Part shown: positions 1-40,415 of the stretch, piece by piece | Numbering within the stretch: the first letter of the stretch is position 1 | Layout: each line of letters begins with the position of its first letter | Source: Acidimicrobiia bacterium | GTDB taxonomy: Bacteria; Actinomycetota; Acidimicrobiia; IMCC26256; JAGPDB01 | Length of the DNA: 40,415 bases | Direction: 5' to 3' | NCBI GenBank assembly: GCA_035329685.1 | Contig: DAOLGI010000001.1 | Location: 33,824 to 74,238 of the forward strand | Notes under the pieces: generated by a model | The model's database searches: none | Told to the model about the DNA's origin: nothing | Seen by the model: the letters and a program-made list of their open reading frames with translations, nothing else | Program-made: the position numbers and the translations under genes

Positions 1-101
1 GTGTATCGATGTTGATCCTTGTTGGTGTTGCACTTGAAACGATGAAGCAGATTGACGCTCAGATGTCGTTGCGCAATTATGAGGGCTTTCTTTCTAAGTG
101 A
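1..101 (+). CDS. secY: Preprotein translocase SecY, C-terminal end (5' part lies outside the window)
   Basis: Frame 3 reads ..[29 protein letters not shown] with stop TGA at 99-101, which is the conserved SecY C-terminus. It is followed by adk, as in the spc operon. Confidence 0.8.
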
Positions 102-122
102 TTGAGCGCTAGCGCTCAATCA
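99..122. repeat. 24-nt perfect palindrome overlapping the secY stop codon
   Basis: TGATTGAGCGCT/AGCGCTCAATCA is exactly self-complementary. Its first three bases are the secY TGA. Confidence 0.9.
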
Positions 123-190
123 TCCTGAGTGAGAGCCGACCGAAGGGAGTCCTGAGTTTTACGAAGGACCTCGACGAAGGATCTCGACTT
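119..190 (+). repeat. Rep-A composite copy (two CCTGAG units plus two GAAGGA units)
   Basis: AATCATCCTGAGTGAGAGCCGACCGAAGGGAGTCCTGAGTTTTACGAAGGACCTCGACGAAGGATCTCGAC. It is about 80% identical to 1678-1745. Confidence 0.85.
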
Positions 191-198
191 ACAGTAAG

Positions 199-240
199 AG
201 GTCTGTCCGCACTTTCCGTGAGGACAGACCTTACGTTTTT
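199..240 (+). terminator. Intrinsic-terminator-like hairpin between secY and adk
   Basis: 10-bp stem AGGTCTGTCC (199-208) / GGACAGACCT (222-231) with a 13-nt loop, then TACGTTTTT. Confidence 0.5.
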
Positions 241-242
241 GG

Positions 243-307
243 ATCGTGTAACAACTGAACGGCCTGCTGATGCGTCGTCGCGTGCGGGGAGGGTCGCACC
301 TGCTTGG
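243..307 (-). repeat. Rep-C half unit (right arm, C-tract, linker and tail)
   Basis: The minus strand reads CCAAGCAGGTGCGACCCTCCCC-GCACGCGACGACGCAT-CAGCAGGCCGTTCAGTTGTTACACGAT. Confidence 0.75.
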
Positions 308-313
308 AATAAT

Positions 314-479
314 CTCGTGACAACTGAACGAACTGCCAACACGCCGATTTTTGTGGGGAGGGTCCGACTAGTCATCCTGAGTTTACGAAGGATCTCAACT
401 TCGTTGACCACTTCGATTTTGAGATCCTTCGGCTAAAGCCTCAGGACGACTGTGTCGCTTTTCCAAGATCAGACCCTAA
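314..479 (-). repeat. Rep-C full unit whose hairpin apex is interrupted by a Rep-A copy
   Basis: The minus strand reads TTAGGGTCTGATCTTGGAAAAGCGAC..[Rep-A 450-371]..TAGTCGGACCCTCCCC-ACAAAAATCGGCGTGTTG-GCAGTTCGTTCAGTTGTCACGAG. Confidence 0.8.
371..450. repeat. Rep-A two-armed copy nested in the apex of a Rep-C hairpin
   Basis: GTCATCCTGAG..GAAGGATCTCAA / TTGAGATCCTTC..CTCAGGACGAC form an 80-nt inverted repeat. Confidence 0.85.
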
Positions 480-551
480 CTGTGCACAGTTGTTGCCGGG
501 TTGGTGCGACATAGTGGGCAATCAGCCCCTATAGTCTTTGTCTAATTCACT

Positions 552-1226
552 ATGACGCAAGCACCTCGAATCATTCTTTTTGGCAAGCAGGGAGCCGGTA
601 AAGGTACCCAGGCTGAGCTGTTGGTTGCGCACTTCGCATTGGAACATTTGTCGACGGGCGAAATCTTCCGTACCGCTATTCGTCAGGGTACACCTGCAGG
701 TCGCGAAGCACGATCCTTTCTTGATCAAGGCGAGCTTGTCCCTGATGATACTGTCATCAAGGTTGTACAAGAAAAGTTTGAAACGATGCCTGAACTTCTT
801 ACAAAAGGTTTCGTTCTCGATGGGTTTCCTCGCACTAATGTTCAAGCAGTTGCGCTAGAAGTTCTCCTGAAAGAAAAGAATTCACCACTGCATTGCGCAA
901 TCAATGTGGAAGTTGATAGTGATGTTGTGCTCAAACGCTTAACGGGTCGTCGTGTGTGTATTGAGTGTGGGACAAATTATCATGTTGAGCGTCCGCCTAA
1001 AGAACAATGGATTTGTGATCGATGTGGGGGAGAAGTTCGCCAACGTTCTGATGATAGCGAACTTGCTATTAAGCGACGACTTGAGATTTACGAAAAAGAA
1101 ACGCAACCGCTTTTGGCATTCTATGAAGATCGTGGTTTACTTGAAATAGTGGACGGTCTAGGAACAACAGAAGTGGTTTTTTCTCGCATCACTGAAGTTG
1201 TAGATCGACGATCTCAATCCCTCTAG
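552..1226 (+). CDS. adk: Adenylate kinase (zinc-binding LID type)
   Basis: 224-aa ORF with P-loop GKQGAGKGTQ and a LID carrying CIECG..CDRCGG (four Cys). It sits right after secY. Confidence 0.95.
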   Translation: MTQAPRIILFGKQGAGKGTQAELLVAHFALEHLSTGEIFRTAIRQGTPAGREARSFLDQGELVPDDTVIKVVQEKFETMPELLTKGFVLDGFPRTNVQAVALEVLLKEKNSPLHCAINVEVDSDVVLKRLTGRRVCIECGTNYHVERPPKEQWICDRCGGEVRQRSDDSELAIKRRLEIYEKETQPLLAFYEDRGLLEIVDGLGTTEVVFSRITEVVDRRSQSL

Positions 1227-1359
1227 CATTGAGGGCTCAGCCCATCACTGTATCCAGCATTATTGCCCCTTGTCCTCAGAAAGTGCACACTTTATTCATT
1301 GATAGATAATTGATAATCACGAACTGAGATTTCTCATGCAATGATCTGACTTTTAGGAA

Positions 1360-1590
1360 CTATGAACTTTTGTCTTTTGCGGGTGATGATCCTGATGCAC
1401 CCGCTTTTCTTAATTCCTTTGCCCTTGTTGGCCTCGGGTAAATATCCTGGACCTCGTGGCAGGGCACAACGACAACTTTGTGGCTACAATCACAACACTT
1501 AAACCGCTGTTTAGACCCACTTGCTTTACCGTTTCGAACCATTTTCAAAGACCCACAAGCAACACACCGAACACAAGCTTTTTCATCAAC
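1360..1590 (-). pseudogene. Relic of an IS1/IS1595-type transposase N-terminal zinc ribbon
   Basis: The minus-strand frame, open from the stop at 1591-1593, reads VDEKACVRCVACGSLKMVRNGKASGSKQRFKCCDCSHKV. This is a CxxC-x18-CxxC pattern that resembles the InsA-like motif VRNGK..G.QR%.C..C. The first CxxC lies upstream of any ATG/GTG/TTG start, and no HTH or catalytic part follows. Confidence 0.35.
1379..1411 (+). terminator. Intrinsic-terminator-like hairpin downstream of adk
   Basis: GCGGGTG (1379-1385) / CACCCGC (1398-1404) with a 12-nt loop, followed by TTTTCTT. Confidence 0.5.
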
Positions 1591-1677
1591 CTATGATGCC
1601 CCAAGCATGCAACCCACACAAAACGAGTATCTACCAGGACGAACACGCGAAAACATCAACACTTAATGAGTATTACT

Positions 1678-1745
1678 CCCATCCTGAACCGACCGTAGGG
1701 AGTCCTGAGTGAAACGAAGGAGCTCGCGAAGGATATCCGCGCAGC
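1678..1745 (+). repeat. Rep-A composite copy
   Basis: CCCATCCTGAACCGACCGTAGGGAGTCCTGAGTGAAACGAAGGAGCTCGCGAAGGATATCCGCGCAGCG, collinear with 119-190. Confidence 0.85.
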
Positions 1746-1909
1746 GCAAGAACGAGACACCTTTCCAGCGGAATTCGCCGATGACAGGGCAAATAGTCTA
1801 ATATTGTCCCTCGTCTCAAAACCGAGAATGTTGTGCTGCGGCAATGGCACAGATTCTCACCCGAAAATAACGATGTCATTTTTTCGCGAGAAAAAACGAT
1901 GATGATGGA

Positions 1910-2140
1910 GTGGACTTGTCCAAAGATAAAGAAGATGTCATTGTGCTTGATGGCACAGTCACCGAAGCTTTGGGTAATGCAATGTTTCGAGTTGAACTCG
2001 AAAATGGTCACAAAATCATCGCGCAGATATCAGGAAAAATGAGAATGCACTACATTCGAATTCTTCCCGGAGATAAAGTCCAAGTTGAGCTCACTACATA
2101 TGATCTCAATCAGGGCCGCATCACCTATCGGTATAAATAA
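1910..2140 (+). CDS. infA: Translation initiation factor IF-1
   Basis: GTG start, 76 aa. The sequence [52 protein letters not shown] is the IF-1 signature. Confidence 0.95.
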
Positions 2141-2192
2141 TTTGAGAACTCACTTCGTAGCACATACAAGATTGAACCAAAAAGGTAAATAA

Positions 2193-2306
2193 ATGAAAGT
2201 TCGTCCGTCCGTAAAAAAGATGTGTGAGAAGTGTCGCGTTATTCGTCGACACGGATCTGTACGCGTCATTTGTGAAAACCCACGACACAAACAACGTCAA
2301 GGGTAA
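2193..2306 (+). CDS. rpmJ: 50S ribosomal protein L36
   Basis: Absent from the ORF track because it is only 37 aa. Hand translation gives [37 protein letters not shown], with ATG at 2193 and TAA at 2304-2306. It sits between infA and rpsM. Confidence 0.95.
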
Positions 2307-2342
2307 TTGTTTTTACAATTAAGAAAGGTACTGAAGGTTTCT

Positions 2343-2720
2343 ATGGCACGTATCGCCGGCGTCGACATTCCCCGCGAAAAGCGGATCGACATCTCTCTCT
2401 CTTATATATATGGAATTGGACGCAGAACTGCTCTCCAAATCTGTGAAGCAACCAACCTTCCCGGTCAGACGCGTGTTCGCGATCTTTCCGAAGAAGAAGT
2501 GGCCAAGCTTCGTCAGTACATCGACGCAAACGTCAAAGTTGAAGGTGACCTTCGACGAGATGTTTCACAAAACATTAAACGAAAAATGGAAATCGGCTGT
2601 TACGTCGGTATTCGCCACCGTCGTGGTCTTCCTGTTCGCGGGCAACGCACAAGCACCAATGCTCGTACGCGAAAGGGACCAAAGAAGACAGTGGCCGGTA
2701 AGAAGAAGGTAACTAAGTAA
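2343..2720 (+). CDS. rpsM: 30S ribosomal protein S13
   Basis: Starts [15 protein letters not shown] chose ATG 2343 over the TTG 2307 start in the ORF track. The stop overlaps the rpsK ATG. Confidence 0.95.
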
Positions 2721-3115
2721 TGGCGACTCCTACTAAAACTCGCCGCCCTAAGAAAAAAGAACGTAAAGACGTTTTCTATGGTGTGGCACATATCAAGAGC
2801 TCCTTTAATAACACGATTGTTTCGTTTTCTGACCAGCAGGGAAATGTCATCTGTTGGGCAAGTTCCGGACAGGTCGGATTCAAAGGCTCACGAAAGTCAA
2901 CTCCCTATGCTGCTCAACTTGTTGCAGAACAAGCTGGCAAGGCTGCAATGGAACACGGCGTGAAAAAAGTTGATGTTCTCGTTAAAGGTCCTGGATCTGG
3001 CCGCGAAACAGCAATCCGTTCTATCCAAGCTCTCGGCATCGAAGTTGTGGGTATCAAAGATGTCACCCCACTGCCTCATAATGGATGTCGTTTACCTAAG
3101 AGACGGAGGGTATAA
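2720..3115 (+). CDS. rpsK: 30S ribosomal protein S11
   Basis: 131 aa containing [30 protein letters not shown] and [13 protein letters not shown]. Confidence 0.95.
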
Positions 3116-3117
3116 GC

Positions 3118-3741
3118 ATGGCTCGTTATACCGGACCCGTATGTCGTTTGTGTCGTCGCGAACGAATGAAGTTATTTCTCAAGGGCGCAAAGTGTGACTC
3201 AATGAAGTGCCCAATCGAACGTCGCCCTTACCCTCCAGGCCAACACGGTCGTGGGCGAGTGCGTGAAACCGAGTACTTACTCCAGTTGCGTGAAAAGCAG
3301 AAGGCTCGTCGTATTTACGGTGTGCTCGAAAAGCAATTCCGTATTACTTTCAAGGAAGCTGCACGTCGTGCAGGTAAGACGGGTGACAATCTTCTTCAGA
3401 TTCTTGAATCGCGTCTCGACAACGTTGTTTTCCGTTCCGGTTTTGCAGCGTCTCGTTCGCAAGCTCGCCAGTTCATTCGACATGGTCACATTCACGTCAA
3501 TGGCAAGCGCGTCGACATTCCTAGCTACCAGTTACTCAAGGGCGATGTTATTGCTTTGACTTCTCGTGCGAAAGAAATGATCGTTGTCCGTCACTCCATC
3601 GAAGTTGTTGACCACACTCCACCGATGTGGATCGAAGTCAACAAGAACGATGCCAAAATTACCATTTCTGAATTACCGATCCGAGAACAGATCGACGTTC
3701 CTGTCCGCGAACAGCTCATCGTCGAGTTGTACTCGAAGTAG
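3118..3741 (+). CDS. rpsD: 30S ribosomal protein S4
   Basis: 207 aa starting MARYTGPVCRLCRRERMKLFLKG, with an S4 domain at the C-terminus. Confidence 0.95.
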   Translation: MARYTGPVCRLCRRERMKLFLKGAKCDSMKCPIERRPYPPGQHGRGRVRETEYLLQLREKQKARRIYGVLEKQFRITFKEAARRAGKTGDNLLQILESRLDNVVFRSGFAASRSQARQFIRHGHIHVNGKRVDIPSYQLLKGDVIALTSRAKEMIVVRHSIEVVDHTPPMWIEVNKNDAKITISELPIREQIDVPVREQLIVELYSK

Positions 3742-3785
3742 TAGCTCCTCGCTAACTGCACCAACCTCTTAAATAAGGAGAACAC

Positions 3786-4721
3786 ATGCTCATCATCCAA
3801 CGACCTGAGGTAGAAGCCGGCGAACAAATCGGCAACACCTGTAAGTTCACGATCTCACCACTCGAACCTGGGTTTGGTCAGACATTAGGTAACTCCATTC
3901 GTCGCACCTTGCTGTCATCGATTCCCGGTACAGCGGTTTCTCAAGTGCGTTTTGACACCGTTCTCCATGAGTTCGACGTTATTGCTGGCGTGAAGGAAGA
4001 CGTTACAGACGTTATTTTGAACATTAAAGACATCGTGTTGACTTCTTTTTCAGATGAAGCAATCACAGCACGTATCGACAAAACAGGGCCTGGTCAAGTT
4101 ACTGCCGGAGACATTGAAGTGTCTTCTGAAGTAACGATCATTAATCCTGATCTTGTTATTGCAAACTTAAACGACAAAGCACACTTTGCCTGTGACTTAA
4201 CGATCGAGCAAGGTCGTGGTTACCAGAGCGTGGATCGTGCAAAGGGAACATCAACGATCGGTGTTATACCTATTGATGCGATTTTCTCACCAGTACGTCG
4301 AGTGAGCTATGCAGTAGCTCCAACCCGTGTAGAACAAGCAACAAACTTCGACGAACTCACTGTTGAGATTGAGACCGATGGTTCCATGACTCCTCGTGAG
4401 GCACTTGCAAGCGCAACATCGACTTTGCAAAACCTTATGGGTCTTATCTCAGAACTTTCTGAGAACCCTCAGGGTCTTGAACTTGGTGAACTTGCTCCTG
4501 CAAGCACAACATCGCCTGACCTTGATCTTTCGGTTGACGAACTCGACCTTTCGGAACGTCCTCGCAACTGCTTGCGTCGTGCGCGTCTTGAAACAATCGG
4601 TCAATTGTTGGCCATGAGTGCAGAAGAGCTTCTCGCTCTTACCAACTTCGGTCAAAAGTCGCTTGATGAAATCATCGAGAAACTTGATGAGCGCGGCTTG
4701 GCACTCCCTAACAAGCACTAA
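3786..4721 (+). CDS. rpoA: DNA-directed RNA polymerase alpha subunit
   Basis: 311 aa containing GNSIRRTLLSSIPG. The C-terminal domain has LSERPRNCLRRARLETIGQL. An AAGGAG Shine-Dalgarno sequence lies upstream. Confidence 0.95.
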   Translation: MLIIQRPEVEAGEQIGNTCKFTISPLEPGFGQTLGNSIRRTLLSSIPGTAVSQVRFDTVLHEFDVIAGVKEDVTDVILNIKDIVLTSFSDEAITARIDKTGPGQVTAGDIEVSSEVTIINPDLVIANLNDKAHFACDLTIEQGRGYQSVDRAKGTSTIGVIPIDAIFSPVRRVSYAVAPTRVEQATNFDELTVEIETDGSMTPREALASATSTLQNLMGLISELSENPQGLELGELAPASTTSPDLDLSVDELDLSERPRNCLRRARLETIGQLLAMSAEELLALTNFGQKSLDEIIEKLDERGLALPNKH

Positions 4722-4756
4722 TTAATACGCGAAGATAGCAGAGAAGGCAAACAACT

Positions 4757-5110
4757 ATGGCTACTCCAAAGAAGGGTCCACGTCTCGGGCGCGACCCCAA
4801 ACACCAGAAGCTCATTGTTTCTACAATGGCGCGACAGTTCTTCACGCATGGTGCAATGGAAACAACCCTTGCTAAAGCTAAGCACATGCGCCCCGAATTG
4901 GAACGTATGATTACCAAAGCACGTAAGGGAAACAACCAACACGTTCAACGACAGCTCGTTGCTGTTCTTCGTGACAAAGGTGTTGCACACAAGCTCGTAG
5001 AAGAGATTGCACCGAAATACGCAACTCGCCAAGGTGGATACACTCGCATCTTGAAGCTTGGGCCACGTGATGGTGACCGTGCAATGATGGCGCGCATCGA
5101 ACTCGTCTGA
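4757..5110 (+). CDS. rplQ: 50S ribosomal protein L17
   Basis: 117 aa containing GGYTRILKLGPRDGDRAMMARIELV. It sits after rpoA. Confidence 0.95.
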   Translation: MATPKKGPRLGRDPKHQKLIVSTMARQFFTHGAMETTLAKAKHMRPELERMITKARKGNNQHVQRQLVAVLRDKGVAHKLVEEIAPKYATRQGGYTRILKLGPRDGDRAMMARIELV

Positions 5111-5179
5111 GTTTTCTGTCGAACCGCAGGCAAAGCCTGACGGTTCTCGCGGTCGCTCCTCCGATCGCTCCCTGTGACT
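5111..5179 (+). repeat. Rep-B copy directly after the rplQ stop
   Basis: GTTTTCTGTCGAACCGCAGGCAAAGCCTGACGGTTCTCGCGGTCGCTCCTCCGATCGCTCCCTGTGACT. Confidence 0.9.
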
Positions 5180-5180
5180 C

Positions 5181-5244
5181 CATTGTCGACGAGTACGCAA
5201 AGCGCACACGTCTCGCGGTCGCTCGTCCCTCGCTCCCTGTGACT
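5181..5244 (+). repeat. Rep-B diverged tandem copy
   Basis: CATTGTCGACGAGTACGCAAAGCGCACACGTCTCGCGGTCGCTCGTCCCTCGCTCCCTGTGACT. The 3' half is conserved and the 5' hairpin is rebuilt with different bases. Confidence 0.8.
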
Positions 5245-5247
5245 GTC

Positions 5248-5283
5248 GTCATCCTGAGCTTGCGAAGGATCTCCGCGCAGCGG
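5248..5283 (+). repeat. Rep-A left-arm copy
   Basis: GTCATCCTGAGCTTGCGAAGGATCTCCGCGCAGCGG. Confidence 0.8.
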
Positions 5284-5303
5284 GATAAATCGGAGTCACA
5301 AGA

Positions 5304-5382
5304 CTCGATACAAGTGAACGAACTGCTGCGAACACGTTGCTTTTGGGGAGGGCCGCACCTGCACAGCAGGAACGACCCTATA
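5304..5382 (-). repeat. Rep-C minimal unit (5-nt apex) just upstream of truA
   Basis: The minus strand reads TATAGGGTCGTTCCTG-CTGTG-CAGGTGCGGCCCTCCCC-AAAAGCAACGTGTTC-GCAGCAGTTCGTTCACTTGTATCGAG. Confidence 0.85.
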
Positions 5383-5393
5383 GTAGATAACTC

Positions 5394-6209
5394 ATGAAAA
5401 ACTTTCGTGCCATCATTTCTTATAACGGATCCAAATTTCATGGGGTTGCTGAACAGGTGACACAGCCCGGTCAAACACCTGTACGAACAGTTGTGGGGGA
5501 GTTGCGGGCAGTTATTGAGATGGTTGCGCAAGCTAGTCCTTCAATTGTTGTGTCAGGGCGCACCGATAAAGGTGTTCATGCTCGTGAGCAAGTTATTTCT
5601 TTTAGTTTTCCTGAGAATTTAACGATTGATCTTGATCGTCTGATGCATGTGTGCAATAAGCGGTTAGGCCCGGAAGTCGTAGTGCACGAAATAGTGGAAG
5701 CACGCGAAGATTTCAATGCGCGTTATAACGCGAAGGCTCGAACGTATCGCTACTTTATTGATAACAGTGCGCAGGCGAACCTCTTTCTTGCTGACTATGC
5801 GTGGAATGTAAGTGCTCCGCTTGATCTTGATGCTATGAAGAGTGCAGCTAAGTGCTTTGTGGGCGAGCAGGATTTTTCGAGCGTATGTCGCGCCGACGAT
5901 TCCATTTCACACAACATCCGCGAAGTCTTCTCAGCTGATTTTATTGAAGTGGACTACCCTGAAATTTTCTCTATGCCAGCTTTGCAGGGTCAGACCCTGC
6001 AAAGTAGCAGCTTGTTGTGCTTTGAGATTTCGGCCAATGCTTTCTGTTGGCAGATGGTGCGCTCAATTGTCGGAGTTCTCGTTGATGTTGGGCGAGGAAA
6101 AATATCTCCTCATGACATCACTGCTCTCCTCGAGAATAAAGATCGTCGAACAAACACAAGCCAGCTCGCTCCAGCGCATGGTCTTACCTTGTGGCATGTT
6201 AAGTATTAA
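5394..6209 (+). CDS. truA: tRNA pseudouridine(38-40) synthase TruA
   Basis: 271 aa containing GRTDKGVHA (catalytic Asp motif), FCWQMVRSIVG and APAHGLTL. It carries an in-frame repeat fragment at 5980-6003. Confidence 0.9.
   Translation: MKNFRAIISYNGSKFHGVAEQVTQPGQTPVRTVVGELRAVIEMVAQASPSIVVSGRTDKGVHAREQVISFSFPENLTIDLDRLMHVCNKRLGPEVVVHEIVEAREDFNARYNAKARTYRYFIDNSAQANLFLADYAWNVSAPLDLDAMKSAAKCFVGEQDFSSVCRADDSISHNIREVFSADFIEVDYPEIFSMPALQGQTLQSSSLLCFEISANAFCWQMVRSIVGVLVDVGRGKISPHDITALLENKDRRTNTSQLAPAHGLTLWHVKY
5980..6003 (+). repeat. Rep-C-derived palindrome embedded in frame in truA
   Basis: CTTTGCAGGGTCAGACCCTGCAAA is identical over 24 nt to 13437-13460. Confidence 0.85.
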
Positions 6210-7081
6210 ACACGCTCATTTATGAAGGTGCGTTGAAGAAATCGCCTCTCTGATGGATTCCGTGCAGGTTTAAATGCTTCCCGACCATGCGGAGAAACGC
6301 CGTTTACAAAAGCTAGAAACTCTCCAGGTTCAAGAATGATGTCCGTGGCAACATGTTTACATGCAGAAAATAGGCTTAGTAATGCTGATGATTCTCTCGA
6401 TGCGTAGGGCGTATGTGTTCCAGCGGACAGACGAGCGGTGATTCCACTCCCTTTTTGAGTCAATATCGGAACAGGGTTCTTTGTAGGGTCGGACCCTCTA
6501 ACAAAAGTGAACACAGGGCTTCTTAGAATGTCGATAGTTTCTGCATCGAGTTCTGCAAGGACATCGGCTAGCGAGACGACGAGTGTTTTAGCACGCTCAC
6601 CGTTTTTATAACATCCAAGAATTACGATATCGGGTATTTCATCAGTGTCTGGGTTGGATGCTTGATCGGTATGAAAACCAAATCGCTGTTGTGATCCTAA
6701 ACCTGTATTCTTCTTACCGTTGTGACGCTTGAGAGGAAACACGTCTTGTGCAAGAACCCCAAACTGTTGATCCTCTATTCCAAAAGGTGTGCCTAGAGAA
6801 CACGCTATTGCGAGATGCAATAAGCCAAACCGTGTTCGTTCTCGTCGATCATCTGACTGAGGTGCTCGTGGAGCAGGTCTCATTAAATCAGAAGCAAAAT
6901 ACCGTCGTTGTTGATTAGTTAATGTAAGGACAACTTGATCAGTACCTGGGGTAATGGAAGGAACTGATTCTCGTAACATTTCAAGTGCTTCACGCTCCCT
7001 ACCCGGCTTAAGTAGTCTGCGAGGCGCATTAATAGCTAATCCCGCGAAGGTGTCGTCGACATGAATCCGTTCAATTGCCAT
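6206..7081 (-). CDS. Fe(II)/2-oxoglutarate-dependent oxygenase, TauD/clavaminate-synthase-like (possible amino-acid hydroxylase)
   Basis: 291 aa with an HxD facial-triad motif (FHTDQA), a distal His/Arg (SPHGREAF) and GVLAQDVFP, as in CAS-like hydroxylases. It is the only minus-strand gene in the r-protein block. Confidence 0.6.
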   Translation of the reverse strand: MAIERIHVDDTFAGLAINAPRRLLKPGREREALEMLRESVPSITPGTDQVVLTLTNQQRRYFASDLMRPAPRAPQSDDRRERTRFGLLHLAIACSLGTPFGIEDQQFGVLAQDVFPLKRHNGKKNTGLGSQQRFGFHTDQASNPDTDEIPDIVILGCYKNGERAKTLVVSLADVLAELDAETIDILRSPVFTFVRGSDPTKNPVPILTQKGSGITARLSAGTHTPYASRESSALLSLFSACKHVATDIILEPGEFLAFVNGVSPHGREAFKPARNPSERRFLQRTFINERV

Positions 7082-7241
7082 TTATCCAGTTTAAATGGGT
7101 TAATTGCCATTTGACCACTCTGCAATGCTCCACATTGCCTGAATAGCTTCTTAGGCACTAGATTTATAGGTCCTTGTGCGGACGATACTCTCGTTTTTTC
7201 CGCTACATACATACACGAAAAATCTTCACGAAGAGGAACAT

Positions 7242-7697
7242 ATGGGAACCTATCAACCAAAGGCAAGCGATATTGTCCGCGAATGGCACGTCATCGATGC
7301 AAAAGATCTTGTTCTTGGACATGTCTCAACTCAAGCTGCCCACCTTCTTCGTGGAAAGCATAAGCCCACATGGGTTCCTCACATGGACGTGGGCGACAAT
7401 GTCATCATCATTAATGCTGCTCTTCTCGACATTTCTATCCGCAAATCAAACGACAAGAACTACTATTTCCACTCGGGTTACCCAGGCGGTTTACGTAGCG
7501 CAACCTTGGGTGAAATGATGGTCAAGAATCCTGCGAAAGTCTTGGAACTGTCAATTTCTGGAATGCTTCCTCATGGTCGTTTAGGTCGAGCAATGATAAA
7601 GAAGCTCCATGTCTATGCAGGGGATACTCATCCTCACGAAGCACAACAACCAAAACCATTTGTTATTTCTTCGAAAAAAGAAACCGCAAACGCATAA
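7242..7697 (+). CDS. rplM: 50S ribosomal protein L13
   Basis: Starts MGTYQPKASDIVREWHVIDA. ATG 7242 has a GAAGAGGA Shine-Dalgarno sequence upstream. The ORF-track start at 7176 was rejected. Confidence 0.95.
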   Translation: MGTYQPKASDIVREWHVIDAKDLVLGHVSTQAAHLLRGKHKPTWVPHMDVGDNVIIINAALLDISIRKSNDKNYYFHSGYPGGLRSATLGEMMVKNPAKVLELSISGMLPHGRLGRAMIKKLHVYAGDTHPHEAQQPKPFVISSKKETANA

Positions 7698-7730
7698 TCC
7701 CCACTAACGAAAAATACTAAGAGGTACCTC

Positions 7731-8129
7731 GTGGCAAACGCAAAACCATTGATTCAAGCAACTGGACGTCGAAAGAGTGCAGTGGCTCGTGTTCGGGTCC
7801 GTCCCGGTAAGGGCACGATCACTGTGAACAAAACTCCCATCGAGCAGTACCTAAATAGTGATCTCCTTGTGCGCCATGCGACAGAAGCTCTTCGTGTATC
7901 TAACACGAATGAGGTATATGACGTTGATGCAACAGTTCACGGTGGCGGAGTTGCTGGTCAAGCGGGTGCTCTTCGGTTGGGAATTGCTCGTGCAGTTGTG
8001 GGACTCGATCTCGATCAACGTGGTGCACTCAAGAGTGCAGGTCTGCTTTCTCGCGATGCGCGTGAAGTTGAGCGTAAGAAATATGGTTTGAAGAAAGCTC
8101 GTAAAGCTTCTCAATTCTCTAAACGCTAG
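7731..8129 (+). CDS. rpsI: 30S ribosomal protein S9
   Basis: GTG start, 132 aa, containing GRRKSAVARVRVRPG and ending KKARKASQFSKR. Confidence 0.95.
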   Translation: MANAKPLIQATGRRKSAVARVRVRPGKGTITVNKTPIEQYLNSDLLVRHATEALRVSNTNEVYDVDATVHGGGVAGQAGALRLGIARAVVGLDLDQRGALKSAGLLSRDAREVERKKYGLKKARKASQFSKR

Positions 8130-8130
8130 T

Positions 8131-8226
8131 GTTAACGAACTGGTAGCTCCATGGGGAGGGTCCGGCCGTGGAAAGGTTGTGACCTTTGTAGGTCACTTTT
8201 CCTTACTTTCCAAGGCCAGACCCTAA
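8131..8226 (-). repeat. Rep-C unit with shortened tail, between rpsI and glmM
   Basis: The minus strand reads TTAGGGTCTGGCCTTGGAAAG..GTGACCTACAAAGGTCAC..CTTTCCACGGCCGGACCCTCCCC-ATGGAGCTAC-CAGTTCGTTAAC. Confidence 0.8.
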
Positions 8227-8262
8227 CTTCGCTGGTCCTCCCGTGACGTTGAAAGGTTTTTT

Positions 8263-9615
8263 GTGAACACACGTCCACAGTTTGGAACCGATGGTGTTCG
8301 AGGGACGTTTGATGAATCGCTAACGCCCGAGTTTGTTTACCTATTGGGTTTAGCAATTGCGCAGGTCATGTCTAACGTGGAATTCGTTGTTGGCCGCGAT
8401 ACGAGGATGTCAGGGCCAGTCCTGCGCGATGCTTTGATCTCAGGACTTTTATCTGGTGGCGCACACGCCACTGATATTGGCATCATTACAACACCAGGAA
8501 TTGCTAGTAATGCATATGTTAATAATGTCGCTGCCTGTGCAATAACTGCGAGCCACAATCCGGCTTCAGACAACGGAATCAAGGTGTTCGGTGTCGGGGG
8601 AGTCAAGATTGATTCCCAGATTGAAGCCGCGATTGAACGAACGGTTACTCACTTGATAGAAGCTGGTCAACCTGTGGAGATCATGCCTGTGGCGGAAGTG
8701 GGTGAACAGGCAACGACAGCCTATAAAACTTATAAAGAATTTCTTATCAATAAAACAGACGGCAGCGATCTTTCTGGTTTACGAATAGTTCTCGATTGCG
8801 CAAACGGAGCATCTTTCCTCATGGCTCCTGAAATCTTTTCTCAGTACGGTGCGGAAGTTATAGCAATCAATACAGAATCCGACGGAATGCATATTAATGA
8901 ACGATGTGGTGCGACGCATTTAGAATCCATATGCGAATCGGTTGTTTCAAACAATGCAGATATCGGTTTTGCTTTTGATGGTGACGCCGATAGGGTCATG
9001 GTTGTTGATAATCGAGGTGTGGTTCGCAACGGCGATTACATTTTGGCTTTATTCGCGATCTATCTGAAAAATCAATCGTTGTTGAAAAATGATCTTGTTG
9101 TTGCTACTGCGATGAGTAATGGCGGTTTAGGCTCGTTTCTCAAAACTAATTCCATCGAACTTCTCGAAACTCCTGTTGGAGACAAGTACGTACTTGCGGA
9201 AATGATTGAAAGTGAAGCAACTCTGGGTGGAGAGCAGTCAGGCCATATTATTCGTGCCGATAAAACTATGTGGGGTGACGGAATACTCAATGCGCTACTT
9301 GTGAGTTCCATTTTTGCTGAGCGCTACCGTACTGAGCCCGCTGTTACTTCTTTCGAATTATTCGATCTTTTTACTCCGATGGTTCAATTACATGATCAAA
9401 TAAAAGTGATTCATAAAGAATCTGCCCAGGATAATCAAGAAATTCTTCATGCCATTGAGCAGGAGCGTGCACTGCTTGGCCAGGAATCACGAATAATTAT
9501 CAGACCGTCTGGAACTGAGGACGTTGTTCGTATTACTGTGGAGGGCTTGATCGAAAAAGCTGCACAAGAGTCAATGGATCGATTGACAAAAGTTATTAGC
9601 AAAGTTTGCGGGTAG
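8263..9615 (+). CDS. glmM: Phosphoglucosamine mutase
   Basis: 450 aa containing FGTDGVRG, the active-site TASHNP, DGDADR and GEQSGH. It sits after rplM and rpsI. Confidence 0.95.
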   Translation: MNTRPQFGTDGVRGTFDESLTPEFVYLLGLAIAQVMSNVEFVVGRDTRMSGPVLRDALISGLLSGGAHATDIGIITTPGIASNAYVNNVAACAITASHNPASDNGIKVFGVGGVKIDSQIEAAIERTVTHLIEAGQPVEIMPVAEVGEQATTAYKTYKEFLINKTDGSDLSGLRIVLDCANGASFLMAPEIFSQYGAEVIAINTESDGMHINERCGATHLESICESVVSNNADIGFAFDGDADRVMVVDNRGVVRNGDYILALFAIYLKNQSLLKNDLVVATAMSNGGLGSFLKTNSIELLETPVGDKYVLAEMIESEATLGGEQSGHIIRADKTMWGDGILNALLVSSIFAERYRTEPAVTSFELFDLFTPMVQLHDQIKVIHKESAQDNQEILHAIEQERALLGQESRIIIRPSGTEDVVRITVEGLIEKAAQESMDRLTKVISKVCG

Positions 9616-9619
9616 ACGT

Positions 9620-12600
9620 ATGTGTGGAATCGTTGCCTTCGTTCGTAAACCTACCACTCTCCAACCGGCTGATCTTTCTGATCTGATCGGTGTTCTTGCC
9701 GGCATTGACAAAGAGAGCAATGAAGCATTATTGAATGTTGACAATGATGCATTGTCTACACGTGCAGAGCAATGTATCAGCGTCGGTGGCATCATTACTC
9801 TTGTGAGAGACCCTGTTCTTCGCAAAGAACTGAGCGAACACTCTGATGGTCTGCGTGCTCACGTCGACGATTCTTTGGCTGAAAATATTGACCTTTCTGA
9901 AAACGACAAAGAACACTTGATCGCGCTCAATGATTCATTGTGGAGAATGAGTAAGGATGCTTGTGTAGGCGCACAACAAATTGCAGATCTGATCGGAGAC
10001 ACTTCGAGTTCAAGCGACAATGTGATAACTATCTATAGATCGATCAATCTTGTTCTCCGTAGTATCGATCGTATCGAGGTACGTGGCCGCGATAGTGCTG
10101 GTATCAGCATCTGTCTTACTTCGTTCTCCGATAAACAGCCTGCGTATTTCACATATAGGCGCGCTGCGGAAATTGGAGAACTCGGCGATAACGTAAAAGA
10201 TCTCCGCCGACAGATTTCACAAGACAGAGTTCTTTATGAGGCGATTTCGACTGAGGAAACATGTCACGAAATGGTTCTTGCGCATACACGCTGGGCATCT
10301 ATGGGTGTCATCAGTGACAGCAATACGCACCCGCTTGACTCTTCGGAGATCAATATTGACTCTTCGGTTATTGCATTAGGCGCTCTTAACGGTGACATTG
10401 ATAACCATCAAACGTTTCGTAGTGAATGCTCGATCGATCCTTCGGTAACAACAGATGCCAAACTCATTCCTGTTTTACTCACGCATGAACGAGAGCAGAA
10501 TCCTAAACGTAGTGTGCTTGATTCATTCCGTAATGTTGTGACTAGATTCGAAGGTTCTACCGCAATTGCAGCCGTTACTTCAGACGACCCGTCCAAGCTC
10601 TTGTTAGCTCTGCGCGGTGGAGGTCAGGGCCTCTTTATTGGTTTAGGCGACGATGAATTTATGATTGCGAGTGAACCCTATGGCGTAGTTGAAGTCTCGG
10701 ATCAATATATTCGTGTGGATGGGGAAACGCCATATGATGATAATCCCGATCGTAAAGTTTCTTCCCGAGGTCAGATATTTGCTTTAGATGAAAATTCCGC
10801 CGGCACCTTAGACGGTCTTACGCGAATTGCGTACGATGGAAAAGTATTACCATTGCTGGATTCTGAAATAGTCATTAGTGAAGTCACGACGCGAGATATC
10901 GACAGGGGAGACTATCGGCACTATCTCTGGAAAGAAATTAACGAAGCTCCTCGGAGTTTTGCGACGACTCTTGCTGGAAAGTTTGATCCAACGCATACGT
11001 CTCCCGTTATATCGAACGACATTTTTCCTGATGACTTGGAAAACAAAATTTCTAATGGTTCTATAACTGAAATCTTGATAATCGGCCAGGGAACTGCAGC
11101 AGTTGCAGGTCTTGCTTGTGCACACTTCTTTTCTGCAATAAAAAGTGAACTCACCGTGCGCGCAATATTAGCAACAGAAGTTTCCGGCTTCGGCCTACGA
11201 GACAACATGAAAGATGTTCTTGTCATTGCAGTATCTCAATCGGGAACAACAACAGATACCAATCGTACGGTAGATTTATTGCGTGATCGAGGCGCGAGTG
11301 TTATTGCAATAGTCAATCGTCGCGGTAGTGATCTCACAACAAAAGCCGATGGAGTTTGTTATACCAGTAGCGGTCGTGATGTGGAAATGTCCGTGGCATC
11401 CACAAAAGCCTTTTACGCACAGGTGGCTGCAGGTGCATACTTGGCTATGTCTATTGAGTACATTCGATCACACAAGAGACCATTTGATTCAGGAACGGTT
11501 TCCATTATTTCTCACCTGATCGATTTGCCTGGCAAAATGCGAAAAATCCTGAGCGATGAATCACATCAAAAGATCGCTGACACTGCATATCGCACAATCC
11601 TTTCGCGGCGTTCCTGGGCTACTGTGGGCAATGGAGCTAACTCGATTGCTGCCCGTGAAATCCGAATTAAATCTTCAGAATTATGTTACAAAGCGATTGC
11701 CTTAGATTCCACTGAAGACAAGAAACATATCGATCTTTCATCTGAACCACTCATCGTTGTCTGCGCGACAGGGATGCAGGGTTCTACCGCTGATGATGTT
11801 GCTAAAGAAATAGCCATCTATCGCGCACACAAGGCTTGTCCCATTGTCATCACGGATGATAAGAGTGAGCGATTTGATGAAAGCGGAGAAGTCATTCACG
11901 TTCCGGAATCACATCCGGCCGTGAGCTTTATCCTCGCTGCAGTAGCAGGACATATTTTTGGTTATGAATCAGCTCGTGCAATCGATGAAACGGCGCGAAC
12001 ATTGCGCGAAGCACGCGGGGCGCTTGCGCTTCTTACACCTGAAGAACTTGAATCTTCATCGGCGATGGCCAAGATTAGAAACATACTTCTCGAACCAGCG
12101 AATCATTTTTTTGCACGAATGAACAACAACGAATTCGATGCAATCCTTGATGCCAGTGATGCAACCAACCTCACGAAACTTTATATCGCTCTTACGAGTA
12201 ACCCTGCGCGGCCAGATCTTCTTCAAGAAAACTGCGGAGGTCTCAAGACCGAGCAAGCTCTCGCTAATTGTGCTGTATCTATCTTGACACGCTGTATCGA
12301 TCAGCTCACACGCCCTATCGATGCGATCCGTCATCAAGCAAAGACGGTGACTGTGGGAATATCACGCTCGGACGATACACTTCTTCGCTCGCCATCCGTT
12401 TCGTATCTTCTTGATGCGGGTGTCGGTCGTGATCTCTTGCAGTACACGGTGATTCGTACGCTTTCTGCGCTCGATGAAATGATCGGTTCGATTACTGGTC
12501 ATACCCGCTACCAAATTCAAGGTGATGCCGGGTCAGGTGAAGCAACACTTTCTATTATTGAGCAAAAGGGGAGTGCGGCCTCGCTTACTTCACGAGTGAC

Positions 12601-12937
12601 GAGCAATCCGCTTCTTCGAGGCACCAAGAGCCTCACTGCTCGTGAGCAGACCGTGTGGGTAGCGCAAGGGAAAAGCGATGGTCGCAATGTCATACTTGTT
12701 CCCGAGATTTCCCGCTCTCAAACCATTGGCCTTACTCTTCTTCATATCGATGTGGATGAATCGATTTCGGTCGCTGCTCGTAAACGAGTTCTTGAAGGAT
12801 ATAAACAACGACTTTTTGCACTGCGGGATGCAGTAACGGAAGTTCAAGATACATTTGACGAAAATAGGCTAGGCGAAATTTCTATTATGGAGCTATTGAC
12901 TGACCCTGTTGTCGTACTAGCGCAGCGCTGGTTGTAG
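9620..12937 (+). CDS. Glutamine--fructose-6-phosphate aminotransferase homolog, greatly expanded (1105 aa)
   Basis: N-terminal MCGIV (Ntn Cys), then RGRDSAGI, HTRWAS, LNGDIDN and two SIS motifs (SQSGTTTDT, VASTKAF). A GlmS-type C-tail motif, AKTVTVG, lies at 12338-12358. It occupies the glmS synteny slot after glmM but is about 1.8 times the canonical length. Confidence 0.7.
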   Translation: MCGIVAFVRKPTTLQPADLSDLIGVLAGIDKESNEALLNVDNDALSTRAEQCISVGGIITLVRDPVLRKELSEHSDGLRAHVDDSLAENIDLSENDKEHLIALNDSLWRMSKDACVGAQQIADLIGDTSSSSDNVITIYRSINLVLRSIDRIEVRGRDSAGISICLTSFSDKQPAYFTYRRAAEIGELGDNVKDLRRQISQDRVLYEAISTEETCHEMVLAHTRWASMGVISDSNTHPLDSSEINIDSSVIALGALNGDIDNHQTFRSECSIDPSVTTDAKLIPVLLTHEREQNPKRSVLDSFRNVVTRFEGSTAIAAVTSDDPSKLLLALRGGGQGLFIGLGDDEFMIASEPYGVVEVSDQYIRVDGETPYDDNPDRKVSSRGQIFALDENSAGTLDGLTRIAYDGKVLPLLDSEIVISEVTTRDIDRGDYRHYLWKEINEAPRSFATTLAGKFDPTHTSPVISNDIFPDDLENKISNGSITEILIIGQGTAAVAGLACAHFFSAIKSELTVRAILATEVSGFGLRDNMKDVLVIAVSQSGTTTDTNRTVDLLRDRGASVIAIVNRRGSDLTTKADGVCYTSSGRDVEMSVASTKAFYAQVAAGAYLAMSIEYIRSHKRPFDSGTVSIISHLIDLPGKMRKILSDESHQKIADTAYRTILSRRSWATVGNGANSIAAREIRIKSSELCYKAIALDSTEDKKHIDLSSEPLIVVCATGMQGSTADDVAKEIAIYRAHKACPIVITDDKSERFDESGEVIHVPESHPAVSFILAAVAGHIFGYESARAIDETARTLREARGALALLTPEELESSSAMAKIRNILLEPANHFFARMNNNEFDAILDASDATNLTKLYIALTSNPARPDLLQENCGGLKTEQALANCAVSILTRCIDQLTRPIDAIRHQAKTVTVGISRSDDTLLRSPSVSYLLDAGVGRDLLQYTVIRTLSALDEMIGSITGHTRYQIQGDAGSGEATLSIIEQKGSAASLTSRVTSNPLLRGTKSLTAREQTVWVAQGKSDGRNVILVPEISRSQTIGLTLLHIDVDESISVAARKRVLEGYKQRLFALRDAVTEVQDTFDENRLGEISIMELLTDPVVVLAQRWL

Positions 12938-12939
12938 CA

Positions 12940-13332
12940 ATGATTGTGGGTGTGGGAATAGATATTGTTGACATCGCTCGCATGCGTTTGGCCGTCGAGC
13001 GCTCGCCAAAAATCATCGATAAAATTCTTACGGAACAAGAACAAAAAGAATTAGACGTTTTTTGTGACGGGAAAACAACATCTAATGATGTGAGATTTAT
13101 TGAATCATTATCTGCACGCTTTGCAGCTAAAGAAGCAACGGTTAAATCTCTGGGTCTTTCACTATTTACAGTGGGTCTCCATTCGATCGAGATTAAAAAA
13201 AATAATGATGTTCCTTATATTGATTTTCCAACACATAGAACATTTACTAAACGAAGACTTTCATTTACATGTTCGCTCACTCACTCTGGTACCACTGCCG
13301 CTGCTGTTGTGATTGCAGAATACAACGACTGA
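12940..13332 (+). CDS. acpS: Holo-[acyl-carrier-protein] synthase
   Basis: 130 aa starting MIVGVGIDIVDIARM and containing FAAKEATVKS. Confidence 0.85.
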   Translation: MIVGVGIDIVDIARMRLAVERSPKIIDKILTEQEQKELDVFCDGKTTSNDVRFIESLSARFAAKEATVKSLGLSLFTVGLHSIEIKKNNDVPYIDFPTHRTFTKRRLSFTCSLTHSGTTAAAVVIAEYND

Positions 13333-13337
13333 GCCGC

Positions 13338-13406
13338 TTTTATTGTCGAACCGCAGGCAAAGCCCGACGGTTCTCGCGGTCGCTCCTCCGATCGCTCCCT
13401 GTGATT
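13338..13406 (+). repeat. Rep-B copy 5 nt after the acpS stop
   Basis: TTTATTGTCGAACCGCAGGCAAAGCCCGACGGTTCTCGCGGTCGCTCCTCCGATCGCTCCCTGTGATT. Confidence 0.9.
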
Positions 13407-13460
13407 GCAGGGCCAGGCTCTGGTTGTGGAAAACTTCTTTGCAGGGTCAGACCCTGCAAA
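13407..13460 (+). repeat. Rep-C-related hairpin without tail; its right arm is a perfect 23-nt palindrome
   Basis: GCAGGGCCAGGCTCTGG-TTGTGGAAAACTTCTTT-GCAGGGTCAGACCCTGC. TTTGCAGGGTCAGACCCTGCAAA (13438-13460) is self-complementary. Confidence 0.7.
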
Positions 13461-13480
13461 ATAACAAGTGGAGGTAGAGA

Positions 13481-14611
13481 ATGAACAGTCAAGAGGATGT
13501 GAATCAATATCGACCTTCTGTTATTTCTATCAGCTTTGATGCGCTCGAGCACAATATCCGTACAATAAAAGAGCTTGTAAAACCCGCACTGCTTGCCATC
13601 CCAATTAAAGCAAATGCCTATGGTCATGGAATCCTTCCTCTTGCACGAAAATTATCTGACCTTGATGTGGATATGTTCTGTGTAGCAACAGTCGAAGAGG
13701 CTTTGTTGCTTCGGGAAAATGGAATTACCACATCAATCTTCCTTTTGAGTGAGCCTCCTCGTGATGCTATTGAACCTTGCTATCAAGCAGATGTCACATT
13801 TACTGTTTATACTACTGGCACGATCGATATGCTTGCATCCGTAGCAACCTCAAACAAACCTGCCCATGTGCATTTAAAAGTTGACACCGGAATGAATCGT
13901 GTCGGAATGGAACCGCAAGACACTCTCGATTTTATTCAACGAATCATTGGCCACAAAACGCTTTTTTTCGAAGGTCTCTATACACACTTCGCGACGGCGG
14001 AAGATGCAGAGCATCCACTTTGTGATATCCAACTTGAACGATTTGAACATGTTCTCGAAGTTGTCGAGTCTGCAGGTTTAACTCCACCTCTGATTCACGC
14101 TGCTAATTCGGGAGCAGCGTTGCGGCTTGCGACAACGCGTTTTTCTATGGTGAGAGTCGGACTTTCAACATATGGTGTATATCCGCATCCCAGTTACGCA
14201 GAACTTATTGATCTTCGATTAGTCCTTTCACTCACAACAAAAATTTCCTTTGTGAAAAATGCATATGTGGGAGAAACAATTTCATATGGTGCCCGATATG
14301 AGGTAAAGAAAGATACGCGTATCGCAACTCTTCCGTTGGGCTATGGCGATGGAGTTCCTCGTAATCTGGGGTTGCTCGGCGGGAGCGTTATTGTTCAGGG
14401 TTCGCGTTGCCCAGTTGTTGGAGCAGTCACTATGGATCAAATGATGATTGATGTGGGTGACCTTCCCGTTTCTGTAGGTGACAAAGTGACGCTTTTAGGA
14501 ACAGATGGCGATATCACGATTTCGCCTGTGGAATGGGCTGATCTTCTTGGAACCATTTCATATGAAATCTTGTGTGCCTTGGGCGAAAGGCTTGATCGCT
14601 CTTACGACTAA
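13481..14611 (+). CDS. alr: Alanine racemase
   Basis: 376 aa with PLP-lysine motif IKANAYGHG and YGDGVPR. It sits at the actinobacterial alr position, although an alpha/beta hydrolase gene and a family-4 UDG gene separate it from tsaE here. Confidence 0.9.
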   Translation: MNSQEDVNQYRPSVISISFDALEHNIRTIKELVKPALLAIPIKANAYGHGILPLARKLSDLDVDMFCVATVEEALLLRENGITTSIFLLSEPPRDAIEPCYQADVTFTVYTTGTIDMLASVATSNKPAHVHLKVDTGMNRVGMEPQDTLDFIQRIIGHKTLFFEGLYTHFATAEDAEHPLCDIQLERFEHVLEVVESAGLTPPLIHAANSGAALRLATTRFSMVRVGLSTYGVYPHPSYAELIDLRLVLSLTTKISFVKNAYVGETISYGARYEVKKDTRIATLPLGYGDGVPRNLGLLGGSVIVQGSRCPVVGAVTMDQMMIDVGDLPVSVGDKVTLLGTDGDITISPVEWADLLGTISYEILCALGERLDRSYD

Positions 14612-14625
14612 AATCTTCTTTCACT

Positions 14626-15603
14626 ATGGCAAACAACCCCTTTAAAGCAGTCGGTATTATTGCTGGTGCTGCCCTTGGTGTTGCTTCCGCAGCATATGGT
14701 GCTCAGAAAATCATTGTTCGAACACTTGCCAATACTTCCGTCGATTTCGAATTCTCTGTCGCGGAACAATTTGTCCTGACTACGAGTGACGGAACTCGTC
14801 TTGTTCTTTATCGCGATGGACCTCGAGATAAAACAAAGCCAACGATACTTTTTCTTCATGGGTATGCGCTGTGTTCACCGATTTGGGCACACCAATTCGA
14901 TCTGTTGCGAGATACACATGATGTTATAGCAATGGACTTGCGCGGACACGGCGCTTCAAGTGTTGGGGAAGACGGGATTACTCTCGCTGCTTTCGCTGAC
15001 GATGTCTACGAGACTATGAACCAACTAGAGCTCGAAGATGTAGTTCTTGTAGGCCACTCCACCGGTGGTGTGATGGCGATGTCGTATCTGAATAGATATG
15101 CCGAACATGCATCTCATCATGTTCGAGGGCTGTGTCTTGTTTCAACATTGGCACATCCGCCGTATCATCATATGGAGAACATCTCCGAAGCATTGGCAAA
15201 GTTTTCGCTCACAGGACATGCATTTCACTTTCTCTCAGACATTCCCCTCATCGGGTTTCCTTTGGCACGCTATGCCCTGGGTAACAAAGCTTCGAACGCA
15301 GTTGTGGAATTTGTTCGTCGCTGTATTGTGTCAACTGACCGCGATGTGTGTATAAAAGTTTTACAGATGCTTGCCGAGTTTAATTTTCTCTCTACGTTGG
15401 AACAGTTCGTTGCACCGTCAGCAGTTATTGTGGGAACTTCAGACCCGGTGACACCGCTCAGTGATGCCGAAAAAGTTGCGCGGGCGCTTGGCACTACAGA
15501 GATAATCATCAATGGTGTTGGGCATTGCCCCATGCTGGAAAGTCCTGACGAATTCAATACGGCACTAATCGAATTTCTTGACAAAACAGGCGAGTTTTTA
15601 TAA
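14626..15603 (+). CDS. Alpha/beta-fold hydrolase with N-terminal membrane anchor
   Basis: 325 aa with a hydrophobic N-terminus (AVGIIAGAALGVASAAYGA), HG oxyanion motif (FLHGY), nucleophile elbow GHSTGG and a distal GHCPM. Confidence 0.75.
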   Translation: MANNPFKAVGIIAGAALGVASAAYGAQKIIVRTLANTSVDFEFSVAEQFVLTTSDGTRLVLYRDGPRDKTKPTILFLHGYALCSPIWAHQFDLLRDTHDVIAMDLRGHGASSVGEDGITLAAFADDVYETMNQLELEDVVLVGHSTGGVMAMSYLNRYAEHASHHVRGLCLVSTLAHPPYHHMENISEALAKFSLTGHAFHFLSDIPLIGFPLARYALGNKASNAVVEFVRRCIVSTDRDVCIKVLQMLAEFNFLSTLEQFVAPSAVIVGTSDPVTPLSDAEKVARALGTTEIIINGVGHCPMLESPDEFNTALIEFLDKTGEFL

Positions 15604-16211
15604 TGGTTCCTGTGCGCATAGAAACACCTCCGGGCTTTGGGACTGATTTTGATAGAACATATACCTCGTATGACGAGATGACTGCAGATGCATTGACGTG
15701 TACACGTTGCGATCTTTGTCAGTCTCGAACGCATGTCGTACTCTGCGATGGAGTGCTTACAGCTCGTGTGATGGTGGTGGGGGAAGCGCCCGGTGCGACT
15801 GAAGATGAGATGGGTAAGCCTTTTGTTGGAAGATCTGGACAATTACTTATTCGTCTTTTCGAGGAAATCGGTATTTCTCGAGAAGATATTTACATTGCTA
15901 ATGTTTTGAAATGTCGTCCTCCCGAAAATAGGGATCCTTTGCCTATTGAAATCAAAGAGTGCAGAGCTTTTCTTGAATCCCAGATTGCTTTTGTGGCACC
16001 ACAAGTAATTGTTCCTGTAGGAAACTTTGCAACACGATTTGTTCTCGATACAAAAGATGGCATTACCAAGTTGCGAGGTAAAGCATTTGTACGTGGCAAT
16101 AGTGCTGTGATTCCTACTGTCCATCCCGCCTATGTTTTGCGCAATGGACGGAGAGCAGAAGTTGATATGCGAGCAGATCTCGAGGTTGTTCGACAACTTC
16201 TCGAAGGATAG
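15603..16211 (+). CDS. Uracil-DNA glycosylase, family 4
   Basis: 202 aa containing GEAPGATEDEMGKPFVGRSGQLL and HPAYVLRN, with a Cys cluster (CTRCDLC) for 4Fe-4S. Confidence 0.85.
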   Translation: MVPVRIETPPGFGTDFDRTYTSYDEMTADALTCTRCDLCQSRTHVVLCDGVLTARVMVVGEAPGATEDEMGKPFVGRSGQLLIRLFEEIGISREDIYIANVLKCRPPENRDPLPIEIKECRAFLESQIAFVAPQVIVPVGNFATRFVLDTKDGITKLRGKAFVRGNSAVIPTVHPAYVLRNGRRAEVDMRADLEVVRQLLEG

Positions 16212-16730
16212 TTGACGGAAGTGATTTTTAGACGGGACAATGTTTCCCGAGAGAACATGTCTGAAATGGCTGCTGACTTAGGCGCATTTCTTTGTGGAGG
16301 CGATGTCGTCATCCTCATTGGTGACATCGGCGCAGGTAAAACTACTCTGGTTGCTGAAATGGCTCCTCTCCTTGGCGCGCATGTTCAGGTGACATCTCCT
16401 ACCTTCGCGATTGTCGCGGAGTATGAATTGGCTAATGAATATCAAGGGATCAAGAAAATTATTCACGTCGATACCTATCGTCTTGTCGGAGTCAACGAGC
16501 TTTACGATCTTGGTTTTGAAACAATCTTTGCTCCTCATGCTTTGACGATGATTGAATGGGGTGAACGTATCGAAGAGTATATTGATCGAAATCATTTTCG
16601 TCTCATTATTGAAGAACAAACGCCTGACACGCGTTCGTTTGTTTTCGAAGTCGTTGGCAATTTAGATAAAGAGAGAAGTTCGCTTCTCGAAAATCGCTTA
16701 CTCGAGAGTGGTTGGTATCAAAATGTCTAA
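16212..16730 (+). CDS. tsaE: tRNA t6A37 biosynthesis ATPase TsaE
   Basis: P-loop GDIGAGKTTLV and SPTFAIV. It sits in the tsaE-tsaB-rimI-tsaD cluster. The start (TTG 16212) is uncertain; ATG 16257 is an alternative. Confidence 0.85.
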   Translation: MTEVIFRRDNVSRENMSEMAADLGAFLCGGDVVILIGDIGAGKTTLVAEMAPLLGAHVQVTSPTFAIVAEYELANEYQGIKKIIHVDTYRLVGVNELYDLGFETIFAPHALTMIEWGERIEEYIDRNHFRLIIEEQTPDTRSFVFEVVGNLDKERSSLLENRLLESGWYQNV

Positions 16731-17472
16731 CGTTTTAACCATCGATTCTTCGACGAATGCTGTTGCGGTGGCCTGTGGAAGTTCAGATCGTGATGCTTCG
16801 AGTCGATGTGTCGAACAGCGTGCATTTCATTCGGAAAACATTCTTGTTGTGATCGACGAGATTCTCCAGGAACGATCGCTGACCATGAAGGATATAGATG
16901 TGATCGGCGTGGGAGTCGGGCCTGGTCTCTTTACGGGTTTGCGCGTTGGGATTTCTGCCGCTCACGCTTTTGCTCACACCCTCGATATACCTTTGGTATA
17001 TTTTTCTTCCCTCGAACTCACCGCCATATCGTTTGCAGGGTCCCACCCTGTCTGTGGAAAAGTAGTGGTGGCACGCGACGCACGCAGGCATGAACTTTAT
17101 AGTGCAACATACGAATCTGCACTTCTTCCGACTACGCAATGTACGATTGACACAACGACATTCTCGACACGACTTAATCGTATACATGAAGAAGCCTTGC
17201 TTACCCCCGAACAGTTTGTTGAAGCAGTCAATGTGAGTGAAGATACACAAGTATTTCTGGACGATATATCACGCTATGAAGAGTTTTCGCAGTTCACAGA
17301 AACATCTCGCTCGCATATTCAACCAGCGAGTATTGATGCTCGATACATGCTCGATCACGTCATCGAAGCAGCACAGGCAGGGATTGTCGCCGATGTCTTT
17401 GCTCCTTCTGCGCTCTATATTCGAAAATCGGATGCAGAATTATCCTGGAACATTCAGGAGTCTGTTTCATGA
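16723..17472 (+). CDS. tsaB: tRNA t6A37 biosynthesis protein TsaB
   Basis: Starts MSNVLTIDSSTNAVAVA and contains GPGLFTGLRVG. ATG 16723 overlaps the tsaE stop. Confidence 0.85.
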   Translation: MSNVLTIDSSTNAVAVACGSSDRDASSRCVEQRAFHSENILVVIDEILQERSLTMKDIDVIGVGVGPGLFTGLRVGISAAHAFAHTLDIPLVYFSSLELTAISFAGSHPVCGKVVVARDARRHELYSATYESALLPTTQCTIDTTTFSTRLNRIHEEALLTPEQFVEAVNVSEDTQVFLDDISRYEEFSQFTETSRSHIQPASIDARYMLDHVIEAAQAGIVADVFAPSALYIRKSDAELSWNIQESVS

Positions 17473-17951
17473 GTTCTGGTATGCGCACCATTCCTATGCA
17501 TGAACACCATGTCGATGATGTAGTCGCCATCGAATCAGCGACCAGTGCGACACCGTGGTCGGCATCTGTCTTTATCTCAGAAATGAATAGTCCAACGCAC
17601 ATTCTTCTTGTGGCAGTGATTGACAGCAGTCTTCATCCTCATGCAGAAAAAGTGGTGGGGTTTTCTGGTGGACAACTTATTGGTAACGAGCTGCACATCC
17701 ACTCCCTTGCGGTGGGTACAGAATTTCGGCGGGTGGGAACAGGTACGAATCTCATCCGGAACCTTATCCAGGCGGGAAGCGAACGCGATGCGATCTCGGC
17801 CACGCTGGAAGTTCGTGTTGGAAATGAAGCAGCGAGAACTCTCTATGAATCGTTAGGTTTCACGACCGAAGGTATCCGACCTAAGTATTACGTCGACAAT
17901 GGGGAAGATGCTGCCATTATGTGGCTCCGATCTTTTGAGGGATTGCTATGA
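17469..17951 (+). CDS. rimI: Ribosomal-protein-alanine N-acetyltransferase (GNAT)
   Basis: 160 aa with the GNAT motif RRVGTGTNLI. ATGA overlaps occur with both tsaB and tsaD. Confidence 0.8.
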   Translation: MSSGMRTIPMHEHHVDDVVAIESATSATPWSASVFISEMNSPTHILLVAVIDSSLHPHAEKVVGFSGGQLIGNELHIHSLAVGTEFRRVGTGTNLIRNLIQAGSERDAISATLEVRVGNEAARTLYESLGFTTEGIRPKYYVDNGEDAAIMWLRSFEGLL

Positions 17952-18997
17952 ATATCCTAAGTATTGAATCATCCTGTGATGAAATGGCTGCAGCAGTTGT
18001 TGTCGATGGTGTACAAGTAAAAAGTTCTGTTGTTTCGAGTCAGATCGATGTCCATAAAAAATATGGAGGAGTTGTTCCCGAGCTTGCCGGTCGTCATCAT
18101 CTTGAACTTGTGAATAATGTTGTGCGCACTGCTCTCGATGAAGCAGAAATGATCTTGGATGACATTGATCTGTTTGCGGGTACGCGCGGTCCTGGCTTGT
18201 CTGCTGCGCTTTTAGTGGGAACAACAGCAGCGAAGTCTTATGCCTATGCATTGGGAAAAGACTTTGTTGGTATTCATCACCATGAAGCACACATTCTTAG
18301 CGTACTTTTGGAGCATGAAAATGTGGAGTTTCCTTTTATTTCTCTCCTGGTTTCTGGCGGACACACAATGGTTGTCGTCGTCGATGGTCTTGGGAAGTAC
18401 CGCGTATTGGGGGGGACAATTGATGACGCGGCAGGTGAGGCATATGACAAAGTCGCTCGGCTACTGGGTTTGGGATACCCCGGAGGTCCGCTGATTGACA
18501 AACTCGCTGAAGAAGGCGATCGAAAAGCCTTTGATTTTCCTCGTCCGATGAAGGACGATCCTTTCAACATGTCATTTTCAGGTTTGAAGACAGCAGTGAA
18601 ATATGCGGTGCGCGATAATCCAGATGTAAAAGTGGAAGATATATGTGCGAGCTTTCAAGCAGCAGTCGTGGATTCTCTCATCGCAAAAACTCGTGCAGCA
18701 ATCACATTGGTCAATAAAGAAACTCAACCGCTACGTGGTGTTTCCATCGGAGGAGGAGTGGCAGCCAATTCGCATCTACGACAACGAATCGAAGAACTCT
18801 CTAACGAATTTTCTATTCGTGCTCTCATCCCTGAACGTTCGATGTGCACAGATAACGCAGTGATGATCGGCGTGGCTGCAAAAATCCACTACGAACTGCG
18901 TGGGGCAGACACGTTGGCTACAGGTATCGATTCCGGCTGGAAACTGACGGATCTGACGATCCGTCATCCTGAGGACATTAACCCTCTGTTATCCTGA
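17948..18997 (+). CDS. tsaD: tRNA N6-adenosine threonylcarbamoyltransferase TsaD
   Basis: 349 aa containing IESSCDE, HHHEAH, SGGHT and GGVAAN. The last 11 codons and the stop lie inside a Rep-A repeat. Confidence 0.95.
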   Translation: MNILSIESSCDEMAAAVVVDGVQVKSSVVSSQIDVHKKYGGVVPELAGRHHLELVNNVVRTALDEAEMILDDIDLFAGTRGPGLSAALLVGTTAAKSYAYALGKDFVGIHHHEAHILSVLLEHENVEFPFISLLVSGGHTMVVVVDGLGKYRVLGGTIDDAAGEAYDKVARLLGLGYPGGPLIDKLAEEGDRKAFDFPRPMKDDPFNMSFSGLKTAVKYAVRDNPDVKVEDICASFQAAVVDSLIAKTRAAITLVNKETQPLRGVSIGGGVAANSHLRQRIEELSNEFSIRALIPERSMCTDNAVMIGVAAKIHYELRGADTLATGIDSGWKLTDLTIRHPEDINPLLS

Positions 18998-19026
18998 GGA
19001 GCCTTTAGGCGACGAAGGATCTCAAC
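18963..19026 (+). repeat. Rep-A copy (two CCTGAG units) overlapping the tsaD 3' end
   Basis: GTCATCCTGAGGACATTAACCCTCTGTTATCCTGAGGAGCCTTTAGGCGACGAAGGATCTCAAC. The tsaD stop TGA (18995-18997) is inside the second unit. Confidence 0.85.
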
Positions 19027-19147
19027 AGTGAACTGTTAACGAGAGTTATCACAATCCCGGAATCGAAACACGATCCAGCAGACCACGCTAGAGCAAACAC
19101 GAAAAAAGCCCCAAGTCCGTTTTCGCCGTATGAGCTGGTTCTACAGG

Positions 19148-19177
19148 TTGAATGCTGGCCATAAAGCTTGGTAACGT
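19148..19177 (+). promoter_or_regulatory. Candidate groES promoter
   Basis: TTGAAT (19148-19153), an 18-nt spacer, then TAACGT (19172-19177), immediately 5' of CIRCE. Hexamer match only. Confidence 0.35.
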
Positions 19178-19178
19178 G

Positions 19179-19205
19179 TTAGCACTCTCACTACGAGAGT
19201 GCTAA
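19179..19205. promoter_or_regulatory. CIRCE operator (HrcA binding site) upstream of groES
   Basis: TTAGCACTC-TCACTACGA-GAGTGCTAA is a perfect match to the CIRCE consensus TTAGCACTC-N9-GAGTGCTAA. It lies 43 nt upstream of the groES ATG. Confidence 0.9.
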
Positions 19206-19247
19206 CAGCATATTTATCCGTTTATTTACCTTTTCAGGAGGCCCTGC

Positions 19248-19538
19248 ATGAATCTGCAGCCATTAGAAGATCGAATTGTCGTTCGCCCAGCGGACGCAGA
19301 AGAGACAACCGTAAGTGGATTGGTTATCCCTGACTCAGCCAAAGAAAAGCCGCAACAGGGTGAAGTCCTCGCTATTGGACCTGGCCGTATTGGTGATGAC
19401 AACGAGCGCGTTGCTATGGAAGTAGCCGTGGGCGACACTGTTGTTTATTCTAAATATGGCGGAACTGAAATTACAGTTGATGGGGAAGATCTATTGATTC
19501 TTTCTTCACGCGACGTACTTGCAAAGTTCCCTGCATAA
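19248..19538 (+). CDS. groES: Co-chaperonin GroES
   Basis: 96 aa starting [12 protein letters not shown], with mobile loop [23 protein letters not shown] and YSKYGGTEI. An AGGAGG Shine-Dalgarno sequence and a CIRCE operator lie upstream. Confidence 0.95.
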
Positions 19539-19549
19539 TATTTTTGATC

Positions 19550-19616
19550 GAGAGGCGATCGTCTCCTTTGCTCCCATGCTGAAACGCAACGTACGCAAAG
19601 AAAACGATCGCCTCTC
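19550..19616 (+). other. Long hairpin 3' of groES
   Basis: Perfect 13-bp stem GAGAGGCGATCGT (19550-19562) / ACGATCGCCTCTC (19604-19616), with inner TTTGC/GCAAA pairing. It is followed by TTCACGTCTTCTG, a weak U-tract. Confidence 0.5.
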
Positions 19617-19680
19617 TTCACGTCTTCTGTCAACTTTGCCCGTACGGGCGTGGCGGCGAATAGCAGAGGATCTTCTGTCT

Positions 19681-19731
19681 GTCATCCTGAGTGCAACGAA
19701 GGATCTAGATTCCTCGCAGGCTCGGAATGAC
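19681..19731 (+). repeat. Rep-A complete two-armed copy (51 nt)
   Basis: GTCATCCTGAG-TGCAAC-GAAGGATC-TA-GATTCCTC-GCAGG-CTCGGAATGAC. Confidence 0.9.
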
Positions 19732-19746
19732 TGAGGGGTGTGAAGT

Positions 19747-20523
19747 GTGAGTAGTAGCGAGTCTTTTTTTCGAGAGAAGTACAACGCTCTACCGCGGCCG
19801 GAACGTTGGATGCCGGGACCTCCCTCTCCTTGGTCAAATATTCTCCCAACCGAACGCTCTTTAAAAATCTCCGAACTTCAGAAGTATATTTATAGAGAAA
19901 ATGATAAAGAATTTCGTTTAAATGAGATCTCACGCAATGAACTCTCTGAAGTTGAGCTGGAAAATCTTGGAGACAATGACATTGCGACAAAACCTGCAGC
20001 AGTTCTTGTTCCTCTGATCACAAATGTCGCCGGAGACGAAATCGATTCGATCATCCTGATGACACGCACGATGACCGTTTCGCATCACAAGGGGCAAGTG
20101 TCGTTTCCTGGAGGTATGGTGGAAGTTTCTGATGAAGATGTTGTGCAGACGGCATTGCGCGAAACTCAGGAAGAAACAGGAATTTCCCCCGAAAGCTTCG
20201 AAATTATGGGAACACGATCGCCCACGCATACCCGTTCGCGCAATGGAATAATCACTCCTGTGCTGGCTACCTGTGATGTATCGGTAGTCTCTCAATTTGA
20301 TCCAAGCTCAGGGGAAGTAGATACGTTGCATGTTGTTCCCGTTGCGGGCTTGCTGGCTCCCGATTCCTATGTGTCTGAGCTCTGGGATTTTCCCACAATG
20401 TCAGCGACTATCCATATGTACTTTGTTCGTGATACAAATGGACTCCCTGTCTTCATTTGGGGGGCAACGGCACACATTCTGACCGATGTTCTCCATTGTT
20501 TGAATTCCGGTACATTCCATTAG
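19747..20523 (+). CDS. NUDIX hydrolase (CoA pyrophosphatase-like)
   Basis: NUDIX box GGMVEVSDEDVVQTALRETQEETGI. The GTG start is uncertain because the N-terminal ~90 aa have no recognisable motif. Confidence 0.7.
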   Translation: MSSSESFFREKYNALPRPERWMPGPPSPWSNILPTERSLKISELQKYIYRENDKEFRLNEISRNELSEVELENLGDNDIATKPAAVLVPLITNVAGDEIDSIILMTRTMTVSHHKGQVSFPGGMVEVSDEDVVQTALRETQEETGISPESFEIMGTRSPTHTRSRNGIITPVLATCDVSVVSQFDPSSGEVDTLHVVPVAGLLAPDSYVSELWDFPTMSATIHMYFVRDTNGLPVFIWGATAHILTDVLHCLNSGTFH

Positions 20524-20567
20524 AATGACACGATCATTATTTGCTGGGTTAAGAAAAGTGGGCGTTA

Positions 20568-21734
20568 GTGGAAGTTGAAATTGGTATAGGAAAATCGGGT
20601 CGTCGGGCGTATGGTTTCGATGACATTGCAATTGTTCCCTCACGCCGAACACGTGATCCCGAAGATGTCGACATCACATGGGAAATCGATGCTTACCAAT
20701 TTGGTCTTCCCGTCATCGGTGCAGCAATGGACGGCGTCATGTCTCCAGGGATCGCAATTCAAATGGGCGAACTCGGCGGCTTGGGATGTTTAAACCTCGA
20801 AGGTCTTTTCACGCGCTATGAAGATCCAGAAAAAGTTTTAGAAGAAATTGCAGACTTAGAAGCCGACAAAGCAACTCGTCGAATGCAAGAACTGTACCAA
20901 GAGCCAGTCAAGGGTGAACTCATTACTGAGCGTATTCGCCAAATTAAAGATGCAGGAGTTACTGCATGCGCGTCACTGACCCCGCAAAAAGTCGACGAAT
21001 ATCTGAAGTATGTGACTGCTGCAGATCTTGATATCTTGGTCATCCAAGGAACCGTTGTGAGCGCCGAGCATGTGTCCAAAACAGGCGCCACGCTCGATCT
21101 CACCAAATTTATTCGCGAACTCGAAATCCCTGTATTTGTGGGTGGTTGCGCAAGTTATTCGGGTGCCTTGCACTTGATGCGTACAGGAGCTGCAGGAATT
21201 TTGGTCGGTGTAGGCCCAGGCCATGCCTGTACCTCTCGTGGAGTTCTCGGAATCGGTGTTCCTCAAGCTACTGCAATCGCTGATGCAGCAGGAGCTCGTA
21301 TTCGTCACTTGGATGAAACGGGCGTGTACGTTCATGTCATTGCTGACGGTGGAATGCGCCTCGGAGGTGACATCGCAAAAGCAATTGCTTGCGGTGCGGA
21401 TGCCGTCATGATTGGTTCTCCACTTGCAGCAGCAACAGATGCTCCTGGTAAGGGTTATCACTGGGGAATGGCAACTTTCCATCCATCTCTTCCTCGCGGT
21501 GCACGCGTGTACGCGGGTCAAAAGGGAACACTGAAAGAAATTCTTGTTGGCCCAGCAACAGAAAACGATGGGTCATTGAACTTATTTGGTGCGTTGCGAA
21601 CCTCAATGGCAACAACAGGCCACGCCACATTGAAAGAATTCCAAAAGGCAGAAGTCATGGTTGCGCCGAGCTTACAAACCGAAGGTAAAGCTCTTCAAAA
21701 TGCACAACAGATCGGGATGGGCAAGAAGTCGTGA
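20568..21734 (+). CDS. guaB3: GuaB3-type IMP dehydrogenase-related protein (no CBS pair)
   Basis: 388 aa starting [31 protein letters not shown], with a TIM-barrel IMPDH-like core ([15 protein letters not shown]). It sits immediately upstream of guaA, as in actinobacteria. Confidence 0.75.
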
Positions 21735-23281
21735 CCATAAGCGCACATGTACCCGAACAAATTGTCCTTGTAGTTGATTTTGGCGCTCAATACGCCCAAC
21801 TGATTGCGCGCCGCGTGCGCGAAGCACATGTATATTCGGAAATCGTTTCACGAAAAATTACAGCGCAAGATGTTCGAGCAAAAAAGCCTGCTGCCATCAT
21901 CCTGTCTGGCGGACCAAAGTCGGTTCATGAAGATGGCGCACCGCTACTTGATCAAGAAATCTATGATCTCGGTATTCCTATCTTGGGAATTTGTTACGGC
22001 GCACAACTGATTGCAAAACAATTAGGTGGGGAAGTAGCAAAAACAGGATCAGGCGAATACGGTCGCACAGAATTATCCGTACTCAATTCTTCACTACTTC
22101 TTCACGATCTCGATGCACAGCACACGGTGTGGATGAGTCACTTCGATACAATCACAAAAGCCCCCGAAGGCTTTCTTGTAAGTGGCACAACGTCAAATAC
22201 GCCCGCTGCTGTTATGGAAAATGCAGAGGCAAGTATTTTCGGGGTGCAATTTCACCCTGAAGTAAAACACACTCCCAATGGTCAAGAAATTCTCAAACGT
22301 TTTCTTTACGAGGGCGCACACTGTGCACCTACGTGGACGAATTCCACCATCATTGACGATTCTGTTGCTGCCATACAAGAACAAGTTGGATCAAGCAAAG
22401 TTATTTGTGCGCTTTCAGGTGGTGTTGATTCTTCCGTGGCCGCAGCTCTCATGCATAAGGCCGTAGGAGATCAACTTGTATGTGTGTACGTGGACACGGG
22501 CATGATGCGTCACGGAGAATCTGAGCAGGTCGAAAAAACTTTTCGCGATCAATTCAAGATAGATCTCATTCATGTTAAGGCGCAAGACCGATTCCTCGAA
22601 CAACTCAAAGGTGTCACCGAACCAGAAGAAAAACGCAAGATTATCGGTGAAACATTTATCCGTATCTTCGAAGAAGTAGAAGACGATATTCAAGACGCAA
22701 AGTTTCTTGTGCAAGGAACGCTGTATCCTGACGTAATTGAATCAGGTAATGATGATGCTTCAACAATTAAAAGTCATCACAATGTCGGCGGTCTTCCTGA
22801 AGACATGAAGTTTGAACTCGTTGAACCTTTGCGCAACTTGTTTAAAGATGAGGTTCGTGCAATTGGAGCTGAGCTTGGTTTGCCTGAAGATATCGTATGG
22901 CGTCAACCTTTCCCTGGCCCCGGCTTGGCTGTGCGTATCGTTGGTGACATCACGCTTGAGCGTCTCGAAATTGTGCGTGCTGCAGACTTTATTGTGGTGG
23001 AGGAAATCCGTCGTGCAGGATTGTATCGAGAGATCTGGCAGAGCTTCGCTGTATTACCCACTATCAAGAGTGTGGGTGTGCAAGGAGACGAACGAACATA
23101 TGCTTATCCCATTATTATTCGTGCAGTGACCTCTGATGATGCCATGACCGCAGATTTTGCTCGCATAGATTTCGATATCCTCGAAAAAATCGCGAATCGT
23201 ATTATTAATGAAGTTCCTGGTGTGAACCGCGTGGCATACGACGTTACCTCGAAGCCCCCCGGCACTATCGAGTGGGAATAA
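21731..23281 (+). CDS. guaA: GMP synthase (glutamine-hydrolysing)
   Basis: 516 aa with GATase motif [11 protein letters not shown]-PPase SGGVDSSV and C-terminus PPGTIEWE. Confidence 0.95.
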
Positions 23282-23297
23282 TCCGCTGTTCTTGCAG

Positions 23298-23424
23298 TTA
23301 GGGTTGTCCCTTGGAAAAACGGAGAAATACAGAGAATCTCACATGAGATTTCTCATACGTTTTCCAAGGGGCGGCCCTCCCCTTAAAACAACTAAACAGC
23401 AGCAGTTCGTTCAGTTGTACCGAG
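23298..23424 (+). repeat. Rep-C full unit after guaA
   Basis: TTAGGGTTGTCCCTTGGAAAAACG..apex..CGTTTTCCAAGGGGCGGCCCTCCCC-TTAAAACAACTAAAC-AGCAGCAGTTCGTTCAGTTGTACCGAG. Confidence 0.9.
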
Positions 23425-23506
23425 TCTTATAGCCTAAACCTGCGTGGACATCCCATCTCCAACTACACTGCAATGCATATATTCACACAGTGAAAGAGGT
23501 TGTCCC

Positions 23507-24094
23507 ATGACACGAAACCGATTATTTGTTACCTGTGCCTGCGCACTTGTTCTTGTTCTCTCTTTGGGCGCATGTGGTTCAGATTCTAAGAAGGAATCTT
23601 CTGACAGTAAGTCCGAGGAACGCAAGTCAGTGAGCTCTTCGAGTGGTAAGAGTGATTTTGTGAAAGATGTTGCAAAAGTATGTCAAGGAATTGATCGAGA
23701 AGTCTTCGACGAATTGTCTAATTCAGATATTGCTGGCGATCCTGACGCATTCCAAGAAGCATTGAAGAACGGTGAAGATGAGCTCGATAATGTGATTTCT
23801 GATCTTGAAGATATCGATCCTCCATCAAAGTTTTCCGATGACTGGGATACATTCCTCGATGATTTTTCTGCAATGAGGGACGCGTATCCACAACTTGGTG
23901 AAGGGATGGCATCACTCACTCGACTCGCTACAGATTCTCAATCGACAGACCCAGCAACTGCGCAGGCTGCACAAACGCAAATGATTGAAGTTCAAGCTGA
24001 TTTGCAAGAATTAGTTGAAGACTTATCTCAACGTGGAGAAGAAATAGCAGCTATTGCAGATCGCCTTGGCTTAGAAGATTGTAATTTAGATTAG
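23507..24094 (+). CDS. Acidic lipoprotein of unknown function
   Basis: ATG 23507 follows an AAAGAGG Shine-Dalgarno sequence. The signal peptide MTRNRLFVTCACALVLVLSLGAC carries a lipobox (LGAC), followed by a Ser/Asp/Glu-rich mature part. Confidence 0.65.
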   Translation: MTRNRLFVTCACALVLVLSLGACGSDSKKESSDSKSEERKSVSSSSGKSDFVKDVAKVCQGIDREVFDELSNSDIAGDPDAFQEALKNGEDELDNVISDLEDIDPPSKFSDDWDTFLDDFSAMRDAYPQLGEGMASLTRLATDSQSTDPATAQAAQTQMIEVQADLQELVEDLSQRGEEIAAIADRLGLEDCNLD

Positions 24095-24255
24095 TTCCAT
24101 CTGAGCGTCACTTGGAAACAAACCAGGTTTGCACCCAGATGGCGCTGTTCTAGCTACATAACGGCCTGAAACCCTTGTATAAAGAGCTGCATTGGCGGGT
24201 GTTGCCTCCTGGGATCTATACTTTTACACTAAATGTGTAAAGGTTCCGTTCTGCG

Positions 24256-24519
24256 ATGATTAAATTTCCTACTTCGAATAGTTGGTGGATTTTTGATGAT
24301 ACACATTTACGCTTTAGAAAAATTCCTCGTGATATGAATCCTGATGCATTCGTACTTGATGGCGATTGGCAGAAATATGCAGATCTTGAGATTGACGCAG
24401 ATAATTCCGCATTCACAGTATTTTTAGATGAAGAAAAGACTCGTCTTTTGCGAGGCTATATCGAGTCCGCTGATTCTGAACAGGACCTGGACAAGGATAT
24501 TGTCGCATCTGACGCCTAA
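24256..24519 (+). CDS. Small hypothetical protein (87 aa)
   Basis: Clean ORF 9 nt upstream of pcrA. It is Trp-rich at the N-terminus (SNSWWIFDDTHLRFRK) with an acidic tail. I recognise no motif. Confidence 0.45.
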   Translation: MIKFPTSNSWWIFDDTHLRFRKIPRDMNPDAFVLDGDWQKYADLEIDADNSAFTVFLDEEKTRLLRGYIESADSEQDLDKDIVASDA

Positions 24520-24528
24520 ATTATTGGC

Positions 24529-27081
24529 GTGACTTTTCCCGCAAACGTTTTCGCAGCAACAGTACTGCCCGATATTGACGACACCTCAGATAAGCGCAAC
24601 CCGCTCGACCACATTCTCGATTCCCTGAACGATTCTCAACGCGAAGCCGTGACGTACGGTAATGGGCCCCTTCTTGTAGTTGCCGGTGCCGGTTCGGGAA
24701 AAACGAGAGTGCTGACTCGACGCATTGCCTATTTGATTGCGCAGGGCGGTGTTTCACCATACGAGATTCTTGCTATTACCTTTACGAATAAAGCTGCTGC
24801 GGAAATGGTGGAGCGCGTAGCACAGGTTGTAGGTCCGATTGCCTCCCGAATGTGGGTTTCTACCTTTCACTCAGCGTGCGCGCGAATTCTCCGAATGGAT
24901 GGAGAAGCCGTCGGGATTAAAAGTGGGTTCTCTATTTATGATGTGTCAGATTCCACGCGTCTTGTTGACTATGCCCGGCGCGATATTGGGGCTGACTCCA
25001 AGCGTTTCACAGCCAAAACTTTGCAGCGGACGATTTCTTCCATGAAAAATGAACTGATAACACCAGCTCAGGCTTTAGAACGTGCCGAGATGGATACTCA
25101 AGTCACCATTGCTAAAGTCTATGCAGAATACGAGCAACGTCTTCGTGCGGCGAATGCCGCCGATTTCGATGATCTACTTGTGAAGTGTGTGGAATTACTC
25201 CGCGATCACGATCACGCACGAGATAAATATCAAAATCGATTTTCGCATGTTCTCGTCGATGAATTTCAAGATACCAACATGGCACAGTCTGAACTTGTGA
25301 ATCTCTTATCTCAGAAAAACCGCAATGTCACAGTTGTCGGTGATGCTGATCAGTCCATCTATAAATTTCGTGGTGCAGATCATCTCAATATGGAACGATT
25401 TGAGGAAAGCTACCCCGATACTCACGTAGTGATTCTGAATACGAATTATCGTTCGACGGAGAACATTTTGGCTGCGGCAAATGCTGTTATATCGAACAAT
25501 TCTTCACGACATAAAAAAGAATTGATCTCCGACAAAGGTGAAGGTGAACCGATCACGGTTTACTATGCAAATAGTGATCGCAACGAAGCCCAACATGTGG
25601 CAGATACCATCGGAAAATTGATGATGACACAATCGCTCGACACAATTGCTGTTTTTTATCGCACGAATGCGCAATCACGACTGATCGAAGAGCGTCTCAT
25701 TCGTCTTGGCATTTCATACCGTATTATCGGCGGGACGAAGTTTTTTGAACGGCGTGAAATCAAAGATGCGATTGCCTACTTGCGTGTCTTTGCTAACTCT
25801 TCCGACGAAGCTTCGTGGCGTCGCATAATTAATGAACCCAAACGGGGTATCGGTGATACTTCAATTTCCAAAATTGCGGCCTTTGCGCGAATGCACGACA
25901 TCTCCTTCCGGCAGGCCTTAGAGCGGGTCTACGAAATAGGCTTGTCAAAGAAGGCTTCTCAAGCCGCATTAGGTCTCTGTTCATTGTTTGACGTCGCAGC
26001 CAATGGGGAGCGAATCAATGTTGCTGACATTGTGGACCATCTTCTCCATGCATCGGGCTATATCAAGATGCTTGAAGAAGAAAACTCGTTTGAATCCCAA
26101 GGCCGGTTGGAGAACCTCATTGAACTTGTTTCTCAAGCGCGAGAGTTTGATGTTGCTATTGATGTGAAGTGGAAAGATCAAAGAGAAAATGTTGCACAAG
26201 TATTTGATGGGCAGGCAGATTCCGTTGCACGTGTTTTTGCCGAAGAAGACGAACGCTTGCTTGATCCTGAATCACCGCATGATCGCGTCGGAGCATTTCT
26301 TGAAGCGGTTTCTCTGTTGGCAGAGTCAGATCAAGCCAATGCGAATGATGAAGCAGTGACCTTGATGACTCTTCATACGGCCAAAGGACTTGAATATTCC
26401 ACTGTGTTCATTGTGGGGCTCGAAGAAGGATTGTTTCCTCATGAACGCTCTATGGGCGATGTGTCTGAGCTCGAAGAAGAACGACGACTTTGCTATGTCG
26501 GTATTACCCGAGCAAAAGATCGACTGTTTTTAAGCTGTGCCCTGTCACGAATGACCTATGCCACCCCCGATTACTTTTCACCCAGCCGATTTTTGAAAGA
26601 AATACCAGCGGAACTAGTAAAGGCAATCCAGGATAAAGATTCCCCCAGCGAATTCATGAGTTCTCGTCAGCCTTCGGGCGCGACCTCGTCGTCGCGTTCT
26701 CGATATTCGCAGGTATATGACGATGTGATCTTTGATGATATTGATCCCGATGATGAACTGGGTGCCGGACGAATAATTGGGGGAAGTTCGGGTTTTGCGA
26801 CATCAGCACGTGTACGATCTCGTATTTGGGGTGATGTGAAAGATGAGGATGAGGACTCTGAAGCGCTGAGCTCAGTTGATGAAGTAAATGAATTAGAAAG
26901 TTCATTTGATGTCACGCCTTTTGTGTTGGGTGTTCATGTTCATCATGATAAATATGGCCAGGGGACTGTCACTAACGTAGAAGTCCATCGAAATGGCGAT
27001 ACTGCGATTACGGTGAGTTTTCCGAGTGATAAGACCAGAACATTCATGGCTTCACTCGATCCTCCGTTGACGCTTATCTGA
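24529..27081 (+). CDS. pcrA: ATP-dependent DNA helicase PcrA/UvrD (SF1A)
   Basis: 850 aa containing AGAGSGKT, VDEFQDTN, VGDADQSIYKFRGA, TLHTAKGLE and CYVGITRAK, followed by an acidic linker and a C-terminal Tudor-like domain (HHDKYGQGTV). Confidence 0.9.
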   Translation: MTFPANVFAATVLPDIDDTSDKRNPLDHILDSLNDSQREAVTYGNGPLLVVAGAGSGKTRVLTRRIAYLIAQGGVSPYEILAITFTNKAAAEMVERVAQVVGPIASRMWVSTFHSACARILRMDGEAVGIKSGFSIYDVSDSTRLVDYARRDIGADSKRFTAKTLQRTISSMKNELITPAQALERAEMDTQVTIAKVYAEYEQRLRAANAADFDDLLVKCVELLRDHDHARDKYQNRFSHVLVDEFQDTNMAQSELVNLLSQKNRNVTVVGDADQSIYKFRGADHLNMERFEESYPDTHVVILNTNYRSTENILAAANAVISNNSSRHKKELISDKGEGEPITVYYANSDRNEAQHVADTIGKLMMTQSLDTIAVFYRTNAQSRLIEERLIRLGISYRIIGGTKFFERREIKDAIAYLRVFANSSDEASWRRIINEPKRGIGDTSISKIAAFARMHDISFRQALERVYEIGLSKKASQAALGLCSLFDVAANGERINVADIVDHLLHASGYIKMLEEENSFESQGRLENLIELVSQAREFDVAIDVKWKDQRENVAQVFDGQADSVARVFAEEDERLLDPESPHDRVGAFLEAVSLLAESDQANANDEAVTLMTLHTAKGLEYSTVFIVGLEEGLFPHERSMGDVSELEEERRLCYVGITRAKDRLFLSCALSRMTYATPDYFSPSRFLKEIPAELVKAIQDKDSPSEFMSSRQPSGATSSSRSRYSQVYDDVIFDDIDPDDELGAGRIIGGSSGFATSARVRSRIWGDVKDEDEDSEALSSVDEVNELESSFDVTPFVLGVHVHHDKYGQGTVTNVEVHRNGDTAITVSFPSDKTRTFMASLDPPLTLI

Positions 27082-27098
27082 TTCTGATTTCTTCAACT

Positions 27099-27153
27099 GT
27101 CATCCTGAGAGCACATACGTCATCCTGAGTGCAGCAAAGGATCTTTAGCTGCA
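27099..27153 (+). repeat. Rep-A copy with duplicated GTCATCCTGAG head
   Basis: GTCATCCTGAGAGCACATACGTCATCCTGAGTGCAGCAAAGGATCTTTAGCTGCA, which includes a TGCAGC/GCTGCA stem. Confidence 0.85.
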
Positions 27154-27220
27154 ACACTGGGTGAAAACTTTTCATCTGATCGATTTGAATGAGCAACACT
27201 GGCCTATTAGAATGTCTCGA

Positions 27221-28309
27221 ATGACCGTTTTAGGAAGAGATCACCCAGAAGATGTAAGAACATGGATGGAACTTCAACATGGTCAATGGGTAACGCCAAC
27301 CGAAATTCAGCGAGCTATTCTCAATCACTGGGGAATCACTGATGTCGTTATCGGTGAGAGAATGGCAACAGGTGAAGCAACTGAAGTGTACCGCGTGCAC
27401 AAAAGGCCTACCGAAGGCCAGGATGACGGACTTTTAGGCTATCTCAGGATTGCTAATCATGGTGGTCTGAACGATGCGGAAATTATATTAATGGAGGCAT
27501 GCCGTGCTGCAGGCTTGCCCAGTGTGGAATTATTACATTCTTCTCCATATCAATTACGCAACGGTCAAATATCGTCTGATCTGGGCGCAACTTTCCTTGC
27601 TCCAGCGGTAGGTCTAAACCTTGCTGAGGCTATTGAGCAAGGTACCTACGACATTGAAGTAATAAATACGGCGTTGCGTAATGCGGGCGCGTTGCTAGCT
27701 CACATTCATAGTTTACCTGATGTTAATGTCGGTGTTGCTCAAGCGGTCGAGCGGGGTTTGGCGAGAAGTCAGAGAGATGATTTTAGTCGTGACTTAGCTT
27801 TTCTTCGAAGGACGATGCAGTACATTCCAGAAGCAACTCCTCTTTTACAACACATTAAACAAGCAGCACGTGATCATAAAGCAGGACTTGCGGATATACA
27901 GAGCAAATATCCACGCGCATTGGTGCATGCCGACTTTGATCCGAAGCATCTTTTCTTTGATCCATTGACTGGCGATATTACATCTCTTATCGATTTTGGC
28001 GGTGCACACGTAAATGTTGCGCATGCCGATTTCTTTCATTGGAAAACATTTTCTCCTATGACGTACGAGGTTTTTCTTGATGCTTATCTCGATGAGAGAT
28101 TTGGCTTTGACTTAATTGATGCGCAAGAATTCGAAGCTGAAATTGACTTGGCATATGCGGCTTGTAATTTAAGGTCAGCATGTGTACGGATGGATCAGCT
28201 GCTTGTAAATGAAGCAGTAGGCCATTTACATAATTGTGCAAGCGCTTGTGATCGTATTGCGCCCAGGGTAAAGGTACCCACAGCATCTGAAGGTGCCCTG
28301 TCCTATTAA
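27221..28309 (+). CDS. APH/choline-kinase-family phosphotransferase-like protein, paralog 1
   Basis: Contains a Gly-rich ATGEATEVYRV, the catalytic-loop-like HADFDPKH and IDFGGAH. I chose the start at the ATG shared with paralog 2; the ORF remains open upstream to GTG 27161. Confidence 0.6.
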   Translation: MTVLGRDHPEDVRTWMELQHGQWVTPTEIQRAILNHWGITDVVIGERMATGEATEVYRVHKRPTEGQDDGLLGYLRIANHGGLNDAEIILMEACRAAGLPSVELLHSSPYQLRNGQISSDLGATFLAPAVGLNLAEAIEQGTYDIEVINTALRNAGALLAHIHSLPDVNVGVAQAVERGLARSQRDDFSRDLAFLRRTMQYIPEATPLLQHIKQAARDHKAGLADIQSKYPRALVHADFDPKHLFFDPLTGDITSLIDFGGAHVNVAHADFFHWKTFSPMTYEVFLDAYLDERFGFDLIDAQEFEAEIDLAYAACNLRSACVRMDQLLVNEAVGHLHNCASACDRIAPRVKVPTASEGALSY

Positions 28310-28370
28310 TATGATTCAAGTTACCATTACTTTTTGACTAAAAAGGCCAGATGTCGATAGAATGTCTTGA

Positions 28371-29447
28371 ATGACCGTTTTAGGAAGAGACCATGAAGAT
28401 GATATTGCTCTTTTTTTCAGAAGCCAACATCGTATATGGACAACTCAAAAAGGTGCACGTAAGAAGATTCTCGCAAGTTGGGGGATAAAAAACTTTTCTA
28501 TAGGGAAACGAATTGCTACCGGTGAAGCGAGCGAGGTTTACCCTGTTAACGATAAATCAACTAAAAAATTGTTGGGTTATTTACGAATTGCTCATCGGGG
28601 AGCAGGGAGTCGTAACGGATGCGAAGTCACTCTTATGAAGGCTTGCGACGAGGCAGGTTTGCCCAGTGTGCGATTATTGCATTCTGCGGATTTGTCACGG
28701 GCAAATGGTAAATCCCCTATTGAAGGAGCAATAACCTTTGTAGCCCCTGCACGTGGAATGAATCTTCAAGAGGCCATTTTGATGCCGGGTATAGCTCAAG
28801 GGCTCATTCGAAATGCAGTTCATAATTCAGGCATTTTTCTCGCAGAGATGCATTTGCTCAGAGACCGCGATCCTGCAGTGGAAAAAATGGTAAGTAAATT
28901 TTCATATGCAGAAGCCTCAACTCAACTGGGTAAATTTTTTAATAAAGCAAGAAAAACGTTACGGCGTTTAGATGAGACTAAAGAACAATTCGCAGCTATC
29001 GACGACGCTTTCCTCCAGGTATGGGAAGGGCTTGCACGTCTTTATCAAGAATATCCTCTTGTTTTAATACATTCCGATCTTGAACCGAAACATGTTTTCT
29101 TTAATATCAATCGGGGTGAGCTTCTAAATGTGATTGATTTTGGTAGCGCGCATGTCAATATTCCACACTTCGATTTGCTCAACTGGAAAACTTTTTCGCC
29201 GGAAACATTCGACGAATTTGCCCAATCATATCTCGATGCCCGATTTGGAAGTGACTACGAGAGAGCATCGCACTTCATGGAGGAACTTGATTTTGCGGAG
29301 ACTGTGTGGCAATTAGATTGGGCGCTCTATCGCATGGAGCACCTCCTCGTTGCTGAAGCATGCGGGCATGTGCAATTGGCGGGCGAAGCATGTCGCCGCA
29401 TTATTGCAAGAGATTTACAACCACATCGAGATTTGGGACATCCGTAA
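28371..29447 (+). CDS. APH/choline-kinase-family phosphotransferase-like protein, paralog 2
   Basis: 358 aa, collinear with paralog 1 (ATGEASEVYPV, LLGYLRIA, HSDLEPKH, IDFGSAH). Confidence 0.6.
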   Translation: MTVLGRDHEDDIALFFRSQHRIWTTQKGARKKILASWGIKNFSIGKRIATGEASEVYPVNDKSTKKLLGYLRIAHRGAGSRNGCEVTLMKACDEAGLPSVRLLHSADLSRANGKSPIEGAITFVAPARGMNLQEAILMPGIAQGLIRNAVHNSGIFLAEMHLLRDRDPAVEKMVSKFSYAEASTQLGKFFNKARKTLRRLDETKEQFAAIDDAFLQVWEGLARLYQEYPLVLIHSDLEPKHVFFNINRGELLNVIDFGSAHVNIPHFDLLNWKTFSPETFDEFAQSYLDARFGSDYERASHFMEELDFAETVWQLDWALYRMEHLLVAEACGHVQLAGEACRRIIARDLQPHRDLGHP

Positions 29448-29543
29448 AGAGTATTTCTGTACTGATTTTCGATTCTTTCTTCCCGCTCGAGTAGCGTAAG
29501 GACTCGCATTTCCTAATAAATATCGTTTCGTACGAGGAGCACA

Positions 29544-30698
29544 ATGGATCTTTTGGAATATCAAGGTAAGGAGCTTTTTGCTACCTTTGACATCCCCGTT
29601 AGCGCTGGTAAAGCGGTCACGGATGTTGATAGTGCAGTAGTAGCGGCTAGCGAAGTGGGATATCCCGTTGTCGTTAAGGCCCAGGTACTTGTTGGTGGCC
29701 GCGGAAAAGCGGGCGGTGTCAAACTTGCTACCAATGAAGACGAATGCCGCGAACACGCCACAAACATTTTGGGTCTCGATATCAAAGGCCATATTGTCAA
29801 AACAATCTGGATCGAACATGCGAGCGATATCGAAAAAGAATATTACGCAAGTTTCACACTTGATCGTGCAGCAAAAAAGCATCTCGGTATGCTCTCGGCA
29901 GAGGGTGGAGTCGAAATAGAGATAATCGCAGAAGAGAATCCTGATGCAATTGCAAAGATTTGGATCGACCCTTTCATTGGATTAACCAGAGAGCAATGCA
30001 CAGTATGGGTCAACGATGCCAACCTAGATGAAGAAGCACGAGCTGGCTCCGTCGACATCTTGATGAATCTTTACAGGGCATACGTTGAAGGCGATACTGA
30101 CCTGGCTGAAATCAATCCATTGATTCTGACACCAGAAGGTAAGGTTCATGCACTGGATGCCAAAGTGACGCTTGATGAAAATGCTGAGTTCCGTCATCCT
30201 GAATGGGCAGCTTATGAAGGAACGCAAGAACTCGATTCGCGCGAACTCATGGCAAAGGAAAAAGGTCTTAATTACATTGGTCTCGATGGAGAAATCGGAA
30301 TCATTGGCAACGGTGCGGGTCTCGTGATGTCGACTCTCGATATTGTCAACCAAGTGGGCGGTCGTCCAGCGAACTTTTTGGATGTGGGTGGTGGCGCCGG
30401 TGCTGACCTTCTCGCGAATGCAATTGAAGTCGTCAACAGTGATGAAAAAGTAAAAGCAATTTTCTTGAACATCTTTGGTGGAATTACAAAATGTGATGAT
30501 GTTGCCAACGGGGTTGTTGAAGCTACATCACGCGTGAATCTCACTTCTCCCATTGTTGTTCGTTTAGATGGAACAAACGTAGAAGAAGGTCGCGCAATCT
30601 TGGCTGCAAATCCCAATCCAATGGTGGTATCAGCTCCGACCATGCTCGACGCTGCGCGCAAAGCTGTTGAATTATCGGTTAAGGCCGAGGAAGGTTAG
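29544..30698 (+). CDS. sucC: Succinyl-CoA synthetase beta subunit
   Basis: 384 aa starting MDLLEYQGKELF, with an ATP-grasp domain, and containing GNGAGLVMSTLD and NIFGGITKCD. Confidence 0.95.
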   Translation: MDLLEYQGKELFATFDIPVSAGKAVTDVDSAVVAASEVGYPVVVKAQVLVGGRGKAGGVKLATNEDECREHATNILGLDIKGHIVKTIWIEHASDIEKEYYASFTLDRAAKKHLGMLSAEGGVEIEIIAEENPDAIAKIWIDPFIGLTREQCTVWVNDANLDEEARAGSVDILMNLYRAYVEGDTDLAEINPLILTPEGKVHALDAKVTLDENAEFRHPEWAAYEGTQELDSRELMAKEKGLNYIGLDGEIGIIGNGAGLVMSTLDIVNQVGGRPANFLDVGGGAGADLLANAIEVVNSDEKVKAIFLNIFGGITKCDDVANGVVEATSRVNLTSPIVVRLDGTNVEEGRAILAANPNPMVVSAPTMLDAARKAVELSVKAEEG

Positions 30699-30700
30699 CG

Positions 30701-31591
30701 ATGAGTATTTTTGTTGATAAAGACACAAAAGTTATTTACCAAGGACTCACCGGTTCGCAAGGGCACTTCCATGGAATGCGTAATAAGGAATACGGAACGC
30801 AGGTTGTTGCAGGAACAAACCCTAAAAAAGCAGGTACGGATGTTGAAGGTGTTCCTGTATATGGAACAGTTGCCGAAGCGAAAGCAGCAACAGGCGCTAC
30901 CGCGAGCTGTATTTTTATCCCTGCTCCTGGAGTTAAAGGGGCGGTGCTCGAAGCAGCAGAAGCAGGAATTGAATTCATTGTCGTTATCACGGAAGGTGTT
31001 CCGAGTCACGACGAAGCCCAGTTTTACAACCAAGTAAAAACAGAACATCCGAACACGTTTATTCTTGGTCCTAACTGTCCTGGAATCATTACGCCGGGTG
31101 AATGTAACATAGGAATTATTCCTGGACAGATTGCACTCGCGGGTGGACCCGTCGGTGTTGTTTCTCGTTCCGGAACTCTGACCTACCAAGCCGTTCATGA
31201 ACTCTCACAACGAGGTATTGGTCAAACCACGTGTGTGGGTATTGGGGGGGACCCTGTTCCCGGCGTGACACACATTGATTGTTTGGAGCGATTTGAAGCT
31301 GACCCAGATACCAAGGCTGTTATCTTGATTGGTGAAATTGGTGGTTCTGCTGAAGAAGATGCAGCGCAATTCATTGCCAACAAAATGACGAAACCTGTTG
31401 TTGCTTACATTGCGGGTGTTACAGCACCTGCGGGAAAGAAAATGGGCCATGCCGGCGCAATCATTTCTGGAGGTAAGGGTACAGCACAAGGCAAGATGGA
31501 TGCGCTTACGGCTGCTGGAGCAACCGTAGTGATGAACCCAACGGAAATTGGTGCTGCAATGGCAGACGTGATCGCAGGCTTTACACCATAG
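30701..31591 (+). CDS. sucD: Succinyl-CoA synthetase alpha subunit
   Basis: 296 aa containing [17 protein letters not shown] and the phosphohistidine motif MGHAGAI. The stop TAG forms the first bases of a Rep-C copy. Confidence 0.95.
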
Positions 31592-31688
31592 GGTTGGACC
31601 TTGGAAACGAGATTTTGTGCGACGAGCTGTAGTCCAAGGTCCGGCCCTCCCGGGAAGCACCGAAAGTAGCAGCAGTTCGTTCAGTCAT
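31589..31688 (+). repeat. Rep-C full unit starting at the sucD stop codon
   Basis: TAGGGTTGGACCTTGGA..apex..TCCAAGGTCCGGCCCTCCCG-GGAAGCACCGAAAGT-AGCAGCAGTTCGTTCAGTCAT, with a 15-bp stem 31591-31605 / 31633-31647. Confidence 0.9.
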
Positions 31689-31740
31689 CGCCGATATTTT
31701 GGTGGCGATTGTCTAAAGTTGTACTTCATATTGTCGAAAG

Positions 31741-32121
31741 ATGCCTATGAACGATACGCCTGACATTTCAGATGCCCAGGAGCAAGAAGACGGAGCCACG
31801 CCACCTCCTAGGGCAATGCCCATAGACCCTGAGGTCGGAGCGTATTATTCCAATCTCCAAAACACTGGAGTTTCTGCCCAAAAAACTGATGGGTTTGCTA
31901 TTACTTCGCTTGTCTTCGGACTTATTCCGTGTGGACTTATTTCCGGGCTATGTGCAGTCATTTTTGGGGTAAAGGCTCAGCGACGAATAAAAAAAAGCAA
32001 CGGAGCTACCAAAGGAGAGGGTTTAGCTCGTGCCGGGATCATACTTGGTTCGATACAACTTGTTGCCATCTTTATCTTCCTTATTGTTGATATGATCGAT
32101 TTACTGAACACTGGATTGTGA
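31741..32121 (+). CDS. DUF4190-like small membrane protein
   Basis: 126 aa with an acidic/Pro N-terminus and two TM segments flanking a basic loop (KAQRRIKKSNGATKG). It is a paralog of the next gene and shares the G(A/T)YYSN motif. Confidence 0.6.
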   Translation: MPMNDTPDISDAQEQEDGATPPPRAMPIDPEVGAYYSNLQNTGVSAQKTDGFAITSLVFGLIPCGLISGLCAVIFGVKAQRRIKKSNGATKGEGLARAGIILGSIQLVAIFIFLIVDMIDLLNTGL

Positions 32122-32124
32122 GAT

Positions 32125-32625
32125 ATGACAGACGACAACGAAACTCCGAACGAAAGTAACGAACTGCCTTCGGCTGAATCGTCCGATGCACCTCATATTC
32201 CGCCGCCGAGCCCGTATGCTCAGCCGACTCAACCGCCTCCACCTCCTCCGCCTGTGGAAGTATCGCCGCCACCTCCACCGCCGCCGCCCATGGAACCAGT
32301 TGCCCCCCAGATGGGAACGTATTATTCCAATCAACAGGGCTATGTGGTTTCTGGCCCCAAGAACGATCCTTTTGCAGTTACCTCGATGGTCGTGGGAATC
32401 GTGGGTGTGCCGCTGTCTTGTTGTTGCACGCCTTTATCTTTCGTTTTGGGGATCATTGCAACAGTTTTTGGTGCACTATCCATGTCGAAAATTAAGAAGA
32501 TGCAAGGTCAACTGGGCGGACAAGGAATGGCAGTTGCAGGACTGGTTTTGGGAATTTGTGTAATTGGGCTATCGATTGCCTCCTTTGCATTCGGTGTTGT
32601 CAACTACACCGCAGACCTGGGCTAG
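32125..32625 (+). CDS. DUF4190-like membrane protein with poly-proline N-terminus
   Basis: 166 aa with PPPPPPPVEVSPPPPPPPP, then the same two-TM module (SMSKIKKMQGQLGGQG loop). Confidence 0.6.
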   Translation: MTDDNETPNESNELPSAESSDAPHIPPPSPYAQPTQPPPPPPPVEVSPPPPPPPPMEPVAPQMGTYYSNQQGYVVSGPKNDPFAVTSMVVGIVGVPLSCCCTPLSFVLGIIATVFGALSMSKIKKMQGQLGGQGMAVAGLVLGICVIGLSIASFAFGVVNYTADLG

Positions 32626-32685
32626 CGTCACATTTACTTCTGCATTATTTCGCATTTTCACTGCGAAATGTGAGAGCATGAATAC

Positions 32686-33291
32686 TTGAATTCACCTCAT
32701 GCGTCCGGCTCTGCAGTAAATATCGCAGTACTCGTTTCCGGCTCGGGAACGAATCTTCAAGCCATCATCGATGATGGAATTACTGTTGCCCTTGTGCTGT
32801 GCGATCGTCCTGACATTCCTTCAATTGATCGGGCGAACAAAGCGGGAATTGAATTCTGTGTTGTGGATCGATCACTCTACAAGGGTAGACGCGAAGAGTT
32901 TACCCAAGCTGTTGTTGGTGAACTTGAAGCTCGCAATATTGACCTTGTGGTGATGGCGGGTTTCATGACAATTTTGACCCCTATTCTTTTTGAAAAATTT
33001 GAGGGATGCGTACTTAATATTCATCCGAGTTTGTTGCCTGCGTTTACGGGTACACATGGTCGAGGGACAATGACTGCTACTTTGGAATCTGGTGTCAAGG
33101 TAACGGGTGTTACTGTTCATATTGCTACCGCAGATGTGGACGCAGGGCCTATTCTCGCGCAGGAGTCTGTCGAAGTATTAGAAAATGATGATGAAGATTC
33201 ACTGCACGAGCGAATACAAAAAGTTGAGCATCGAATATATCCTCAAACAATTCGCCAATTTTGCGCCCAACATTTTAATAATCAAGAATAA
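32686..33291 (+). CDS. purN: Phosphoribosylglycinamide formyltransferase
   Basis: Contains VLVSGSGTNLQAII, NIHPSLLPAF and TVH..T..VDAGPI. The TTG start is the only in-frame option. Confidence 0.9.
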   Translation: MNSPHASGSAVNIAVLVSGSGTNLQAIIDDGITVALVLCDRPDIPSIDRANKAGIEFCVVDRSLYKGRREEFTQAVVGELEARNIDLVVMAGFMTILTPILFEKFEGCVLNIHPSLLPAFTGTHGRGTMTATLESGVKVTGVTVHIATADVDAGPILAQESVEVLENDDEDSLHERIQKVEHRIYPQTIRQFCAQHFNNQE

Positions 33292-33305
33292 CGAAAGGCC
33301 CCGTA

Positions 33306-34829
33306 ATGACCTTCCCTGTAAAGCGAGCACTTATATCCTGTTTTGATAAAACAGGAGTTGTCGATTTTGCGCAAAGTCTGCATAGCTTGGGTATCGATAT
33401 CGTTTCCTCTGGAGGAACGGCAGTTGTAATCGCCGAAGCGGGCATTCCTGTAACCACCGTCGAAGACGTCACGGGCATGCCAGAAATGTTGGATCATCGC
33501 GTTGTGACTTTGCATCCAAAAATTCACGGCGGAATTCTGGCCGATCTCGATAAAGAAAACCATCACAAAGACATGGAAAAGTTTGGCATTGAAGCTTTCG
33601 GGCTCGTTGTTGTGAACCTGTATCCCTTTGTTGAAAAACCAGGAATAGAAACCATCGATATTGGTGGCCCAGCAATGATTCGTGCAGCGGCAAAAAATAA
33701 TGCCTTTGTCGGTGTGGTAACGAATCCTCGCCAGTATGCTGACGTCCTCGATGATCTCAAGAACAACAATAACGAATTAAGCGACGCACTTCGTTGGCGT
33801 TTAGCGCGTGAAGCATACGTGCTCACTGCTTCGTTTGATGCGGCCATTGTTGAATGGATGAATAACCAAGATTCCGGCAAGTCTGGCGAATTGCCAGAAG
33901 AGATCATTATCTCACTGAAGAAGCGTACCGATCTTCGCTATGGAGAAAATCCTCATCAGCAAGCTGCGCTTTATGATTATGTCAATCACGAGACATCATG
34001 GCCGCAGTCCATGGTGGTTCATCAGGGTAAAGAGCTCAGTTACATTAACTATCTTGATCTGCAATCTTCGTGGTCATTGGTGAACCAATTTGATGGTCCT
34101 TCCTGTGTGATCGTCAAGCACGCGAATCCTTGTGGGGTAGCGAGTGCTGGCAATATATTTGATGCTTACGGTCGAGCATTTGCATGTGATGATGTCTCTG
34201 CCTTTGGTGGAGTAGTGGCGATTAATGGTGAGATTGATGAAGCAACAGCGAACGCTGTTACCGATGCGTTTACTGAAGTCGTTATTGCTTCCAGTATCTC
34301 TGATGCTGCAATGGAACTTTTTTCTCAGAAGAAAAACCTCCGTGTTATTACCGCTGACAAGCCCAATAAATTGGGATGGGATATTAAACACATCGATGGA
34401 GCATTTCTTGCACAAGACGCCGATGACTTTACTGATAATGAATCCGCATGGAAAGTAGTCACCACACGCGAACCTACTGATGCGGAAATGGCTGAAGCAA
34501 AGTTTGCTTGGACTGTGTGCGCAGGAACATCCAGCAATGCAATTGTATTGACAAATAATTGTCAAGCAGTGGGGATTGGCGCAGGTCAGCAAAGTCGTGT
34601 TCATGCAGCTGAAATTGCAGCGAACAAGGCGGGGGATCGAGCCCAGGGCGGTGCATGTGCATCCGATGCTTTCTTTCCTTTTCGCGACGGAATTGATGCA
34701 GCAGTCGCTACCGGTGTGACTGTCGTGATTCAGCCCGGAGGATCTATGCGCGACGACGAAGTCATCGAAGCGGCTAACGAACACGGCATTGCCATGATCT
34801 TTACCGGGACCCGCCACTTCCGACATTAG
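33306..34829 (+). CDS. purH: Bifunctional AICAR transformylase / IMP cyclohydrolase
   Basis: 507 aa containing [32 protein letters not shown] and C-terminus FTGTRHFRH. Confidence 0.95.
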
Positions 34830-34837
34830 ACCTGAAT

Positions 34838-34938
34838 TTAGGGTTGTTCCTGGTGCCAGGAGCGTAGCGACTGAGCAGCAGGTGCGACCCTCCCCATAAG
34901 CAACGCATCTACAGCAGTTCGTTCAGTTGTATCGCGAC
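34838..34938 (+). repeat. Rep-C full unit after purH
   Basis: TTAGGGTTGTTCCTG..apex..CAGGTGCGACCCTCCCC-ATAAGCAACGCATCT-ACAGCAGTTCGTTCAGTTGTATCGCGAC. Confidence 0.9.
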
Positions 34939-34940
34939 TC

Positions 34941-35007
34941 GTGGTCCGCAGGTACGGCCCTCCCCTAAATCAACTGTGTTGCAGCAGAACGTTCAGTTGT
35001 TTCGAGG
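34941..35007 (+). repeat. Rep-C half unit in tandem with the preceding full unit
   Basis: GTGGTCCGCAGGTACGGCCCTCCCC-TAAATCAACTGTGTT-GCAGCAGAACGTTCAGTTGTTTCGAGG. Confidence 0.8.
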
Positions 35008-35017
35008 TTTTCCATTT

Positions 35018-35072
35018 GTCATCCTGAGTGCAAAGAAGGATCGAGATTCCTCGGCCAACGCCTCGGAATGAC
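35018..35072 (+). repeat. Rep-A complete two-armed copy (55 nt)
   Basis: GTCATCCTGAG-TGCAAA-GAAGGATC-GA-GATTCCTC-GGCCAACGC-CTCGGAATGAC. Confidence 0.9.
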
Positions 35073-35098
35073 ATGCCGTTACGAATTAGCATAGAGAT

Positions 35099-35947
35099 AT
35101 GGCAAAAATCCTCAGCGGCACCGAATTTCTCGAAGCAGAAAAAGCACGTCTTCGCGATCGAATTATGCGGCTAAATCGGGCTCCGGGATTAGGAACAATT
35201 CTTGTGGGTGCCGACCCTAACTCTCAAAGTTATATTCGTCATAAGCATCAGGCCTGTGCTGATGTGGGAATTGTTTCTCATCATGTGGAGTTAGCAGAAT
35301 CATCTACGCAGCAAGAAGTCATTGCAGCGATTGAAGCCATGAATAACGACGAGGATGTCGATGCATTCATTGTGCAGTTGCCTCTTCCCCAGCAATGCAA
35401 TGAAGAACAAGCGCTGCTCGCGATTGATCCTGTTAAAGATGCTGATGGATTACACCCCGTGAATTTAGGAAAATTAGTGATGGGAGTTGATGCTCCTCGC
35501 CCGTGTACTCCTTTGGGTATTCAAGCTTTGTTGAAAGACAACGGAATTGACCTTACTGGTAAGCATGTTGTGATTGTTGGCCGCGGACTCACGATTGGTC
35601 GTCCGCTAGCCAATCTTTTAACTCTCAAAGAAGCTGGTGCGAATGCAACGGTGACCGTTGTTCATACGGGCACGCCAGATATTGCTCAGTACACCCGCGA
35701 TGCAGATGTAGTGATCGCAGCAGTGGGTGTTCCCGATGTCATTACACCCGATATGGTCAAAGATGGAGTCGTGCTTGTATCGGCGGGAATGACATTTGGT
35801 GAAGGTCGCCGGCTCATTCCTGACATCTCCGAAGGGTGTGCAGACAAGGCGTCTTTCATTACTCCGCGTATTGGGGGAGTGGGTCCCACGACAATCGCAA
35901 TGCTTTTGCGCAACACCGTGACTGCAGCAGAAAAAGCCAACCGTTAA
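35099..35947 (+). CDS. folD: Methylenetetrahydrofolate dehydrogenase / methenyl-THF cyclohydrolase
   Basis: 282 aa containing YIRHKHQAC, VQLPLP, GRGLTIGRP and GGVGPTTIAML. Confidence 0.95.
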   Translation: MAKILSGTEFLEAEKARLRDRIMRLNRAPGLGTILVGADPNSQSYIRHKHQACADVGIVSHHVELAESSTQQEVIAAIEAMNNDEDVDAFIVQLPLPQQCNEEQALLAIDPVKDADGLHPVNLGKLVMGVDAPRPCTPLGIQALLKDNGIDLTGKHVVIVGRGLTIGRPLANLLTLKEAGANATVTVVHTGTPDIAQYTRDADVVIAAVGVPDVITPDMVKDGVVLVSAGMTFGEGRRLIPDISEGCADKASFITPRIGGVGPTTIAMLLRNTVTAAEKANR

Positions 35948-36062
35948 AGATTAGTGGCTTCCTTGACCGGGGCAATTGTATGTTCACGTTAGATTGCTTT
36001 GCTATCCATTCCACATGATTTATACCAGCGACTATGTGATGTGCCTCGGGTAGGCTTTTTCA

Positions 36063-36899
36063 GTGGCCGTTTTAAATGATACAGAAATCGAAGCTTTTAT
36101 CAGTGATGGATTTGTTTGCGTTCGTGAAGCGATTCCGGCCGGCATAGTTTCTGAGTGCCAAAATGAAATCTGGCAATTGATTACTGAGAGCAATCCGTCA
36201 ATCGTTCGCGACGATCCCGAGACGTGGACGGAACCCTTTATTCGTATCTATGGTTCTGATGCTCCATGTATGCGCGCAGCTGCGAATACAGAACGACTTA
36301 CGGCAACTTTTGATCAACTTGTGGGAGTCGGAAATTGGAAACCGCGAACTGGTATCGGAACCTTCCCCATTCGTTTCCCTGAACGACCTGACATGAACTC
36401 CCAAGAAGCGCGGGCAGACGGGTATCACATTGATGGAAGCTGGCTTGTTCCCGAAAAAGATCGTCACGACATTGAACTCCAGAAATACCCATACGGAGTG
36501 AATCTATCTTCTGATGGCCGTGCATTATTGATTCTTTTTTTGTTCTCCGACATGGAAACTCAGGCCGATGCGCCTCCTATCATCAAGAGAGGTTCGCATT
36601 TAGACATCGCGCGTGAGCTAGCTGACTATGAACATGAAGTTGTTAGTGGCGTCCGTATGGTTGAACGTCTCGATTTGGCTCGTTATGAAACAGTTCATGC
36701 GACAGGAAAAGCAGGGGATGTATATTTGCTCCATCCTTTTACAGTGCATAGGGGGCAGCTCTGCGTGGGAGATCACCCTCGCATTCTCGCCCAACCTGAA
36801 CTTCCTCCAGCACATACTCCGGCATATAACCTTCATCGAACCGATGAGAAATATGCGCCAGCAGAACAAGCAGTGCTGCAAGGGGTACAGGAAGATTGA
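36063..36899 (+). CDS. Phytanoyl-CoA dioxygenase (PhyH) family Fe(II)/2OG oxygenase
   Basis: GTG start, 278 aa. The N-terminus FISDGFVCV is PhyH-like, with the HxD motif YHIDGSW and a distal His in LLHPFTVHRG. Confidence 0.6.
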   Translation: MAVLNDTEIEAFISDGFVCVREAIPAGIVSECQNEIWQLITESNPSIVRDDPETWTEPFIRIYGSDAPCMRAAANTERLTATFDQLVGVGNWKPRTGIGTFPIRFPERPDMNSQEARADGYHIDGSWLVPEKDRHDIELQKYPYGVNLSSDGRALLILFLFSDMETQADAPPIIKRGSHLDIARELADYEHEVVSGVRMVERLDLARYETVHATGKAGDVYLLHPFTVHRGQLCVGDHPRILAQPELPPAHTPAYNLHRTDEKYAPAEQAVLQGVQED

Positions 36900-37035
36900 G
36901 ATAGTCCATATAGGGGGCGACATCGCCACTGTCAAAATATACGCCCTAATCAAGGAGCGTACATATGTACTCAATTTCACTCGCTGTGTCTAGTAAGGTT
37001 CAAGATTCGATACTCGGGGCGCGAAGTATGCAAGG

Positions 37036-37293
37036 ATGTCATCCGTGACTGAAGCGTTCAACAACTTTTCTGACTTTGATCCGATTCAAACGCCAGCCAT
37101 TCAATGTTCTCTCTGCCTTCACGAAATTACGTACACCCAAGAAGAGAGTTCCTCTCATTACGTGCAGTGTCCCCGTTGCGATTATCACCAGCCATTAGCA
37201 AAAACACCTCGCGGTCGAGACATCGCAATTTTTGGTGGCGCGGTAGCAGTTGTTTATCTGACTACTATTGTTGCATTACTAATCGCACGATAA
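37036..37293 (+). CDS. Small zinc-ribbon protein with C-terminal TM anchor
   Basis: 85 aa with CSLC-x19-CPRC, then the hydrophobic tail IAIFGGAVAVVYLTTIVALLIA. Confidence 0.45.
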   Translation: MSSVTEAFNNFSDFDPIQTPAIQCSLCLHEITYTQEESSSHYVQCPRCDYHQPLAKTPRGRDIAIFGGAVAVVYLTTIVALLIAR

Positions 37294-37325
37294 TTTTTTC
37301 ATCCGCACCCATTAAGGATAGATAA

Positions 37326-38534
37326 ATGGCTACGGCTCTCACGCTTAACGATGACCTCACTCTGAATGTTCCTGTCGACCCCATCATTCCTTATATCGAA
37401 GGCGATGGAATTGGAATAGATATCTGGCCAGCAGCTCAAGCGGTCTTTGATGCTGCGATTGAAAAATGTTTTGGTGGAACTCACAGCGTTGCTTGGTTGA
37501 AAGTACTTGCAGGTGAAGCTGCTTTTAATGAAACAGGGGAATGGCTTCCCCAGGACACGGTTGATGCTTTTGAAAAGTATCTTGTGGGAATCAAAGGACC
37601 ATTGACCACTCCTGTTGGTGGCGGTATTCGGAGTCTCAATGTGGCACTCCGTCAGATACTTGATCTCTACGTATGTTTGCGTCCTGTGAAATACTTCCAA
37701 GGAGTTCCTTCACCTGTGAAGAATCCCTCTGCTGTTGACATGGTGATCTTTCGAGAAAATACGGAAGATGTCTATGCTGGTTTCGAAGTAGAAGTCAATA
37801 CTCCAGAGTCGAAGAAATTGCTCGAGTTTTTGTTGGACACTTATGGTTGGAAAATCCGTGCCGATTCTGGAATAGGAATCAAACCTGTCAGCATCACCGG
37901 TTCGAAACGACTTATTCGCGCTGCGATGAAATATGCAGTCGAACGCAATCGTCGAAGCGTGACTTTGGTACATAAGGGAAACATCCAAAAATTTACGGAA
38001 GGCGCTTTTCGCAACTGGGGTTACGACGTTGCGCGCGAGGAATTCCCAGATGTACTTGTCAGCTGGGATGATTGCGGTGGTGAACCGGGAAACAAAATTC
38101 TTGTTCAAGACGTCATTGCAGATAATGCTTTCCAGCAAACGTTGTTGCGTCCTGAAGAATACGATGTTCTTGCCACTTGCAATTTGAATGGCGATTATCT
38201 ATCAGATGCTTTGGCTGCCCAAGTCGGTGGGATTGGAATTGCCCCTGGTGGAAACATTAATTACGTCACAGGTCACGGGATTTTCGAAGCCACTCACGGA
38301 ACTGCTCCAAAATATGCAGGGCAAAATAAAGTCAATCCTGGCTCGGTCATTTTGTCAGGTGTATTGATGTTTGAACATCTTGGCTGGTTTGATGTTGCTG
38401 CAATGATTACGAGTTCCCTTGAGCAAGCAATTGCAGACAGAATTGTTACCTATGACTTTGCGCGCGCAATGGATGGAGCAAGCGAAGTGGGCACAATGGA
38501 GTTCGCACAAGCCATGATCGACCGCATGACTTGA
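37326..38534 (+). CDS. icd: NADP-dependent isocitrate dehydrogenase (homodimeric type)
   Basis: 402 aa containing [45 protein letters not shown] and [13 protein letters not shown]. Confidence 0.95.
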
Positions 38535-38603
38535 GTTTATTGTCGAACCGCGGGCATAGCCCGACGGTTCTCGCGGTCGCTCCTCCGGTCGCTCCCTGTG
38601 ATT
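38535..38603 (+). repeat. Rep-B copy directly after the icd stop
   Basis: GTTTATTGTCGAACCGCGGGCATAGCCCGACGGTTCTCGCGGTCGCTCCTCCGGTCGCTCCCTGTGATT. Confidence 0.9.
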
Positions 38604-38724
38604 CGGTCTGACCTTGGAAAAACGGAGAAAACAGAGAATCTCACAAGAGATTTCTTCTACGTTTTCCAAGGTCAGACCCTCCCCAAACTAACGATGTAGC
38701 AGCAGTTCGTTCAGTTGTATCGAG
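38604..38724 (+). repeat. Rep-C full unit fused to a Rep-B copy after icd
   Basis: CGGTCTGACCTTGGAAAAACG..apex..CGTTTTCCAAGGTCAGACCCTCCCC-AAACTAACGATGT-AGCAGCAGTTCGTTCAGTTGTATCGAG. The apex is about 90% identical to 23322-23357. Confidence 0.9.
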
Positions 38725-38741
38725 CGGTGTGGCCCAAGGCG

Positions 38742-38799
38742 CGGACATCTAGAGATTCTTCGTTTCACTCAGAATGACGGGAGCCGGATGAGGATGACA
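38742..38799 (-). repeat. Rep-A-like copy overlapping the 3' end of the ABC ATPase gene (boundaries approximate)
   Basis: The minus strand reads GTCATCCTCATCCGGCTCCCGTCATTCTGAGTGAAACGAAGAATCTCTAGATGTCCGCGC. Its CTGAGTGAAACGAAG core is identical to 1705-1719. Confidence 0.7.
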
Positions 38800-39412
38800 A
38801 CTCGAGGATCCGATCGGCGATAGTTTCTGCTTCTTGGGCGTCATGGGTTACAAGAATTGCTGTCGTGTTTGTTTTCTTCAACAGGGTCGTTAATTCCCCA
38901 GCAAGTTGGTCATGGAGTTCGCGATCTAAACCGGTGAGTGGTTCATCGAGCAATAAAACGGAAGGCGAAGGAGCGAGTGATCGAGCAAGTGCCACGCGTT
39001 TGGCTTCACCTCCACTGAGATCGGCAATACTACGATCCTCGAAGCCGCTCAACCCTACAAGATCGAGCATTTCATGGATCTTGTCTTTACGAATTTTCTT
39101 CTCGAGACCCTGCATTCGTAATCCAAATTCGATATTGCGTGCAACATTCATGTGGGGGAAGAGTTGATTGTCTTGAAAAACCATTCCTATATTACGGAGA
39201 TGCGCAGCTTTATGGGTCACATCAAGTCCATCAATAGAAATGCTTCCTGAGTCAGGAATGAGCAGACGCGCAATAACTTTCAGCAGAGTTGTTTTACCCA
39301 CACCCGATGGGCCTAGAAGCGCAACAACTTCATGTTGCGCAACAGACAGGCTGATGTCATCCAGAACGATTCGTTCGTCGAAAGCGACGTTGATCTTTTC
39401 TACCTTAAGCAT
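38765..39412 (-). CDS. ABC transporter ATP-binding protein (short, thiamine/Fe3+-importer-like)
   Basis: Walker A GPSGVGKTT, signature LSGGEAKR and Walker B LLLDEP. ATG 39412 overlaps the permease stop (ATGCTTAA). The last ~11 codons lie in a Rep-A-like repeat. Confidence 0.85.
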   Translation of the reverse strand: MLKVEKINVAFDERIVLDDISLSVAQHEVVALLGPSGVGKTTLLKVIARLLIPDSGSISIDGLDVTHKAAHLRNIGMVFQDNQLFPHMNVARNIEFGLRMQGLEKKIRKDKIHEMLDLVGLSGFEDRSIADLSGGEAKRVALARSLAPSPSVLLLDEPLTGLDRELHDQLAGELTTLLKKTNTTAILVTHDAQEAETIADRILELSSSSGSRHSE

Positions 39413-40415
39413 CACGCATCTCAATTCCTACAACGATGATTGCTGTAACGATTGCCAATATGGATGCCAGCATGAATGCCTGGGCACGGGGAATGTCTCC
39501 GGTGCGCGCGAGTAGTCGCCCTATTGCAATCGGCATTGACTCATTTCCAGAGCGAGTAAGAAATGTTGTCGCGCCAAACTCGCCCAAGGAAATAGCTGCA
39601 GCGAATGCAGCTGCTGTTTGTAGAGGTCGTGTTAGGCGCGCAAGATCAATCTCTTTAAAGGCCCGCAATCGTGAAGCACCCAATGTTGCAGCAGCGTCTA
39701 ACCAAGTTGCAGGGCGAGCACGCAACACCGGCAACACAGAGCGAACAACGAAGGGAATCGCAACCAATGCATGCCCTACAGGAATGAGCCATTCACTACC
39801 TCTCCAGTTAAATGGGGATCGACTGAAAGTGATGAGCATGCCAAAGCCGATGGTGACAGCAGATGTTCCCAGGGGCAGCATGATCCCAGAGTCGAGGAAC
39901 TTGCCTCGATGCTGGGCGGACGAAATGGCTAGTGCCCCAAGTGTGCCGATACTTACGGCAATCAACGTTGCCAATATTGCATAGCGAAAAGATGTTGCTA
40001 TTGAGCTCAGAGGATCAACTCCTGTGCCGATCCCAGGACGAAGCGCTGCTGCTCGAAGGTGAGTCCAGGCATAGAGCGACCAATTGTTTCCAACTCGAAA
40101 AGAAGAGCGAATGAGTACTGCGAGGGGAGTGATCACAACAAGAGCGAGAGTTATAGCTCCGAGATATACGCCTACGCGCTGTCTGTTGTTTCGAGGGCGC
40201 ATCCGAGTCACATTATTTGCATTGAGTTGATGGGTAGTGCGACGCGCCCAACGCGAAGAAAAAATAATCACAATCAAGAGAATAAGTGCTTGCAGTATTG
40301 CCAGAACAGCAGCACCTCCCACATCACCGAGCTGAATCGCCCGCCGAGCAATTTCCACTTCGATTGTTGGATTGCTTGGTCCGCCAATAATTTGAATTAC
40401 TCCAAAAGAAGTGAA
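39405..40415 (-). CDS. ABC transporter permease (5' part lies outside the window; probably a two-module ThiP/FbpB-like permease)
   Basis: The reading frame is open to the window edge (..FTSFGVIQIIGGPSNPTIEVEIARRAIQ..). It has multiple TM segments and an EAA-like loop (ATLGASRLRAFKEIDL). Confidence 0.75.
   Translation of the reverse strand, partial: FTSFGVIQIIGGPSNPTIEVEIARRAIQLGDVGGAAVLAILQALILLIVIIFSSRWARRTTHQLNANNVTRMRPRNNRQRVGVYLGAITLALVVITPLAVLIRSSFRVGNNWSLYAWTHLRAAALRPGIGTGVDPLSSIATSFRYAILATLIAVSIGTLGALAISSAQHRGKFLDSGIMLPLGTSAVTIGFGMLITFSRSPFNWRGSEWLIPVGHALVAIPFVVRSVLPVLRARPATWLDAAATLGASRLRAFKEIDLARLTRPLQTAAAFAAAISLGEFGATTFLTRSGNESMPIAIGRLLARTGDIPRAQAFMLASILAIVTAIIVVGIEMRDA

Follow-up and report, generated by a model that had tools for sequence, protein, structure and literature searches.

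The window analysed here, a stretch of 40,415 nucleotides from an Acidimicrobiia bacterium (assembly GCA_035329685.1, contig DAOLGI010000001.1), carries within its truA gene a short palindrome that is translated in frame. The gene and the palindrome are placed as follows:

5394..6209, + strand: truA coding sequence, 271 aa, intact, host of the palindrome (ORF list; Pfam PF01416 at 1.3e-36; PDB TruA matches; AF2 model)
5980..6004, + strand: perfect 25-nt palindrome, a single-hairpin copy of a repeat family (sequence; 24/24 match; RNA fold; sister ortholog)

The truA palindrome, its host and its relatives

Besides the Pfam domain, the host ORF has structure matches to the TruA proteins of E. coli (1dj0, at 5e-24) and Thermus (at 8e-21), and its GRTD catalytic motif is invariant in an alignment of 32 TruA sequences. 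The original prediction described truA as essential, which is too strong, since the gene is not generally so; in E. coli, truA (hisT) is dispensable. Between truA and rplM lies a TauD/TfdA-like dioxygenase gene (6206-7081, - strand), which converges on truA with a 4-nt overlap at the truA stop, and the nearest homologs of its product are only ~39% identical.

The closest genome is GCA_964391505.1 (contigs CAYMMG01; hereafter the sister genome), whose gene order is syntenic with the window and whose proteins in the common region are 80-100% identical to those of the window (RpoA 98%, RplQ 100%, TruA 81%). The nearest named homologs of TruA, IleRS and Fmt belong to Acidimicrobiia MAGs. The same three proteins have their nearest named homologs in Acidimicrobiia in two public MAGs that are titled 'uncultured Burkholderiales bacterium' (CAYMMG01, with L001, L008, L009 and other contigs, and CAZFAO01, with L050 and L131); since CAYMMG01 is also syntenic with the window, both record titles look mislabelled. 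The dioxygenase gene next to truA is missing from the sister genome and from L118, one of the two contigs that carry the next TruA orthologs, and on the other one, L117, a different gene of 360 aa is found there.

When G6004 is included, the truA copy is a perfect palindrome of 25 nt, with arms of 12 nt and its centre at A5992. Its codons (GCT TTG CAG GGT CAG ACC CTG CAA AGT) read A196-LQGQTLQ-S204, in agreement with the in-frame translation ALQGQTLQ that had been proposed. The identity on which the original prediction was built is equally exact: the 24-mer CTTTGCAGGGTCAGACCCTGCAAA is found at 5980-6003 and at 13437-13460 (24/24), with no match in 100 dinucleotide-preserving shuffles. An identical TruA is encoded on contigs assembled independently from several public samples, the DNA identity of the site having been checked on one contig, and separate assemblies of ENA, Logan and NCBI data contain the gene with its palindrome for both species; the palindrome is therefore not an assembly artefact. 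A chance or convergent palindrome, produced by the codon choice for LQGQTLQ, could draw on the fact that CTGCAG-type codons are self-complementary and that lone 21-mer matches in GC-rich genomes may be chance coding matches. Nevertheless, 24/24 identity where no match is expected, a hairpin variant that tracks the genome (see below) and the independent assemblies leave this explanation, together with that of an artefact at a repeat, effectively refuted.

The structural context agrees with what had been expected, namely a surface loop. The AlphaFold model of TruA, obtained from the alignment, has a mean pLDDT of 91.4 and TM scores of 0.82-0.84 to 1dj0 (0.83), 1vs3 and 2nqp, and in this model the segment encoded by the palindrome lies in the loop that joins helix 188-191 to strand 207-214; residues 191-200 have a mean pLDDT of 54. 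The palindrome is thus predicted to sit in a low-confidence surface loop of an otherwise confident model, and the length of this loop is variable across the wider family in the alignment. TruA is the one host gene for which the fold-compatibility of the site was judged.

Among TruA orthologs, the segment is confined to the window organism and the sister genome, the latter with LQGPALQ at the same site in a protein of the same length. The next orthologs, P0003 on L117 (65% identical) and P0005 on L118 (63%), are shorter by 6 and 5 codons, respectively, exactly at the palindrome site, which has nothing palindromic in either of them (CCG AAC GGA CAG TCG; CCA AAC AGT TCA AGA); no copy of the hairpin family was found in the 10-20 kb of syntenic DNA of these two contigs. 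No ortholog free of the repeat carries LQG..LQ. The proposed difference of about 20 residues to typical TruA proteins therefore holds for distant ones only (E. coli is 18 residues shorter at the segment, and Thermus ~12), whereas the nearest palindrome-free orthologs differ by 5-6. The net gain of 15-18 nt (5-6 codons) is less than the 24-25 nt of the element, and hence this is not a clean insertion.

At the RNA level, a hairpin is predicted at the truA copy (-21.8 kcal/mol, z -3.7). It is followed by AGTAGCAGCTTG, inside the ORF, and not by a T-run, and so the reading as an intrinsic terminator was dropped. A search of the whole window against Rfam 15 gave no match at the gathering score. Around 5980-6004 there is no direct repeat (CCAGC before the palindrome, TAGCA after it); with no target-site duplication seen at the truA copy and an element that is a single hairpin, the reading as a MITE was also set aside.

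Members and modules of the repeat family

The truA palindrome belongs to a REP/REPIN-like group of short hairpins in DNA with the core TTGCAGGG-YCNGR-CCYTGCAA, which takes the form of single hairpins, inverted doublets and a two-hairpin module of ~57 nt. In the window, the family and the repeats with which it may be confused are represented by the following features:

6479..6502, - strand: degenerate palindrome CTTTGTAGGGTCGGACCCTCTAAC, 19/24 to the 24-mer, within the TauD-like ORF 6206-7081, read as VRGSDPTK; candidate family member
13339..13409, + strand: 71-nt repeat module ('Rep-C head'), with other copies at 5112-5182 and 38536-38606 (direct-repeat family D1)
13404..13461, + strand: intergenic two-hairpin module in the acpS-alr spacer, made of hairpin 1 (13405-13423), a linker (TGTGGAAAAC..) and hairpin 2 (13437-13461, the 24-mer) (sequence; L001 ortholog)
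17033..17062, + strand: hairpin 1 plus linker, in frame in tsaB (ORF 16708-17472), read as FAGSHPVCGK, in a variable loop (27/30 to the coaBC copy on L138)
38663..38681, + strand: right arm of a repeat from a long-hairpin family distinct from that of the 24-mer, TTTCCAAGGTCAGACCCT, with further copies at 460-478 and 8207-8225

The original prediction took the 24-mer for the right arm of a longer repeat, Rep-C, in its tail-less form. In the window, the 71-nt module does adjoin the two-hairpin module. The orthologous module in the acpS-alr spacer of the sister genome (L001 16528-16576) keeps both hairpins but lacks the 71-nt head, so that the 'tail-less Rep-C' is a composite of independent modules, and the 24-mer is instead hairpin 2 of the separate ~57-nt unit. 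Two further observations can be kept in part. The core GGTCAGACCCT is present at 38670-38680, but it belongs there to the long-hairpin family (TTTCCAAGG...), with which the 24-mer shares the core only. Likewise, GTAGCAGC at 6004-6011, which was read as the start of the Rep-C tail, occurs three times in the window against 0.64 expected, but the resemblance is weak, the same position being occupied by AAGAATGA in the sister genome.

The two-hairpin module is common to the acpS-alr spacer, coaBC and tsaB, the last of them with hairpin 1 and the linker. In coaBC, on contig L138, it lies in frame in the CoaC-CoaB linker and is read as LQGPTLSVDNSFAGSDPA. This contig shares its ENA sample with one that is collinear with the window, and its divergence from the sister genome is the same as that of the window; its assignment to the genome of the window organism is by these two features alone. 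The tsaB copy, in an ORF assigned to the Pfam TsaD family, is identical to that of coaBC at 27 of 30 positions, where none would be expected by chance. In-frame copies within coding sequences are thus present in truA and tsaB of the window, in fmt and coaBC on a contig of the sample of the window, and in fmt and ileS of the sister genome. A tlyA-like methyltransferase of the sister genome possibly carries another in-frame copy. As for the degenerate copy in the TauD-like ORF (6479-6502), it brings no length gain relative to homologs, these being only 35-39% identical.

When a genome collection was scanned with TTGCAGGGYCNGRCCYTGCAA, the sister genome yielded many copies. Of those in its sampled part, 11, in both orientations, are identical over 21/21 nt to an imperfect master, TTGCAGGGCCCGGCCTTGCAA, and 5 are variants of it. 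Inverted doublets with spacers of ~57 nt are found at L008 1468/1545 and L089 3574/3652, and overlapping doublets at L009, L027, L042, L044 and L071; the one on L008 lies directly against the stop codons of two ORFs that converge. The flanks of ~25 copies are usually just T...A, with no conserved GTAG or CGTC tag, and the GTAG after the truA copy is not kept in the sister genome. The window version of the hairpin is open in five of the six reading frames, and the sister master in all six. Copies borne by genes use the frames LQGxxLQ and FAGxxPA, and no stop codon occurs in the frames used.

The intergenic space of the window is crowded with at least four other repeat families, namely the 71-nt module, a 'tail' GCAGCAGTTCGTTCAGTTGTATCGAG, hairpins of the type GTCATCCTGAG..GAAGGATC, and the long hairpins AGGGTTGGACCTTGGAAA...TTTCCAAGGTCAGACCCT, which have G:T pairs on the + strand. 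Several of these other families are also found in the sister genome. In the window, the repeats of these families lie at 100-480, 1690-1730, 5110-5370, 8150-8230, 19670-19720, 23290-23430, 27110-27145, 31590-31690, 34840-35055 and 38536-38730. Two coding regions of the window also deserve mention. The ORF at 9620-12937, in the glmM-acpS interval, encodes 1105 aa, with GATase_6 at residues 217-352 and SIS at 484-610 (Pfam) and most of the protein free of any domain match; the long form is kept in all relatives seen (1105-1124 aa), and a typical GlmS is much shorter, at ~610 aa. The adjacent ORFs 27161-28309 and 28371-29447 are paralogs with an APH-type kinase domain (gene calls of L133), and their upstream repeats (27208-27253 and 28358-28403) are 87% identical.

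Change of copies at shared sites

The two genomes share sites of the hairpin, which makes the fate of individual copies comparable. In the window, the truA copy and the spacer copy are both GGGTCAGACCC, in the same orientation. In the sister genome, the truA and spacer copies are both GGGCCCGGCCTT, with four differences from the window version; here, the spacer copy reproduces the truA copy exactly, down to the asymmetric G:T position and the loop base, but as its reverse complement, and the truA copy is identical to ten other copies of the genome over 21/21 nt. At the truA site, GGGTC-A-GACCC in the window stands against GGGCC-C-GGCCT in the sister genome, where the arms stay paired by way of a T:A to C:G change and a G:T pair. 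The same picture is given by fmt. In both species, one loop of the Fmt C-terminal domain harbours a long palindrome (TTTGCAGGGTCCAACCTTGCAACAGGGTTGGACCCTGCAAAA in the sample of the window, TTTGCAGGGCCCGGCCTTGCAACAGGGCCGGGCCCTGCAA in the sister genome), the two versions differing by three changes per arm, all of them compensated; fmt orthologs of at most 68% identity do not have the palindrome.

As the insertion sites are common to both species, they predate the split between them, and as the copies at these old sites match the other copies of their own genome, at least one of the lineages must have replaced or converted its old copies, in either orientation and including those within coding sequences. 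Comparison of the two genomes thus shows copies of the hairpin that are still undergoing replacement by, or conversion to, the current master of each genome. For the window organism, this 'master' consists of three identical copies within ~58 kb (the window plus L138); contigs reached through the genes at the ends of the window lengthen it by only ~2 kb. The element is carried by no outgroup, and hence the direction of change between the variants is not readable. In a covariation count over ten distinct variants of the single 21-nt hairpin, covariation is confined to pair 9:13 and cannot be told apart from that of shuffles, so the case for concerted change relies on identity within each genome against difference between orthologs and not on covariation statistics.

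These data also bear on the possibility that truA retains the hairpin as a signal acting in RNA or DNA, whether for mRNA processing or stability, as a translational pause or as a protein-binding site, with copies that track a co-evolving binding factor. The stability of the predicted stem, the pairing retained in the sister genome and the position of the intergenic copies near gene ends, a placement at which an action of REPs on transcripts has been proposed (PMC3733652), would all suit such a role. On the other hand, the missing T-run speaks against an intrinsic terminator, no Rfam match was obtained, and covariation is not significant; the asymmetric position falls as G:T on the mRNA strand of truA, whereas in the spacer the mRNA strand has an A-C mismatch there, the family is spread over many unrelated genes in two different frames, and relatives do without the truA hairpin. 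We therefore regard a signal function as very improbable.

How the copies entered their host genes may differ from gene to gene. In ileS of the sister genome (L045 4901-4921), the 21-nt master stands in place of a native stretch of equal length, TLQGRALQG aligning gapless with TVPGHALVD and TLPGDSIEG of relatives with 82-85% identity, which looks like overwriting and not like insertion. The ileS of the window organism was not found, and the closest IleRS proteins (82-85%), from other samples and genomes, have no palindrome. The tsaB copy of the window brings no length gain relative to L118, and this lack of length change in ileS and tsaB fits overwriting better than insertion. The same tsaB loop in the sister genome contains a clean in-frame insert of ~44 nt from a different, intergenic repeat (..TCCTGAGG..GAAGGATCTCAAC..), located at L001 20160-20203 and 93% identical to the intergenic positions 410-451 (- strand) of the window. 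In fmt, the doublet of 39 nt gives only ~5 extra codons. The mixed pictures of truA, ileS and tsaB indicate that repeats both insert into and overwrite permissive loops.

Taken to its extreme, overwriting would mean that truA received no insertion at all: gene conversion from dispersed copies would have overwritten a native loop of TruA that was already similar to the repeat by chance, the extra codons being ordinary drift in loop length. The exact replacement in ileS, the tsaB copy without length gain, the few codons added by the fmt doublet and the wide differences in the length of the TruA loop across the family would be in line with this. However, the site of L117 and L118 has nothing palindrome-like and is 5-6 codons shorter, and the added length in truA is not explained by conversion alone, so we hold this alternative to be quite unlikely.

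We consider it probable, instead, that the truA palindrome is a REP/REPIN-like hairpin copy in a variable loop, kept up to date with the master of its genome and tolerated as a passenger. In the last ancestor that the window organism shares with its sister, a hairpin copy entered a variable loop at the surface of TruA or overwrote part of it; the unit has no stop codons in the frames used, the host gene is still intact, and the copies at shared sites continue to be replaced by, or converted to, the current master in either orientation. The homogenising process may be short-patch gene conversion between hairpins, or cut-and-replace by a putative REP-associated (RAYT-like) enzyme. From the lack of a T-run and of an Rfam match, from an orientation to transcription that is not consistent among copies, and from the relatives that do not have the hairpin, we infer that the truA copy is a tolerated passenger without a role of its own in the protein.

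The 21-nt palindrome is also multi-copy in unrelated MAGs, namely of Nealsonbacteria, Saccharibacteria, Woesebacteria, a 'Gammaproteobacteria' MAG of 33% GC and Roseibium (loci of the genome-collection scan, including L010, L014, L019, L022, L026, L033, L062, L077, L086, L091, L097 and L099). The in-frame hosts there, according to Pfam, are UvrA, UvrC (twice), RadA, PheT, MnmA, Dus, the delta' subunit of DNA polymerase III (holB-like) and a Sua5-methyltransferase fusion (sua5-trmB-like), and in several cases the domain length equals that of the Pfam profile, with no gain. The same G:T asymmetry is often present in the palindromes of Patescibacteria and other low-GC MAGs, and 28 nt of the window (13436-13463) are identical to a Saccharibacteria contig from termite gut (L126). 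A scan of JGI metagenomes with a 23-mer gave 8 matches, from Saccharibacteria and others and none from the window organism, and a full-text literature search for the palindrome sequence returned primer matches only. A distribution of the palindrome across phyla is thus possible. A more far-reaching proposal would be an element that is still active and spreads horizontally, overwriting short native stretches of housekeeping proteins with a sequence open in all six frames and updating all its copies to the master through a putative mobilising or converting enzyme; we see this as unlikely.

Comparison with known palindromic repeats

The nearest precedent is that of the Rickettsia palindromic elements (RPEs), which are dispersed palindromic repeats of ~100-150 bp located between genes and in frame within housekeeping genes (Ogata et al. 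2000, 2002, as presented in PMC10969869). The likeness drawn in the original prediction is borne out: a lineage-restricted dispersed palindrome is read in frame in a loop of a housekeeping protein, members of the same family lie in other, unrelated housekeeping genes as well as between genes, a short extra peptide is added at positions compatible with the fold, as judged for TruA, and a sizeable fraction of the loci seen falls within ORFs. The element described here differs from RPE-1 to RPE-10 in length (21-25 nt, or ~57 nt for the module) and in its Acidimicrobiia-like host, RPEs being specific to Rickettsia, and also in that copies at orthologous sites change in concert and that some of them replace native sequence without any gain in length. 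By analogy, it would be an element that works like an RPE but is none.

REPs are palindromes of 20-40 bp that occur singly and as inverted dimers, mostly near the 3' ends of genes, with an intragenic minority that notably includes genes for DNA repair and for tRNA synthetases (Di Nocera et al. 2013, PMC3733652). Copies in the sister genome (11 identical and 5 variant) are imperfect palindromes within the same 20-40 nt range, near-identical, multi-copy and close to gene ends, as on L008. The intragenic cases are also similar, with truA, tsaB, ileS and fmt here and uvrA, uvrC, radA and pheT in other phyla. The copies differ from the GTAG and CGTC superfamilies of REPs in having neither tetranucleotide, and the hairpin family is not among the sequences quoted in the main text of PMC3733652. 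The REPIN-RAYT system, with REP singlets and inverted doublets described as extragenic (Bertels and Rainey 2011, PMC3116915, PMC3337134), provides a further parallel: singlets stand beside doublets inverted around a short spacer, each genome has a master sequence of its own in many identical copies, and the repeats persist vertically among related species; the difference is that several copies are translated here. The doublet between convergent stop codons has a classic REP/REPIN placement (PMC3733652, PMC3116915).

Intragenic insertions of ERIC and MITE sequences that result in in-frame fusions have also been described (Delihas 2007, cited in PMC10969869). As in those cases, a small non-autonomous repeat within a coding sequence adds a peptide. 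MITEs have terminal inverted repeats and target-site duplications. Neither is visible at the truA copy, which sets it apart from them.

The kind of element is therefore already known from RPEs and intragenic REPs, and a free-living, uncultured actinobacterial lineage now joins the small number of cases of selfish palindromic DNA being translated within core enzymes. For annotation and phylogenetics, such hairpin patches represent non-orthologous sequence within otherwise orthologous genes. As the sister genomes share insertion sites, the fate of the inserts is directly traceable, and, unlike the decay after insertion that is generally described for RPEs, in-gene copies stay identical to the other copies of their genome, from which it follows that copy correction reaches coding sequence and alters the protein (LQGQTLQ versus LQGPALQ). 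This concerted change of translated copies, together with a possible spread across phyla, is what the family adds to the systems described so far.

Follow-up and report, generated by a model that had tools for sequence, protein, structure and literature searches.

Rep-C is a small repeated element that lies between housekeeping genes in a 40,415-nucleotide stretch of actinobacterial DNA (the window), and we consider that it is probably a non-autonomous mobile DNA element, similar to REP sequences and miniature inverted-repeat transposable elements (MITEs), of the intergenic spacers of a small uncultured lineage of Actinomycetota. It is a previously undescribed repeat family with an unusual bipartite architecture, yet it remains within what bacterial genomes are known to contain. 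The reading as a mobile repeat draws on the gain and loss of copies between genomes, their presence in either orientation, nesting, truncated and armless derivatives, restriction to spacers, and a lineage-specific burst. Much is known about small interspersed repeats in Proteobacteria and Firmicutes, but little about those of Actinomycetota and of uncultured lineages.

Rep-C units in the window

Two conserved blocks of the repeat are far more frequent in the window than chance predicts. The 20-nt tail matches 8 times with 3 mismatches or fewer, versus 0.01 matches expected, and the octamer CCCTCCCC occurs 8 times versus 0.48 expected, with all 8 occurrences inside Rep-C units. We built a covariance model (CM; R1) from an alignment (A1) of 27 copies from the window and a related assembly. 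A search of the window with this model (filters off, cutoff of E < 1e-6) identified nine units, seven with a hairpin and two that are armless and in tandem with another unit (Table 1). The preliminary description had counted about ten copies; nine units are recovered by the model, while a supposed tail-less copy at 13407 lies outside the family. That sequence gave no match to the model even at E ≤ 10 with filters off, and it belongs instead to a separate family of palindromes, AGGGTC[A/G]GACCCT, found in the window at positions 5986, 6485, 13443, and 17037.

Table 1. Rep-C units in the window, parts of the focal copy, and one excluded palindrome
Feature	Position	Strand	Score or basis
Focal full copy	23298..23432 (model 23293-23432)	+	CM 121.4 bits, E 8e-33
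Focal copy, TT	23298-23299	+	sequence
Focal copy, hairpin AGGGT..ACCCT	23300-23378	+	apical ACAT loop 23341-23344
Focal copy, CCCTCCCC	23375-23382	+	sequence
Focal copy, 16-nt linker	23383-23398	+	sequence
Focal copy, tail GCAGCAGTTCGTTCAGTTGT	23399-23418	+	sequence
Focal copy, post-tail ACCGAGTCTTATAG	23419-23432	+	sequence
Full copy, sucD spacer	31589..31688 (model 31583-31702)	+	CM 77.7 bits
Full copy directly after purH stop codon	34838..34944 (model 34833-34944)	+	CM 87.3 bits
Armless unit: right arm, CCCTCCCC, linker, tail	34947..35014	+	CM 47.4 bits, E 1e-11
Full copy downstream of icd, abuts D1 repeat	38596..38732	+	CM 102.9 bits
Short-hairpin copy (3-nt loop), rplQ/truA spacer	5296..5386	-	CM 81.5 bits
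Copy between rpsI and glmM, tail truncated (CCAGTTCGTTAA)	8118..8231	-	CM 76.8 bits
secY/adk copy, Rep-A (~371-450) nested in apex	306..484 (model 311-477)	-	CM 42-54 bits
Armless unit 2 beside secY/adk copy	237..308	-	CM 32.1 bits, E 2e-7
Not Rep-C: palindrome, AGGGTCAGACCCT core at 13443-13455	13407..13460	+	palindrome search

The focal copy (23298-23432) reads TT-AGGGTTGTCCCTTGGAAAAACG...CGTTTTCCAAGGGGCGGCCCT-CCCC-TTAAAACAACTAAACA-GCAGCAGTTCGTTCAGTTGT-ACCGAG, and its predicted fold has an energy of -40.6 kcal/mol. Other copies depart from this plan in single parts. The tail of the sucD copy is truncated beyond GTTCAGT. The copy after purH is the first unit of a two-unit array and stands in tandem with the armless unit that follows it, with a period of about 70 nt. 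The left-arm consensus TAGGGT proposed earlier has an exception at 38604, where the base of the arm in the copy downstream of icd is mutated to TTCGGT. The short-hairpin copy is antisense to both rplQ and truA.

A hairpin, a spacer, and a tail

The basal helix of the hairpin comprises 19 bp, with 93.9% of its alignment cells paired and changes on both sides in 11 of the 19 pairs. None of 500 shuffles reached this value, and no slid register came near it. RNAalifold independently recovered the same basal helix and left the tail unpaired. Hairpins measure 32 to 80 nt across copies, and the apex can be as short as a 3-nt loop or as long as about 45 nt. Long hairpins carry an apical stem of 5 to 9 bp with both-side changes in 6 of 7 pairs; because these stem-loops were chosen with RNAfold, their pairing percentage is somewhat circular. 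The apical loop itself, ACA(A/G/T), is invariant over 12 distinct sequences, and its persistence on differing stems can be read directly from the sequences.

Downstream of the hairpin, the C-tract CCCTCCCC is nearly invariant. The linker that follows had been thought to span 10 to 17 nt and to differ in every copy, but it is 14 to 17 nt long (15 nt in 23 of 33 units), A-rich (45% A), and semi-conserved: mean pairwise identity is 47%, with only an AA and an AAC recurring. This AAC occupies alignment columns 99 to 101 and the CGTT of the tail occupies columns 118 to 121; both are conserved. The tail, GCAGCAGTTCGTTCAGTTGT, has a pairwise identity of 93% among 23 non-orthologous copies, and within it CAGTT occurs twice as a direct repeat, 9 nt apart. 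The tail is near-invariant, as first described, although homology runs on more weakly for about 12 nt beyond it (aTCGaG-tcTTgtg). The left flank is 42% identical among copies, with a weak (t)GnAGT ahead of TAGGGT (AGT in about 11 of 25 copies), and paralogues begin to align about 3 to 6 nt upstream of TAGGGT and cease to do so about 12 nt beyond the tail.

Some units occur in arrays. In at least seven arrays, the second unit starts at the right arm, has no left arm, and sits about 12 to 20 nt after the first tail. We found no consistent pairing partner or fold for the right arm of these second units; pairing with the preceding post-tail sequence was considered and rejected, as the folds were inconsistent. 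Multi-unit arrays are direct, not inverted, and we observed one inverted pair of tails (L026). Collectively, the alignments indicate that Rep-C is made of modules under different kinds of constraint: a hairpin constrained in structure, a spacer constrained in length, and a tail of about 20 to 26 nt that is constrained in sequence and predicted to be single stranded.

Strand polarity and position relative to genes

The hairpin is not equivalent on its two strands. On the tail-bearing strand, the non-Watson-Crick pairs of the helix are G.T in 66 cases versus A.C in 9; because G.T at a few positions is inherited within about five subfamilies, the independent events behind these counts are few, roughly 6 to 8. 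The same bias is present in sense copies (23 G.T, 1 A.C) and in antisense copies (21 and 0), which makes the polarity a property of the element and not of host transcription. Correspondingly, folding with either RNA or DNA energy parameters gives the top-strand (tail-bearing) hairpin the greater stability in 25 of 26 copies. Selection for pairing of the hairpin acts on one strand alone, the tail-bearing one.

Orientation and position were counted for 32 copies using crude open reading frame (ORF) calls. Between co-directional genes, 12 copies are sense and 11 antisense, while 5 lie between convergent and 3 between divergent genes. By these calls, none of the 32 copies is convincingly inside a gene, and all copies are located between housekeeping genes. 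The earlier observation that the hairpin end lies near a coding sequence (CDS) boundary was borne out: by the same crude ORF calls, the median distance to the boundary is 14 nt for the hairpin end versus 86.5 nt for the tail end (Wilcoxon P = 0.007), an asymmetry due in part to the build-up of second units and Rep-A on the tail side. At three or more copies, the sucD copy among them, the upstream gene takes its stop codon from the TAG of TAGGGT.

Within the window, all four minus-strand units lie within 237-8231 and all five plus-strand units within 23293-38732. GC skew is non-negative throughout the window and gene orientation is constant; thus, a replication switch does not explain this clustering, and for the same reasons we rejected the change of orientation as a signal of a replication origin.

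Gain and loss of copies between related genomes

Two related assemblies and a set of more distant relatives allowed spacers to be compared site by site. The metagenome-assembled genome CAYMMG01 (GCA_964391505; CAYMMG below) has about 87 to 93% DNA identity to the window and a PurH that is 97% identical, whereas the PurH of CAZFAO01 (GCA_964516875; CAZFAO) is 88% identical. The more distant relatives, L052 to L056 (PurH, 73 to 88%; L053 to L056 are streamlined), were compared over syntenic regions of 14 to 21 kb. These comparisons show that copies have been gained and lost between close relatives.

The spacer between sucD and the DUF4190 gene carries Rep-C in the window and none in CAYMMG, CAZFAO, or L053, while L055 has a hairpin-only palindrome there. 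The TAG at 31589-31591 is the sucD stop codon, and the window version of the gene gains two codons and a new stop. The right junction lies inside the tail (..GTTCAGT/CATCGCC), beside a native CAGTTATCAC that is also present in CAZFAO. This filled and empty pair is the single clean site for seeking a target-site duplication and as such has low power; none is visible, and the polymorphic site has no clean target motif. Between purH and folD, the window contains two Rep-C units and Rep-A. CAYMMG has at this site a Rep-C hairpin that lacks its tail, together with another hairpin and a D1-like repeat; in CAZFAO the spacer is 36 nt long, and in L053 it is 10 nt. The insertions at this site in the window and in CAYMMG differ and are independent. 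The focal copy downstream of guaA is common to the window and CAYMMG, where the spacer is about 96 to 97% identical between genomes that average 87%; the corresponding spacer is short and free of Rep-C in CAZFAO and L053. A copy between adk and infA is present in CAYMMG and absent from the window.

At secY-adk, the window and CAYMMG each have two units and CAZFAO has one. A three-way alignment shows that the second, armless unit is present in CAYMMG and absent from CAZFAO. Neither its linker nor its arm type is related to that of the first unit, so it represents an addition and not a local duplication. More generally, armless units stand in tandem just past a tail, and in one array with an outgroup comparison the second unit is lineage specific. 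The Rep-A insertion that had been described as nested within the window copy at this site was confirmed as such, since the orthologues in CAYMMG and CAZFAO have no Rep-A. All 17 bases compared in the tail are identical in the three species, while the linker has diverged, which could mean a host function or in situ constraint, or repeated replacement by family members.

Other sites have changed in part. The CAYMMG orthologue of the rplQ-truA copy agrees with it in the flanks and in 25 of 26 tail bases but has a different hairpin subfamily and linker. The simplest explanation would be ectopic conversion, or else replacement, with the conserved blocks as anchors. The CAYMMG orthologue of the rpsI/glmM copy has lost its whole tail, and CAYMMG carries an unrelated palindromic hairpin at the icd site. 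Several copies have persisted at their sites in more than one species.

In the syntenic regions of L052 to L056, the covariance model found no full copy; these regions contain only hairpin-only palindromes of the type TAGGGTC.GACCCTA. The complete unit is thus apparently confined to a genus-level clade, whereas its hairpin base has an older core. A profile of the tail (nhmmer) found nothing below E = 1.8 in the same regions. On this basis, we attribute the likeness of the L053 guaA spacer to the tail to chance and reject the idea that the tail is a pre-existing host motif.

Distribution of the family

We scanned for exact matches to the tail in one genome per GTDB species (596 Gb), where about one match is expected by chance. 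The scan returned 19 matches in CAYMMG01 and 2 in CAZFAO01, and these are the only GTDB assemblies with the tail in a Rep-C context. The occurrence of copies outside the window, which the preliminary description had set beforehand as a test, was therefore observed. Matches in Microcoleus/Lyngbya and Terriglobia are unrelated, lying in apparently coding context with no hairpin. In JGI metagenomes (241 million records), we found chance matches only: none of the 20 matches to CCCTCCCC-N12-22-CAGTTCGTTCAG has the hairpin or the remaining part of the tail. Searches of viral contigs, plasmids, phages, and sequences in the literature produced no match to Rep-C. The family appears only in the genome of the window and the two related assemblies.

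Comparison with known repeat families

Functionally, Rep-C is most like the REP/REPIN/BIME and BOX mosaics. It shares with REP/REPIN/BIME sequences abundant, strictly extragenic copies in both orientations (9 per 40 kb for Rep-C), an imperfect hairpin with compensatory change and strand-specific G.T pairing, mosaic arrangements of units, and long persistence at orthologous sites. The defining trait of REP/REPIN sequences, however, is an imperfect palindrome of 20 to 40 nt after GT[A/G]G, whereas the arm base of Rep-C is (T)TAGGGT and a 5' GTAG is not conserved (GTAGGGT in 3 of 27 copies). REP sequences typically form inverted doublets, while Rep-C forms direct tandem arrays of armless modules and has an invariant 20-nt tail 19 nt from the hairpin. 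In addition, REP/RAYT systems are known from Proteobacteria, whereas the host of Rep-C is actinobacterial. Genomes with REP sequences carry a RAYT gene, usually with the repeats on either side of it, and we found none in about 290 kb from the lineage of Rep-C. The BOX elements of Streptococcus pneumoniae (boxA-boxB(n)-boxC) are likewise modular and intergenic, with one module in variable tandem number, end modules that form a hairpin, and, as for Rep-C, no known mobilizing enzyme. They belong to another phylum and have no sequence similarity to Rep-C, whose repeated module lies outside the hairpin and itself bears the right arm. The comparison to a BIME/REP mosaic made in the preliminary description thus holds for the modular, BIME- or BOX-like build and its armless tandem units.

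Rep-C also has features of the palindrome-associated elements of IS200/IS605 (PATEs): its hairpin is specific to the top strand, no target-site duplication was seen, and a cleavage site could lie in the conserved sequence that adjoins the hairpin. PATEs, however, have subterminal hairpins at both ends, while Rep-C has one hairpin and a tail predicted to be unstructured. They also insert 3' of a fixed tetra- or pentanucleotide in an orientation set by replication, whereas Rep-C has no clear target motif, and the presence of both orientations within a uniform GC skew argues against a strictly lagging-strand mechanism of the IS200/IS605 type. Membership of either the PATE or the REP/RAYT family, which had been suggested, is therefore not supported: there is a single hairpin, GTAG is not conserved, orientations are mixed, and no Y1 transposase was found in about 290 kb.

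Like MITEs with terminal inverted repeats (TIRs), such as Correia, Nezha, and Tn3-derived TIME elements, Rep-C is small and intergenic and takes part in nested insertions, and its arms look like inverted repeats of 20 to 25 bp around a variable core. Its right terminus, however, does not match the reverse complement of its left; about 45 to 60 nt of conserved sequence (C-tract, linker, and tail) lies outside the inverted repeat; pairing is held by G.T wobbles that duplex TIRs do not need; and no target-site duplication was seen at the one clean site. The conserved tail outside the inverted repeat had already been taken as evidence against a plain TIR-type MITE, and we agree. Integron attC sites are imperfect palindromes (RYYYAAC ... 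GTTRRRY) at the boundaries of cassettes. They differ in that the left end of Rep-C, GTTAGGG, has a purine at position 7, no matching inverse core is present at its right (CCCTCCCC), and copies are dispersed between housekeeping genes. Two further resemblances, of the arm start GGGTCTGA to the inverted repeat of Tn3 and of TTAGGG to telomere repeats, are coincidences at the level of an 8-mer with no supporting feature.

As expected from the preliminary description, Rep-C matches no known RNA family: the whole window gave no Rfam match at gathering thresholds, and isolated copies searched at E ≤ 10 gave a best score of 17 bits against a cutoff of 90 bits. Nor do copies resemble intrinsic terminators, in which a run of U or T directly follows a G+C-rich hairpin: in Rep-C, CCCC and then the A-rich linker come after the hairpin, and none of five copies was called in a scan of 22500-40415. 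Since Rep-C fails the defining features of each family tested, we place it among the small bacterial interspersed repeats but outside the named families.

Possible mobilization and alternative explanations

How might such an element spread? A structured hairpin, a spacer that is free in sequence but fixed in length, and a conserved single-stranded tail together suggest one protein or complex that touches two sites. A trans-acting enzyme would recognize the folded top strand, as single-stranded DNA or possibly as RNA, by touching it at two points a set distance apart, one in the tail and the other in the hairpin and C-tract, and would copy or move the unit. HUH-type enzymes (Y1 transposases/RAYTs, IS91-type enzymes, and relaxases) recognize hairpin-plus-flank substrates of this kind, and an HUH/Y1-type enzyme would for this reason be the most natural candidate. 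Ectopic gene conversion anchored in the conserved blocks may additionally shuffle the apex and linker among copies. In about 290 kb of sequence from the lineage, a small and non-random sample that leaves the gene a possible location elsewhere, we found no transposase or HUH gene. Probes for IS200 TnpA and YafM (approximate sequences) gave nothing below E = 2 by tblastn, and 30 ORFs beside copies or in the window matched housekeeping Pfam families or none, with no transposase family among them. A 278-aa ORF specific to the window (36063-36899) was considered as a partner; it has no Pfam match and looks like an oxygenase of the 2OG-Fe(II)/PhyH type. A bolder proposal, which we regard as doubtful, is that Rep-C represents an undescribed structure-guided mobilization system, distinct from RAYT/REP, IS200/IS605, and TIR systems, in which a single strand would be read via the hairpin (ACAR loop and C-tract) and the 20-nt tail, 15 nt apart, and units would be added preferentially at CDS boundaries and immediately 3' of tails.

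Mobility is not the only way to account for a conserved intergenic hairpin. Copies could instead have been exapted by the host as cis-acting elements of transcripts (3'-untranslated-region or intercistronic stabilizers, processing sites, or attenuators, like the REP/BIME sequences of Escherichia coli) and kept by selection for their effect on neighboring genes. Hairpins of sense copies start 0 to 18 nt past stop codons, compensatory changes maintain their pairing, the tail and C-tract are kept at orthologous sites while the linker diverges, and the spacer downstream of guaA is conserved beyond the genome average. Half of the copies, however, are antisense to the operon with the same top-strand G.T polarity, and the tail is retained equally in sense and antisense copies. 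There is also no U-tract and no called terminator, close relatives lack the element at the same spacers, and some orthologues have lost or truncated tails with no obvious consequence. Thus, we consider a host cis-acting role unlikely as the explanation for the family. The mobile-element reading has its own difficulties, namely, that no transposase was found in about 290 kb, that one clean site has no target-site duplication, and that several copies are site stable across species.

The two conserved blocks could also be read in duplex DNA, either as an array of sites for a nucleoid or regulatory DNA-binding protein or as an outward-facing mobile promoter. A fixed spacing of 15 nt between conserved blocks is typical of bipartite protein sites, the conserved AAC of the linker and CGTT of the tail resemble the -35 and -10 elements of extracytoplasmic function (ECF) sigma factors, and the direct CAGTT repeats fit the same picture. 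This explanation is improbable in our judgment, as strand asymmetry of the hairpin has no meaning for duplex DNA. For a promoter specifically, the AAC-N15-CGTT spacer is shorter than the 16 to 17 nt usual for ECF promoters, the strongly conserved GCAGCAGTT between the two motifs would not be expected, and transcription from antisense copies would run into essential genes at their 3' ends. Very improbable is the proposal that the copies are independently transcribed small RNA genes, with the CCCUCCCC tract as an anti-Shine-Dalgarno-like seed and the hairpin as a stabilizing or protein-binding module. A G.U-compatible hairpin that is stabler as top-strand RNA, a C-rich tract after it that is predicted to be single stranded, and a conserved apical loop would all suit this reading, which the preliminary description had also raised. 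The hairpin end, however, abuts CDS boundaries (usually at 14 nt or less) and its flank is poorly conserved, leaving no room for a shared promoter; the tail has no terminator after it; and no promoter- or terminator-like site was called in the copies of the scanned part of the window. Copies are also split almost evenly between sense and antisense. The lack of an Rfam match and the resemblance of truncated, armless, and nested copies to decaying DNA repeats likewise disfavor small RNA genes. A small reverse-strand ORF (GGAGG, then TTG, with the TAA of ACCCTAA as its end) was rejected, as it is intact in subfamily b only and has an early stop in subfamily a. Adenine-specific variation of the linker, as in diversity-generating retroelements, was rejected, since all bases vary and no reverse transcriptase was seen.

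If Rep-C is a mobile repeat as we favor, but only a decaying MITE family, its practical value is limited to annotation: copies should be masked so that they are not annotated as genes, small RNAs, or terminators. The ACAR loop, C-tract, 15-nt spacer, and 20-nt tail offer handles for finding a mobilizing enzyme. In addition, the spacers of the relatives are tight (10 to 70 nt), whereas two sister genomes have filled them with at least three repeat families. Filled and tight spacers thus form a natural before-and-after series for the invasion of essential operons and the donation of stop codons.

The genes of the window are all housekeeping genes (adk, infA, rpsM-K-D, rpoA, rplQ, truA, rplM, rpsI, glmM, alr, tsaEBD, guaB, guaA, pcrA, sucCD, purN, purH, folD, and icd), in an order that we take to be the arrangement associated with actinobacteria. 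G+C content is 47%, the RpoA of the window is nearest to the Mycobacterium and Streptomyces enzymes, and CrgA, WXG100, and DUF4190 proteins are present in the lineage, which together place the organism among uncultured Actinomycetota. The nearest public assemblies are labeled "uncultured Burkholderiales," a label that looks wrong.

Modular structure and variation of Rep-C

The base of the arms of Rep-C, an intergenic repeat family composed of a hairpin, a C-tract, a linker, and a near-invariant tail, shares its core with the palindrome AGGGTC[A/G]GACCCT, for which we found 5 matches against 0.05 expected. Distant relatives (L054 and L055) carry hairpin-only versions of the form TAGGGTC.GACCCTA between sucC and sucD, which suggests that the hairpin module of Rep-C predates the tail module. 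Among approximately 30 Rep-C copies, a single one (in L026, a sequence piece from a related assembly) has a symmetric tail arrangement, with a second, inverted tail (19/20 bases matching) located 11 nt left of the hairpin.

In the window, sucD takes its stop codon, TAG, from the left arm of Rep-C, and the gene is two codons longer than sucD of CAYMMG (CAYMMG01), a related metagenome-assembled genome (MAG); the native stop codon is replaced through Rep-C insertion. Downstream of guaA, the spacer containing Rep-C and ~85 nt beyond it is ~96 to 97% identical to CAYMMG throughout, compared to an average of 87% across the surrounding 5 kb, which indicates either that this spacer is under constraint or that it was recently exchanged between the two lineages.

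Additional repeats and gene content

A second hairpin repeat family in the window, Rep-A, has the form GTCATCCTGAG...CGAAGGATC and frequently follows a Rep-C tail, on its 3' side, at a distance of 5 to 40 nt. One Rep-A copy sits within the apex of a Rep-C unit whose CAYMMG orthologue has no Rep-A. Copies of a third repeat, the 71-nt D1, are 87 to 93% identical. The genes they follow are rplQ, an ACPS-family gene, and icd, and each copy begins within a few nucleotides of the stop codon. In CAYMMG, the purH-folD spacer is likewise occupied by a D1-like copy.

Locations of repeats, palindromes, and variable genes
Feature	Sequence	Positions
Rep-A	window	133-173, 371-450, 1686-1726, 19673-19716, 27114-27143, 35010-35053, ~38745-38790
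D1	window	5112-5182, 13339-13409, 38536-38606; partial, 5183-5250
AGGGTC[A/G]GACCCT	window	5986-5998, 6485-6497, 13443-13455, 17037-17049
Hairpin-only version	L054	7763-7819
Hairpin-only version	L055	7765-7842
Inverted second tail	L026	5059-5078
Full Rep-C beside it	L026	5084-5212
Rep-C/sucD stop	window	31580-31591
guaA-downstream spacer	window	23282-23507
APH-family paralogues	window	27161-28309, 28371-29447
APH upstream repeats	window	27208-27253, 28358-28403
278-aa ORF	window	36063-36899
~820-aa ORF	L011	3222-5687
~820-aa ORF	L018	1333-3786

Gene content differed as well. The window carries two APH-family (phosphotransferase) paralogues in tandem with duplicated upstream sequence; at the same place, CAYMMG has one such gene, and the next relative, CAZFAO (CAZFAO01), and the more distant L053 have none. 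The window also has a 278-aa open reading frame (ORF) that CAYMMG lacks at the corresponding position; it had no match in Pfam, and its sequence, on inspection, resembles a 2OG-Fe(II)/PhyH-type oxygenase. In all relatives, the folD-icd interval varies. Between adk and infA, CAYMMG and CAZFAO encode an ~820-aa ORF with a signal-peptide-like N terminus, in place of which the window has 570 bp of unrelated noncoding sequence.

Both MAGs (L003 to L028, L051, and L052) are publicly titled "uncultured Burkholderiales bacterium." This label looks wrong, because their RpoA, CrgA, WXG100, and DUF4190 proteins and ribosomal-operon gene order indicate Actinomycetota.

Follow-up and report, generated by a model that had tools for sequence, protein, structure and literature searches.

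The debate over whether REP-type repeats matter as DNA or RNA usually relies on biochemical work with two or three model proteobacteria. In a related group, IS200/IS605 elements show a lagging-strand bias, and PATEs are non-autonomous IS200/IS605 derivatives that are mobilised as single-stranded DNA by TnpA(IS200). The described systems closest to the element reported here are the REPINs (REP-BIMEs) and their RAYT enzymes, for which the references are Pseudomonas fluorescens SBW25 and E. coli (PMC3116915, PMC3333891, PMC8266576, PMC6006769). REPINs lie outside genes and are hairpin doublets in which compensatory changes occur (PMC3116915). TnpAREP binds the folded single-stranded REP in a strand-specific manner, and the inverse REP is not processed (PMC8266576). 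The motif Y---NP is the class-2, TnpAREP-type signature (PMC6006769). Roles in mRNA are documented for E. coli REPs (PMC3479197).

The window, a stretch of 40,415 nucleotides, comes from the genome of an uncultured small-genome actinobacterium from activated sludge (here G000, 93% complete, 126 contigs), and a sister species (G003) was used for comparison. A repeat called Rep-C is found throughout this genome. With a probability of about one half, Rep-C is a REPIN-like element that folds as single-stranded DNA and is read by a RAYT-like enzyme.

Rep-C copies and their relatives

Rep-C is a high-copy, extragenic element with about 70 copies in the 1.7-Mb genome. Each unit consists of one hairpin, then a CCCC tract, then a tail of fixed sequence. 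Several subfamilies are present in the one genome, tandem clusters occur, and the same subfamilies, wobbles included, persist in three or four species. Between the arms lie 3 to about 100 nt, and the loop can contain other repeats in their entirety. The arms are conserved in sequence at the foot (AGGGT/ACCCT) and at CTTGG/CCAAG, and either arm on its own reads as a small palindrome (GGTC-N-GACC). Ahead of the hairpin foot the copies have (A)GTT or TT as their 5' consensus, and GTAG stands at -6 to -3 in a minority of them only. The copies in the window are as follows.

31590 to 31648, plus strand: Rep-C hairpin on which this report centres, 5' arm AGGGTTGGACCTTGGA and 3' arm TCCAAGGTCCGGCCCT, 16 bp with two T·G
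31649 to 31690, plus strand: the same copy, C-tract CCC, linker and tail core GCAGCAGTTCGTTCAGT (31669-31685)
23300 to 23378, plus strand: Rep-C hairpin, 19-bp basal stem AGGGTTGTCCCTTGGAAAA / TTTTCCAAGGGGCGGCCCT with three T·G
23379 to 23430, plus strand: the same copy, CCCC tract, linker, invariant tail core GCAGCAGTTCGTTCAGTTGT (23399-23418) and post-tail
34840 to 34891, plus strand: hairpin of a Rep-C copy from the short-loop subfamily, AGGGTTGTTCCTGGTGC / GCAGCAGGTGCGACCCT; two T·G, one T·T, one further mismatch
34892 to 35004, plus strand: the same copy, C-tract and tail (core 34911-34930), then a tandem half unit
38605 to 38680, plus strand: Rep-C hairpin, GGTCTGACCTTGGAAAA / TTTTCCAAGGTCAGACC, 17 bp, all Watson-Crick
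38681 to 38730, plus strand: the same copy, C-tract, linker, tail core (38699-38718) and post-tail
5295 to 5379, minus strand: Rep-C, hairpin 5349-5379 (two T·G and a T·T when read in its own sense), complement of the tail core at 5310-5329
8110 to 8224, minus strand: Rep-C, hairpin 8157-8224 with one T·G and one mismatch, degenerate tail 8110-8156
243 to 477, minus strand: Rep-C, foot 359-368 paired with 468-477, two T·G

The stop codon of sucD (TAG, 31589-31591) overlaps the foot of the 31590 hairpin. As DNA, the top strand of this hairpin folds at -15.1 kcal/mol and the bottom strand at -11.9, and the tail of the copy is truncated or diverged past AGT. The 23300 copy has an orthologue in G003, GGCAACCCT, with T-A at two of its three wobbles. 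The tandem half unit at 34948-35004 is made of the 3' arm, CCCC and tail, has no 5' arm, and has a period of 70 nt. The 5' foot of the 38605 hairpin is cut off by an adjoining Rep-B copy, and this hairpin has T-A at positions that are T·G in other copies. On the minus strand, the 5295-5379 copy lies antisense to the flanking plus-strand genes, and the orthologous site in G003 carries a different Rep-C subtype. The 8110-8224 copy differs from the G003 copy at the corresponding site by two double compensatory changes, in a pair that was not kept in the stricter orthologue set (19 pairs). The 243-477 copy carries a nested Rep-A element in its loop; about 300-358 is the complement of the copy's own tail, and about 243-307 a tandem half unit. 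A sequence-only reading of the window had described six of these stems, and each pairs at every coordinate it had listed. For 34840-34891 its two T·G wobbles were correct, and the T·T and the further mismatch had gone unmentioned.

Rep-C shares many features with REPINs and RAYTs. It is extragenic and high-copy, is spread over intergenic space in proportion to length, forms a long imperfect hairpin from an inverted doublet of a short palindrome, carries compensatory changes, and has several subfamilies and tandem clusters in one genome. The genome has one Y1 HUH gene, with HUH and Y---NP motifs, between palindromes of the same AGGGT…ACCCT type, and TnpAREP biochemistry predicts a substrate that is single-stranded and strand-specific. 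Unlike classical REPs, Rep-C has no conserved 5' GTAG tag, and its stem imperfections are G·T wobbles, whereas the E. coli REP has an A·A/G·C bulge. After the hairpin come a CCCC tract and an invariant tail of 20 nt (GCAGCAGTTCGTTCAGTTGT), and tandem units repeat only the 3' arm and tail, in one orientation; described REPINs offer no counterpart to the tail or to these half units. The host is an actinobacterium, the protein is under the NCBIfam cut-off, and the palindromes that flank the gene seem to form a sister family rather than Rep-C itself.

Imperfect subterminal hairpins that are recognised on one strand, and in which irregular stem positions matter, are also known from the ends of IS200/IS605 elements and from PATEs. 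As with IS200/IS605 insertions, no target-site duplication was seen for Rep-C at three empty sites. At these sites (G003 compared with G000) the insert boundaries are visible, and no clear target duplication or target motif was found. Unlike those elements, Rep-C has no second (left or right) hairpin, no lagging-strand orientation bias and no identified conserved tetranucleotide target, and the genome has neither a class-1 (Y---Q) transposase nor TnpB: a search of the genome for the TnpB zinc-ribbon domain gave no match, and the single Y1 gene in it has the Y---NP motif. Correia/ERIC/RUP-type MITEs and CGTC/GTAG-tagged palindromes (PMC3733652) are likewise small intergenic hairpin repeats that sometimes abut or supply stop codons. 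They have terminal inverted repeats with target duplications, or specific tags, whereas Rep-C is an untagged, asymmetric hairpin plus tail. An attC-like reading was rejected, as GTTAGGG on the 5' side has no RYYYAAC partner; the 3' side reads ACCCTCCCC.

No conserved structure was found in the tail. RNAalifold gave no consensus pairs in it, its folding z-score is -0.17 with no covariation, and the CAACT/AGTTG pairing of single folds shows no compensation among copies. A full-text literature search with the tail 20-mer gave no match, nor did an Rfam covariance-model scan of the whole window at gathering score. The element contains no conserved promoter. It does not have the features of an intrinsic terminator, since CCCC rather than a U-run follows the hairpin and orientation to genes is random.

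Strand asymmetry, conservation and orientation

The sequence-only reading had stated that almost all non-Watson-Crick positions are U on the 5' arm opposite G on the 3' arm, and had suggested that one strand is the folded one. In 67 clean hairpins of G000 there are 1064 Watson-Crick cells, 148 U5'·G3', 9 G5'·U3', 5 A·C plus C·A and 39 other mismatches (18 of these are T·T, mostly recurrent at arm position 9 of one subfamily). The 70 hairpins of G003 have 1055 Watson-Crick, 146 U5'·G3', 15 G5'·U3' and 2 A·C-type cells. Tabulated by element strand, as had been proposed, wobbles outnumber A·C-type cells genome-wide by 157 to 5 in G000 and by 161 to 2 in G003. The strand asymmetry of Rep-C wobbles is very large. 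"Almost all" was slightly generous, as about one fifth of the non-Watson-Crick cells in G000 are true mismatches.

The element strand folds at a lower energy than its complement in 65 of 67 copies with RNA parameters and in 66 of 67 with DNA parameters, and the gap between top and bottom strand is -8.4 and -4.0 kcal/mol, respectively. Pairing is kept while the arms differ, as had been noted from a few copies: in alignment A1, 97.1% of the cells pair against 85.1% in shuffles, no shuffle out of 500 reaches 97.1%, and changes have occurred on both sides in 9 of 15 pairs.

Counts of independent changes point the same way. Among 19 same-subtype orthologous pairs of G000 and G003, 13 one-sided transitions are between Watson-Crick and wobble and none is between Watson-Crick and A·C, and there are 3-4 double compensatory changes. 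Rare transitions within subfamilies gave 15 wobble states and 4 A·C states. The 13-to-0 excess between orthologues holds in any gene orientation, so folding is required of one strand, under a constraint independent of host transcription. Orthologous stems are 96.3% identical, the mostly coding 5' flanks 87%, and the post-tail and 3' intergenic flanks 67-74%. Such strong conservation at orthologous loci is unexpected for a purely selfish element and calls for a host benefit or else for ongoing correction of the copies.

The claim that one strand is the folded one is thus upheld by these counts, and the stricter claim that only U on the 5' arm opposite G is tolerated is not. New G·U pairs with G on the 5' arm arise about as often as U·G pairs, 6 v 7 between orthologues and 7 v 8 within subfamilies. 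The bulk U5'·G3' bias comes from 3-5 columns (11/81, 12/80, 13/79, 14/78, 16/76), in a part of the 5' arm that is rich in pyrimidines. The 5' arm varies between C and T at columns 12/80 and 16/76, and column 11/81 varies between A and G. These few columns, multiplied by copying, are a founder effect that accounts for "U only on the 5' arm", which is no structural rule; an attractive over-reading is hereby corrected.

Rep-C is spread over intergenic space in proportion to length. With crude ORF calls taken as genes, the observed and expected numbers are 39 and 36.5 in co-directional, 18 and 17.3 in divergent, and 7 and 10.3 in convergent intergenic regions (p=0.54). In co-directional gene pairs 22 copies are sense and 17 antisense, and those 17 (about one quarter) have both neighbours on the opposite strand yet keep the same pairing pattern. 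Two of these antisense copies, C34 and C57, show wobble-preserving or compensatory changes between orthologues. A comparison with replication direction had also been suggested; set against local GC skew, 34 copies face one way and 23 the other, a non-significant split, in an assembly of 126 contigs with origin and terminus unplaced. Because orientation is random to genes and there is no significant GC-skew bias, a role in mRNA fails to explain the constraint, and the earlier statement that an mRNA-embedded role alone is insufficient agrees with this. Four DNA metagenome runs over 22500-39500 gave short, repeat-confused contigs with no clean empty sites. Traces of the organism were found in three metatranscriptome runs and one run of unknown type, and at 3700-5700 these were scattered, strandless short contigs.

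A RAYT-like gene and the identity of the folded strand

A single Y1_Tnp gene is present in the genome (G000:C6:17214-17858, 215 aa), with the HUH motif PNHFHLL and the Tyr motif YIHLNP. It is the one PF01797 match in the 93%-complete assembly, at a Pfam score of 35.9 bits against a cut-off of 23. Against the NCBIfam REP-associated tyrosine transposase model NF047646 the protein scores 39.2 bits over a partial match (residues 75-152), under the cut-off of 80. A PDB sequence search with the protein gave no match, also none to 4ER8 (TnpAREP).

The gene is bracketed in G000 by TTTGCAGGGTCCAACCTTG…AAGGTTGGACCCTGCAAA palindromes. AGGGTCCAACC…GGTTGGACCCT palindromes lie on both sides of it, and the same sequence is present at about 8 further loci. 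The flanking sequences of the homologues are CAGGGTGGAACCCTG in G003, AAGGGTCTTACCCTT in G001 and AGGGTCGGACCCT in G006. All three are AGGGT…ACCCT palindromes, and the last is the core of the commonest Rep-C arm. Rep-C and the RAYT-flanking palindromes are akin in sequence. The foot AGGGT/ACCCT is common to both, and the commonest subfamily matches these palindromes at 11 of 14 arm positions. In the 31590 copy, the first 11 nt of the 5' arm are the RAYT-associated palindrome AGGGTTGGACC. The 3' arm of this copy, GGTCCGGCCCT, departs from the inverse palindrome GGTCCAACCCT at two positions, both A→G changes, and these are exactly its two wobbles. The RAYT-flanking palindromes are low-copy, have other flanks (TTTGC…GCAAA), and differ from Rep-C in tail and doublet arrangement, so the two are probably sister families and not one family. 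Co-occurrence of the gene and Rep-C was dropped as evidence; by ORF listing, the two congeners G005 and G006 have intact RAYT-like homologues (36-45% identity) yet have no Rep-C, and the distribution says nothing beyond phylogeny.

On the preferred reading, Rep-C would be an element in which an inverted doublet of the short genus palindrome AGGGT-N3-5-ACCCT closes as a long hairpin, with CCCC and the fixed tail after it. Folding would be required only of the element's own (top) strand. Changes that persist would be those that keep G·T or G·U on the top strand (C↔T opposite G, A↔G opposite T), and the mirror-image transitions, which give A·C on that strand, would be removed, leaving a one-sided wobble pattern. 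The folded molecule would most likely be single-stranded DNA exposed in replication or repair, and the single class-2 Y1 HUH enzyme, whose gene is bracketed by the same palindrome, would read it strand-specifically. The link to the RAYT palindromes favours DNA over RNA as the folded molecule, without proving it. It also suggests, from sequence, that the RAYT-like protein may bind, cut or maintain Rep-C.

Several observations weigh against parts of this. G·U in RNA is a better pair than G·T in DNA, and tandem T·G steps (AGGGTTG / CGGCCCT) would be costly in DNA. The sub-threshold NCBIfam score of the protein, the empty PDB search and the missing classical 5' GTAG also count against it, as do the separate, low-copy nature of the gene-flanking palindromes and an orientation without bias to GC skew, unlike that of IS200/IS605 elements. 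The invariant tail and tandem half units are without counterpart in described REPINs, and conservation at orthologous loci is stronger than expected if the element were purely selfish.

The main alternative, which appears somewhat unlikely, is that the fold is one of RNA. Rep-C would be transcribed within mRNAs and UTRs or from outside promoters, its hairpin, exposed CCCUCCCC and tail would affect stability, processing or translation of the transcript, and copies facing the wrong way would be silent passengers with an inherited pattern. G·U is nearly neutral in RNA, and the energy gap between strands is the larger one with RNA parameters. Among the 24 copies whose upstream gene runs in the same direction, 18 have their 5' foot between -2 and +19 nt from that gene's stop codon, as expected for a 3'-UTR hairpin; CCCUCCCC seems to resemble the anti-Shine-Dalgarno sequence, and mRNA roles are documented for E. 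coli REPs (PMC3479197). However, orientation in co-directional gene pairs is random at 22 to 17, and the 17 antisense copies, whose own sense would be transcribed only if antisense transcription occurred, keep the same pattern. C34 and C57 are the only two such copies with recorded changes between orthologues, and those changes are wobble-preserving or compensatory. The lack of an Rfam match, of a conserved promoter and of a U-run after the hairpin, and a tail that shows no covariation (z-score -0.17), also speak against RNA.

It is improbable that folding is under no selection and that founder-copy wobbles were merely multiplied by copying. The bulk counts do come from 3-5 columns fixed within subfamilies, and the 5'U/3'G exclusivity is truly a founder effect. 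However, A·C is avoided among independent recent changes (13 to 0 in the orthologue comparison, 15 to 4 inside subfamilies). Double compensatory changes are found in orthologous copies, orthologous stems are 96% identical against 67-74% in neighbouring intergenic DNA, and subfamilies persist with their wobbles in three or four species.

Still less probable is a double-stranded site for a dimeric protein, in which the differences between the arms would be those of unequal half-sites. The conserved AGGGT/ACCCT and CTTGG/CCAAG blocks and the small GGTC-N-GACC palindrome of each arm could suit such a site, but half-site differences would have no reason to keep a one-strand wobble (157 to 5 cells, 13 to 0 events), and a spacing of 3 to about 100 nt with nested repeats is incompatible with a fixed footprint and harmless to a hairpin. 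Strand-biased mutation, such as cytosine deamination of an exposed strand, could give T opposite G without structural selection and fits the C/T columns 12/80 and 16/76, but it is hardly credible given that 3'-arm cytosines are not similarly affected, that column 11/81 is A/G, that the element-strand pattern is the same in both orientations to GC skew and genes, and that deamination cannot make double compensatory changes.

Meaning for Rep-C and its host

It is possible, though rather doubtful, that Rep-C hairpins are kept by selection at each individual locus, beyond the copies that replicate, on one DNA strand, whatever the direction of transcription. If so, folded single-stranded DNA would have a continuing role in the chromosome, or the RAYT-like enzyme would continually proof-read or copy-correct the element. 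Rep-C and the enzyme would then be partners in a system that is maintained, and the repeat would not be selfish DNA in decay. The invariant tail, together with the CCCTCCCC tract, would form a second module that is read by sequence, such as a cleavage or guide site for the enzyme.

A clean, event-based signature, 13 to 0 between orthologues, is thus available from the sequence record alone, whatever the orientation of the genes. With a defined protein and oligonucleotides, the question of DNA versus RNA becomes directly testable in a new lineage.

Rep-C hairpins in the window and genome

The genome of the window is a 1.67-Mb MAG (126 contigs, 93% complete). About 70 tails and 67 clean hairpins of Rep-C, an abundant intergenic repeat, were found in it. 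The copies in the window have the same layout.

31590-31648, plus strand: Rep-C hairpin of 59 nt; 5' arm AGGGTTGGACCTTGGA, 3' arm TCCAAGGTCCGGCCCT
23300, 34840 and 38605, plus strand: further Rep-C copies
359-477, 5349-5379 and 8157-8224, minus strand: minus-oriented Rep-C copies

After the hairpin at 31590-31648 come CCC, a linker, and the motif GCAGCAGTTCGTTCAGT. Read in its own orientation, the 5' half of Rep-C runs from (A)GTT or TT through AGGGT and a variable 6-mer to CTTGG(AAA). The apical part is 3 to ~100 nt long. The 3' half consists of (TTT)CCAAG, the partner 6-mer, CCCT, CCCC, and a ~14-nt linker, after which come the tail, GCAGCAGTTCGTTCAGTTGT, and ~20 less conserved nt. This 3' half (3' arm, CCCC, and tail) often occurs in two to three repeats with a 70-nt period and without the 5' arm.

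Many copies have the pentamer CAGTT immediately 5' of the foot (e.g., 23295-23299), and the invariant tail has it twice (GCAGTTCGTTCAGTTGT; e.g., 23402-23406 and 23413-23417). It could be a cleavage or target motif. The post-hairpin tract CCCTCCCC, present in all copies (e.g., 23375-23382), resembles an anti-Shine-Dalgarno sequence and its complement, GGGGAGGG, a strong Shine-Dalgarno sequence; the orientation of Rep-C would therefore set which of the two enters neighboring transcripts. Other repeat families of the genome adjoin Rep-C. The loop of the copy at 359-477 contains a whole Rep-A element (GTCATCCTGAG…GAAGGATCTC hairpin), and the Rep-C foot of that copy is still paired across ~100 nt. 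Rep-B units (TCTCGCGGTCGCTCCTCC…TCGCTCCCTGTGA(C/T)T) directly abut Rep-C copies at 5145-5244 and 38563-38603, and one takes the place of the 5' foot at 38605. Three hairpins without a tail, at C4:~15400 (minus), C33:14621-14700 (plus), and C11:~3250 (minus), are followed by a common conserved stretch of ~70 nt. It ends in CTTATTTTCCTTGACTTTTTCAC-N-TTTGTTGATATAAT, which is predicted to be a strong -35/-10-like promoter, and it may be a repeated (rRNA?) operon leader.

Strand-specific pairing of the stems

Stem positions by pair type, read on the element strand
Genome of the window, 67 hairpins: Watson-Crick 1064; U(5')·G(3') 148; G(5')·U(3') 9; A·C and C·A 5; other 39
Sister species, 70 hairpins (flanks ~90% identical): Watson-Crick 1055; U(5')·G(3') 146; G(5')·U(3') 15; A·C and C·A 2; other 52

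Tabulated by element strand, wobbles exceed A·C positions in both genomes (148 + 9 against 5 in that of the window, where 18 of the 39 other mismatches are T·T, mostly at one recurrent position). The copies named by the sequence-only reading all pair as it described, with their U-G wobbles, and a few true mismatches in them had gone unmentioned. On the complementary strand the wobbles turn into A·C, so that paired cells, computed from the counts for the genome of the window, fall from ~96.5% to ~84.5%. RNA parameters give the element strand the lower folding energy in 65 of 67 copies, and DNA parameters do so in 66 of 67 (−15.1 vs −11.9 kcal/mol with DNA energies for the copy at 31590-31648). 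In a 44-copy alignment, 97.1% of cells are paired compared with 85.1% after shuffling, and none of 500 shuffles reached the observed value. Both-sided changes occur in 9 of 15 pairs. When the partner is shifted by one column, pairing is only 53%.

The bulk wobble counts stem from few alignment columns, and so independent changes were counted instead. Column 11 is fixed for T, with A or G as its partner; columns 80 and 76 are fixed for G, facing C or T; and columns 13/79 and 14/78 alternate between U·G and G-C. The sister species has 19 copies at the orthologous position of a same-subtype copy, and 25 of 680 stem nucleotides differ. Thirteen one-sided transitions are between Watson-Crick and wobble and none leads to A·C or C·A (p ~1e-4 against a neutral expectation of 1:1); three to four pairs are altered on both sides and still paired. 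Rare variants within subfamilies, a test that partly overlaps the first, gave 15 wobble-forming and 4 A·C-forming states (p ~0.01). Identity between orthologues is 96.3% in stems, 89% in apical parts, 87% in 5' flanks (mostly coding), 74% after the tail, and 67% in 3' intergenic flanks. Together with the event counts, these values indicate that own-strand pairing is preserved beyond mere inheritance. The event counts (13 vs 0 and 15 vs 4) also back the proposal that one strand is the folded one, and strand-specific folding of Rep-C is very probably under selection. Of the loose ends, the most interesting is that stems are conserved at individual loci whatever the gene orientation.

The further claim that only U(5')-G(3') wobbles are tolerated does not hold as a structural prohibition. 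Recent wobbles have G or U on the 5' arm about equally often (6 vs 7 between orthologues, 7 vs 8 within subfamilies). The 148-to-9 imbalance thus reflects the location of old, amplified wobble columns, which sit where the 5' arm is rich in pyrimidines.

Orientation and turnover

Between co-directional genes, 22 copies are sense and 17 antisense. The numbers of copies in co-directional, divergent, and convergent spacers follow the lengths of these spacers (p=0.54). A comparison with replication direction had been suggested, and orientation relative to local GC skew (34 to 23) has no significant bias. Copies antisense to both neighbors (C34, C57) also carry wobble-preserving or compensatory changes. 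The constraint therefore cannot stem from a role in host mRNA; the sequence-only reading had argued that such a role alone does not explain the minus-oriented copies. The main rival, less probable, is that the fold is that of an RNA. Rep-C has no conserved promoter or U-run, the window has no Rfam matches, and no structure is supported for the tail. In public metatranscriptomes the organism is too sparse for transcripts to show, so that an independently transcribed RNA retains some probability.

Genome-wide, 18 of 24 copies with a co-oriented upstream gene have their foot within -2 to +19 nt of that gene's stop. The sucD stop TAG (31589-31591) consists of the T before the foot and the foot's first two bases (AG). 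In the sister species (L046) no element follows sucD, and the gene stops three codons earlier (…GGCTTGTAG v …GGCTTTACACCATAG).

Three copies of the sister species face empty sites in the genome of the window (C36:~2063, C97:~645, C13:~22105). These inserts extend from a few bases 5' of AGGG to ~20 nt past the tail core, and no target duplication is evident at the three sites. At 10 of 29 common sites the two genomes carry different subtypes (long-loop vs short-loop, other arm cores), for example at 5349-5379 v L016, C5:8653 v L005, and C21:12442 v L007. This suggests repeated insertion or replacement of Rep-C at favored sites.

A RAYT-like gene and its palindromes

The genome has a sole Y1 HUH gene and no TnpB.

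C6:17214-17858: RAYT-like (REP-associated tyrosine transposase) gene; HUH motif PNHFHLL, tyrosine motif YIHLNP

Y---NP is the class-2, TnpAREP-type signature (PMC6006769). The protein scores 39 bits, below the NCBIfam RAYT cut-off of 80, and has no sequence matches in PDB. Palindromes of the form TTTGCAGGGTCCAACCTTG-TTGCG-AGGTTGGACCCTGCAAA lie on both sides of the gene (L019, from C6, 1434-1483 and 2152-2211) and at ~8 other loci. The longest ORF runs through the upstream one. In the downstream one the 3' arm is duplicated in tandem (GGTTGGACCCTG-TTGCAA-GGTTGGACCCTG), a parallel to the arm-only tandem units of Rep-C. Palindromes also bracket the homologues in congeners, namely CAGGGTGGAACCCTG (sister species), AAGGGTCTTACCCTT (G001), and AGGGTCGGACCCT (G006), and the AGGGT/ACCCT foot of Rep-C is common to all of these palindromes. 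That of G006 is also the core of the arm most frequent in Rep-C. The 5' arm of the 31590 copy is identical to the RAYT palindrome AGGGTTGGACC over 11 nt. Relative to the inverse palindrome GGTCCAACCCT, the 3' arm of that copy, GGTCCGGCCCT, has two A→G changes, which are exactly its two wobbles. Given this kinship, Rep-C would be a REPIN by definition (PMC3116915), with the REP-like palindrome of the genus arranged as an inverted doublet. The binding of folded single-stranded REPs by TnpAREP enzymes is strand-specific; the inverse strand is ignored, and stem irregularities belong to this recognition (PMC8266576, PMC3479197).

Rep-C occurs 72 times in the genome of the window, 76 in the sister species, 18 in G001, 5 in G002, and in none of G004-G006. 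Intact, more distant RAYT homologues are present in G005 and G006 despite this absence, and co-occurrence across the genus holds no information beyond phylogeny. RpoA (rpoA, 3786-4721) scores ~309 bits to Mycobacterium and Streptomyces and 199 bits to E. coli, and the host is thus treated as an actinobacterium. Public records of two relatives (L001-L017) are titled 'uncultured Burkholderiales bacterium', a label that looks wrong.

The best explanation of Rep-C is a REPIN-like element that offers its top strand, folded as single-stranded DNA, to a RAYT-type enzyme; we assign this chain a probability of about 0.5 as a whole. This kind of REPIN/RAYT system is already known. Rep-C differs from such systems in lacking GTAG and in having a tail, a C-tract, and tandem half units in one orientation; these features and the host lineage are what is new in Rep-C.

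Follow-up and report, generated by a model that had tools for sequence, protein, structure and literature searches.

A hairpin-bearing repeat, probably of REP-like kind, in an uncultured Acidimicrobiia-type actinobacterium and its relatives

A short element, Rep-B, directly follows the TGA stop codon of icd in the stretch of 40,415 nucleotides analysed here (the window), and further units follow rplQ and acpS. What kind of element sits so close to the ends of genes, and is it bound to the stop codon itself? We find that Rep-B is a genuine, structured, lineage-specific repeat, a new family of REP-like kind. Our favoured reading, which we hold to be probable, places it among the small dispersed repeats of REP-like type, carried by an uncultured Acidimicrobiia-type actinobacterium together with its relatives. 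It is probably mobile, and probably also transcribed into the 3′ UTRs of its neighbours.

The window contains exactly four Rep-B units, all on the + strand. Unit 1 (5111–5179) abuts the TGA of rplQ (5108–5110), is of the standard type with a GAACCG stem and scores 94.3 bits with a covariance model. Its hairpin (5121–5146, + strand) consists of an outer stem of 6 bp, a bulged A, an inner stem of 5 bp and an AAA loop, and is seen in RNA and DNA folds as well as by covariation. Unit 2 (5181–5244; 60.8 bits) lies head-to-tail with unit 1 and is of a diverged type; it retains the hairpin that had been described for it, TACGC-AAA-GCGCA at 5188–5212, without the bulge, and its tail reads TCGCTCGTCC-CTCGCTCC. 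The acpS unit (13338–13406) starts 5 nt past the acpS TGA (13330–13332) and has an A/C mismatch in its hairpin (13348–13373), and the icd unit (38535–38603; hairpin 38545–38570) abuts the icd TGA (38532–38534). The upstream genes, identified by their Pfam lists, occupy 4757–5110 (rplQ), 12940–13332 (acpS) and 37326–38534 (icd). The distances of 0, 5 and 0 nt past TGA agree with the 0–5 nt given in the earlier note, and the junction TGAG..TTT(A/T)(T/C)TGTCGAACC is read as described there at all three genes. Its count of four copies is likewise borne out by the sequence and by the covariance model: run on the whole window with filters off, the model returned 96.6, 95.4, 94.3 and 60.8 bits, with the next match at 10 bits, and each 30-nt half of Rep-B gave three matches at ≤3 mismatches, against 0.00 in shuffled sequence.

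The conserved unit is 65–70 nt long and has three parts. First, a T-rich leader ends in the tag TGTC directly 5′ of the stem; this tag is carried by 12 of the 15 units that include the 5′ part, and the other three read AGTC in the copy behind purH of the congener described below, TATC in L046 and CTTC in the second unit of L064, whose degenerate first (extra) unit carries CGTC. Second, the hairpin follows the pattern G-NNNNN-C-N-GGC / RRA / GCC-N-G-(A)-NNNNN-C, with 11 bp, one bulged base on the 3′ side and a 3-nt loop. The first stem pair is G–C in 14 of the 15 units with both arms, and A–U in L064. The form reported for the window, GAACCG-CAGGC-AAA-GCCTG-A-CGGTTC, is present at 5121–5146, 13348–13373 and 38545–38570, and its second inner pair varies as reported, being A–T at 5128/5138, G–C at 38552/38562 and A/C at 13355/13365. 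Lastly, the C/T-rich tail of ~30 nt consists of CTCGCGG, one to at least three TCGCTCC-type repeats and then CTGTGATT. In the window it lies at 5147–5179, 13374–13406 and 38571–38603 (+ strand) as TCGCGG, two TCGCTCC-type direct repeats and CTGTGA(C/T)T, in keeping with the earlier description of G(G/A)TCGCTCC twice before CTGTGA(C/T)T. The number of tail repeats varies from one in L002 to at least three in L052 (3–75), and there are two tail types differing by a 1-nt indel. A second helix in the tail, GCGGTCG/CGATCGC, was considered and rejected: it is invariant, without covariation, and is absent from units with one repeat or the second tail type. Since covariation is lacking and the pairing is lost when the repeat number changes, the tail is read as a direct repeat and not as a helix.

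The hairpin is strongly supported by covariation. Its outer stem changes sequence at nearly every locus (GAACCG/CGGTTC, GCAATG/CATTGC, GTTACG/CGTAAC, GAAGCA/TGCTTC, and GTTGCG/CACAAC with one mismatch), and the flanks are near-invariant. In a model-based alignment of 17 units from five genomes, substitutions on both sides have occurred at eight of the 11 pairs, and 93.9% of cells pair, compared with 73.8% in shuffles, none of 500 of which reached the observed value. Sliding the 3′ partner by 1–3 columns left 20–42% paired. A MAFFT alignment, which is not fitted to the structure, still gave six of 11 pairs changed on both sides (0/500 shuffles). The hairpin that had been proposed from compensatory changes among the window copies is thus upheld. 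The A/C mismatches on the + strand would be G–U pairs on the − strand, and one shared variant accounts for three of these four mismatches. The three standard window units fold as RNA at −30.1 (z −3.5), −25.1 (z −1.2) and −32.3 kcal/mol (z −2.7), and DNA folds reproduce the same hairpin; the RNA fold of the diverged unit at 5181–5244 is indistinguishable from shuffles (z −0.4). An intrinsic (Rho-independent) terminator was rejected, the hairpin being followed by UCUCGCGG and by no U-tract. No promoter-like site, and on neither strand a terminator-like site, was called inside the window units, so the statement that Rep-B is not a classical terminator stands. No Rfam family matched the window at the gathering score, nor 5090–5400 at E ≤ 1; this agrees with the sequence not having been recognised at first reading.

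The contig of the window was recovered in several independent metagenome assemblies. Its gene order, secY-adk-infA-rpsM-rpsK-rpsD-rpoA-rplQ-truA-rplM-rpsI-glmM-glmS-acpS-alr-...-tsaE-tsaB-rimI-tsaD-groES, is one that we take to be actinobacterial, and homologues of its TruA and Icd at 54–80% identity carry Acidimicrobiia or Acidimicrobiales names in their sources. The congener is the MAG GCA_964391505.1 (L001, L002, L052 and L062), which is syntenic with the window and 81% (TruA) and 97% (Icd) identical to it. This MAG is titled 'uncultured Burkholderiales bacterium', yet it has actinobacterial gene order and Acidimicrobiia protein matches, and the label is probably wrong. The more distant relatives include SRR21362750_196 (TruA 65%, Icd 86%), GCA_964516875.1 (TruA 64%, Icd 85%) and an activated-sludge contig (Icd 89%). 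Two features of the window's genes may be recorded here. The GlmS-like ORF at 9620–12937, with GATase_6 and SIS domains, encodes 1105 aa (1105–1135 aa in all relatives), presumably nearly twice the usual length of GlmS, and no Pfam match is listed for the additional portion. Two APH (aminoglycoside-phosphotransferase-like) paralogues stand in tandem at 27161–28309 and 28371–29447, with DNA stretches 78–87% identical, at a position where the congener has a single copy.

Beyond the window, 16 more units were found on the same contig, in the congener MAG and in three more distant relatives, mainly by scanning orthologous regions of the relatives with the covariance model. Together with the window's four this makes 20 units, spread over 11 independent loci; the five related genomes that carry them contributed ~0.3 Mb of sequence. 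Downstream of rplQ, a sense dimer is present in both the window and the congener (L052 9144–9284). Sense units downstream of acpS and icd occur in the window only, and one downstream of purH, after TGA-GGC, occurs in the congener only (L062 8536–8609). Two units lie downstream of tRNA genes: in L001 of the congener the unit ends at 2613, next to tRNA-Tyr at 2615–2695, and in L046 the unit runs from 1969, next to a tRNA at 1970–2039. The spacer between the divergent genes for a solute-binding protein (SBP, −) and mdh (+) is occupied in four species, with at least three units in the window's genome (L003 14803–14994, just beyond the window end), one in the congener, two in L064 and one in L065. 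Antisense units are found in the rplU–rpmA spacer of the congener (L002), with a one-repeat tail, and in the atpG–atpD spacer of L031, where the unit overlaps the final 8 codons and the stop of atpG. The remaining loci are at contig starts, upstream of a glyoxalase gene in the congener (L052 3–75, with at least three tail repeats) and upstream of truA in L055 (a partial unit). In L031, the ATP synthase gamma gene (10259–11251) has a C-terminal extension of ~30 aa, whose last 8 codons and stop derive from the antisense Rep-B.

Most copies are co-oriented with the upstream gene. The multi-unit loci (5111–5244 in the window, L052 9144–9284 and L003 14803–14994) are all head-to-tail, and no inverted Rep-B pair was seen in the window. 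Five contigs start or end inside Rep-B units, as a multicopy repeat would cause in short-read assemblies. Searches of viral contig, plasmid and phage collections gave no Rep-B match. A 21-mer scan of a genome collection had two copies among the matches listed, both in one MAG. In a metagenome scan with TCTCGCGGTCGCTC-N0-13-CTGTGA, chance accounted for 38 of the 40 loci listed, a good many of them falling within a single conserved coding motif; among these 40, L031 and L046 alone were genuine copies. A protein search with the unit translated in six frames, aimed at spurious ORFs over copies, found nothing that scored.

Comparison of orthologous sites shows turnover of Rep-B within the time that separates congeners: copies arise, disappear or give way to others, one by one or in head-to-tail arrays. 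The window's acpS–alr spacer, at 148 nt, exceeds the congener's 74 nt by the Rep-B unit, and the acpS site is also empty in three further relatives. No unit stands behind icd in the congener, L064, L065 or L066; conversely, purH has a unit in the congener and none in the window, L064 and L066. Copies therefore come and go at these three sites. At rplQ the window's first unit is of the GAACCG type and the congener's is of a GCATTG type that has the other tail; the remainder of the spacer is ~85% identical. Five near-identical GAACCG-type units at five non-orthologous loci in two species look like a young subfamily. Other copies persist. The orthologous second rplQ unit differs between window and congener at four stem positions, which form two compensated pairs (A–T to G–C and G–C to A–T), with zero uncompensated stem changes (chance <1e-3 by simple arithmetic). 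At SBP/mdh the hairpin persists in four species and the tail decays. The compensated orthologous copy suggests that pairing matters where the unit sits, although compensated changes could also come from quasi-palindrome template switching or gene conversion between copies.

The earlier note had further proposed that Rep-B may contribute or select the stop codon. All sense copies beside a coding sequence, four out of four (rplQ, acpS, icd and the congener's purH), follow TGA-G. About 12 of the 44 ORFs in the window end in TGA (a tally made after one spurious ORF was swapped for rplQ), and given this share the hypergeometric probability that all three window copies follow TGA is ~0.017. The window's Icd has 402 aa and ends ...ATG ACT TGA with the unit directly behind, whereas Icd of the element-free relatives (the congener, L064, L065 and L066) has 401 aa and ends ...ATG TAG or TAA. 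The 16 closest Icd homologues also have 401 aa, except for one 413-aa match; the added Thr (ACT) of the window lies at the Rep-B junction. The stop of purH is TGA only in the unit-bearing congener and TAG in the window, L064 and L066. Judged from these comparisons, TGA at icd and purH is the derived state, coinciding with the element. RplQ keeps its C-terminus ...IELV and the position of its stop whether the element is present (TGA) or absent (TAA in L056, TGA in L058, TAG in L060). At atpG, the antisense unit in L031 supplies the stop. That the element contributes or selects the stop is thus plausible where it stands in sense behind a coding sequence, but Rep-B is not stop-bound in general: two copies lie at tRNA 3′ ends, two are antisense in spacers and one array occupies a divergent promoter region. 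Copies placed without regard to stops were what the earlier note had named as refuting the association, and these loci are of that sort.

Much of the closeness to stops is explained by how tightly the genes are packed. Native spacers in the relatives measure 0–11 nt (9–11 nt for purH–folD and 0–6 nt for the convergent icd/ABC pair), so an insertion between such genes must touch a stop. The small spacers do not account for the order within repeat mosaics, where Rep-B is the stop-proximal member in every case. Units are flanked by TGA...GTGA and by T-runs, and tandem units begin right after the preceding GTGA; either a TGA forms part of the element itself, or insertion takes place on the 3′ side of a target that is a TGA or a T-run. 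The sole alignable pair of filled and empty sites, that at acpS, permits a TGA or TT duplication and proves neither.

How might such an element spread and be tolerated? By analogy with RAYT or IS200/IS605-type transposases acting on REPs, a trans-acting enzyme would recognise the tag, hairpin and tail of Rep-B, and mobilisation of this type is the most plausible mechanism. Insertions would survive at the very ends of genes; two comparisons suggest that the element brings or lands on TGA there, which would leave the upstream protein intact or altered by one residue. Co-oriented copies are probably transcribed into the 3′ end of the upstream gene, where the stem-loop may serve as a 3′ barrier or processing structure, as for REPs elsewhere. 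No transposase or HUH gene was seen in the inspected loci, which in the congener amount to ~57 kb and in the source genome to ~44 kb (<5% of either), nor was a transposase found among the unannotated ORFs of L001, L002, L052 and L062. Rep-B has no terminal inverted repeats, its 5′ end (G)TTTATTGTCG and 3′ end GCTCCCTGTGATT not being complementary, and shows no unambiguous target-site duplication, as the flanking TGA...TGA or TT...TT may belong to the target or to the element.

The closest described class is that of the CGTC/TGTC-tagged REPs, which takes in Neisseria dRS3 and Rickettsia RPE-4/-6 (Di Nocera et al. 2013, PMC3733652); Rep-B falls in none of its four defined families. These REPs are 20–40 bp long and have an unpaired terminal CGTC tag (variants TGTC and CCTC) flanking a stem of 8–9 bp, A/T first and second pairs, a loop of 4–5 nt and a CCA-like tail; they are extragenic, lie ≤20 bp from the 3′ end of the upstream ORF, often provide stops with their termini, occur mainly as head-to-head dimers and have no known dedicated transposase (PMC3733652). 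Rep-B resembles them in the tag TGTC beside the stem (CGTC in one L064 unit), in mostly A/T pairs near the base of the stem, in stem sequences that vary between subsets, in its position near upstream ORF ends, where it may supply the stop, and in having no known transposase. It differs in its 11 bp stem with a bulge, its 3-nt loop, its first pair, which is G–C in 14/15 units, its length of 65–70 nt, its 30-nt C/T-rich tail with direct repeats in place of a CCA tail and its actinobacterial host. Its singletons and head-to-tail arrays also set it apart from the inverted dimers of both REPINs and CGTC REPs, and this arrangement counts against the REP reading.

Two other comparisons bear on mobility. 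Like the REPIN–RAYT system of γ-proteobacteria (GTAG REPs), Rep-B is a hairpin-bearing, non-autonomous and vertically persistent family, with subfamilies of different stems and turnover between close relatives; unlike it, Rep-B has neither a GTAG tag nor an inverted doublet, and the ~100 kb inspected contain no RAYT gene. The comparison with palindrome-associated elements of the IS200/IS605 type is based on IS608 and ISDra2. Like IS200/IS605-derived elements, Rep-B lacks terminal inverted repeats, has a subterminal hairpin that is imperfect and contains an extrahelical base, and apparently inserts 3′ of a short motif resembling its own 3′ end (...TGA | unit ...GTGA | next unit), which would also account for the head-to-tail arrays. 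Candidate target motifs are TGA, CTG or a T-run. Rep-B differs in having one convincing hairpin instead of one per end, in the absence of a visible TnpA and in an orientation that is not uniform relative to highly expressed operons.

The strongest rival, to which we give perhaps one third to one half of the credence of the REP-like reading, is that Rep-B is a cis-acting RNA module of the host: a U-tract-independent terminator, an RNase processing site or a 3′-end stabiliser, rarely spread by duplication and kept by selection at the ends of mRNAs and tRNAs. Sense units begin 0–5 nt from the 3′ ends of four protein genes and two tRNA genes, the stem changes in the orthologous copy are compensatory, the SBP/mdh unit is kept in four species, and the flanks are conserved more than the stem. 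A change of the outer stem at nearly every old locus is also unusual for a copy-and-paste family, and fits long residence under structural constraint, as a host function predicts. Against such a module, two antisense copies sit inside the highly expressed rplU–rpmA and atpG–atpD operons, one array lies upstream of mdh and not behind a gene, close relatives do without the element at rplQ, acpS and icd, and it is gained or lost at essential genes between congeners. Moreover, a U-tract and a terminator-like call are both absent, and as the A/C mismatches could be G–U on the opposite strand, the strand is not settled.

A reading that unites mobility with function is more speculative still, and we regard it as rather unlikely. 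Rep-B would be a gene-end-seeking element that some single-strand or site-specific enzyme integrates exactly at stop codons and tRNA 3′ ends, rewriting the stop to TGA as at icd and purH, and that then works as a U-tract-independent signal for forming or protecting 3′ ends. If this were true, the insertion mechanism, besides selection, would read gene boundaries, in a lineage with almost no intergenic DNA.

Two further readings are very improbable, and to about the same degree. According to the first, the hairpin ~10 nt past UGA is a recoding signal for readthrough or selenocysteine-like insertion. The spacing from TGA to hairpin is a constant 10 nt at rplQ and icd, and all four coding-adjacent copies follow TGA, but the spacing is different at acpS and purH, copies also abut tRNA genes, stand antisense or lie in promoter regions, and the in-frame continuations are unrelated (9 codons at rplQ, a long unrelated tail at icd) behind housekeeping proteins that have no conserved extension. 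The second compares Rep-B to MIRUs, in which a mini-ORF translationally coupled to the flanking genes makes operon insertion neutral. At its ends this mini-ORF overlaps with the stop and start codons of the genes on either side (PMC12548453). MIRUs are co-oriented with their flanking genes in units of 50–100 nt. They reportedly sit in mycobacterial operon spacers at gene boundaries, part of this picture being said to go back to Supply and colleagues in 1997. The host of Rep-B is likewise an actinobacterium, its units stand at gene boundaries and as direct head-to-tail tandems in operon spacers, and a frame through the unit begins at icd with a TTG that overlaps the stop (TTGA). The copies share no conserved frame, however: leaders differ by 1 nt (purH) and 5 nt (acpS), the tail types by the 1-nt indel, one frame of the icd copy is closed by TAG and another frame of the rplQ copy by TGA, and no unit end overlaps a downstream start codon; what defines Rep-B is its covarying hairpin. 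That chance resemblance or faulty assembly lies behind the pattern is extremely improbable: repeats can be collapsed or misjoined when metagenomes are assembled from short reads, and several contigs do break within units, but the same junctions recur in independent assemblies from different samples (L003, L004, L005 and L048), orthologous copies exist in other species and shuffles predict 0.00 matches.

Several known types of element were also tried and rejected. A MITE bounded by TIRs is discounted by ends that are not complementary and by the lack of a proven fixed-length duplication, and a bacterial SECIS or readthrough signal by unrelated frames past TGA and by copies that follow tRNA genes. 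There are no R″/R′ cores of an integron attC site and no CRISPR spacers, and the resemblance to group II intron domain V is a loose one of the hairpin only, with no Rfam match.

To our knowledge, REP-type repeats are well studied in Proteobacteria, hardly in Actinomycetota and not in uncultured Acidimicrobiia. Rep-B, taken as a REP-like repeat, offers a clean case, since filled and empty orthologous sites can be compared between congeners; its stem evolves by compensated changes between fixed flanks, and the stop codon of the host gene changed where the element arrived. If its preference for gene ends turns out to be mechanistic, two questions would be touched: how repeats are tolerated in compact genomes, and what defines 3′ ends that lack a classical terminator. 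In practice, Rep-B breaks metagenome assemblies and creates spurious ORFs.

Rep-B shares its spacers with other repeats. A second family, GTCATCCTGAG-N6-GAAGGATC, occurs at 19681–19705, 27119–27143 and 35018–35042 (+) and at 38754–38778 (−), with variants at 133–173, 1686–1726 and 5246–5275, one copy standing right behind the rplQ Rep-B dimer; with its CGTC tag and a stem that begins AT, it resembles a textbook CGTC-tagged REP. A third family, GCAGCAGTTCGTTCAGTTGTATCGAG, is linked to a GGGGAGGG/CCCTCCCC block and is found in both orientations, at 5304–5329 and 245–362 (−) and at 23399–23424, 34911–34936, 34981–35006 and 38699–38724 (+); it is in tandem after purH and lies downstream of Rep-B at both rplQ and icd. 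A MITE-like long hairpin, GGTCTGACCTTGGAAAAACG...CGTTTTCCAAGGTCAGACC, with arms of ~20 bp, is present at 38604–38684, directly 3′ of the icd Rep-B copy, and at 23295–23382, with related arm fragments at 460–481 and 8207–8228. In the congener, a perfect palindromic repeat, AAAAGGACTGTCCTTAT...ATAAGGACAGTCCTTTT, adjoins Rep-B at two loci (L062 8615–8660 and L052 95–140). Lastly, a palindrome, TTTGCAGGGTCAGACCCTGCAAA, occurs at 5980–6009, 6479–6508 and 13437–13466; the copy between acpS and alr is kept in the congener (L052 ~16545–16570) with changed stem bases, and may be a native spacer hairpin.
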